The notes under the pieces: generated by a model
What the model was told of the DNA's origin: nothing
Seen by the model: only the letters and a program-made list of their open reading frames with translations
Database searches by the model: none
Assembly (NCBI RefSeq): GCF_009617975.1
Contig: NZ_CP040089.1
Span: forward strand, 450,001-482,000
Reading direction: 5' to 3'
Source of the DNA: Candidatus Nanohalobium constans
GTDB taxonomy: Archaea; Nanohalarchaeota; Nanosalinia; Nanosalinales; Nanosalinaceae
DNA length: 32,000 nt
Shown: piece by piece, positions 1-32,000 of the stretch
How positions within the stretch are numbered: position 1 is the stretch's first letter
How the letters are laid out: each line of letters starts with the position of its first letter
Translations under genes and position numbers: made by a program

Positions 1-300
1 TTCTTCAATTCTTTCCATGAGTTCATCTTCTGGTCTTCCTCCGCCGTTTGGAGACATGTTGTGCCAGAAGATTTCGTGCAGAATATTCCCACAGAAGTTG
101 TGAGTGAAAGAGTTTAGAAGTGCTCCCGTTCCTGAGAAGTCGCCTTCTTCTCTCTGTTCCTGTAATCCTTCTTCTGCACTGTTCCAGCCGTCTACATAGC
201 CTTGATGGTGGACATCGTGATGCCATTCCATCACTTGTTCGGAGATGTACGGGGTTAGGGCGTCGTAATCATACGGTAGTTTGACAAGTCCTTGATTCAT
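1..300 (-). CDS. sod: Fe/Mn superoxide dismutase, N-terminal 100 codons (gene continues past the window edge)
   Basis: The minus-strand frame from ATG at 300..298 stays open to position 1. Translation MNQGLVKLPYDYDALTPYISEQVMEWHHDVHHQGYVDGWN...THNFCGNILHEIFWHNMSP carries the Fe/Mn-SOD N-terminal signatures (LPYDYDAL.P, HH..HH, H..FW). It is absent from the ORF track because the window truncates it. Confidence 0.85.
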   Translation of the reverse strand, partial: MNQGLVKLPYDYDALTPYISEQVMEWHHDVHHQGYVDGWNSAEEGLQEQREEGDFSGTGALLNSFTHNFCGNILHEIFWHNMSPNGGGRPEDELMERIEE

Positions 301-424
301 AGAGAATTGATTCACCTTACGATAAGTAATTGGGTTTCGAATGGTTAAAAGCTGAGGTTGCTTCTAGTTGGAGAAGTTGGTTTGATTAAGAAATAAGAAA
401 AGTGAATAAGGGGTTCCCCAGGGT

Positions 425-1114
425 TTACTGGGTTGTGTTTGTTGTCTGGTTGTTTCCTGTCTGATTCTCAGGTTGCTGTTCTGCTTGTTGTGCTCTTTGA
501 ATCAGTTGGTCGATGTCATAGGCTACGTTCTGTGCGCCGAAAGGACTTCTTACCTGTTCTGGGAATAGAATCTTCCCGTCTGTAGTCAGGTAGAACATCT
601 GTGACTGTGTCTGCTGTGTACCGTTCACTGTCCTATCTACGGATGCATTAATGTAGTACATGTTGTTCTTAGGCTCTGCAGTCACTGAAATCTGATCTTC
701 TGGCTGTCCGCTTGCCACCAGGAAGTCTTCTACTTTCTCGGTTGCCTGTGTCTGGGAGATCTGGTCTCCTCCCATTGAAGGCATAAGCAAAGATCCTACA
801 AGAAGACCTGCTATAATTCCGAATAGTGCTCCTCCGCTGACAAGCTGTACGCGGTTGAAGCTTCCTAGAAGTCCTTCGCTTGTCTCTTCTTCGATTTCTT
901 CGACAAGTTCTTCTTCTACTTCTTCCTGTTCCTCTACTTCTTCATGGATTTCCTCTTCTACTTCTTCTCCAATCTTCTTTTCTAGGAATTCCTTTACGGT
1001 TTTACGGTCTTTGCCTTGCTCCTCTTCTTTGAGAAGTTCTTCATAGTTTACATCTGAGGCGTCTCGGATTTTTTCCTTGACCTCGTCAACAGTTCCATCT
1101 AGATAATCTGCCAT
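425..1114 (-). CDS. Hypothetical single-pass membrane protein: acidic N-terminal region, one TM segment, Q/N/T-rich C-terminal tail
   Basis: Long ORF with halophile-like acidic composition and one hydrophobic segment (LVSGGALFGIIAGLLVGSLLM). The track start at 1135 is TTG; the in-frame ATG at 1114 (MADYLDG...) is more likely. No family recognised. Confidence 0.55.
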   Translation of the reverse strand: MADYLDGTVDEVKEKIRDASDVNYEELLKEEEQGKDRKTVKEFLEKKIGEEVEEEIHEEVEEQEEVEEELVEEIEEETSEGLLGSFNRVQLVSGGALFGIIAGLLVGSLLMPSMGGDQISQTQATEKVEDFLVASGQPEDQISVTAEPKNNMYYINASVDRTVNGTQQTQSQMFYLTTDGKILFPEQVRSPFGAQNVAYDIDQLIQRAQQAEQQPENQTGNNQTTNTTQ

Positions 1115-1210
1115 ATATGCATAAATTCTGTCCAAGCAGGCTTATAAAATATTTACACTGTCCGCCCTCTTTCCCAACCTATAAAACCTGCCGCAGACTC
1201 ACTCACAACT

Positions 1211-2197
1211 ATGACAGTAGAAAAAGTCGCCTGGTTTGACACAGAAAACTGGGAGAAAGAATACCTTGAGAACAAGGATTTCCCCTTTGAGATAAAATTC
1301 TTTGAGGAAAGCTTAACCAAGGATACAGCAGCCAAGACAGAAGGTTTTGATGCAGTATCCGTCTTTGTTTCTTCCCAGGTCAGCTCTGAAGTAATTGAGG
1401 AGTTAGATGTCGATATAATCGCTTGTAGGTCTACAGGATTCGATCATGTCGACATTGAAACAGCCTCAGAACAAGGCATCAAAATATGCAATGTCCCAAG
1501 ATATGGTGCTAATACGGTAGCAGAACACGCATTCGGTTTAATCCTAACACTTTCCAGGAGGATTCACGAGGCGATTAGTAAGGTAGAGAACGGTGAGTTT
1601 GACCATCAAGGGCTGAAGGGTTTTGATCTTGAGGGGAAAACGCTGGGAGTTGTAGGGACGGGCAGTATAGGTCAGAAAGTTATCGAAATGGCACACGGAT
1701 TTAACATGGATGTCCTAGCATCTGACCCATACCCCAAAGAGGGCTTGGAAGAAGAGCTAGGCTTCATGTATGTCTCGATGGAAGACTTGATCAAAAAGTC
1801 TGATATAATAACTATTCACTGTCCTTTAACTGATGAAAACCACCACTTATTCTCTGAGGAACAGTTCAAGCTAATGGATGAAACTGTTCTGATTAATACG
1901 GCTCGTGGAGAGTTAGTAGATACAACTGCGCTGATAAGAGCATTGGAAAACGGGAATGTTTCCCGGGCAGGACTTGATGTACTGGAAGAGGAATGTGTTA
2001 TAGAGGAAGACATTGAGATCCTGGGTGATATCAGTGATGAATGCGACCCACAGAAGATAGTGGAAGATCATATCTTGATGGAGCGGGATGATGTAGTAGT
2101 GACTCCTCATAACGCTTTCAACAGTAGAGAAGCACTTCAGAGGATAGAAGATAAAACTCTAGAGAATATCGAAAAAGGAAGAAATACGGTGAACTGA
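1211..2197 (+). CDS. D-isomer-specific 2-hydroxyacid dehydrogenase (D-lactate dehydrogenase-like)
   Basis: NAD-binding GxGxxG (GVVGTGSIGQKV), a catalytic-domain layout collinear with LdhA-type enzymes (RSTGFDHVD, NVPRYGANTVAEHAFGL, INTARGELVD, VTPHNAF), 328 aa. Confidence 0.85.
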   Translation: MTVEKVAWFDTENWEKEYLENKDFPFEIKFFEESLTKDTAAKTEGFDAVSVFVSSQVSSEVIEELDVDIIACRSTGFDHVDIETASEQGIKICNVPRYGANTVAEHAFGLILTLSRRIHEAISKVENGEFDHQGLKGFDLEGKTLGVVGTGSIGQKVIEMAHGFNMDVLASDPYPKEGLEEELGFMYVSMEDLIKKSDIITIHCPLTDENHHLFSEEQFKLMDETVLINTARGELVDTTALIRALENGNVSRAGLDVLEEECVIEEDIEILGDISDECDPQKIVEDHILMERDDVVVTPHNAFNSREALQRIEDKTLENIEKGRNTVN

Positions 2198-2201
2198 TCT
2201 T

Positions 2202-3332
2202 TTACCAGTGCTCTTCGATTAGTGCTGAGGAGAAAAGTATCAGCATTGAGAACACTACTATTTCTATCCATATACCTCTGTAGATGACTGAGGCGAAGAG
2301 TAGGGGTACTATGACGATGCTTTCTATTATCAGGAATTTGATGAATGTTCCTGTCTGGTAGAATCGGATATTTGGCTTCAACTTAGTCAGTTTCTCAACT
2401 ACCACCAAGCTGTACATAGTAGTGGTATAGCCGATTAACAGAGCCAAGAAAAGGTCACCAGGATAGAACAGGTAGGCCACAAGAATCAATAATGTGGTTA
2501 AAGGCAAGGTTAGGATTGTGTAGGCCTTTTTCTTTGAATCCACAAGACTTCTGTACTTGACAGGCAGGTAGTCGTAGTCTTTCAACGAGTCAAAACGATT
2601 AATCCAGTTGTAGACGCTGAGATTGGCGATTCCTACGACGACGCTGAATGAAAGCAGAGGATTCCGCAGAAATGCATTAGCGATGGGGAAGAAGAACACG
2701 AAATACCAGTAGAAGAATGTCAGTAAACCCAGGGAAAAAATAATCTTCAAGAAACCGCCGGTCGACCGTGAAACATCGATGAATGCCTTGTTAGTGAGAG
2801 AATCAATCGGGAGATCCATTTCTGGTTTCAAGATTCTAGGTCGAGTGAAATGACTGATTGAAAGGCTTAGAGCTGCTGCTAAGCTGAAGAAACCCATCAT
2901 TTCCGGAAGAGAATAGATCACAGGGAGGTGGAAAACTGCGAAACCTGCTGTCACAGGCAAGGTAAGTATCAAGCTGTAATACAGTATGTCTTTTATCAGG
3001 AATGCCGCGCCTAATTTCCGCCCACTCAACGGAAGTGTTTGGGATGTATATACGAGATACTCGGTCTGACCTAATACATTTTGGAAAGCGTCTCTGCCGT
3101 AGAAACCGATAGTGCCTGCTGCCAGACCGAACATTCCACCTAAGGCAAGAAGTCCTGCATCCAGGATTTCAGGATTGAGTGTGGAATAATTAACTGTGAA
3201 GTATGAGAATGCTGCGGCAAAAATGAAAACCAGTACAGGGAAAAGTGCAAAGCTGTGACCTCTGTAAATCCGGGAGTGGCTTCTCCATTCTTCAACCATC
3301 ATCATCCATACAATCTTCAAGAACTGTTTCAT
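2202..3332 (-). CDS. Polytopic membrane protein, putative permease partner of the adjacent ABC ATPase
   Basis: About 10 hydrophobic segments. Its ATG overlaps the upstream ATPase stop in ATGA (3329..3332), which implies translational coupling. Confidence 0.6.
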   Translation of the reverse strand: MKQFLKIVWMMMVEEWRSHSRIYRGHSFALFPVLVFIFAAAFSYFTVNYSTLNPEILDAGLLALGGMFGLAAGTIGFYGRDAFQNVLGQTEYLVYTSQTLPLSGRKLGAAFLIKDILYYSLILTLPVTAGFAVFHLPVIYSLPEMMGFFSLAAALSLSISHFTRPRILKPEMDLPIDSLTNKAFIDVSRSTGGFLKIIFSLGLLTFFYWYFVFFFPIANAFLRNPLLSFSVVVGIANLSVYNWINRFDSLKDYDYLPVKYRSLVDSKKKAYTILTLPLTTLLILVAYLFYPGDLFLALLIGYTTTMYSLVVVEKLTKLKPNIRFYQTGTFIKFLIIESIVIVPLLFASVIYRGIWIEIVVFSMLILFSSALIEEHW

Positions 3333-4006
3333 TGTGACTCAAAGAACTTTTCTCGAAGGTTTTCCACTTCCGTTACCTCCTCAACAATCTCGCCATCATC
3401 CATGAAAAATACTCTATCACACAACTCCTCAGCTAGTTCAACGACATGAGTGCACATGAAAACAGTACCGCCATCGTCCCGATGCTCCTGGAATATTTTC
3501 TTAGCCTCTTCCTGGATAAAAGGATCTAAATTAATCAACGGTTCGTCGATAAATACGATTTCAGGTTCGTGGAAGAAAGACTGGGCAATCATCAGTTTCT
3601 GGCGCTCACCTTTCGACAAATCATGCGTAATTTTATTCAAGTCTCCGCCCAGGTTCAACCTTTGAACCCATTTACTATCAACAAACTCTTCACCGCGGAT
3701 ATCGCTGCAGAAATCCATGAACTCTTTCCCAGTCAAAAAGCTTGGTGGATCCTCTCGTTCAGGCAGAATACCTATATCCTCTCTCAGTTTAACTCCTTCC
3801 TTATCAGGGTCTTTACCAAGAACTCTGACTTCGCCAGAATCACGATTCATCTGGCCGGACAGAACCTTAATCAATGTGGATTTTCCTGCCCCGTTAGGAC
3901 CTAGAACACCAATAATCTCTCCTTCATCAACTTTGAAAGAAACATCTCGAAGAGCATCCACATCATCAAATTCTTTGGACAAGTTATCTGCCCTGATAAC
4001 ACTCAT
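3329..4006 (-). CDS. ABC transporter ATP-binding protein
   Basis: Walker A GPNGAGKST, ABC signature LSKGERQKL, Walker B IVFIDEPLINLD, H-loop CTHV. The track start (GTG at 4030) is probably too long; ATG at 4006 gives MSVIRADNLSKEF. Confidence 0.9.
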   Translation of the reverse strand: MSVIRADNLSKEFDDVDALRDVSFKVDEGEIIGVLGPNGAGKSTLIKVLSGQMNRDSGEVRVLGKDPDKEGVKLREDIGILPEREDPPSFLTGKEFMDFCSDIRGEEFVDSKWVQRLNLGGDLNKITHDLSKGERQKLMIAQSFFHEPEIVFIDEPLINLDPFIQEEAKKIFQEHRDDGGTVFMCTHVVELAEELCDRVFFMDDGEIVEEVTEVENLREKFFESQ

Positions 4007-4094
4007 ACACAGATATTTCTCAGACCCCACTTATTGATGTTTCCCCTTCGATGTACCTGGTTTAATAGTCTTCCACTGCTAAAAAACAGGTATT

Positions 4095-5219
4095 GTGAAA
4101 CAGGAAATCACGGTAGACGGAAAAGAGATCACCGTAGTCGGGACAGCACATGTATCGGAAGAAAGCCGCAGAGAAGTAAGACAGACAATAGAAGAGGTTC
4201 AGCCCGACCTTGTGGGAATAGAACTGGATGAGGATAGGCTAAACTCTTTGAGGGAAGACTCAGGATGGAAAGACTTAGACCTATCGGAAGCTATCAAGGA
4301 AGGTAAAGCACCTTTACTGCTTGTAAATCTTTTTCTCTCAATATACCAACGACATCTTGGAATACAAGAAGGAACGAAACCAGGACAGGAAATGCTGGAA
4401 GCAGTAGAGGCTGCAGAAGAAAACAGTATCGAATACTCGTTGCTCGATAGAGACATAAATGAGACACTTAGCAGAGCATTCTCACAACTAACAATCTGGG
4501 AGAAAATAAAGCTTACAGGCTCCATATTCGCAGGAAAAGAAGAGATGAATGTAGAGGAACTAAAAGAGGGTGATATGCTGGACGGAATAGTATCAGAACT
4601 TGAAAAACAACTCCCATCACTCAACAAAGTCTTCCTGGAAGAAAGAAACACTTTCATGGCAGAGAAACTGATGGAACAGGATTTTGACCGAGCTGTAGTT
4701 GTAGTAGGAGCTGCACATGTCAAAGGAATGATAGAAGATATCGAAGAACAGAAAAAATACTCAATTCAAGACGGAAAAAGTATTTCATGGACGAAAATCA
4801 TAAGTTATGGAGTCCCTGCATTTATTATAGCAGGTCTAGGTTATGCATTCTATCAAATCGGTTTTTCAACCGGTGTTGATGCAACAGCGTTCTGGATACT
4901 GAGTAACGGGATTTTGGCTATGTTTGGAGCAATAATAGCTCGATCACATATCTCTACATGGATCACTTCATTTATTGCCGCACCTCTAACTTCTCTGGAT
5001 CCTGCTCTGGGTGCTGGAATGGTTGCCTCGTATGCGGAAGCCAAGTTCCACCCGCCAACAATAGAGGAAATGGAGGAAGTGACCAAGGTAGAGAACTATC
5101 GCAGTCTGTGGGATAATCAGGCGGGTCGAGTACTTTTGACATTTTTCTTCGTAACTCTAGGTAGCGCAGCCGCAACATTCCTGTCAGCTGGCTTCATCGC
5201 CTCACTGATCGGACTTTAA
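4095..5219 (+). CDS. TraB/PrgY/GumN-family protein with C-terminal transmembrane region
   Basis: N-terminal ITVVGTAHVSEESRREV...PDLVGIELDEDR and a second VVVVGAAHV motif typical of TraB-family proteins. Hydrophobic C-terminal third. GTG start. Confidence 0.75.
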   Translation: MKQEITVDGKEITVVGTAHVSEESRREVRQTIEEVQPDLVGIELDEDRLNSLREDSGWKDLDLSEAIKEGKAPLLLVNLFLSIYQRHLGIQEGTKPGQEMLEAVEAAEENSIEYSLLDRDINETLSRAFSQLTIWEKIKLTGSIFAGKEEMNVEELKEGDMLDGIVSELEKQLPSLNKVFLEERNTFMAEKLMEQDFDRAVVVVGAAHVKGMIEDIEEQKKYSIQDGKSISWTKIISYGVPAFIIAGLGYAFYQIGFSTGVDATAFWILSNGILAMFGAIIARSHISTWITSFIAAPLTSLDPALGAGMVASYAEAKFHPPTIEEMEEVTKVENYRSLWDNQAGRVLLTFFFVTLGSAAATFLSAGFIASLIGL

Positions 5220-5244
5220 AACACTGAGAAAACAACTAATAGCC

Positions 5245-5625
5245 ATGAACGAAGAAGTCGGCAAGCACAAAGGCGCAATCGAAACACTGATGCACGAAAA
5301 GAAAGAACTATCAAGACTACTTCAAATCGTCAACTCACAGCTAGAAAGACACCTAAATGCATTAGACGAAGCAGGAGTAGATACAGACCAGTTCGTCCAA
5401 CAGATCCAACAACAAGGACAACAACAGCAGCAAAACAGCGGTCAGAGACAAAATACGCAGAGACAGCAAAACAGCCAAGCCAACCAACGCCAAAAACAAA
5501 ACCAGAGCAACTCCAGAAACAACAGGAATCAAGGAAGAAACCAGCAATCAAACAGAAACCAAAACTCAAGAACACAGAACAATACTGAGGAAGAATCCGA
5601 AGACCAAGACTTCAATCCGCTCTAG
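5245..5625 (+). CDS. Small protein with N-terminal coiled-coil-like segment and a Q/N/R-rich low-complexity domain
   Basis: ATG start, 126 aa. About 70 residues are almost only Q, N, R, S (QQIQQQGQQQQQNSGQRQNTQRQQNSQANQRQKQNQSNSRNNRNQGRNQQSNRNQNSRTQNN), followed by an acidic tail. Its stop shares the palindrome CTAG with the convergent rhomboid gene. Confidence 0.55.
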   Translation: MNEEVGKHKGAIETLMHEKKELSRLLQIVNSQLERHLNALDEAGVDTDQFVQQIQQQGQQQQQNSGQRQNTQRQQNSQANQRQKQNQSNSRNNRNQGRNQQSNRNQNSRTQNNTEEESEDQDFNPL

Positions 5626-6254
5626 TCTATCATCCATTTTTCTTCCCAATCCCTGATTTTCTGTTTCCAGGAATCTTCTAATTCAGTGTTGTCGCTGTTT
5701 TTTTCTTTGCCGTATTTTTTGTCTCTGAGTTGGATGCCGATTATGCTTCCTGCTAGTACTCCTAGTAGGTGTGCTTCGTTGGCTACATTGGTTGCTGCTG
5801 TTAGACCGGATAGGTCGATAAGTATGTAGGAAAGTAGTACTGCCCACATGGGTAGTGGTACTCCAAGCCCTAAGCCGATTTGGTTTGGGCGGTAGGCTGC
5901 TAGTGCTGCCATTACTCCCATTCCTCCGGCTGATGCTCCGATTATAAACGAGTTTGGGTAGAATATGAATGCTGTCAAATTCCCGGCTAATGCGGAAATT
6001 AGGAAAGTAGTTAGGAATGTTTTTGATGATGTCCATTTTTCGTAGATTGAGCCGAAGAGTGCTATGAAGAACAGGTTGTTTGTCAGGTGTTCTATTCCGG
6101 AGTGACCGATTATTGATGTGAAGAACTTCCAGAAGGGTTCACCTGGTTTGAAACCGGGGTTAAATCCGGAGAATGTTTGGATGGTGTAGACTGCTACTAG
6201 TAGGCTGCACAGCTTTAATGCAGTGTAATTAAATCCTGTTTTCTGTTTTTCCAC
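5622..6254 (-). CDS. Rhomboid-family intramembrane serine protease
   Basis: HSGIEHLTNNL (H...H...N), GASAGGMG (GxSxG catalytic Ser) and EAHLLGVLAG (catalytic His) set in a 6-TM-like hydrophobic pattern. GTG start. Confidence 0.8.
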   Translation of the reverse strand: MEKQKTGFNYTALKLCSLLVAVYTIQTFSGFNPGFKPGEPFWKFFTSIIGHSGIEHLTNNLFFIALFGSIYEKWTSSKTFLTTFLISALAGNLTAFIFYPNSFIIGASAGGMGVMAALAAYRPNQIGLGLGVPLPMWAVLLSYILIDLSGLTAATNVANEAHLLGVLAGSIIGIQLRDKKYGKEKNSDNTELEDSWKQKIRDWEEKWMID

Positions 6255-6334
6255 AGATAGGTTTAGTTTGGTCCAGTTTTTTAGCAGTTCGCAAATAGAA
6301 GAAAAAGGTAAGGGAATAAAGGAGGAGTTTGTTT

Positions 6335-7291
6335 TTATCCTGTGATCTGGTTGACTATTATGACTTCTGCGTGTCTTCCGTTGTAACCTGGTTCAAGTCT
6401 GATTGTTCCGTCAGAGTCTTCGCTGCTGTTAAAGTCTTCTACATTGCTTACAGGAGTGTTTCGGTTCTCCCATTTTTCTATGTATCCCAGTGTCTCTACT
6501 TTGTCTGCGTCAGGTCCTGAGATTGTTTCCTGGCTGTAGGAGTAAGTCTGGTTAAGTCGGAGATCGTGGAACTCTGCGCATTCCGCATCGAGATATCCAT
6601 CTCCCTCTCTCAGCTCTTCGCTCGTCCCTACAAGGTCTGCAACCTGATTGATTGGAGTGTCAAATGTGATTGTCTCCGCATCATTATACGGAATACTTGT
6701 TTCTACGCTGAAAGTTGTGTCAACAGTTTCACCTGTGATAACTTCCCCGTTCTGATTTAGGAGAATCTTACAGACCTTGATAGATCCTTCACGATGAATA
6801 TCCTGATCATGCTTGTAGTGGTCTCGTGGATTAGGATAGCTAAGATAGTCCTCACCTACATGACTTGGTTCAGGTGCAGGAGTTACAGTACGCTCCTCAA
6901 CAACCGTCCCATCATCTTCTGATCCATCAGACTCATCTCCTTCATCAGACTCCCCGGACTCATCGCCGTCCTCAGGAGTTTCTGAATCCTCACTGTCCTC
7001 ACTTCCATCATACTCATCTGAGTTACACGGACTGTCCACACCGATAACACATACGCCCACATCACTTTCAGAATCACTATCATCACCGTTCTCAGGGGTC
7101 TCAGAATCGTCGCCATCTTCACTGAAGAAATTATCGTCATCAAACGAAATATCTATACTAGAACCCTCCGAGAAAAAAGAATCCCCGGAACCCTCATCGA
7201 AAAAATCGTCTTCGAAAAAACTCTCAGAGCCTGAAGCCGCACCAAGCCCCACCGTAACCATAACCGCCGCAATCAACGCTATTGTTTTCAT
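6335..7291 (-). CDS. Secreted or anchored hyperacidic protein with D/E/S-rich repeats and a C-terminal globular domain
   Basis: Signal-peptide-like MKTIALIAAVMVTVGLGAASG from ATG 7291 (the track start 7315 is GTG). Repeated DSETPE(D/N)GD(E/D)S units. The last ~170 aa are not low complexity. Confidence 0.6.
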   Translation of the reverse strand: MKTIALIAAVMVTVGLGAASGSESFFEDDFFDEGSGDSFFSEGSSIDISFDDDNFFSEDGDDSETPENGDDSDSESDVGVCVIGVDSPCNSDEYDGSEDSEDSETPEDGDESGESDEGDESDGSEDDGTVVEERTVTPAPEPSHVGEDYLSYPNPRDHYKHDQDIHREGSIKVCKILLNQNGEVITGETVDTTFSVETSIPYNDAETITFDTPINQVADLVGTSEELREGDGYLDAECAEFHDLRLNQTYSYSQETISGPDADKVETLGYIEKWENRNTPVSNVEDFNSSEDSDGTIRLEPGYNGRHAEVIIVNQITG

Positions 7292-7610
7292 ACCATACAA
7301 GAGACACTCAACCACTCAAAAACACTTAGACACTCCAAAACAATCACAGAAACATTGCATAAACAAAGATATGTGCTCTCCCCCAAGACAAGCAAAAGAA
7401 TTAAAACAGTAGCATCCAACAGGTCATTCATGACTGGTGAATATGTTCCTCAACTTTCAGCATTCTAGAGGGAGTTTTCTTAGTCGCCGGTCTATTGAAT
7501 TCTATGTGATTTCTATGACACAAGACTCAACTACGGGTGGACGCGTTCCACTTATGGAAATTATCTAAACTGGTTCAAAACCTTTCAAAAACGGTTTCTG
7601 GTGAAATTGG

Positions 7611-8813
7611 ATGAGACGCAGTGATTTGTTCGCCACTGTATCCAAAGAGTCTGTCTCAGATGCTGACTGCCGTAGCGAAGAGTTGGCGATTAAAGCAGGT
7701 CTGATTCACAGTTACGGCTCAGGAACCTTTGGATACACTCATCTCGGGAAGAAAGTGCTCGATAACATTGAAGAAGTAATTAGAGATGAGATAGATGAGG
7801 TAGCTCAAGAAGTCAGAATGAATCTCCTGCAGACCTCTAAACTATGGAAAGAAAGTGGTCGGTGGAAAGACTTCGAGGGGGAAGAGTTCTTCCACTTCAA
7901 AAACAGAGATGACAAGGATTTCTGTCTAGCAGCAACACATGAAGAAGCAGTGGTTGGAATGGCTCGAAAGTTTGTAAGAAGCTACAGAGATCTCGACTTC
8001 ACAGTTTATCAGATTGGTCGTAAGTTCCGTGATGACCATGCTAGGAAAGGACTTCTAAGGGCTAAAGAATTCACGATGAAGGATGCCTACAGCTTCCACA
8101 GAAATGAAGACAAACTTGATAGGAAATTTGAAGAGATGATGGAAGTCTACCGCAGAATCTTTGACAGAATAGGACTTGAGTACTCTGTGGTAGGTGCTGA
8201 TAACGGCTCAATGGGTGGAGATACCTCAAGGGAGTTCATCGCCGAGGCAGAGGTCGGTAGCGACACCTACATGAAATGCAGAGGCTGTGAGTTTGGCACT
8301 AAAAACCTAGAGGCTTCAGAATGCCGTGAATGCGGATCTGAACTAGAAAAAGTAAATGGCATTGAGGTTGGTCACTGCTTCAAACTTGGCACTAGATACA
8401 GCAGCTCAATGAACTTAGACTTCACTACTGAGGAAGGAGAGAACAAATCGGTGGTCATGGGCTGTTACGGCATCGGAGTTTCCCGCCTGATTTCAGCTAT
8501 TATCGAACAAAGCAACGATGATCAAGGGATAACCTGGAACCGGGAAGTTGCAGCATTTGACACAGCAGTAGTCCTCGCTAGCGAAGAAGAAAAAGCCTGT
8601 AACAAGGCGGAGAAAATTTATCAGGACCTAAGTGAGGAAGAGGAAATTCTTCTCTACGAGGGAGAAATGTCGATCGGTGAGAAATTTGCCGAAGCAGATC
8701 TGATAGGAGTGAACAGGAAAGTTATCGTCGGCAACAATTTTCTCGAGAATGGAGTTATCGAAGTAGAAGATAGAACAGGTCATACCGAACTCGTCAAGGA
8801 GGTGGCAAAATAA
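7611..8813 (+). CDS. proS: Prolyl-tRNA synthetase, bacterial-type architecture, lacking the INS editing domain
   Basis: Collinear with bacterial ProRS: MRRSDLF..SKE...DA, ESGRW, ATHEE, YQIGRKFRDD..ARKGLLRAKEFTMKDAYSFH (motif 2 region), GIEVGHCFKLGTRYS, MGCYGIGVSRLISAIIEQ (motif 3), and a C-terminal anticodon-binding domain. It is only 400 aa: about 40 residues with a CxxC...CxxC sit where the ~180-aa INS domain normally lies. Confidence 0.9.
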   Translation: MRRSDLFATVSKESVSDADCRSEELAIKAGLIHSYGSGTFGYTHLGKKVLDNIEEVIRDEIDEVAQEVRMNLLQTSKLWKESGRWKDFEGEEFFHFKNRDDKDFCLAATHEEAVVGMARKFVRSYRDLDFTVYQIGRKFRDDHARKGLLRAKEFTMKDAYSFHRNEDKLDRKFEEMMEVYRRIFDRIGLEYSVVGADNGSMGGDTSREFIAEAEVGSDTYMKCRGCEFGTKNLEASECRECGSELEKVNGIEVGHCFKLGTRYSSSMNLDFTTEEGENKSVVMGCYGIGVSRLISAIIEQSNDDQGITWNREVAAFDTAVVLASEEEKACNKAEKIYQDLSEEEEILLYEGEMSIGEKFAEADLIGVNRKVIVGNNFLENGVIEVEDRTGHTELVKEVAK

Positions 8814-8843
8814 ATCTACCTCCTTTAACCTCTCCCGTAAAAT

Positions 8844-8916
8844 GGCGGGATGGTGTAGTGGACTATCATTGGCCGTTTGGGACGGCCAGACCCCGGTTCA
8901 AATCCAGATCCTGCCA
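8844..8916 (+). tRNA. tRNA-Pro (anticodon UGG), 73 nt, no encoded CCA; T-stem has two C-A mismatches
   Basis: Manual fold. Acceptor GGCGGGA/TCCTGCC has 7 bp including one G-U. D-arm GTGT/TCAT with GG in the loop. Anticodon stem GGCCG/CGGCC with loop TTTGGGA. T-loop TTCAAAT. Discriminator A. T-stem CCCGG/CCAGA pairs at only 3 of 5 positions. Confidence 0.65.
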
Positions 8917-9098
8917 GCCTATTAGCCGTGCAAATCCTTCTTTTGCCGTGTTTTTTCCCGTTCCTTCCTTCGATTGTATAGGTTTCATCAGAAATATGCT
9001 TAAAGATTTTTAAAAAGATGTTCCGCTTATTTGCCGCCATATTTGGACTGTATAAGCAGTTTTTCTGGGTTTAGAATGCTCCTCTGGGAAATGAGAAA

Positions 9099-9392
9099 TC
9101 AGACCCGTGCCTTGATTCTTTGTATCGACTTCTGTGTGTAGGCATCGTCGCGGTGTTCGACACCAAGAACCACGACCTTCCTGCCGTCAAGCTTGAAGAA
9201 AACTCTGTGGTCCAGCTCGTCGTCCTTGAGCTTCAATCGAAAGATCTCCAGACCCTGCTTGCTCATAAGAGAGGTATTCTCACCGAGAGGGCTTTCCCTC
9301 AATTCCTCCATCTTGGTCCGTATCTGTCTCTGAACCTGTTCATCCATTTCCTTCAGGTCCTCGACAGCACCGTCCCGTACTTCGAGTTTCAT
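9099..9392 (-). CDS. RelE/ParE-family type II toxin
   Basis: 97 aa. C-terminal pattern IFRLKLKDDELDHRVFFKLDGRKVVVLGVEHRDDAY matches the RelE/ParE fold signature (R.R.G.yR..y......v.vl.v.hR..aY). Its ATG overlaps the upstream gene's stop (ATGA at 9389..9392). Confidence 0.75.
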   Translation of the reverse strand: MKLEVRDGAVEDLKEMDEQVQRQIRTKMEELRESPLGENTSLMSKQGLEIFRLKLKDDELDHRVFFKLDGRKVVVLGVEHRDDAYTQKSIQRIKARV

Positions 9393-9637
9393 TCAGACAA
9401 CCCAAGCTCCTCGTCCAACTCTTCCAGCGTGTAACCATCTGACTCGCCTTCCTCGTACTCTCTCAACCGTCTCCGTAGCTTCTCCGCTATCTCTGGCCGC
9501 AGTACAAGATCTTCTTCGACCTTGTCACGGAGTGCTTCACGGACATACTCAGAGGTACTGTTGTAGTTTTTCCTCTCAGCTACGGCTTCGATCTCGTTTT
9601 TCTGGTTATCTGGAAGTTTGATCGTCAACGATGCCAC
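9389..9637 (-). CDS. Ribbon-helix-helix (CopG-like) antitoxin
   Basis: 82 aa. N-terminal beta-strand plus helices (SLTIKLPDNQKNEIEAVAE...SEYVREALRDK) typical of RHH antitoxins. Acidic C-terminal tail. GTG start. AT-rich TATA-like aaaattttaaaaatg lies about 35-45 nt upstream. Confidence 0.7.
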   Translation of the reverse strand: MASLTIKLPDNQKNEIEAVAERKNYNSTSEYVREALRDKVEEDLVLRPEIAEKLRRRLREYEEGESDGYTLEELDEELGLSE

Positions 9638-9749
9638 CGTAATATCACCATAGTCATACTATAGTAAGAAAATTTTAAAAATGTATTTCGTCCCGGAAAA
9701 TCGTGTTGAACTCATATAGTTTGATCTCACTGTGATTGTCCGAGAAAGA

Positions 9750-9840
9750 GGTGGGGGTCAGTCACGGCTTCGGTTGGGTGTCGACCACGCCGGTTCGATT
9801 GGTAGCCAGTGAACGGTTGATTCAGTGGCGGGTCCTGCCA
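9750..9840. other. GC-rich, hairpin-rich non-coding island of unknown function (possible small RNA or tRNA-derived remnant)
   Basis: Visibly GC-rich against the AT-rich flanks. It contains a cUUCGg-type hairpin (CGGC-TTCG-GTTG, 9765..9776), a T-loop-like GCCGGTTCGATTGG, an 8-bp imperfect hairpin CCAGTGAA/TTCAGTGG, and ends in TGGCGGGTCCTGCCA (9826..9840). I could not fold it as a canonical tRNA on either strand. Confidence 0.3.
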
Positions 9841-9887
9841 ATTACATATTCCCACATTTCATAGGGAGTCAGGTTCCTGTTATCCTA

Positions 9888-11489
9888 CTATGTAGCTTGT
9901 CGTAGGATTTCTGCAGTATCTTCTGATCCTATCGAAAGAATTAGTCGGGAAAGTCTCGGACCGCTTTCTCTACCTAGCATAACTTTGTACATTGCATCGA
10001 AGAACTCTCCTGTTCCAAGCTCTGATTCTTCCTTTACATCAAAGATTTTACCATCTAAGTCGTCTTGATCTGTCCAGTCCTCTGTTTCCAGCATTTCTGC
10101 CAACAGCTTTGCTGCTTCTCTTTCTTCTTCGCTAAGTTTTTCCTTTATCTCTTCTGATACTTCGTAGTTTATCTCGTAGACATATTCTTCGGGAGCGTAG
10201 TCTCTTGCCCAGTTCTTGGCTCTTTCTAATCTTTCTAAAGTTCTCTGTTTGTCTTCTTCGGAGATTTCTTCCGGCAGGTGACCGGTTCTTCGAAGTGATT
10301 CGAAACCTTTACTCTCCCACTTTTCCTCTGGTACTGTCTGTGCGATGAAAGATGCCTGTTTGAACGGAACTCGGACAGGCTCTTCATCCGGTATTTCTAC
10401 CATCGCTATTTCGTATACGCGTTTCCTGTGCTTTCTTTCTCTGTCGTTGTCGAGCTCGTCCGGGTTGAAGTACTGGTGTTCTATCTTGTCGAATTTCTCG
10501 TATCTCTGGAATATTTCCTCATCCTCGAAAGGTATCTCGAATGCCTTGTTTGGCTTTGTGTTGGAGAACAGGAATCGTATCATTTCCGGGCTGTAGACTT
10601 TCTTCAACTCTGTAATCGTGAATACATCTTCTCCAGAACTCGAGGAAATCTTTCCGCCGTCTTTTGTCACGAATTCGTACATCTGGTGGACTGGTGGTTC
10701 TTTGTCGAATATTTTCTCCGCTAGCTCGTTCCCTGTGTCTCTGCTTCCTCCTGATGCAGAGTGTTCTTTCCCTGCTGGTTCAAAGTCGACTCCTTCATAT
10801 TTCCAGCGCATAGGCCAGTCTACACGCCATGGAAGTTTGACAGAAGGATGTTCTTTGAAGTTCAACTCTAGATCTTCTCCACATTCATCGCAGTGGTATT
10901 CTACAGTGTATTCGCCGTCGTAGTCCGTTACTTCTGTATAGTCTTTGCCGCATTCTTTGCAGTAGACTCTTAGTGGGAAGTATGGTTCTTCGAGTGGTTC
11001 TTTCCTGTATTTGTCGAGTATTTGTTTGATTTCTTCCCTGTTCTGCATTGCATGTTTGATTTGTTCTGTGTAGTCGCCGTTCTTGAATTTCTTGCTTTGC
11101 CTGATGAATTCTATGTCCATGTGCATGCCTTCCAGTTCTTCCTCTAGTCGGGCTTCGAAGTGGTCGGCGTAGCTGTCGTGGCATCCTTCCGGGTCAGGCA
11201 CTTCCACAAGCGGAAGTCCAAGATACTGCTCCCATTCATCAGGTACATTGGAAGGAACCTTTCTGAAACGGTCGTAATCATCCCAGGAATAGATAAATCG
11301 AACATCTTCGCCCCTATTCTTCAAAGACTTGACAACAAAGTCGGTTGTAATTATCTCCCGGAAATTTCCAGCATGTACAAGGCCTGAAGGACTGATCCCT
11401 GATGCGCAGACATATGTGTCTTGGTCTGGGAATTTGCGTGTTACTCCGAAGGCCAGTTGATCTGACCAAAACAGCGGCTGTTCACTCAT
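9888..11489 (-). CDS. lysK: Lysyl-tRNA synthetase, class I
   Basis: 533 aa. ASGISPSGLVHAGNFRE (HIGH-type motif of class I LysRS), KISSSSGE (KMSKS-type), an internal Cys cluster (CKECG...CDECG), and the WRVDWPMRW block characteristic of LysK. Confidence 0.92.
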   Translation of the reverse strand: MSEQPLFWSDQLAFGVTRKFPDQDTYVCASGISPSGLVHAGNFREIITTDFVVKSLKNRGEDVRFIYSWDDYDRFRKVPSNVPDEWEQYLGLPLVEVPDPEGCHDSYADHFEARLEEELEGMHMDIEFIRQSKKFKNGDYTEQIKHAMQNREEIKQILDKYRKEPLEEPYFPLRVYCKECGKDYTEVTDYDGEYTVEYHCDECGEDLELNFKEHPSVKLPWRVDWPMRWKYEGVDFEPAGKEHSASGGSRDTGNELAEKIFDKEPPVHQMYEFVTKDGGKISSSSGEDVFTITELKKVYSPEMIRFLFSNTKPNKAFEIPFEDEEIFQRYEKFDKIEHQYFNPDELDNDRERKHRKRVYEIAMVEIPDEEPVRVPFKQASFIAQTVPEEKWESKGFESLRRTGHLPEEISEEDKQRTLERLERAKNWARDYAPEEYVYEINYEVSEEIKEKLSEEEREAAKLLAEMLETEDWTDQDDLDGKIFDVKEESELGTGEFFDAMYKVMLGRESGPRLSRLILSIGSEDTAEILRQAT

Positions 11490-11516
11490 CTTATCTCCCC
11501 GCTGTTTTTGGTTTCA

Positions 11517-11535
11517 GAAATTTCTTGGAAATTTC
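11517..11535. promoter_or_regulatory. Tandem 8-bp palindromes GAAATTTC-TTG-GAAATTTC upstream of lysK
   Basis: Exact duplicate of the self-complementary octamer, 28-46 nt upstream of the lysK ATG (11489), inside the lysK/M50 divergent intergenic region. Candidate operator; function unproven. Confidence 0.3.
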
Positions 11536-11649
11536 GGGTCCAGAATAGGGGTTGATCTGTCATAGGGATTGTTATTTATGCGAATTTTTTATAGTACCTG
11601 AGCTGGTTTGTATGAGGGTTTTTAACTTAGAGTCTTCGGTGTTTTGTGT

Positions 11650-12837
11650 ATGGATACTGCGACTTTGAGATTCGGTTTTCTTTTGGGTATGGTTGGTTTG
11701 ATTTTTGCACTTTTGTGGCGTGATCGGGAGAATGTTGAACGCTCTGGAATTCTTTTCTATCGGAGGACGAAGAATGGTTTGGATCTTATTGACCGGGTTG
11801 CTAAGAGGTTTCCTCGTTTCTGGAAGGTTTATTCTTGGGGCGGGGTTTTGGCTGCGGCTGTGTCTGTGCCGTTGATTTTTTACTCCATTTATGAACTTGT
11901 TTTGAAGGTTGTGCGGACGGGTCAGCCAGCCGAGGGTGCTGGAGTGGTTTATCCTTCTACCGGGAGCACTATTTCTCAGAGTGCAGGTGCTATCGGTGTG
12001 CCTGCTGAGTACTGGTTTATTTCGATTGGAATACTAATGGTTGTCCATGAGTTGAGTCATGGTGTTATTGCGAGGGCTCAGGACTTCGATATTAATTCTG
12101 TAGGTGTCTTGGTGCTTGGAGTTATTCCGGGTGCTTTTGTTGAGCCGAAGGGTAGTGGTTTGCCTGGTGATGATGGAGGTGATGAGGCTAAGCCTCACGG
12201 TGCCTGGGATCAGGGAGACTGGATTTCCCGTGTCAAGGTTTTGGCGGCTGGAAGCTGGGCGAACTATCTTACTGCTGGTTTGTTCCTGGTACTGGCTTTA
12301 GGTTTTACTTCAGCAACCTCTAATCCCGCGGGAATTGTTTATCAGGCTCAGGATGACTTTCCTGCTGGTGAAGCCGGTATGACGAACGGTACTCTTCAGG
12401 CTGTCGGAAATCAGACTGTGGCTGATATTTCGGATATCAAGGCTGCTACCGAGGGTTTGCAGTCAGGTGATTCGTTAGAATTGGTTACTACTGAGGGAAA
12501 CTTTTCTGTCACAGCTACTTCGAAGGAAGGATTTGATGGAGGTTATCTGGGGCTTCAGTTCCTAAGTGTTGATAGAGAGTACAAGGATGGTCTGAAATCT
12601 TTCAGCGGGTTTTTGTCCTGGTTCGGAGGCTTACTGAATATTGTGGCGTTTCTGAACCTGGGTATTGGAATGTTTAACATGTTCCCTGCTAAGCCGCTTG
12701 ATGGGGGTCATATCTTGGATGCAGTTATTGAACGGTTTGCTGGTGAGGAGTATACTCAGTATGTGAATGCCTGGTCAGGAGCAGTTCTTTTGCTGTTGGT
12801 TGGTGTTATAGTTTACAGCATCATCGGTCCGTTCTAG
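11650..12837 (+). CDS. M50-family site-2 protease (RseP/S2P-like zinc metalloprotease) with a PDZ-like insert
   Basis: HELSHGVIA (HExxH in a TM segment) and NLGIGMFNMFPAKPLDGGH (NxxPxxxLDG motif), with multiple TM segments. The track start at 11644 is TTG; ATG at 11650 is preferred. Confidence 0.85.
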   Translation: MDTATLRFGFLLGMVGLIFALLWRDRENVERSGILFYRRTKNGLDLIDRVAKRFPRFWKVYSWGGVLAAAVSVPLIFYSIYELVLKVVRTGQPAEGAGVVYPSTGSTISQSAGAIGVPAEYWFISIGILMVVHELSHGVIARAQDFDINSVGVLVLGVIPGAFVEPKGSGLPGDDGGDEAKPHGAWDQGDWISRVKVLAAGSWANYLTAGLFLVLALGFTSATSNPAGIVYQAQDDFPAGEAGMTNGTLQAVGNQTVADISDIKAATEGLQSGDSLELVTTEGNFSVTATSKEGFDGGYLGLQFLSVDREYKDGLKSFSGFLSWFGGLLNIVAFLNLGIGMFNMFPAKPLDGGHILDAVIERFAGEEYTQYVNAWSGAVLLLLVGVIVYSIIGPF

Positions 12838-12881
12838 GATTTCCATTCCTTTCTTAATTTTTCATTTCCACTTTCTTTTCT

Positions 12882-13187
12882 ATGACTCATAAAATTGAAG
12901 TCGTTGATAGGGACGAAGTAGTTGAGGCTGAGGACGGACAAGATATACTTCAGGCTCTGCTGCATGGCGGTGTTGAATGGATGCATGCCTGTGGTGGTTT
13001 CTGCAACTGTACTACTTGTCGTGTCAAGGTGGAAGAGGGTATGGAGAATCTTAGTGAGATGCAGGAGGATGAGAAGAATACTCTGCGGCGTTTCCAGGGA
13101 GAAGAAGTCTTGGAAGGTCCTTTCCGATTGAGTTGTCAGGCTGATGTTCACGGCGATATCAAGATTTCGGAGCCGGAGTGGTACTGA
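12882..13187 (+). CDS. fdx: [2Fe-2S] ferredoxin
   Basis: 101 aa, acidic. Cluster-binding ACGGFCNCTTCRV (C-x4-C-x2-C) plus the distal RLSCQ cysteine. Confidence 0.85.
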   Translation: MTHKIEVVDRDEVVEAEDGQDILQALLHGGVEWMHACGGFCNCTTCRVKVEEGMENLSEMQEDEKNTLRRFQGEEVLEGPFRLSCQADVHGDIKISEPEWY

Positions 13188-13189
13188 AT

Positions 13190-13585
13190 ATGAATCCTAG
13201 GAGTCATGCGGTAATTTCTCTTGTTCTCGGTCTTTTGCTTGGAGTTTTGAAGCAGGAGTTGTTTGTTGAGGTTGTCTTTGTGGCTTTTGTTTCCGGTACT
13301 TTGATTGATGTGGATCACTTTGTGGTTGGTCGTTTTGTGCATGGTGACTGGCGTTTTTTGAAGTCTACTTTCTCCAGTTTCTGGGCTTCGGTAACGGATG
13401 TTCAATCGGTTGTCGGTGAAGAGGAAGAGTTTGGACCACTTTACAGGATTTTCTCTCATTCAGTGATACTGATGATTTTGATGATTGCTGGTTTCTACAG
13501 TGATATTTTACTGATTGAGGTTGCCGCTGTTTCTACAGGAGTTCATCTGTTGTCTGATCTGTATGCGGATGTGTTTCTCTGGTAA
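13190..13585 (+). CDS. Small membrane protein, DUF457/YdjM-like metal-dependent hydrolase family (tentative)
   Basis: N-terminal PRSHAVISL and LIDVDHF motifs set in hydrophobic helices. ATG at 13190 lies just after the ferredoxin stop (the track start 13178 is GTG inside fdx). Confidence 0.55.
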   Translation: MNPRSHAVISLVLGLLLGVLKQELFVEVVFVAFVSGTLIDVDHFVVGRFVHGDWRFLKSTFSSFWASVTDVQSVVGEEEEFGPLYRIFSHSVILMILMIAGFYSDILLIEVAAVSTGVHLLSDLYADVFLW

Positions 13586-13624
13586 ATCCAAAGAATTAGA
13601 AGAATAAGAGAACAAGTATTTAAC

Positions 13625-13732
13625 ATGGTGGATTTTACATGCTGGAACTGTGGGTTGGAGATGCGTAAGCATGTTGCGTGTGAGTTGAAGTGCGATAACT
13701 GTGGTTTTATCCGTGATTGTTCTGATCCTTAG
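13625..13732 (+). CDS. 35-aa zinc-ribbon micro-protein (below the ORF-track length cut-off)
   Basis: ATG..TAG ORF: MVDFTCWNCGLEMRKHVACELKCDNCGFIRDCSDP, with CxxC-x9-C-x3-C-x2-C spacing. The overlapping 114-aa minus-strand track ORF lacks acidic composition or motifs. Confidence 0.45.
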   Translation: MVDFTCWNCGLEMRKHVACELKCDNCGFIRDCSDP

Positions 13733-13982
13733 TTCTGTAGACTCTTTGGTATGTATGTTTGTTACATAGGCCGAGCATTGTCTGGTTTTTGCATCCCTCT
13801 CTGCAGCATTCTCTAAACATCCTGTTTCTGACTTCTCCTTTATTTTAACCATTCATGCAGAAAACCATATATTATATAAAAGTTGTGGTAAATCACATTG
13901 GTGTAGCTATTAAGTGTAATGGTTTTTCGGGTTTGGACCGAAAACATTATAACTTTTTGTTATCTAATGGTGATAATATATT

Positions 13983-14165
13983 ATGGAAACAGTTGACTGC
14001 CCCTACTGTGGAGAAACCTTTGAAGGAGAAAGCGAAGCAGATGCTAGAACCAAGGAAGGTGTCCACAGAGCAGAGAATCATGTGAACAACAACGAGTCTA
14101 CAAAGAAGGCTTCCAAAGGAAGAAATATCGTCGATGAATGGAAGTCAGAAGGCAAAAGAGCCTAA
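13983..14165 (+). CDS. 60-aa small zinc-finger protein (CxxC...H...H)
   Basis: METVDCPYCGETFEGESEADARTKEGVHRAENH has C2H2-like spacing and a basic tail. An AT-rich TATA-like stretch (cattataactttttg) lies about 30 nt upstream. Confidence 0.55.
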   Translation: METVDCPYCGETFEGESEADARTKEGVHRAENHVNNNESTKKASKGRNIVDEWKSEGKRA

Positions 14166-14194
14166 CTGACTCGTTTTTCTAACACTAAACTTTC

Positions 14195-15133
14195 CTACTC
14201 TTTTTCTTTAACATCTACAGCCTTCTCCAACTGATTAGAACCTTTCCGAATAGTTACTTCAGTTACTCCAGCTGTCTCAGCAACTTCTCTTTGAGTCAGT
14301 TTTTCTCCCATCGATTTAGCTGCCATGTAGATTGCTGCTGCGGCTATACCGTCCGGGCTTCTACCGGATGTCAATCCTTTATCTCTTGCTTCAAGGATAA
14401 TTCTTCGGGCTTCTGCCTGAACTTCTCCAGAAACACTGAGCTCCGAGCAGTAGCGGGATACGAAGTCCTCTGCTCTTACTGGTTCTACATCGATATCAAG
14501 TTCTTTTGCCAGGTAACGGTAGTTTTTACCTAGTTCTCTCTCGGAGATCCCGGAAGCCTCGCTGAACTCTTTCAAAGTCCTAGGAACTCTCTGGTTCCTG
14601 GCTACAATAAATACTGAGGAAGCAGCTATCTTCTCGATTTTTCTTCCCTTGACAACTTCTTCATCGATGGCTTTGTCGTAAAGCCTTGCTGATTCCTCTT
14701 CTACTGAGTTAGGCAGGTTAAGCTGGTTGATTATATCTGAGATTTGATTCAATGCGGTCTTCAGGTTTCTTGACTTGGAGCCAGAGCTTCTGCTGTGCCA
14801 TTTCCTTAATCTGTAGTATTGTCCTCTTTTATCTGGAGATACGTTTCTCATGCTTCCGGATCCGATCTCCGTGGAGATGCCTTTGTCGTGTCTTGTGAAG
14901 GTTATCTTGCTTCCTGATCTCTCCTTATCTTTTCGGTCCTCTGCTGAGAAGGTTCTGGGTCCGGATGTATCAACTTTATCCTCTTCTACAACTGTTCCGC
15001 AGTCTCTGCAGAATAGTTCGCCGGTCGCACTGTCGCTTTCAAACTCTTTTGCGCCGCAGTTCGGGCATTGGAGTACTTCTGGTTTCTCAGTGTTTTCTTT
15101 AGTTTCGATCGTATCGGTGTTTTGGCTGTTCAT
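14195..15133 (-). CDS. tfb: Transcription initiation factor IIB (TFB)
   Basis: N-terminal zinc ribbon CPNCGAKEF...CRDCGTVVEE, a B-reader/linker, two cyclin-fold repeats (SVFIVARNQRVPRTLKEF; AAAAIYMAAKSMGEKLTQREVA), 312 aa. Confidence 0.93.
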   Translation of the reverse strand: MNSQNTDTIETKENTEKPEVLQCPNCGAKEFESDSATGELFCRDCGTVVEEDKVDTSGPRTFSAEDRKDKERSGSKITFTRHDKGISTEIGSGSMRNVSPDKRGQYYRLRKWHSRSSGSKSRNLKTALNQISDIINQLNLPNSVEEESARLYDKAIDEEVVKGRKIEKIAASSVFIVARNQRVPRTLKEFSEASGISERELGKNYRYLAKELDIDVEPVRAEDFVSRYCSELSVSGEVQAEARRIILEARDKGLTSGRSPDGIAAAAIYMAAKSMGEKLTQREVAETAGVTEVTIRKGSNQLEKAVDVKEKE

Positions 15134-15266
15134 AACTCATTAACATCAAGTAAATTACTTAAGGTTATCGGGTACTTCTGTGTAATCTTCTGTTCATTCA
15201 GGTCTTTTGTTGAATAGTGGTCGAGGCGGTGAAACATACTTTAAACTGGTTGTTGAAGACTGATTC

Positions 15267-15629
15267 ATGAACTTGGAGAACTTGATTCCTGATGATTATG
15301 GTCAACTTGAAAACTCTGACTTAGCTCTTTCCGAGGGACGAATCCGGCGCTTGATGCGGGAGAGAATGGACGACGATCAGACGCTTGACGGAGATGTACC
15401 GCATGTAATAAACTGTGTCCTGTCAGAGATGCTTGATGAGATTATTGATGAAACTATTGATGAAGCAGAGTATATGGCGAAGGTTAAGGAAAGCCATATG
15501 CGTGTTGCTTTGCGTAATGTTGAGATTAAGGAGGATTACAGTGCTCAGACCCGTGAATTTGTCGACCAATTGCGAAGTATCTCTGAACAGATGGAGAAAA
15601 CAGCTGAGAGAATAGAGGAGCAGGACTAA
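15267..15629 (+). CDS. Acidic 120-aa protein, possibly histone-fold-like
   Basis: ATG start with ctttaaac TATA-like element about 24 nt upstream (leaderless geometry). The segment GRIRRLMRE-(loop)-VPHVINCVLSEMLDEIIDETIDEAEYM-(AKVKESH)-MRVALRNVE has helix-loop-long helix-loop-helix lengths like an archaeal histone fold. Similarity was judged by eye only. Confidence 0.55.
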   Translation: MNLENLIPDDYGQLENSDLALSEGRIRRLMRERMDDDQTLDGDVPHVINCVLSEMLDEIIDETIDEAEYMAKVKESHMRVALRNVEIKEDYSAQTREFVDQLRSISEQMEKTAERIEEQD

Positions 15630-15689
15630 CTTGCTCCTAACTTTTTTATGAACAAATCAGCTTAGAATAGCTTAGGTGATCGAAATAAG

Positions 15690-15926
15690 ATGAAAGATGT
15701 TAATTACCTGGACTGGGCTTCGCTCGTCCTGATAATTGTCGGAGCAGTAAACTGGGGATTAGTCGGACTAGCAATGATCTCAGGTGCAGAGAGAAACGCA
15801 TACAATGTAGTCAATTTACTGCTGGGGCAGCTAGGACCGCAGTTTGAAGCAATTATTTACCTTCTCGTAGGACTATCTGGACTCTACCAGGTCTACTTCG
15901 GATACCAGCTGTATGAAGAACAGTAA
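15690..15926 (+). CDS. DUF378-family small membrane protein
   Basis: 78 aa. LDWASLVLIIVGAVNWGLVGL and IIYLLVGLSGLYQV match the two-TM DUF378 pattern (iGalNWGLvG). Confidence 0.75.
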   Translation: MKDVNYLDWASLVLIIVGAVNWGLVGLAMISGAERNAYNVVNLLLGQLGPQFEAIIYLLVGLSGLYQVYFGYQLYEEQ

Positions 15927-15950
15927 AAAAGGGAAAAAACACCTCCCTCC

Positions 15951-16169
15951 TTATTCATCTTCTTTTTCTTCAACCTGGAAATCAGCCTCCTCAACGCCTG
16001 GCTGACCCATGCCGTCCATTAAGTCATCAGTCATATCAAACATATCCTCCATCTCACCCTGCATAGCACTCAACTGACTCATCATCTTATGACGGACATA
16101 CAAAACAACTCCTAAACCGCCAACCAGTAAACCTGCGAAGAAACCTACTATCAAGCTAAATGATTCCAT
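15951..16169 (-). CDS. Small N-terminally anchored acidic, Met-rich protein
   Basis: 72 aa. One TM (LIVGFFAGLLVGGLGVVLYV) followed by an M/D/E-rich tail. ATG start. No family recognised. Confidence 0.45.
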   Translation of the reverse strand: MESFSLIVGFFAGLLVGGLGVVLYVRHKMMSQLSAMQGEMEDMFDMTDDLMDGMGQPGVEEADFQVEEKEDE

Positions 16170-16207
16170 AACTAATCTATTTGGGCTACTGAATGAAAAA
16201 CCTTTAT

Positions 16208-16609
16208 CTAACTGTAAAACCTCTCCAAGAAAGAAACCACATCATCTCTCTCAGCCGAGAAGAAAAGATGAGAACAACATCTGCAGTCCGAACAACCAAA
16301 ATCTTCCACAGCAGTAAAATTCTCCTTCATTTCCTGGCTTAAACTGCATTCGTGATCACCTCCCTCTTTTCGGAAAGTTTTAACCATTTCAGATTTCTCA
16401 TTAACTAGAAGGTAGTCGATATGCCAATGAGGATTGTCTCCTTCCTCTGATTTTTCTTTGTGTCTTTGAACACGCTTCAGTCCTCCTGGACCGAATGCGG
16501 AGCCGTTGTACATGTAGAAACCAGGTTCAAACTTGATTTTGCCGAGGCTTCCAACCTCGATACTGGTTTGTTCTGGGAGTTTGATTAGGAGGGTGTATGA
16601 TCCTTTCAT
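16208..16609 (-). CDS. DUF123 (GIY-YIG/Uri-superfamily) domain protein
   Basis: GFYMYNGSAFGPGGLKRVQRH...HWHIDYL...ECSL...FGCSDCRCCSHLFF reproduces the DUF123 motif order. Its ATG overlaps the upstream gene's stop (ATGA, 16606..16609). Confidence 0.8.
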   Translation of the reverse strand: MKGSYTLLIKLPEQTSIEVGSLGKIKFEPGFYMYNGSAFGPGGLKRVQRHKEKSEEGDNPHWHIDYLLVNEKSEMVKTFRKEGGDHECSLSQEMKENFTAVEDFGCSDCRCCSHLFFSAERDDVVSFLERFYS

Positions 16610-17337
16610 TCTTCATCAGTTTTGATGTCTTCTAGGATTTCCTGCATGTCGTTGTCGTTGAAGTATCCTATTTTTCTCTTGGACTTGGTTTCTTGAGGGT
16701 TTAAGTGGTAGTGTGCTAGGTATTGTTCTATTTTCCAGGGTTCTACTTTTTCTGTTTGGTTTCTTACTGCTATATCGCTTCTGTCCCATTCTACTGATCC
16801 TTCCCAGTCTGTGTAACGGTATCTTGTGACTAAGGCGGCTATTGCCTGTTCGGGAATTATATCAATTTCTTTCTCTGTTTCCGGCGGTATGAAGTGGACT
16901 ATCTTGGATTGCTCCAGTCTGAATATTATTTCTCCGTCTTTCTCGTATGCCAGCCAGACATCTATCTGAGTAAGCTTGACGGGTTGCTTGGACATATTGA
17001 TTAGTCTAAGATCCTTCTCAGTATCCTCCTGGATTGGATTATGGATCGAGATGCTGCTGTTAAACCCTAGGTCCAGCCGTCTCTTCGCGATGTAAAATGA
17101 GCTAACAGCCACCAGCGAGACGATGATACCTTTCAGTAATGGTACAGATTTCTGTCCCAGCAGGATGTAAGCAGAGTAGTAGAAGCTCGACATCAAGATC
17201 ATTATCGAAACAATCTTCTCCTTCTCAGTAGCATCCTCAAGCATCAACAACAAAGACTTAGAATTCTTCCGCGGATCACAATACCGCTTCCACCAACCAA
17301 AAACACTCTTAACCTCGTTATATACGAAACTCAACAT
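16606..17337 (-). CDS. Hypothetical membrane protein (2-3 TM N-terminus, soluble C-terminal domain), coupled to DUF123
   Basis: 243-aa ORF with an ATG start. Its composition is noticeably less acidic and more K-rich than its neighbours. No motif recognised. Confidence 0.55.
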   Translation of the reverse strand: MLSFVYNEVKSVFGWWKRYCDPRKNSKSLLLMLEDATEKEKIVSIMILMSSFYYSAYILLGQKSVPLLKGIIVSLVAVSSFYIAKRRLDLGFNSSISIHNPIQEDTEKDLRLINMSKQPVKLTQIDVWLAYEKDGEIIFRLEQSKIVHFIPPETEKEIDIIPEQAIAALVTRYRYTDWEGSVEWDRSDIAVRNQTEKVEPWKIEQYLAHYHLNPQETKSKRKIGYFNDNDMQEILEDIKTDEE

Positions 17338-17475
17338 CTTGAAGAAACACTCTCCAAGAAATAGGTTCCTTGCTCTTCTACACTCTGAATCACTGTTAAA
17401 GGCATAAAGTCAACTCTCTGTTTTACGAGGTTATACAAAGTTTTATCCGACCATCGCCTCTGAATAGTAATATTC

Positions 17476-18123
17476 CTACTTGGAGTTTTCACTATAAATT
17501 TCTTCGATACTTTGTGTATCCAGTTCAGATAACGAGTTTACAGTTTTGTGGGCAGGATATTCTCCTGATTCATCAACAAGTCCTATGCATACCATTCCTG
17601 CTTCGGTTGCTCCCTTCATCCCACTTCTTCCATCTTCGATTACGAGGCAGTCTTCAGGATTTAACCCGAGTTCATCTGCTGTTTCTAAAAACACATCTGG
17701 AGCAGGTTTTCCCTTTGGAACTTCGCTTGCACTTTTGATAACCTCGAAGTATTTTGATAGTCCCAAACTGTCAACGACTTCCTCAATAAAATCAGGTTCT
17801 GATGAAGATGCTACACCGAGCTTATAATTTCCTTCAATTTCACGAATCAGTTTCTGTGAACCCTCAATCGGTTTGACTCCCTCCTTTTCTACAAGTTCGT
17901 AGAGAACATCTTGCTTCTTTCCGTATGCTTCCATCGGGTTAGATGCCGGGCTTTCTTCTCTGAACAGAGTTCCTGGTGGTTTACCAGCATATTTTCTGGT
18001 AATCTCTTCTGGCGACATTTCAACACCATATTCTTCCAAAATTTTTGACTGTGCTTGTGCGTGAAGTTTCTGAGTGTCAGAAAGAACTCCGTCCATATCG
18101 AAAATTACAGCTTCAAGAGCCAT
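17476..18123 (-). CDS. HAD-superfamily hydrolase (beta-phosphoglucomutase/phosphatase subfamily IA)
   Basis: Motif I AVIFDMDGVLSDT, motif II GVASSS, motif III KGKPAPDVF, motif IV VIEDGRSGMKGATEAGM. Confidence 0.85.
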   Translation of the reverse strand: MALEAVIFDMDGVLSDTQKLHAQAQSKILEEYGVEMSPEEITRKYAGKPPGTLFREESPASNPMEAYGKKQDVLYELVEKEGVKPIEGSQKLIREIEGNYKLGVASSSEPDFIEEVVDSLGLSKYFEVIKSASEVPKGKPAPDVFLETADELGLNPEDCLVIEDGRSGMKGATEAGMVCIGLVDESGEYPAHKTVNSLSELDTQSIEEIYSENSK

Positions 18124-18177
18124 GCTTTCAATTTGCTGAAAACAAATAAGAAATTAAATCTGAATACGGGGTAGGTT

Positions 18178-18251
18178 TGGACTCTCTGGGATTTGAACCC
18201 AGGGCCTCTTCCCTGCCAAGGAAGCGTTCCGCCAAGCTGAACTAAGAGCCC
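18178..18251 (-). tRNA. tRNA-Ala (anticodon GGC), 74 nt, no encoded CCA
   Basis: Reverse complement GGGCTCT-TA-GTTC-AGCTTGGCG-GAAC-G-CTTCC-TTGGCAG-GGAAG-AGGCC-CTGGG-TTCAAAT-CCCAG-AGAGTCC-A. All stems are perfect, and the G3:U70 alanine identity pair is present. Confidence 0.93.
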
Positions 18252-18374
18252 TTTTGTGTAAAGAAATGTTCTTGGATAGTTTTTTGAAGGTGTCCTCGGT
18301 ATAGCTTATTGGTAATTTTCTTTGATTTTCGAGACCTTTTTATCCGCTAATCTTGTAGGATCAGGTAGCTTGTA

Positions 18375-18530
18375 TCATCTACAAAACTTGTAGACAAACT
18401 CAAGACTTTTATCCTCGATTAATCTGTGTCCAGAGCTGATGTACAGGGGGTTGATACTTCTGTTGGCTGAGGCATACTGTCGGGACTGATAAGCATAACC
18501 TATCAACTTATTCTCTTTGATATTTTCCAT
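18375..18530 (-). pseudogene. C-terminal remnant of an endonuclease V (nfi)-like gene
   Basis: 51-codon ORF MENIKENKLIGYAYQSRQYASANRSINPLYISSGHRLIEDKSLEFVYKFCR. The block NPLYISSGHR plus the preceding G.A..S pattern matches the conserved EndoV C-terminus (E. coli ...[23 protein letters not shown]...). The frame is open upstream only as far as the lysS stop at 18596, so at most ~75 of ~220 residues can be encoded. Confidence 0.45.
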
Positions 18531-18595
18531 TGAATTATTGGAATACCTTTTTCGGGAATCTCCTTGAATAGAAAGAAAAGAATGTTGAAGAGTTT

Positions 18596-20035
18596 TTAGT
18601 TTTTCATCATAGGGAAGAGAGTTACATCCCTGATTGATTCTTGGTTTGTCAATAGCATCACCATCCTTCCAATGCCGATTCCCAGGCCTCCTGTTGGAGG
18701 CATTCCAAGCTCCAATGCCTCTACAAAGTCCATGTCTATTGGATGTGCTTCATCATCTCCTTCCTCCTGCCGTCTCTGTTCTTCCTCAAAGAGTTCTCTC
18801 TGCCTTATTGGATCTCGGAGCTCGGTGTATGCATTGCATAGCTCAACTCCGACAGCGAAGGATTCGAATCTTTCGATTAAACCGTCCTCACTTCTGTGCT
18901 GCATGCAGAGCGGCGTGGTCTCTACTGGATGGTCGATGATGTGAACCGGTTGAATCAGGTTCTCTTCAACTATCTCTTCGAAGAGTTCGGCGATAGCTAG
19001 ACCTCTCTCGTAGTCTGAGTCCAGTTCAGCATCGTGTTCTTCCATTCTTTCATGGAGTTCCTCATCACTGAGTTCTTCGACATTGAATCCTCCGTGTTCC
19101 TGTATGGCTTCTCTCATCGTCATTCTTGGCCATGGAGCGGAAAAGTCCAGAGTCTCTCCCTGATACTCTACCTCGGCCGAACCGGTTACTTCAACTGCTA
19201 CATGCTCATACAATTGCTCTGTCAGCGCCATCATGTCTTCGTAGTCGGCGTATGCCTGGTAGACTTCCATCATCGTGAACTCAGGATTATGAGTCGTGTC
19301 AATGGACTCGTTCCGGAAGTTTTTCGTGATCTCGAAAATCCTCTCGTAGCCACCGATAATCAGTCTTTTGAGGTACAGCTCTGGCGAAATATTCAGGTAC
19401 CACTCCTGATCCAAGGCATCGACATGGGTTGTGAAAGGCTCAGCGGCTGCTCCACCGTACACTGGTTGAAGTGTCGGGGTCTCGACCTCCATGAATTCTC
19501 TATTATGGAGGAAGTTTCTGATCTCTCTGATGATTTGGCTTCGCATCCTGAAGGTTTCACGAGCCTCCATATCCGCCGTCAAGTGCAGAGATCTGTCACG
19601 GTACCGAAGCTCCTGATCCTCAACTCCAAAGTAATCGCTTGGAACATTCCTCAATCCACGAGTCAAGACTTCTATATCCTCTACCTGAAGCGAGAACTCG
19701 CCTTTATCGGTGTAAGTCAGGAAGCCCTCAACACCGACGATATCACCTCTGTAAAGGTCTTCAACCTGTTCTAGAAGGTCTTCGTCTTCCCTGACAATCA
19801 ACTGAATTTCTTCTCTTTCACCCCGTAGATCCAGGAAAACCAGTTCTCCGAAACTCCGGATCTCCATTACTCTGCCAGCAGTCGAAAAATCTCTGTCAGG
19901 AAGGTTATTCTCTCCTTCATCGAACTCCTGCAACTCTTCAATAGTATGGCTGCGGTCGAAGTTGTGGCTGTACGCTTCGCCATCTTCACGGAGTTCCTGA
20001 AGCTGGTTGAGTCTTTCCTCTCGTTCAGAACTCAC
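18596..20035 (-). CDS. lysS: Lysyl-tRNA synthetase, class II
   Basis: 479 aa. N-terminal OB anticodon-binding domain (AGRVMEIRSFGELVFLDLRG), LRYRDRSLHL, GGAAAEPF, ISPELYLKRLIIGG, FRNESIDTTHNPEFTMMEVYQAY (motif 2), ELCNAYTELRDP, LELGMPPTGGLGIGIGRMVMLLT (motif 3), IRDVTLFP. GTG start. Confidence 0.92.
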   Translation of the reverse strand: MSSEREERLNQLQELREDGEAYSHNFDRSHTIEELQEFDEGENNLPDRDFSTAGRVMEIRSFGELVFLDLRGEREEIQLIVREDEDLLEQVEDLYRGDIVGVEGFLTYTDKGEFSLQVEDIEVLTRGLRNVPSDYFGVEDQELRYRDRSLHLTADMEARETFRMRSQIIREIRNFLHNREFMEVETPTLQPVYGGAAAEPFTTHVDALDQEWYLNISPELYLKRLIIGGYERIFEITKNFRNESIDTTHNPEFTMMEVYQAYADYEDMMALTEQLYEHVAVEVTGSAEVEYQGETLDFSAPWPRMTMREAIQEHGGFNVEELSDEELHERMEEHDAELDSDYERGLAIAELFEEIVEENLIQPVHIIDHPVETTPLCMQHRSEDGLIERFESFAVGVELCNAYTELRDPIRQRELFEEEQRRQEEGDDEAHPIDMDFVEALELGMPPTGGLGIGIGRMVMLLTNQESIRDVTLFPMMKN

Positions 20036-20137
20036 CGAGGAACACCTAGAGTTAGAGCTGTAGAAAGATTTTGAAAGTTATGCGTAAATGTGACCGAACT
20101 TAAAGCGTCCACCAGTCATTGTAATTGAACATTTTTA

Positions 20138-20159
20138 CGAAAGCTTTAAAGAACTTTCG
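20138..20159. promoter_or_regulatory. Inverted repeat CGAAAG-N10-CTTTCG enclosing the palindromic TATA-like CTTTAAAG
   Basis: Seen in the divergent lysS(II)/dapA-like intergenic region. A 6-bp perfect inverted repeat flanks the self-complementary octamer. Function not established. Confidence 0.25.
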
Positions 20160-20232
20160 GAGAGTTAGTCTTATCGAATAAGTATTACGAATTGTATAAC
20201 TTTACTTAAGTTTTTCTGAATAAAGTTTCGAT

Positions 20233-21243
20233 ATGATTAACAATGATGGGTTTGAACCGGGGGGTGTTTACCCTGCTTTGCCAACTCCCCGAAATGAGGA
20301 TGGATCTATTAATTACGAAACTGCTCGAAATCATATAGAATATCTCGCTGCTGGAGGTGTAGATGGGATAGTTCCTGCTGGTTGTACTGGTCACGCGGCC
20401 TATCTTTCAGGTCAGAGATCTGATGGGTCGATGAGCGAGCATGCAGAATATGTCTCCAGAATCTCAGAAATAGCTAGCGATATCGACTCCGAACTGGATG
20501 TGATTGCGGGTGATGGGATGAATGTACCTGAACAGACTATTGAACTGGCCAGTGAGATAGAGGAAGTAGCTGATATTGATGCTCACCTCATGATCTCTCC
20601 TTATCAGGTGGGAACGCCTCAGGAAGATATAGTGGAGCAGCATTATCAACCTATAGCTGAGGCAGTGGATGAAGATATTATTGCTTACAATGTGCCGGGA
20701 CGCACGGGCGTTAATATTTTTCCTGAGACTGTCTTAGAGCTGGCGGAGATACCTGGTATAGTAGGTATCAAGGAAGCCTCAAATGATAGATATCAGATTC
20801 GGCAGTTGGGAAGAATGCTTAGAAGAAAAAATTACGATAATTTCCACTTGGGATCGGGAGATGACTTCAATAATCCTCTTGTATACGAAGAAGGAGGTGA
20901 CTTTACAATCAGTGTTACAGGAAATATACTACCGGAAGAAACCGTTCAGGTATGGGAACATGGGGTTAATGGAGACGAAGCAGATCAGGTAAGAGCTGAA
21001 ACATTAAACGAACTTTTGATGCCAGCACATAACGCTATGTTCCAAGATGGAGAGAAAAATCCTCAATCTGTCCAGTATGCATTGAATCAGATGGGTTTCA
21101 ATCATGGTACGCCTGGAGGTTCATTGGATCGAGAACCTAGAGAAGATGAAATAATCAGAACACAGGATGGCGAACAAAGAGTGTTTAACCAGACAGAGAT
21201 TGATACGGTGCTGGATCACTTCGACCTGAGAGAAGAGGTTTAG
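20233..21243 (+). CDS. DapA/DHDPS-family class I aldolase (divergent member)
   Basis: Collinear with dihydrodipicolinate synthase: VIAGDG, AYNVPGRTG (YNxPxRT), GIKEAS (Schiff-base Lys), GSGDD, ISVTGNI. However, GTTGE reads GCTGH and TPYY reads SPYQ, and there are acidic insertions. Confidence 0.75.
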   Translation: MINNDGFEPGGVYPALPTPRNEDGSINYETARNHIEYLAAGGVDGIVPAGCTGHAAYLSGQRSDGSMSEHAEYVSRISEIASDIDSELDVIAGDGMNVPEQTIELASEIEEVADIDAHLMISPYQVGTPQEDIVEQHYQPIAEAVDEDIIAYNVPGRTGVNIFPETVLELAEIPGIVGIKEASNDRYQIRQLGRMLRRKNYDNFHLGSGDDFNNPLVYEEGGDFTISVTGNILPEETVQVWEHGVNGDEADQVRAETLNELLMPAHNAMFQDGEKNPQSVQYALNQMGFNHGTPGGSLDREPREDEIIRTQDGEQRVFNQTEIDTVLDHFDLREEV

Positions 21244-21644
21244 AGAGATCGATTCTTGAGAACAGACTTAGTGGTGGTATCCTCAACACCCTCTATCCCT
21301 CTTATTTTATCAAGAACACTGTTGACTTCTTCAGAAGAACTTCGTGAAAAATACAGCACGACATCATGACCTCCTGTCACCTCAAAAGCACGGATACCAG
21401 AAGGTAATTTACTGAAAAACCCGTCCATATCTATACTGGTTGAAAGATCGACCATCACTATAGCAGAGACATCTACCAGCCGAGTATCCACAGTAAATTT
21501 CTCAATTACTCCTTCATCTTGCATTGACTCCACACGGTTCCGCACAGTTCCTTCTGACACATCTATCTCTTCAGCAATCTCAGTATAAGATGCTCTCCCA
21601 TCTTCCTTCAGAATATCCAGGATTTGTCTATCTTTACCGTCCAT
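21240..21644 (-). CDS. Lrp/AsnC-family transcriptional regulator
   Basis: HTH DRQILDILKEDGRASYTEIAEEIDVSEGTVRNRVESMQDEGVI plus a C-terminal RAM-like domain. ATG at 21644 is preferred over the TTG track start. The convergent 4-nt overlap with the dapA-like gene is at the stops. Confidence 0.85.
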   Translation of the reverse strand: MDGKDRQILDILKEDGRASYTEIAEEIDVSEGTVRNRVESMQDEGVIEKFTVDTRLVDVSAIVMVDLSTSIDMDGFFSKLPSGIRAFEVTGGHDVVLYFSRSSSEEVNSVLDKIRGIEGVEDTTTKSVLKNRSL

Positions 21645-21697
21645 GAATAGAAACAATGTTGTGGAATGTTATTAATTGTTTTCGAAATTCGAAGAAT

Positions 21698-22324
21698 TTA
21701 CTCTACAAGAGTTATCTCTTCGATTTCTTCAACTCCGCCTTCATCGCCGATTGTTACTGAGAACGCTTTGCCTGTTTCATCTGCTGCAGCATTCAATACT
21801 GGTGTCCCCATTAACTGTCTTTCCCCAAAGTCTTCGTGTACATGGCCGTTCATCCAGAGAGCAGGCTTGTGCTTTATGATGATCTCTCGGAACTGTTCGA
21901 AACCTATTCTTTTTCCGGAGTGTACTCGGTCGCCGACTTTGTGTGGGGGATAATGAGATCCGATGATGACTTTGTCGTTGTCGTAGTCTTCTACTAGGTC
22001 TTCTACTTGTTCTTTGACATCTTCTGGGAAGTCTCCGCCGATAAGGATCAGTTTGTATTCGTCGTCTATATCTGCTTCTAGGAAGTTGTAGACTGGTACA
22101 GGACCATCTAGGAACTCTGATGAGAACATCATGTCCCGGTTTCCAGTACTTCCGACGCCAGCAACCTCTATCTCATCGAAAAGTTCTTCGGCGTAGTCTT
22201 CATCCATGTAGTCACCTAGGTTGACAAATAAGTCGTAGTCGCCGTTGTTTGCTTCTTCTATGGCTGCTTCTTTCAGGTCTTCTTTCTTGTGGAAGTCGCT
22301 GGTTACAAGAATTTTCAAGGTCAT
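21698..22324 (-). CDS. Calcineurin-like metallophosphoesterase
   Basis: ILVTSDFH, NLGDYMDE, TGNRD, GSHYPP and NGHVHE motifs occur in canonical order. Confidence 0.8.
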   Translation of the reverse strand: MTLKILVTSDFHKKEDLKEAAIEEANNGDYDLFVNLGDYMDEDYAEELFDEIEVAGVGSTGNRDMMFSSEFLDGPVPVYNFLEADIDDEYKLILIGGDFPEDVKEQVEDLVEDYDNDKVIIGSHYPPHKVGDRVHSGKRIGFEQFREIIIKHKPALWMNGHVHEDFGERQLMGTPVLNAAADETGKAFSVTIGDEGGVEEIEEITLVE

Positions 22325-22407
22325 GGAAAGATGTTCATGCGTAAAATCCTTTTAAGTTATCGGAGATATTCTTCCGGATTTAAGTATTGGATACTATTTG
22401 TATCCTG

Positions 22408-23316
22408 ATGATTGTCGGCCATTTTTTCCTAGCTTTTTCGTTAGTGGGTTTGTTTGCACTTTACAAAGGGTGGGAGAAAGATAAATGCTTGAAAATGGCT
22501 TTAGCAGCTGGGATGTTTGCGTTGCTTCCAGATATAGATATCATTTATGCCTGGAAAGAAATACTCACCTTATTTAATACCGGTTTTTATGGATTCACTG
22601 AATCTTTTTGGGCTGCCTCGCAATCAGTTCACAGAGGAGTAACTCATTCACTCATAGCTCTCCTATCAGCAGTGATAGCATTTACTATTTACCATAAAAC
22701 CAGGTCAAAGTACCTAGCGGCTGGAATAACATCTCTAGCAGGGATCACAGGGTTTTTAACTCAAAGCGTTTTGACAGGAGTCATTCTAGCCCTTTTCATG
22801 GCCACAGGTTTTTACATCACTCATAGACTTGAGTCTATCAGTTTATCGGAGTTTTCGCTCGTTTCGGGTATCGGTTTGCTTTTGCATCCGTTTGGAGATT
22901 TGTTTACTGGTACTCCACCTCAATTGCTGTATCCTTCATCTTTCAGCTTTGTTGAGTCAAGGTTAGTGTTTTTCACAGATCCGGTACTGAACTTGTTTGC
23001 TGTTTATGGAATTGAACTGTCGTTAGTATGGGTTTCCTTACTTGTTTACAGCAAGATAGATGAAAGAAGCGTCAAACTGAATTTAAACAGGTTTTCGATC
23101 TTGGGATTAGCTTACATCTTTTTTGCTGAGGTTATAAGGCAGCCTACTCTTTCCACAAGCTACCAGTTCGTATCATCAGTAATAATCACAGGTTTGGCTG
23201 TGGTTTTCATCTTGAGAAAGGTTGAAGAGGATAAGAACTATTTTTCGTGGATAGTTAATTTCGTAGCTGTGATGTCCTTGTCTTCTGCTGCATACCTGAT
23301 ATATTACCTAGTCTGA
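22408..23316 (+). CDS. Membrane-bound metal-dependent hydrolase, DUF457/YdjM-like
   Basis: LLPDIDIIY and HRGVTHSLIALL motifs in a polytopic membrane protein. ATG 22408 (MIVGHFF) is preferred over TTG 22387. Confidence 0.6.
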   Translation: MIVGHFFLAFSLVGLFALYKGWEKDKCLKMALAAGMFALLPDIDIIYAWKEILTLFNTGFYGFTESFWAASQSVHRGVTHSLIALLSAVIAFTIYHKTRSKYLAAGITSLAGITGFLTQSVLTGVILALFMATGFYITHRLESISLSEFSLVSGIGLLLHPFGDLFTGTPPQLLYPSSFSFVESRLVFFTDPVLNLFAVYGIELSLVWVSLLVYSKIDERSVKLNLNRFSILGLAYIFFAEVIRQPTLSTSYQFVSSVIITGLAVVFILRKVEEDKNYFSWIVNFVAVMSLSSAAYLIYYLV

Positions 23317-23361
23317 AGATTTCCAAAAAATATTAGAGTATCCATGTTATCATAACTCTCT

Positions 23362-23952
23362 GTGGCTGAATTAAGGAATAGGCTGTCAACCTCACGGTTT
23401 GCTGGAGAAAAAGTAAACTCTGTTCTTTCAGGATTACTATCAGTCTATCTCTTGTTCAACTGCTTCAATATACTTCTTGATAACAATTTAACTTGGGCAG
23501 TTTATGGTTTCGCGGTTCTTGTATTGGTTTTTCTTCCACCAGTATATTTCGAGGACAGATCCGCGCTTGTACCTTTTGAATTACTTTTCTTCCTAGCTAT
23601 CCCGTTTACTTTGAAGGGTTTAGAACTTGGTTTTGCAGCCTCGACCACTTTGAATTATTTGTCGGCAGCGGGGATCGCGCTCCTGGTCGTAACAGAGCTT
23701 GATACTTTCACTTCTTTCAAGTCTAGTGCGGCTTTTGCCGTTGTCCTGACTTCCTTTACTACGGTCGCGATGGCAGGTATTTGGGCAGTTTCTCGTTGGC
23801 TTTCAGATATATACCTAGGAACCTCTTTGATGGTGGCAGAGAATACATTAATGTGGGAGTTCACAGCAGCTTTCCTCACAGGGATACTATCAGGAGTGAT
23901 ATTTCAGTACTATCTGAAGGAAAGGAGTGAGGTGATCCAAAGTGAAGATTAG
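23362..23952 (+). CDS. Hypothetical polytopic membrane protein
   Basis: 196 aa with 5-6 hydrophobic segments and a GTG start. Its 3' end carries the Shine-Dalgarno sequence for the next gene. Confidence 0.5.
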   Translation: MAELRNRLSTSRFAGEKVNSVLSGLLSVYLLFNCFNILLDNNLTWAVYGFAVLVLVFLPPVYFEDRSALVPFELLFFLAIPFTLKGLELGFAASTTLNYLSAAGIALLVVTELDTFTSFKSSAAFAVVLTSFTTVAMAGIWAVSRWLSDIYLGTSLMVAENTLMWEFTAAFLTGILSGVIFQYYLKERSEVIQSED

Positions 23953-24604
23953 GGATAAACTTGGCATCTCCAAGAAGATGCAGGAAACAGCCACTAGGTT
24001 TATGCAGATTATCCTGGTTTCTATAGCAGCTCTTGGGGTATGGATAGGCAGTTTCAAAGTATTCATAAATGCATTTATCAGTTTCCTGATCACCTTCCTA
24101 CCTTCATTGCTGAGAAAAAGATATAAAATTACTATAGATGCTGGATTAGCTCTATGGATCACTTCTGCAGTATTCTTCCATTCTATAGGCGCCGTTAACC
24201 TGTTTGGACAAAATCTTTACACCTCGATCCCGTGGTGGGATCACTTCACCCATGCACTATCAGCATCTGTCATCGCAGCCGCAGGTTACTCGGTTTTAAG
24301 GGCGTTAGACGAGCACTACGAACAGCTCTACTTCCCTAAAAAGCTTTACTTCGTATTTATTATAATTTTCATTGTTGCATTCGGAGTTATCTGGGAAGTC
24401 CTCGAATTTGGAATAGCTGGGTTAGCTGATCTGGCAGGAGGAGAACCAATACTAACTCAGTACAGTTTAGAGGATACAATGAAAGACTTGATGTTTAATA
24501 CTGCAGGAGCCCTGATTGTGGCAGTATTCGGTGAGGCATATCTAAACAATACAGTCGAGCTACTGAAACAGAAAATAGAAGAACTAGACGGCTCAGAAAA
24601 ATAA
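23942..24604 (+). CDS. Hypothetical polytopic membrane protein (WWDHFTH / WEVLEF / EDTMKDLMFNTAGA motifs; possibly DUF2238/YjdF-like)
   Basis: GTG start preceded by GAGGTGATCC (23929..23938), a 10-nt perfect complement of the conserved archaeal 16S 3' end GGAUCACCUC. It overlaps the upstream gene by 11 nt. The family assignment is by memory of motifs only. Confidence 0.55.
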   Translation: MKIRDKLGISKKMQETATRFMQIILVSIAALGVWIGSFKVFINAFISFLITFLPSLLRKRYKITIDAGLALWITSAVFFHSIGAVNLFGQNLYTSIPWWDHFTHALSASVIAAAGYSVLRALDEHYEQLYFPKKLYFVFIIIFIVAFGVIWEVLEFGIAGLADLAGGEPILTQYSLEDTMKDLMFNTAGALIVAVFGEAYLNNTVELLKQKIEELDGSEK

Positions 24605-24628
24605 CGCTTGGGATTCAAAAAGTGTCTT

Positions 24629-25354
24629 ATGAAGGTTCAAACCCAGGATCCAAGAGAGGAAGAGCTGCGTGAAAGAGTCCGGGAAGTAGCTGAAAAATAT
24701 GGTTTGGAGATAGAAAATGAGCTGGACGATGTCGGTGTAAAATACCTCGGCACCTATGTAAACGCACAGACAAGTTTGGAAGGTCCTAAACTGAGGATTG
24801 ATTTTGACTCCCACAACTTCTTCAAGCAGTCAGAGAAGCGGCAGAGAAGAATTATTCTCCACGAACTGATCCATGTCAAGCAGTTCAACAATTCTCTAAG
24901 TGACTGGGCGGAGAACGAGTTCGATGTCTCAGATGAGGTAGCTGAGAAACTGGATGGAACGATTTGGGAGGATGTCAGAAGCGTTGAAGGTGAGACAGAG
25001 TTGTTGCTTTCATCGTTTTTCCCTGAACAGGATAGCAGCTACCCCTATGCACAGAGTTCAAAGGAAAGAGAGTTTGATGGAATAGACCTGGATTCCGAGT
25101 TTGATTCAAACACCGAGGATGAACTAGATGATATAATTGATGAGTACAAGTTGAAGGAAGATTCATGGGACGAAGACGGTCTTTACATAGAGGAAGGGGA
25201 GTTCAAAGGAGTTGAGTACTCCGTCGCGGTCATAGGAAGCTATGAAAGCCCTGAGGAAAAAGTAGACGAATATCTTACCCGGGTACAGGAACCAGATTAC
25301 GGGATTCAAGAAGATTCTTCCGATTACTCGCCTGGCGCCCTCGGAATGATTTAA
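24629..25354 (+). CDS. Acidic protein with a single HExxH motif (putative zinc metallopeptidase-like)
   Basis: RRIILHELIHVKQF is the only recognisable motif. The rest is highly acidic. ATG 24629 is preferred over TTG 24608. Confidence 0.5.
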   Translation: MKVQTQDPREEELRERVREVAEKYGLEIENELDDVGVKYLGTYVNAQTSLEGPKLRIDFDSHNFFKQSEKRQRRIILHELIHVKQFNNSLSDWAENEFDVSDEVAEKLDGTIWEDVRSVEGETELLLSSFFPEQDSSYPYAQSSKEREFDGIDLDSEFDSNTEDELDDIIDEYKLKEDSWDEDGLYIEEGEFKGVEYSVAVIGSYESPEEKVDEYLTRVQEPDYGIQEDSSDYSPGALGMI

Positions 25355-25358
25355 AAAA

Positions 25359-25808
25359 CTAGTTTACCAAGTTATTTTGTTCCTGGTAGCTTTCCTGTGA
25401 GTTAGGATCTAAGGTAAGCCAGATGTTTCCATCACTTTCTTCTTCAACAGTTAAACGATCTTCAACATCCGCAAATGTCTGAACATCATCAGGATTAGTC
25501 CAGTCAGCCCGTTTATCGACAACAGCCTCAATATACCTCTTAATAGATTCACTGTCATAACTAGGAGCTTCAACACTCTCACCCACTAAATCAGTAACAG
25601 CGCCCACAAAACCATCCAAATAATTAGAAACCATGCCCAAACCCTCACGGGGTTGTTCACTGCCCGACATATCATCTTTAGGAACAATAACTGCTTTGCC
25701 TCCCTCACCACGCGAAATAGCTTCGTAAACATCTTCAGCCAACTCCTTATCGTCCCTGACATGCATATAACCCTTATCCAAAGAACCAGACCTCTCAACA
25801 TCCAACAT
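25359..25808 (-). CDS. Hypothetical acidic protein
   Basis: 149-aa ORF with an ATG start and halophile-type composition. It is convergent with the previous gene (4-nt gap). No motif recognised. Confidence 0.5.
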   Translation of the reverse strand: MLDVERSGSLDKGYMHVRDDKELAEDVYEAISRGEGGKAVIVPKDDMSGSEQPREGLGMVSNYLDGFVGAVTDLVGESVEAPSYDSESIKRYIEAVVDKRADWTNPDDVQTFADVEDRLTVEEESDGNIWLTLDPNSQESYQEQNNLVN

Positions 25809-26024
25809 CAGAAACCACCTCTGAAACAGTTAACGTCCTCAAAGATCGAAACTTGTCCAAATACACTACCCAAACATAGAATACAATTCATCATAACCAT
25901 GAATTAGAAAATATGTGTAATACCAATTCTTACAGAACAACATATCCGCAGAAACACATGCAATAAACTGCACCAAAAAACCAAGCCCTCGATCTATAAA
26001 ACAATACAAACAATTCAATCAATC

Positions 26025-26591
26025 ATGGTACTAGAGTATGTAGCACTAGGTGCTGGAGGAGCACTAATCCTCAGCACAGTATACTACTACAACAAAATCG
26101 TCAAACTCGAGAACAGGGTCGACAACGCATGGGCACAGATCGATGTCCAATTAAAGAAAAGAGCTGACCTGGTTCCCAACTTACAGGAAACAGTTGAAGG
26201 ATACATGGAACACGAAAGAGAGATCATGGACAACGTCTCCGAGTCCAGGGAGAGAATGATGAACGCCCAGAGCCAGGAAGAAGAAGTCCAGGCAGGAAAC
26301 GAGATGGGGGAAGCATTGAAGTCTCTGTTCGCAGTAGCAGAAGACTATCCGGATCTAAAAGCCAGTGAAAACTTCCAGCAGCTTCAAGAGGAATTATCCA
26401 GCATTGAAAACAAGATAGCATACGCAAGACAGCACTACAACGACGCAATAATGACATTTAACAACGCTATAGAAACTTTCCCGGCTGTAATGTTTGCAAA
26501 CATTTTCGGAAAAACTGAGAAGGACCAGCTGGAGATTGAAACAGCTGACAAAGAACTACCTGAAGTAGACTTTTCAGACGACAATCAGTGA
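26025..26591 (+). CDS. lemA: LemA-family protein
   Basis: N-terminal TM followed by YYNKIVKLENRVDNAWAQIDVQLKKRADLVPNL....AEDYPDLKASENFQQLQEEL...ENKIAYARQHYNDAIMTFNNAIETFP, the canonical LemA pattern. Confidence 0.88.
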   Translation: MVLEYVALGAGGALILSTVYYYNKIVKLENRVDNAWAQIDVQLKKRADLVPNLQETVEGYMEHEREIMDNVSESRERMMNAQSQEEEVQAGNEMGEALKSLFAVAEDYPDLKASENFQQLQEELSSIENKIAYARQHYNDAIMTFNNAIETFPAVMFANIFGKTEKDQLEIETADKELPEVDFSDDNQ

Positions 26592-26601
26592 TTGAAGTAC
26601 G

Positions 26602-27468
26602 ATGATGCTGGAAGACCAGATCAAGTGGAATAAGAGGAAAAGTTATGCGCTTCTTTTCATAGTTCCACTTATACTGCTGGGACTGATCTTTGTATCAGGC
26701 AGAGTACTTGTTCCTACCGCAAGTCCTTTCCTCATCCTGGCAGCAGGCTCTGGCATCTCAGTACTCTATGTACTTTTCTCATACTTCAAAAGCGACTCAA
26801 TGATCCTACAAGTGGTTGGAGCAGAAGAAGCCTCTGAACAACAGTACAGAAAACTCCACAACCTTGTCGAGGGACTAACAATCTCCTCAGGAATGCCTAA
26901 ACCAGAACTCTACGTACAGGATAAAACCGGTATCAACGCATTCGCCACAGGTAGAAAACCGGAAGACGGTAAAATCTGCGTAACGAAAGGTGCGCTGGAA
27001 AGACTTGATAAAGATGAACTTGAAGGAGTTCTTGCGCACGAACTAGCCCATATCAGGAATAATGATATCTTGTTCATGACGGTTGCAGTCGCCTTAATTG
27101 GTGTAATCAGTATTTTAAGCGAGATACTTCTCCACTCAATGTTTTTCGGAGCTGACGATGATGCACCACCATGGGCAATCGGACTCGGATTCGCACTAGC
27201 TATACTGGCTCCAATATCTGCTCGTCTTGTCCAGCTTGCTATGAGCAGGAAGAGAGAATACCTGGCCGATGCTTCAGGGGCAGAAATGACGCGCTACCCA
27301 GATGGACTAGCAGACGCACTGGAGAAAATCTCCCAGCAAAATTCTAAAATGGATACTAACAAAGCCGTCGCCCACTTGTACTTTTCCAATCCGTTAGGCG
27401 GCGGTAGGCATCTTTTCTCGACTCACCCTCCGCTTGAAGAAAGAGTTGAAAGACTGAGAAGTATGTAG
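26602..27468 (+). CDS. htpX: HtpX-like M48 zinc metalloprotease
   Basis: Two N-terminal TMs, HELAHIRNND (HExxH), two further TMs, a distal REYLAD glutamate motif, and FSTHPPLEERV at the C-terminus. The LemA-HtpX pairing is common. Confidence 0.88.
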   Translation: MMLEDQIKWNKRKSYALLFIVPLILLGLIFVSGRVLVPTASPFLILAAGSGISVLYVLFSYFKSDSMILQVVGAEEASEQQYRKLHNLVEGLTISSGMPKPELYVQDKTGINAFATGRKPEDGKICVTKGALERLDKDELEGVLAHELAHIRNNDILFMTVAVALIGVISILSEILLHSMFFGADDDAPPWAIGLGFALAILAPISARLVQLAMSRKREYLADASGAEMTRYPDGLADALEKISQQNSKMDTNKAVAHLYFSNPLGGGRHLFSTHPPLEERVERLRSM

Positions 27469-27486
27469 AATTTGTTTAATTTTAGT

Positions 27487-27720
27487 TCAGTCTGCAGGTG
27501 CCTCTATTCTGCCTGGTTGTTGATCTGTGTGGTTTTCAGGTATAGACTCCAAATATTCTTCTGAGACAATTTCAAGATTGGCACGATCACCGTTGTCCTC
27601 AATATCAAGTCGACTTATAATCTCGTTGTATTGGTCTCTTCCTACAGATAGTTCGATTTCTCTCTGCAAACTGCTTCTTAATTGTTCTTCATCAGTTCTA
27701 TCGGAGGTGAGGTATTCCAC
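27487..27720 (-). CDS. Hypothetical acidic protein; possibly the 3' part of a frame-disrupted gene
   Basis: The 77-aa ORF has only a GTG start. Its frame is open upstream to 27780 without an ATG and overlaps the end of the 27759..27878 ORF in another frame. Confidence 0.4.
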   Translation of the reverse strand: MEYLTSDRTDEEQLRSSLQREIELSVGRDQYNEIISRLDIEDNGDRANLEIVSEEYLESIPENHTDQQPGRIEAPAD

Positions 27721-27758
27721 GACACTTCCAACTAAACCTTTGGAACCCTCATCGTAAA

Positions 27759-27878
27759 CTACACTGGTCTCACCAAATCCCTAGTTTCATATGTTCTCAA
27801 GATATCATCGGCTAAATTGCCGATTTCATCCAATCTGTAAGCAGAGTCCAAGTCGCTATCAGTATTATGGATGTCCAT
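27759..27878 (-). CDS. 39-aa acidic ORF; possibly the 5' part of the same disrupted gene
   Basis: ATG..TAG: MDIHNTDSDLDSAYRLDEIGNLADDILRTYETRDLVRPV. Its composition matches the downstream ORF. It is below the track cut-off. Confidence 0.3.
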   Translation of the reverse strand: MDIHNTDSDLDSAYRLDEIGNLADDILRTYETRDLVRPV

Positions 27879-28102
27879 TAGTTCGCACCTCCATACTCTG
27901 CCAGAACCGATTTTTTCCGTGAGAAACCATGCTTCAAAGTACAGTCAAAGAGTAGCATCTTATCCATAACATGTGCAGGTTTAGACTGCCATATAATACC
28001 TTTTTATACAATAAACCATATTTGTACACTTTTCTACACTATTAACTGACAAATAATAGGCTTGGATTTTGGCACAGTCTGTCAACGCTAAGCGTTATCT
28101 AA

Positions 28103-28795
28103 TCAGCAATCTTCATAATCAACTTCTGCGGGACAAGTCACGTTTACTGCTAGAACATCTAAACTAGTCTTTTCAGCCTCTACCAGTCCGTAAACAGTCT
28201 CTATGGTGTACTCTCTTTCGCCTGTGAAATTAGCCCAGACTGTTGCCACATCATCTTCACGCAAATCTCCATGCTCGTTCAACCAAAAACTGTGGTCATT
28301 CATCCCATCATGTACTTCCAGGATAACGCCTGGCTCGGTCTTTTCAGGATACGACTCTATAATCCTGCCCTCCAACCTGTAAATATTCCCCATATACCGG
28401 TCATCAACATTGCCTGTATCTGAAAGTTCACTGATCGAATAATTCTTCTCACTGAGATTTACAGTTTGATCCAGAACCTCAGTAAAATTCATCTCATCAC
28501 CTTGAGCTGGTGCCTCCGCTGTCTTTGAAGAGATTCCACCAAGCACAGTTGTCAATACTAACCCGGTTATTGCCACTCCGATAAGCAACCACCTCGAGAA
28601 CTCTAAGTCATATCTCTCCCTAATCATCTGACGCGATTTCGGCGTTACAACAACAGCAACAACCAACGCAATTAAACCAGCAAACATGTTAGAAAGTGAC
28701 AACAGGATTAATCCATAAATAAATTCCATTAATCCAACTAACAGGAAAAATCCACCTGTCAACCATGCTAGAACCTTTGAAACTGTGACTTCCAT
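28103..28795 (-). CDS. Hypothetical membrane protein (3 N-terminal TM segments, extracytoplasmic C-terminal domain)
   Basis: 230-aa ORF with an ATG start. No family recognised. A short hairpin AACGC-TAA-GCGTT lies just past the stop. Confidence 0.55.
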   Translation of the reverse strand: MEVTVSKVLAWLTGGFFLLVGLMEFIYGLILLSLSNMFAGLIALVVAVVVTPKSRQMIRERYDLEFSRWLLIGVAITGLVLTTVLGGISSKTAEAPAQGDEMNFTEVLDQTVNLSEKNYSISELSDTGNVDDRYMGNIYRLEGRIIESYPEKTEPGVILEVHDGMNDHSFWLNEHGDLREDDVATVWANFTGEREYTIETVYGLVEAEKTSLDVLAVNVTCPAEVDYEDC

Positions 28796-28896
28796 GACAT
28801 CAAATTAACTGATTTAAATTTATATCCTCATAACCTCATTCAACTCAAAATCAACGAAAGCAGTAACAATGGCAGTGGTAAAGGCAAACCCGTATA

Positions 28897-29025
28897 TGGT
28901 CCACCCGGGATTCGAACCCGGGACCGCCGCCTCACTTATGGAGAGGCAACACACAGGTCTTTCGACTAGGTTTTCTGTGTGAGGTCCTTATAAGGACGGT
29001 GCTCTAACCCCTGAGCTAGTGGACC
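28897..29025 (-). tRNA. Intron-containing tRNA, spliced anticodon UAU (tRNA-Ile); 73-nt mature, 56-nt intron at 37/38 (28933..28988)
   Basis: Reverse complement GGTCCAC-TA-GCTC-AGGGGTTA-GAGC-A-CCGTC-CTTATA|intron|A-GGCGG-CGGTC-CCGGG-TTCGAAT-CCCGG-GTGGACC-A. The acceptor, D and T stems are perfect. Exon nt 32-35 (CTTA) pair with intron nt 51-54 (TAAG) as a 4-bp helix, flanked by 3-nt bulges TA|A and TG|A, i.e. a BHB motif. The outer intron helix is slightly relaxed. Confidence 0.75.
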
Positions 29026-29076
29026 CGAGAGGTTGTATAGAATGGGTTCGGGTGTAATCCTAAAAAAGGCTTTGAG

Positions 29077-30417
29077 TTAGTCTGGTTTTTTCTTGTTGGG
29101 CGTGTGGTCTATTGGTGTCTGCATTTTTCCGGGTAGTTTGAAGTCTGCGATTACTTGGAGTCGTTCTGGTCCTTCTCCGGGGCGGTGCTGATCTGATCCC
29201 GGGATAAATGTGTCTAGGTTTTCCCACAGGATGGAAGGAGGATATCTTTCTGCGTGTTTGCCGCCGATTTCTGGTATGTAGTTTTCTGCATTTTTAGCTG
29301 CGTCTATAAATGGCTGCCAGAATTCAAGTAATGCTTCTTCTGGGTAGAGGCTGTTCATCTCTTCATCTGTCACTGCTAGCTCTACAAACTCTTCAAACTT
29401 GTTTTCAACTGGTTCTGAAACTTTTTCTACTGCTTGGTTGTCTATGCTGCTGTGTTCTATGAATTCCCGTATCTCGTTTTCGGCTTTTGGTTTTTGGAAA
29501 ACTTTCATTAGTTCTGAGCTTCTTTCGGGCAGTGCTGGGTGTGCTCCTGAGACAGTTACCTCGTATTCTTGAACTGCTGGCGCTAATTTTTCTGCTACTG
29601 CTATGAGTTTTTCCCGGTACTTCTTCCAGACCTCCTTTTTCTGATCTGTCGTTAATTCTTCGAATGGCTCATCTTTCTTAACATATCTAAACTGGTCTTC
29701 GATGTATACATCGTGAACTGCCTGGTTCAGATGATTTATTGGAGCATTCTCCGATTCTGAGTTCTCCAGGAATTCGCATATGTTCTCTACATAGTTGTCA
29801 ATATCCTGTTCTTTGATCCTGGTTCTCCCATTTTCCGGGTTGAAATCTGTCTCCGCTGCATTAAATATAATCATCCCATAGTTCAGTGCACATGTTTCAC
29901 GAAGCTCTCTTATCGAATAGTCTCCCTCCACCTCTCTCAGAATCTCCATATCTTCCCTAACTTTCTCTTTATCTGCGTTCTCCCAGAGCACGATACCGGC
30001 GTCATCTTTACTGCTAGGAATCTCTCCATCTTCAACTACCTCAGTTATCGCTTCATCATACCGATCCGAGAACACCTCTGAAACAGAAATATCTGATTCT
30101 GCATTATCTCCTATGACATCATGTTTATTGTAGAAGGCGGAAGAGTATTCCTTAGGTTCTTCACCGACATTTACATGGTCGGAAACACCTTTCATGTATA
30201 CTCCTTCTTCATAAGCCTCTACAACTACATCTATAACAGGTTGCCTTCCATCAGAGTAATTTGTTTGAGTGTGCAAATCAACTATCTGCTCTAAAGAATA
30301 AGATTCTTCTCCGGTCTCCTCCACAGTTTCAGCGTCAGAGAGACCTATACTCACTTCATCCTCAGGCACCCATGTATATCCAGTACTTCGAATTTTTTTC
30401 TCAGAGGAAGAAACCAT
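29077..30417 (-). CDS. PHP-domain-like protein with large acidic insertions
   Basis: IVDLHTQTNYSDGRQ (PHP motif I, but the second His is Gln), GVSDHVNVG, SGAHPALPE and GSDQHRPGE resemble the His/Asp motifs of HisJ/PHP phosphoesterases. 446 aa. TATA-like aaatataa lies about 25-30 nt upstream of the ATG. Confidence 0.55.
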   Translation of the reverse strand: MVSSSEKKIRSTGYTWVPEDEVSIGLSDAETVEETGEESYSLEQIVDLHTQTNYSDGRQPVIDVVVEAYEEGVYMKGVSDHVNVGEEPKEYSSAFYNKHDVIGDNAESDISVSEVFSDRYDEAITEVVEDGEIPSSKDDAGIVLWENADKEKVREDMEILREVEGDYSIRELRETCALNYGMIIFNAAETDFNPENGRTRIKEQDIDNYVENICEFLENSESENAPINHLNQAVHDVYIEDQFRYVKKDEPFEELTTDQKKEVWKKYREKLIAVAEKLAPAVQEYEVTVSGAHPALPERSSELMKVFQKPKAENEIREFIEHSSIDNQAVEKVSEPVENKFEEFVELAVTDEEMNSLYPEEALLEFWQPFIDAAKNAENYIPEIGGKHAERYPPSILWENLDTFIPGSDQHRPGEGPERLQVIADFKLPGKMQTPIDHTPNKKKPD

Positions 30418-30557
30418 TACTGTTCTCTTGGAGGTTTGAAAGTTATATTTACTCGCATCTTACAAATTGAATCTAACAATAAACAGCCACGGATCAGGTT
30501 AATAAATCTTCCAAGAGAAAGGCTTTGTATGAATTCTAAACAAGGTGTAGTTAGGTA

Positions 30558-31265
30558 ATGCAGATGACTAATCAGCAGCAACAGTATGATCGTGGAATCA
30601 CAATCTTCTCACCAGACGGAAGACTATTCCAGGTAGAATACGCAAAAGAAGCAGTTAAGAAAGGAGCAACAGCTCTAGGGATAACATACGACGAAGGAAC
30701 AGTCCTGGCAGCAACAAGAAGCACGCCAGAGCTCCAGGTCAGAAACCCGGAGAAAGTATTCAAAGTGGATGAACACCTTGGAATCGCAACATCGGGACTT
30801 GTAGCAGATGGGAGAAAACTTGTTGATGAAGCAAGGAATGAAGCACAGAAACACATGATGACATACGACGAAGAAATCCCAACAAGTGTCTTAGCGAAGT
30901 TCATCGCTGACAGATGTCAGCACTTCACACAGTACGGAGGAGTAAGACCTTACGGGCTCTCCACAATCACAGGAGGAATCAAAGACGGGAACCCAAAGGT
31001 CTACCACACCGACCCATCAGGAACACTCAACCAGTGGAACGCAATCGCAATCGGAAAAGGAAGAGAAGAAGCAAACGAACACCTAGAAGACGAATGGGAG
31101 AGAGATCTGAGTGAAGACGAAGCAATCGACCTAGCAGTCTCCGCACTTAAAGAAGGCGAAGAAGACATCGAACTGGAAAACATCGAACTCTCAGTAGTCG
31201 ATGAAAAAGACAACTTCCAAAGATTCACTCCGGAAGACCTCGACGAAAAAGGAGTCGAATTCTAA
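30558..31265 (+). CDS. psmA: Proteasome subunit alpha
   Basis: YDRGITIFSPDGRLFQVEYA N-terminal signature, GIATSGLVADGR, a full alpha-subunit length of 235 aa, and an acidic C-terminal tail. Confidence 0.93.
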   Translation: MQMTNQQQQYDRGITIFSPDGRLFQVEYAKEAVKKGATALGITYDEGTVLAATRSTPELQVRNPEKVFKVDEHLGIATSGLVADGRKLVDEARNEAQKHMMTYDEEIPTSVLAKFIADRCQHFTQYGGVRPYGLSTITGGIKDGNPKVYHTDPSGTLNQWNAIAIGKGREEANEHLEDEWERDLSEDEAIDLAVSALKEGEEDIELENIELSVVDEKDNFQRFTPEDLDEKGVEF

Positions 31266-31328
31266 ACACATATTTTCTCTTAATTTTTTCTCCAAAACTC
31301 TTTATTCGAGCATAATTAGTTTCCAACT

Positions 31329-31733
31329 ATGGATATCTGGCATCCAACTGTTCAAGATGTATTGACTGCACATGAAGTTGTTAAGGCAAATTCTGAGGTT
31401 CGAACAGAAGGACTGAAATCATCCCAGGAGAAAGGCATCAAGAAGATTCAAGAAACTCTTCAAAAAGCTCGAAATCAGGAGAATGTTTATCTATCAGCTG
31501 CTGTGTACCTAAAGAAACTTATTGATGAACATCCGTTCAATGATGGTAATAAAAGAACAGCAATAATGATTGCCGACCGATTCATGGAAGAGAACGGAGA
31601 AAGTTTTCAGCCCCATAAGGTACAAAACACTGAGGAACTATATGAGACAATAAAGTGGGAACTGCCCTCAATGAGTATTGATGAAACAGCTCACTGGATT
31701 GAAACAGGTGAAATCAAAGATGCCAACACTTGA
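31329..31733 (+). CDS. Doc/Fic-family toxin-like protein
   Basis: HPFNDGNKRTA matches the Doc-type Fic motif H.F.(D/N)(A/G)NKR, and the length (134 aa) is Doc-like. Confidence 0.78.
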   Translation: MDIWHPTVQDVLTAHEVVKANSEVRTEGLKSSQEKGIKKIQETLQKARNQENVYLSAAVYLKKLIDEHPFNDGNKRTAIMIADRFMEENGESFQPHKVQNTEELYETIKWELPSMSIDETAHWIETGEIKDANT

Positions 31734-31830
31734 CACTGAAGCAGAAGAAGCCAACAAATGGCTTAACTCCAGAAGAAAGTTTCAAGAAATAGCTGACAAG
31801 TACAAAGACCTTTTCAAAAAACTGGAATAA
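31720..31830 (+). CDS. 36-aa ORF overlapping the 3' end of the Doc gene (candidate partner or antitoxin; speculative)
   Basis: ATG..TAA: MPTLDTEAEEANKWLNSRRKFQEIADKYKDLFKKLE. It overlaps Doc by 14 nt in another frame and looks helical and amphipathic. It is below the track cut-off. Confidence 0.35.
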   Translation: MPTLDTEAEEANKWLNSRRKFQEIADKYKDLFKKLE

Positions 31831-31878
31831 GCAGATTTTCCCAAAAACTGTTAAGCCCTAGTCACTAGTTCCTTCTAT

Positions 31879-32000
31879 ATGAGTCAGCAGGGAAACGTCG
31901 GCGGTGAAGGCCATAAAGGATCTGGAGAACAGGAAGGAATAGATACATCGGACGCGATAAGAATAAGATATGATGATGGCAAAACTTTTGAGATATTAGT
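31879..32000 (+). CDS. Start of an unidentified ORF running off the window
   Basis: ATG at 31879. MSQQGNVGGEGHKGSGEQEGIDTSDAIRIRYDDGKTFEIL is open to the window end. Too short to classify. Confidence 0.3.
   Translation, partial: MSQQGNVGGEGHKGSGEQEGIDTSDAIRIRYDDGKTFEIL

Follow-up and report, generated by a model that had tools for sequence, protein, structure and literature searches.

An accessory, laterally spread prolyl-tRNA synthetase of bacterial type in a nanohaloarchaeon lacks its editing domain and appears to retain the stalk that carried it

Reviews place prolyl-tRNA synthetase (ProRS) among the cleanest splits between bacterial and archaeal/eukaryal enzymes, with archaea on the E-type side. 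A locus of the nanohaloarchaeon Candidatus Nanohalobium constans sits awkwardly with this picture. Within the window analyzed here (the whole stretch of 32,000 nucleotides, positions 450,001 to 482,000 of contig NZ_CP040089.1), a first-pass annotation made from the sequence alone had described an open reading frame, called proS-b below, as a bacterial-type (P-type) ProRS without the INS editing domain, carrying four cysteines instead. We asked whether proS-b is a working synthetase, how it came to reside in an archaeon and what its cysteines represent. The features of the locus are listed in Table 1.

Table 1. Features of the proS-b locus, in window coordinates.
Feature	Position	Strand	Details
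proS-b	7611..8813	+	400-aa bacterial-type (P-type) prolyl-tRNA synthetase without INS editing domain; ATG start, ORF intact
Motif 2 loop, FRDDHARKGLLR	8025..8060	+	F139-R150; one residue shorter than bacterial loop, without RPR signature
Cys4 zinc-ribbon-like element	8253..8351	+	Residues 215-247; Cys codons 8277, 8286, 8322, 8331; exactly at INS insertion site
HGTP-type anticodon-binding domain, C-terminal	8568..8783	+	Residues 320-391; PF03129, E = 4e-11
tRNA-Pro(UGG) gene	8844..8916	+	ARAGORN; 30 nt downstream of proS-b; G1:C72, A73 (archaeal identity)
ParE-type toxin	9099-9392	-	Pfam
RHH antitoxin	9389-9637	-	Pfam
Displaced native 3' end of tRNA-Pro(UGG), CGGGTCCTGCCAA	9829..9841	+	13-nt exact match to positions 63-75 of intact copy

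Profile searches place proS-b with the bacterial enzymes. Its best NCBIfam models are those of bacterial-type proS, with TIGR00409 giving 408.1 bits (cut-off, 306.7), and the archaeal-type model TIGR00408 reaches just 103 of the 437 bits that it requires. The protein also groups with P-type forms, which sets aside the alternative, raised by the first-pass annotation against itself, of an archaeal-type enzyme with a normal architecture. Pfam finds the class II core (tRNA-synt_2b) at residues 94-300. The C-terminal part matches bacterial ProRS over residues 399-548 of the latter, and the protein ends there, without any further extension, so the zinc-binding C-terminal extension of the E-type enzymes is lacking as well. 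Against the solved bacterial ProRS 5znj (567-aa chain), proS-b aligns in two blocks, 1-237 to 1-237 and 245-393 to 399-548, skipping residues 238-398, which correspond to INS; about 160 residues are thus absent. The GG..S.EF and GIEVGH motifs are separated by 41 residues only, and proS-b has no match to PF04073 (YbaK-like). The intact ORF, the TIGR00409 score and the two-block alignment together confirm the proposed bacterial-type ProRS without INS.

Some observations count against reading proS-b as a ProRS. The PRK09194 model gives 439.6 bits against a cut-off of 558, a shortfall that arises because the INS columns are empty, and NF008979/PRK12325 gives 369.5 bits against 550. Several homologues are named only “aminoacyl-tRNA ligase-related protein” by NCBI. 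In addition, the RPR motif that reads G72/A73 is missing, and most relatives do without the gene. As to expression, no RNA run that contains window positions 7400-9000 was listed. The fold and the active site speak for a ProRS. Searches of solved bacterial ProRS chains with phmmer returned E values of about 1e-84 to 1e-86. An AlphaFold2 model built from 38 homologues (pLDDT 89.6, pTM 0.90) matches the Enterococcus faecalis and Staphylococcus aureus enzymes in Foldseek with TMq of 0.91-0.92, and bacterial ProRS chains in general with values mostly near 0.9 (0.86-0.92). Class II motifs 1-3 and the proline/ATP-site columns are invariant among homologues (sets of 38 and 26); these columns include R84, E111, E112, R140, R150, E153, F154, E208, F209, H255, G287, G289, and R292.

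With canonical P-type enzymes (E. faecalis 2J3L, S. aureus 5ZNJ, and Pseudomonas aeruginosa 5UCM), proS-b shares motifs 1-3 and a collinear catalytic core and anticodon-binding domain. It differs from them in lacking INS (~160 aa), in a motif 2 loop shortened by one residue and without RPR, and in its host, an archaeon with an acidic halophilic proteome. The alphaproteobacterial INS-truncated ProRS (Rhodopseudomonas palustris 2I4L; NF008979/PRK12325) are, like proS-b, P-type enzymes without a functional INS, and the proS-b model superposes well on 2I4L (TMq 0.92, TMt 0.84, identity 32%). Yet the alphaproteobacterial insert measures ~67-71 aa and has paired CxxC motifs in only 1 of 62 loci, whereas that of proS-b has 41 aa and the four cysteines; the two are separate lineages in our tree. 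Neither by score nor by its insert, which is not the Cys-less mini-INS of ~70 aa, does proS-b belong to the NF008979 family.

proS-b is not the only ProRS of its host. The genome, closed at 973,463 bp, also encodes a complete E-type ProRS (C1:401130-402602; TIGR00408, 558.9 bits, above the cut-off); proS-b therefore adds to the native ProRS as an accessory enzyme and does not replace it. The archaeal type was found in 38 of 41 relatives searched, 37 of them above the cut-off, and in all 23 high-quality Nanohaloarchaeota genomes among those searched. The earlier view of proS-b as an acquired or lineage-specific minimal ProRS stands as far as acquisition and restriction to a lineage go; it had missed the genome's own archaeal-type ProRS. 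Twelve of 70 genomes of the phylum carry proS-b, all from one family (11/49 there; 0/20 in four other families), and the gene is patchy even inside genera, for example, 1/6, 1/5, and 2/3. One congener (G002) has two copies.

Such a distribution might be expected if proS-b were a neutral or nearly neutral transferred passenger, redundant, drifting in and out without benefit and heading for loss. Besides the patchiness, this reading could draw on the six other single-contig genomes of our first sample, in which proS-b was not found, on signs of decay (an internally deleted remnant in G003; a split copy plus a fragment in G015), and on the position of the gene beside an insertion hot spot, where a tRNA-Pro gene is interrupted by a toxin-antitoxin cassette. 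Nonetheless, we consider it improbable. Where present, proS-b is under strong purifying selection, with dN/dS of 0.05-0.10 in three unsaturated Nanohaloarchaeota pairs, and every catalytic motif is intact over a deep clade with 57-80% identity. The nanohaloarchaeal clade is also old enough to be reciprocally monophyletic with that of the Halobacteria, and genomes of ~1 Mb rarely retain useless genes of 1.2 kb.

Enzymes without INS may rely on a free-standing editing factor, and the first-pass annotation had proposed searching the genome for a YbaK homologue. One does exist, a 189-aa ORF that scores 84 bits with the YbaK_EbsC model, below its cut-off. YbaK-like genes are near-universal in the phylum (66/70 genomes), so the link drawn to proS-b is not specific, and we rejected this gene as a dedicated partner of proS-b.

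To place proS-b among P-type enzymes, a tree of 70 rows was built with IQ-TREE (PMSF, quick search), the bacterial long forms serving as outgroup. Fifty-eight short forms make up one clade (support, 97), in which a halophilic-archaeal Cys4 clade of 50 rows is nested, again with support of 97. The tree also recovers a Nanohaloarchaeota subclade of 25 rows (support, 96), joined by one long-branched metagenomic sister, and a Halobacteria-associated subclade of 24 rows (support, 93). Halobacteria include hosts of DPANN symbionts. Since the nanohaloarchaeal and haloarchaeal groups are reciprocally monophyletic, proS-b was not recently taken from a host. Within Nanohaloarchaeota, the proS-b tree conflicts with taxonomy: the window allele falls with genus g21, its congener G002 with genera g17 and g2, a discordance that indicates transfer of proS-b within the phylum.

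A mobile-element origin was also considered and rejected, as Pfam found no integrase or viral gene among the ORFs at window positions 425-20035 or around the tRNA in G001. ProRS genes do occur on viral contigs, some of them huge phage contigs; these are only distant relatives, with 34-42% identity. In the literature searched, which did not extend to subscription journals and thus makes for a weak negative, we found no description of a P-type ProRS in archaea (Nanohaloarchaea or Halobacteria). The P-type enzyme is established in both of these archaeal lineages.

Among Halobacteria, a clade profile finds proS-b in 21 of 201 sampled genomes, and 18 of the 21 also have the archaeal type. In the remaining genomes (G070, a Halodesulfurarchaeum sp. 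MAG; G074; and G080; each 2.1-2.2 Mb, with completeness figures absent), the only detectable ProRS is of the proS-b family: searches for an archaeal-type ProRS with TIGR00408 and with the archaeal ProRS of the window genome as the query found matches only on the P-type gene. The short Cys4 enzyme must then, judging from these gene contents, carry all proline charging in that lineage, and the E-type enzyme has apparently been replaced by the P-type in a few Halobacteria. It follows that the proS-b family should be able to charge archaeal tRNAPro. Around haloarchaeal proS-b, no neighbors were conserved beyond close relatives, in a clustering dominated by spurious high-GC ORFs.

The sole-ProRS genomes bear on another possible reading, namely, that proS-b resembles a synthetase but works outside translation, supplying prolyl-adenylate for another acceptor or acting as a regulator, as several aminoacyl-tRNA synthetase paralogues do. 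The “ligase-related” labels, the loss of the editing domain, the altered motif 2 loop and the accessory status of the gene would all fit. We regard this as very improbable, given a complete and conserved anticodon-binding domain, the role that falls to the family in those three Halobacteria and the linkage of proS-b to tRNA-Pro and proS genes described below.

If proS-b charges archaeal tRNAPro, its acceptor-stem reading would presumably differ from that of its bacterial relatives. The P-type ProRS of Escherichia coli and Bacillus thuringiensis recognize G72 and A73 of bacterial tRNAPro through the first Arg of their RPR motif (PMC11229370). The motif 2 loop has the sequence RDE-x-RPR-F-G in bacterial long forms and in the basal short forms, and RDD-[HR][AP]R[KN]-G throughout the halophilic-archaeal clade; where bacteria have xRPRF, proS-b has HARK, and HARN, RARK or HPRN are found elsewhere in the clade. 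Every tRNAPro gene seen here has C72, as in archaeal tRNAPro. We infer that the shortened loop is an adaptation to C72. The family thus offers a natural system in which to study the re-adaptation of a synthetase to a changed acceptor stem (G72 to C72), as well as the reasons for keeping two isoenzymes.

We then turned to the four cysteines, C223, C226, C238, and C241 (nt 8277-8333). The first-pass annotation had placed C223-x2-C226...C238-x2-C241 in the position of INS, and these positions proved right in every detail. All four are kept in essentially all of the ~80 nanohaloarchaeal proS-b homologues and in the Halobacteria relatives, so the doubt that they might not be conserved in close homologues can be dropped; in one subclade the fourth Cys, in the second knuckle, is replaced by His. 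The pattern conserved among homologues is C-x2(-4)-C-x11-13-C-x2-C. Pfam Zn_ribbon_15 matches residues 215-247 below threshold (16.3 bits; cut-off, 28.9). In the AlphaFold2 model, residues 211-250 (pLDDT 91-96) form short beta hairpins, with strands at 218-223 and 228-230 followed by a long strand, 244-260, that continues into the catalytic core. With two conserved CxxC knuckles on predicted beta hairpins, the element has the makings of a zinc ribbon, zinc binding being putative.

Two scenarios may explain this element: it could be a novel insertion that replaced INS, or it could be a remnant of the ancestral enzyme. The solved canonical P-type enzymes lack the four cysteines, but many uncharacterized long relatives have them flanking INS. 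Among 107 INS-bearing relatives, a CxxC lies within 32 residues before INS in 76, within 25 residues after INS in 78, and on both sides in 74; these relatives are the matches of two protein searches and are biased toward the nearest kin of the query, so 74/107 should not be taken as the frequency in bacteria at large. Long (INS-bearing) and short forms have the same distance between the second CxxC and GIEVGH. Because long relatives show this split arrangement, CxxC...INS...CxxC, with the same spacing to GIEVGH, the Cys4 element of proS-b is best read from the alignments as the putative zinc-ribbon stalk from which INS protrudes, left behind when ~150 residues between the knuckles went. The “zinc-ribbon-like module” suggested earlier is therefore upheld as to its predicted hairpins, but the idea of a new insert replacing INS gives way, since the CxxC pair flanks INS in those 74 long relatives.

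INS seems to have been removed more than once. In a tree of 189 rows, short Cys4 forms are scattered among long forms, with ~15 changes of state; a few rows were misparsed by the regular expression, so we take this count as “many independent losses” and read the pattern as repeated, apparently independent removal of INS in bacteria. The short Cys4 form is also present in Omnitrophota, Elusimicrobiota, Planctomycetia, and Rickettsiaceae. A zinc ribbon flanking INS would be a structural feature that many bacterial ProRS share and that has apparently gone undescribed, and it would explain how the editing domain can go cleanly and repeatedly. We found no description of such a ribbon in ProRS in the literature searched, again a weak negative with subscription journals outside its coverage.

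Taken together, proS-b is quite probably an active ProRS of bacterial ancestry without cis-editing. As a class II synthetase, it would activate proline with ATP, recognize the G35/G36 anticodon with its C-terminal domain and pass proline to archaeal tRNAPro (C72/A73), a transfer probably made possible by the remodeled motif 2 loop. Any removal of mischarged tRNAPro would fall to the free-standing YbaK-family protein, which presumably serves the archaeal ProRS. The Cys4 element would act as a structural stalk that seals the space over the active site once INS is gone. The gene is accessory here; it spreads horizontally among Nanohaloarchaeota and is kept by purifying selection beside the universal archaeal ProRS.

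Why a P-type enzyme should be kept beside an E-type one in a genome of ~1 Mb, where redundancy costs, may be approached through better-known systems. In B. thuringiensis, the P-type ProRS1 and the E-type ProRS2 coexist, one of them laterally acquired and adapted to the host tRNAPro; the pair differ in stress tolerance, and the E-type copy withstands halofuginone better than E-type enzymes usually do (PMC11229370). As in the case of proS-b, both architectural types share one genome and the immigrant has a remodeled motif 2 loop. Yet the present case is a mirror image, with an archaeal host, a native E-type enzyme and a P-type immigrant without INS, known from sequence alone. Resistant synthetase paralogues have been acquired by horizontal gene transfer (HGT), and natural toxins target ProRS (PMC5388404). 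From the B. thuringiensis pair, these HGT-acquired resistant paralogues and the patchy, mobile distribution of proS-b, the most likely reason for its retention would, by analogy, be service as a condition-specific or inhibitor-insensitive back-up.

Halobacteria provide a further parallel in LeuRS2, a bacterial-type synthetase paralogue likewise fixed in halophilic archaea beside or instead of the archaeal enzyme, although it belongs to another synthetase class and family (PMC9437257, PMC3436685). A 2022 review lists ProRSx as the only ProRS duplication and does not include ProRS among archaeal duplications (PMC9437257). A broader scenario would have a mobile, editing-free P-type ProRS circulate among halophilic archaea, conditionally replacing the native E-type enzyme, for instance, by being insensitive to inhibitors specific for E-type ProRS or as a stress isoenzyme, and displacing it outright in one haloarchaeal lineage, with the Cys4 element as the ancestral docking platform of INS, a domain excised precisely and independently many times. 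Taken as a whole, this scenario is speculative and rather unlikely to hold in full.

The gene context of proS-b was drawn from 14 nanohaloarchaeal and 11 Halobacteria genome loci. In the window, the tRNA-Pro(UGG) gene that follows proS-b has a T-stem with two C-A mismatches, and the Rfam tRNA model gives it 40.0 bits, against 52.6 for an otherwise identical copy at genome position 601717-601791; both loci were found in permissive mode, with nothing at the gathering threshold. The odd T-stem results from the insertion of a cassette: the toxin-antitoxin pair (9099..9637) sits in an insertion of ~0.9 kb in the 3' part of the tRNA gene. Its boundaries were set from the displaced 3' end and from G001, in which the intact tRNA runs straight into the sequence that follows the 3'-end remnant in the window.

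A tRNA-Pro gene (UGG, CGG or GGG) lies directly downstream of proS-b on the same strand, at 30-115 nt, in 5 of the 14 loci, which belong to two genera: the window (UGG), both copies of G002 (CGG), G003 (GGG), and G067, from another genus (CGG). Each has a proline anticodon with G1:C72 and A73, and none shows a non-proline anticodon or a hybrid identity. Streptomyces offers a precedent: its additional ProRS, ProRSx, is likewise encoded next to a tRNA gene, that of tRNAProA, and this paralogue and its tRNA have evolved together (PMC9437257). That proS-b and its neighbor similarly form a dedicated pair, for altered decoding or for one isoacceptor, is suggested by this adjacency and by the unusual T-stem in the window but is largely refuted, and so scarcely credible, because, unlike in ProRSx/tRNAProA, the anticodons are ordinary (all three occur, in different genomes) and the acceptor stems are normal archaeal ones with nothing that points to recoding, the tRNA beside G003 proS-b is identical to the ordinary GGG tRNA of the window genome, half of the loci and all eleven Halobacteria loci scanned have no tRNA nearby, and the T-stem is explained by the cassette.

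Where no tRNA-Pro follows, other neighbors are found. In G023, proS-b comes after a rhomboid gene and before LysRS, and a tRNA is absent; in G022 and G058, the archaeal proS directly follows proS-b. Overall, a proline-decoding partner lies just downstream of proS-b in 7 of the 14 loci, far more often than expected if genes were placed at random in a 1-Mb genome, and this linkage may reflect co-regulation or recombination at tRNA-Pro genes.

Three genomes of Halobacteria (G070, a Halodesulfurarchaeum sp., G074, and G080; 2.1 to 2.2 Mb; loci L036 and L118 to L120) encode the short Cys4 P-type enzyme as their only ProRS, and no archaeal-type ProRS was detected in any of them. Because these genomes hold the short form alone, our results suggest a complete synthetase replacement in this haloarchaeal lineage. 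Short ProRS homologues are also encoded on huge phage contigs of 480 to 520 kb in IMG/VR (L128 to L130). These share 34 to 39% identity with the proS-b protein and are unrelated to the halophilic clade of Nanohaloarchaeota and Halobacteria.

An insertion roughly 0.9 kb long, the cargo of which is a ParE/RHH toxin-antitoxin pair, splits the T-arm of the tRNA-Pro(UGG) gene adjoining proS-b. The insertion has moved the native 3' end (CGGGTCCTGCCAA) and supplies a surrogate one, CCAGA-TCCTGCC-A, resulting in two C-A mismatches; the interrupted copy scores 40.0 bits, versus 52.6 for the intact copy. In genome G001, the same tRNA is unbroken and is followed directly by the flank found after the 3'-end remnant in the window. 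A perfect second tRNA-Pro(UGG) copy lies elsewhere in the host genome, 143 kb from the interrupted one and in the opposite orientation. Nucleotides 1 to 62 are the same in both copies, and a 13-nt repeat of the 5' end occurs 136 nt upstream of the second. A tRNA-Pro(CGG) gene was not found in the host genome. Across the whole genome, ARAGORN called 18 tRNA genes without introns and 41 in total when introns were allowed, some of these introns being implausibly long; the tRNA set would therefore benefit from curation.

Positions of features near proS-b and elsewhere in the host genome (C1)
Feature	Coordinates	Strand
326-aa acidic protein	window 6335-7315	-
Interrupted tRNA-Pro(UGG)	window 8844-9841	
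Native tRNA 3' end	window 9829-9841	
Class I LysRS	window 9888-11489	-
Class II Asp/Asn-type synthetase	window 18596-20035	-
Second tRNA-Pro(UGG) (L029)	C1:601717-601791	-
13-nt repeat	C1:601927-601939	

Both the LysRS and the Asp/Asn-type synthetase genes are located less than 11 kb from proS-b; therefore, three synthetase genes fall within a 12-kb stretch. Between proS-b and the rhomboid gene sits the gene of an extremely acidic, Asp/Glu/Ser-rich protein, which is missing at the syntenic position of G003, another nanohaloarchaeal genome. A Pfam search with this protein gave zero matches; its N terminus carries a hydrophobic segment.

Follow-up and report, generated by a model that had tools for sequence, protein, structure and literature searches.

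Of all sense codons, AUA alone is read by nearly all bacteria and archaea with a specially modified cytidine. In the canonical archaeal system C34 of tRNA-Ile2(CAU) is converted by TiaS to agm2C (agmatidine), and AUA is read without AUG. Nanoarchaeum equitans and Ca. Korarchaeum cryptofilum have a tRNA-Ile(UAU) in place of this C*AU species and no TiaS (PMC3919564, PMC6000648), and these are the two lineages that a preliminary description of the DNA considered here had named; its list was right as far as it went and incomplete, since a report of 2011 describes tRNA-Ile(UAU) in ARMAN-2, -4 and -5, together with the lack of both TiaS and tRNA-Ile2(CAU) (PMC3239211). The ARMAN-2 pre-tRNA-Ile(UAU) carries a 25-nt intron at position 37/38 and is cleaved in vitro by the organism's own endonuclease (Fujishima et al., 2011; PMC3239211). 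Outside the archaea, yeast tRNA-Ile(UAU) is matured to ΨAΨ, with the intron being required for the formation of Ψ34 and Ψ36 by Pus1 and blocking ncm5U34 (PMC11408192), and the tRNA-Ile2(UAU) of Mycoplasma mobile has an unmodified U34 (PMC3575796).

We describe here a gene of this type in a window of 32 kb, the whole stretch of DNA analysed, from Candidatus Nanohalobium constans LC1Nh, an archaeon with a single chromosome of 973,463 bp, 43.2 % GC and 39 tRNA genes (PMC7443923). The 129-nt pre-tRNA-Ile(UAU) gene occupies 28897..29025 of the minus strand, with the 5′ end of the RNA at 29025, and was identified with the Rfam model RF00005 and with ARAGORN in its intron mode (-i). RF00005 matches the strand from 29025 to 28897 end to end with 52.4 bits (gathering threshold 29; E=1.1e-8), all of model positions 1-71 being matched and a single large insertion falling right after CUUAUA. 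ARAGORN with introns allowed reports a tRNA-Ile(tat) of 73 nt with a 56-nt intron at 37/38, i(38,56); its default run makes no call at 28897-29025, because the intron mode is then not in use. A pattern built from the exons and covering the gene matches once in the window and in none of 100 dinucleotide-preserving shuffles.

The 5′ exon (28989..29025, minus strand; tRNA positions 1-37), delimited by comparison of seven homologues, ends in ...CCGUC CUUAUA, and it includes the anticodon UAU (positions 34-36) at 28990..28992, where the plus strand reads ATA. It is followed by the 56-nt intron at the canonical 37/38 position (28933..28988, minus strand; RF00005 and ARAGORN) and by the 3′ exon (28897..28932, minus strand; positions 38-73), AGGCGG...GUGGACCA, which is near-identical across the homologues. 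With the intron removed, the 5′ half of the tRNA reads GGUCCAC UA GCUC AGGGGUUA GAGC A CCGUC CUUAUAA and the 3′ half GGCGG CGGUC CCGGG UUCGAAU CCCGG GUGGACC A. All stems of this spliced cloverleaf are paired, with U30-G40 the sole wobble, and the hallmark bases of a tRNA are in place, namely G18 and G19 in the D-loop and a T loop of UUCGAAU. The anticodon loop is CUUAUAA, with U34, A35 and U36 followed by A37; CCA is absent from the gene, in which A73 is followed by UAU. The preliminary description had placed the gene at exactly these coordinates, with a 56-nt intron at 37/38, a 73-nt cloverleaf with the loop CTTATAA and a spliced UAU anticodon of an AUA-reading tRNA-Ile. Each of these claims was upheld: the ends of the gene by the end-to-end RF00005 match on the minus strand, the intron by the RF00005 insertion, by ARAGORN -i and by the boundaries of conservation in the seven homologues, the cloverleaf by ARAGORN -i and its fully paired stems, and the anticodon by both programs and by the comparison of homologues, in which it is invariant.

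ARMAN-2 (Ca. Micrarchaeum acidiphilum) shares with the window gene its DPANN affiliation, a genome of ~1 Mb, the UAU anticodon and a 37/38 intron whose pairing with the anticodon loop forms a BHB. The short ARMAN-2 intron (25 nt) is, however, set in a strict hBHBh′ motif and served by a three-unit epsilon2 endonuclease, whereas the window gene, from the Nanohaloarchaeota lineage, has an intron of 56 nt (51-117 nt in its relatives) with a structured hairpin and a relaxed 5′ side. The Korarchaeum tRNA-Ile(UAU) gene is intron-bearing too, although Korarchaeum and N. equitans belong to other phyla and are hyperthermophiles, and the comparison with them is one of published descriptions. Yeast tRNA-Ile(UAU) resembles the window gene in its anticodon, in a ~60-nt intron at 37/38 that pairs with the anticodon and in the eukaryote/archaeal type of IleRS (PMC11408192, PMC11685878). 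Eukaryotic cleavage, however, follows a ruler mechanism and not a BHB. We know of no Pus1 orthologue in archaea beyond enzymes of the TruA family. Bacterial tRNA-Ile2(UAU) likewise reads AUA through UAU in reduced genomes that have lost the cytidine-modifying enzyme (PMC3575796), but it has no intron and goes with a bacterial-type IleRS. The canonical archaeal pair of tRNA-Ile2(CAU) and TiaS performs the same task as the window gene and differs in that position 34 is here a genomically encoded U.

In the 35 ORFs of the window AUA accounts for 174 of 565 isoleucine codons (31 %), or 20 per 1000 codons, a frequency about that of AUG, and a codon this common requires an efficient decoder. Searches with real TiaS proteins (tblastn) gave no match at E<=0.7 in the window and eight archaeal loci (~85 kb in total), and neither ARAGORN nor Rfam detects a CAU tRNA within the 32-kb window. 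The TiaS family itself was searched with an Archaeoglobus fulgidus TiaS query, which proved 100 % identical to a real TiaS (P0010; Pfam PF22641/PF01336/PF23783/PF08489); the best 120 of 5154 matches were all Archaeoglobales-like. As the window represents 32 kb of a ~973-kb genome, we have weighed the possibility that TiaS and tRNA-Ile2(CAU) are encoded elsewhere in it and that the UAU species, though real, is a redundant or minor decoder of AUA. This seems distinctly improbable, because all published archaeal cases of tRNA-Ile(UAU) lack both TiaS and tRNA-Ile2(CAU) (PMC3239211, PMC3919564, PMC3575796), because the genome is strongly reduced, with its 39 tRNA genes (PMC7443923), and because AUA is a common codon in the window. 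We consider it likely that the locus is a functional AUA-reading tRNA-Ile gene of Ca. Nanohalobium constans, spliced at 37|38, and that its product would most likely replace tRNA-Ile2(CAU) and the agmatidine formed by TiaS, by analogy with other DPANN archaea. Given that precedent, the absence of tiaS and of tRNA-Ile2(CAU) from the genome is a likely prediction, and the wider genome-level expectation of the preliminary description, in which a special modification of U34 is added to these two absences, is plausible for a DPANN genome.

Homologues of the gene were sought with patterns of its exons. A gapped pattern scan of metagenomes yielded five true homologues among the ~120 matches listed, on the contigs L181, L205, L185, L208 and L142, most of the other matches being tandem bacterial tRNA pairs; L205 comes from a soda-lake brine sample, to judge from the sample name, so that at least one homologue is from brine. 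A scan of genomes with the 5′-exon pattern gave three archaeal loci among the 120 matches listed: L023, from a Candidatus Nanohaloarchaea MAG, which provides the sixth homologue; L044, from an Aenigmarchaeota MAG, in which a tRNA(UAU) has a 37/38 intron of ~37 nt; and L094, from the Pacearchaeota MAG SKYB115, in which a tRNA(UAU) (3080-3201, minus strand) has two introns, of ~36 nt at 37/38 and of ~13 nt in the T loop, and is matched by Rfam with 52 bits and not called by ARAGORN. The remaining 117 of the 120 matches listed are bacterial, from Patescibacteria/CPR, Planctomycetota, Chloroflexota, Actinomyces and uncultured Gammaproteobacteria, and these are intron-less as far as they were checked. 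If they are tRNA-Ile(UAU) genes, the spread of this type among bacteria would go well beyond the handful of species for which it is commonly cited.

Comparison of the window gene with its six homologues reveals exons that are 93-100 % identical (mean 97 %) within flanking DNA in which identity is at the random level (0.50 over 60 nt upstream and 0.45 over 40 nt downstream, against 0.48 for shuffled sequence). The introns vary from 51 to 117 nt, and their first 45 nt average 66 % identity. Positions 4-37 of the 5′ exon are identical in all seven genes and the first intron nucleotide is A, C or U; at the other end the last intron base is G, A or C and the 3′ exon begins with AGGCGG in all seven. 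Variable bases thus abut invariant exon ends, and conservation stops exactly at the predicted 37|38 junctions. In the aligned sequences the proposed structure has 96.7 % of its cells paired, as against 28-49 % when the partners are shifted by one to three columns; two acceptor pairs have changed on both sides, 2:71 from G-C to C-G and 3:70 from U-A to A-U, and the observed covariation score was matched by none of 500 shuffles. On this comparative evidence the locus is a real, conserved archaeal intron-containing tRNA gene.

The preliminary description had also assigned to the intron the BHB geometry of archaeal splice sites, and this holds for one half of the motif better than for the other. 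Since the unconstrained MFE fold of the precursor contains neither cloverleaf nor BHB, we note that the motif was assessed from constrained folds, with the anticodon stem enforced, together with the comparative evidence. In such folds the central helix, between C32 U33 U34 A35 (28991..28994, minus strand) and the UAAG at intron nt 51-54 (28935..28938, minus strand), has a pair probability of ~0.9. Across the seven homologues 89 % of its cells are paired; one pair varies from U-A to U-G, and the 3′ strand reads UAAG, UGAG, CGAG, GAAG or UUAG. Between this helix and the anticodon stem the 3′ splice site is held in a 3-nt bulge, UG|A38 (28932-28934, minus strand). The 5′ bulge, UA|A, would be closed by the outer helix GGA/UCC, which includes an extra unpaired A and has a pair probability of only ~0.1, and U36 pairs with that extra A with a probability of 0.79, which would make a 5-bp helix and a 2-nt bulge. 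The CUUA/UAAG helix and the 3′ bulge claimed earlier are therefore retained and to speak of a perfect BHB would be an overstatement, the outer helix at the 5′ bulge being weak; as modelled, the motif is best described as a relaxed, partly canonical BHB, with a canonical bulge-helix in its 3′ half and a relaxed or BHL-like 5′ half. For the anticodon arm and intron folded freely, two alternative hairpins beat the anticodon stem (-24.6 vs -20.9 kcal/mol). This disruption of the stem, together with the weakness of the outer helix, implies that correct cleavage depends either on the body of the tRNA or on the use of an endonuclease tolerant of relaxed motifs; DPANN endonucleases with such tolerance have been described (PMC3239211, PMC5829648). 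No EndA gene is present within the 32-kb window. Free folds prefer a different pairing, of intron GGAC with G29-C32 and of intron GCCUC with the last intron base, A38 and G39-C41, for which there is one possible covariation (in L208); we take it as a competing fold of the precursor and not as the splice motif.

The imperfect 5′ side of the splice motif and the free fold that breaks the anticodon stem are features that might be expected of a decaying or silent tRNA pseudogene from which the intron is no longer removed. We think this very improbable, in view of exons that have stayed near-identical where the flanks are randomised and where even the proteasome proteins encoded nearby are just 76-89 % identical, of the compensatory changes in the acceptor stem, of the retention of the central helix and anticodon in all seven homologues, and of the heavy usage of AUA in the window. 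The alignment argues for a gene under strong purifying selection, which is neither a chance cloverleaf nor a pseudogene.

If the anticodon stem is taken as given, 56 nt can be removed in only eight ways that leave a loop of 7 nt. Whenever four or more bases of the 5′ side remain, the anticodon is UAU; the other cuts give anticodons that vary between homologues, and 37/38 is the sole cut that produces one and the same loop (CUUAUAA, with A37) in all seven. That other splice sites might yield a different anticodon such as CAU, for which the string CCAUAAG near the 3′ end of the window intron could be cited, and that there would then be no AUA-specific UAU species, merits hardly any credence, because most homologues lack this string and show CUCGAGAG, CGAAGAG or the like in its place, and a hidden CAU anticodon is rejected on that ground.

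For a tRNA-Ile(UAU) spliced at 37|38, the following course of maturation may be proposed. The 129-nt precursor would probably be transcribed from its own promoter, for which there is a candidate in the BRE/TATA-like element AAAGCCTTTTTTA at 29061..29073 (minus strand), 36-48 nt upstream of the mature 5′ end; the AAAGCCTTTTTTA motif recurs with similar spacing in L181 and L205, where the remainder of the flank cannot be aligned, and is on these grounds a putative archaeal promoter. C32-A35 would pair with the UAAG close to the 3′ end of the intron, presenting the 3′ splice site in the 3-nt bulge beside the anticodon stem, and the 5′ site would lie in a bulge or loop that is not so well closed. 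By the known archaeal pathway the splicing endonuclease would cut on the 3′ side of A37 and on the 5′ side of A38, and the exons would be joined by a ligase of the RtcB type, with CCA presumably added after ligation. A37 would be available for t6A, which would be formed before the decoding of AUA. IleRS of the eukaryote/archaeal type recognizes a carbonyl acceptor of N34 that is common to G, I and pseudouridine (PMC11685878), and since U34 also has such an acceptor this enzyme is expected to accept it and the charging of tRNA(UAU) with isoleucine by IleRS is plausible. The mature tRNA-Ile(UAU) would then read AUA, and may avoid AUG with U34 either modified or unmodified.

Within the intron a conserved hairpin (28950..28981, minus strand) shows compensatory changes among the seven homologues. 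It consists of a 7-bp stem (CACACAG/CUGUGUG), an 8-nt A-rich bulge, an inner 3-bp stem and a GAAA tetraloop, and both sides have changed in four of the seven outer and two of the three inner pairs, the outer stem being paired in 97.9 % of cells. The tetraloop is GAAA in the window gene and L023 and GCAA in L142, with looser apical loops in the other four, and intron nt 2-6 (GGACC) are invariant among the homologues. This pattern suggests that the hairpin has been maintained under selection while the flanking DNA was randomised, although its conservation may reflect no more than a requirement of splice-site presentation. In the Haloferax tRNA-Trp type of intron-dependent anticodon modification the intron is of the box C/D kind; inspection by eye shows no box C (UGAUGA) in the intron described here, and the window copy also lacks a box D (CUGA).

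A 37/38 intron is present in all the archaeal tRNA(UAU) genes found among the matches listed (seven nanohaloarchaeal, one from Aenigmarchaeota and one from Pacearchaeota), and the published ARMAN-2 and Korarchaeum genes are likewise intron-bearing (PMC3239211; PMC3919564, PMC6000648). The anticodon pairs with the intron, as Pus1 requires, although the same is true of any 37/38 BHB intron. One could speculate that archaeal tRNA-Ile(UAU) always carries this intron because it is needed for correct maturation of the anticodon, as in eukaryotes; its role may then be in the modification of U34 and U36, or in shielding U34 from wobble modifications of the xm5U type that enable the reading of AUG. We regard this generalization as unlikely, and the plain inheritance of an old intron with no function beyond splicing is compatible with the same evidence.

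The surroundings of the gene are those of an archaeal chromosome, with genes for TFIIB, an archaeal histone fold and a class I LysRS elsewhere in the window, a GC content of 43.4 % and an acidic proteome (D+E 17.5 %, K+R 9.9 %). The gene for the proteasome alpha subunit (psmA; 30558..31265, plus strand; Pfam PF00227/PF10584) is a conserved neighbour of the tRNA, and psmA homologues, with a protein identity of 76-89 %, are found ~0.1-1.6 kb from the tRNA in five of the six homologous loci (L181, L185, L208, L205 and L023). Between tRNA and psmA the window has a gene for a PHP-domain protein of 446 aa (29077-30417, minus strand), for which a set of 5.8 billion proteins contains only eight further homologues. 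The tRNA and psmA stand side by side in L181 and L185, ~125-185 nt apart, and the PHP gene therefore looks like an insertion beside the tRNA. ORFs of 149-248 aa at 23362-25808 and 28103-28795 have no Pfam or NCBIfam match, and one of these is the 230-aa ORF directly downstream of the tRNA.

Several other features of the window deserve mention. A ProRS of 400 aa (7611-8813, plus strand) is classed by its score with the bacterial type (TIGR00409 proS_fam_II, 408 bits; cutoff 306.7), and as it is ~170 aa shorter than the profile the insertion/editing domain is apparently absent. A tRNA-Pro(UGG) gene (8844-8916, plus strand) follows 30 nt downstream; it has four non-standard pairs, scores 40 bits and is missed by the default Rfam filters. 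The archaeon may have acquired this ProRS/tRNA-Pro pair horizontally. At 9099-9637 on the minus strand lies a type II toxin-antitoxin pair, composed of a ParE-family toxin (97 aa) and an antitoxin of the ribbon-helix-helix type (82 aa), whose genes overlap at a stop and a start codon. GC skew is strongly positive (0.27) over 12001-14000; plus-strand ORFs of this segment match Pfam, as a 2Fe-2S ferredoxin (12882-13187) and a YdjM-like protein (13178-13585), and the minus-strand ORFs that overlap them have no Pfam match and are probably spurious.

As genome annotation the finding is an ordinary one, and since other very small DPANN archaea are known to use UAU for AUA it adds an example rather than a mechanism. 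None of the papers searched states the presence of tRNA-Ile(UAU) and its intron in Nanohaloarchaeota, and none ties agmatidine or TiaS to DPANN beyond ARMAN; the arrangement of UAU with an intron is now placed in the Nanohaloarchaeota. Taken with ARMAN, Nanoarchaeum and the Aenigmarchaeota and Pacearchaeota MAGs, this case suggests that the UAU solution is common across DPANN. Lineages with a plain UAU show how a reduced translation apparatus copes without the cytidine-modifying enzyme, and because Ca. Nanohalobium constans grows in laboratory co-culture its tRNA can be purified and position 34 analysed, which would tell how an archaeal U34 avoids AUG.
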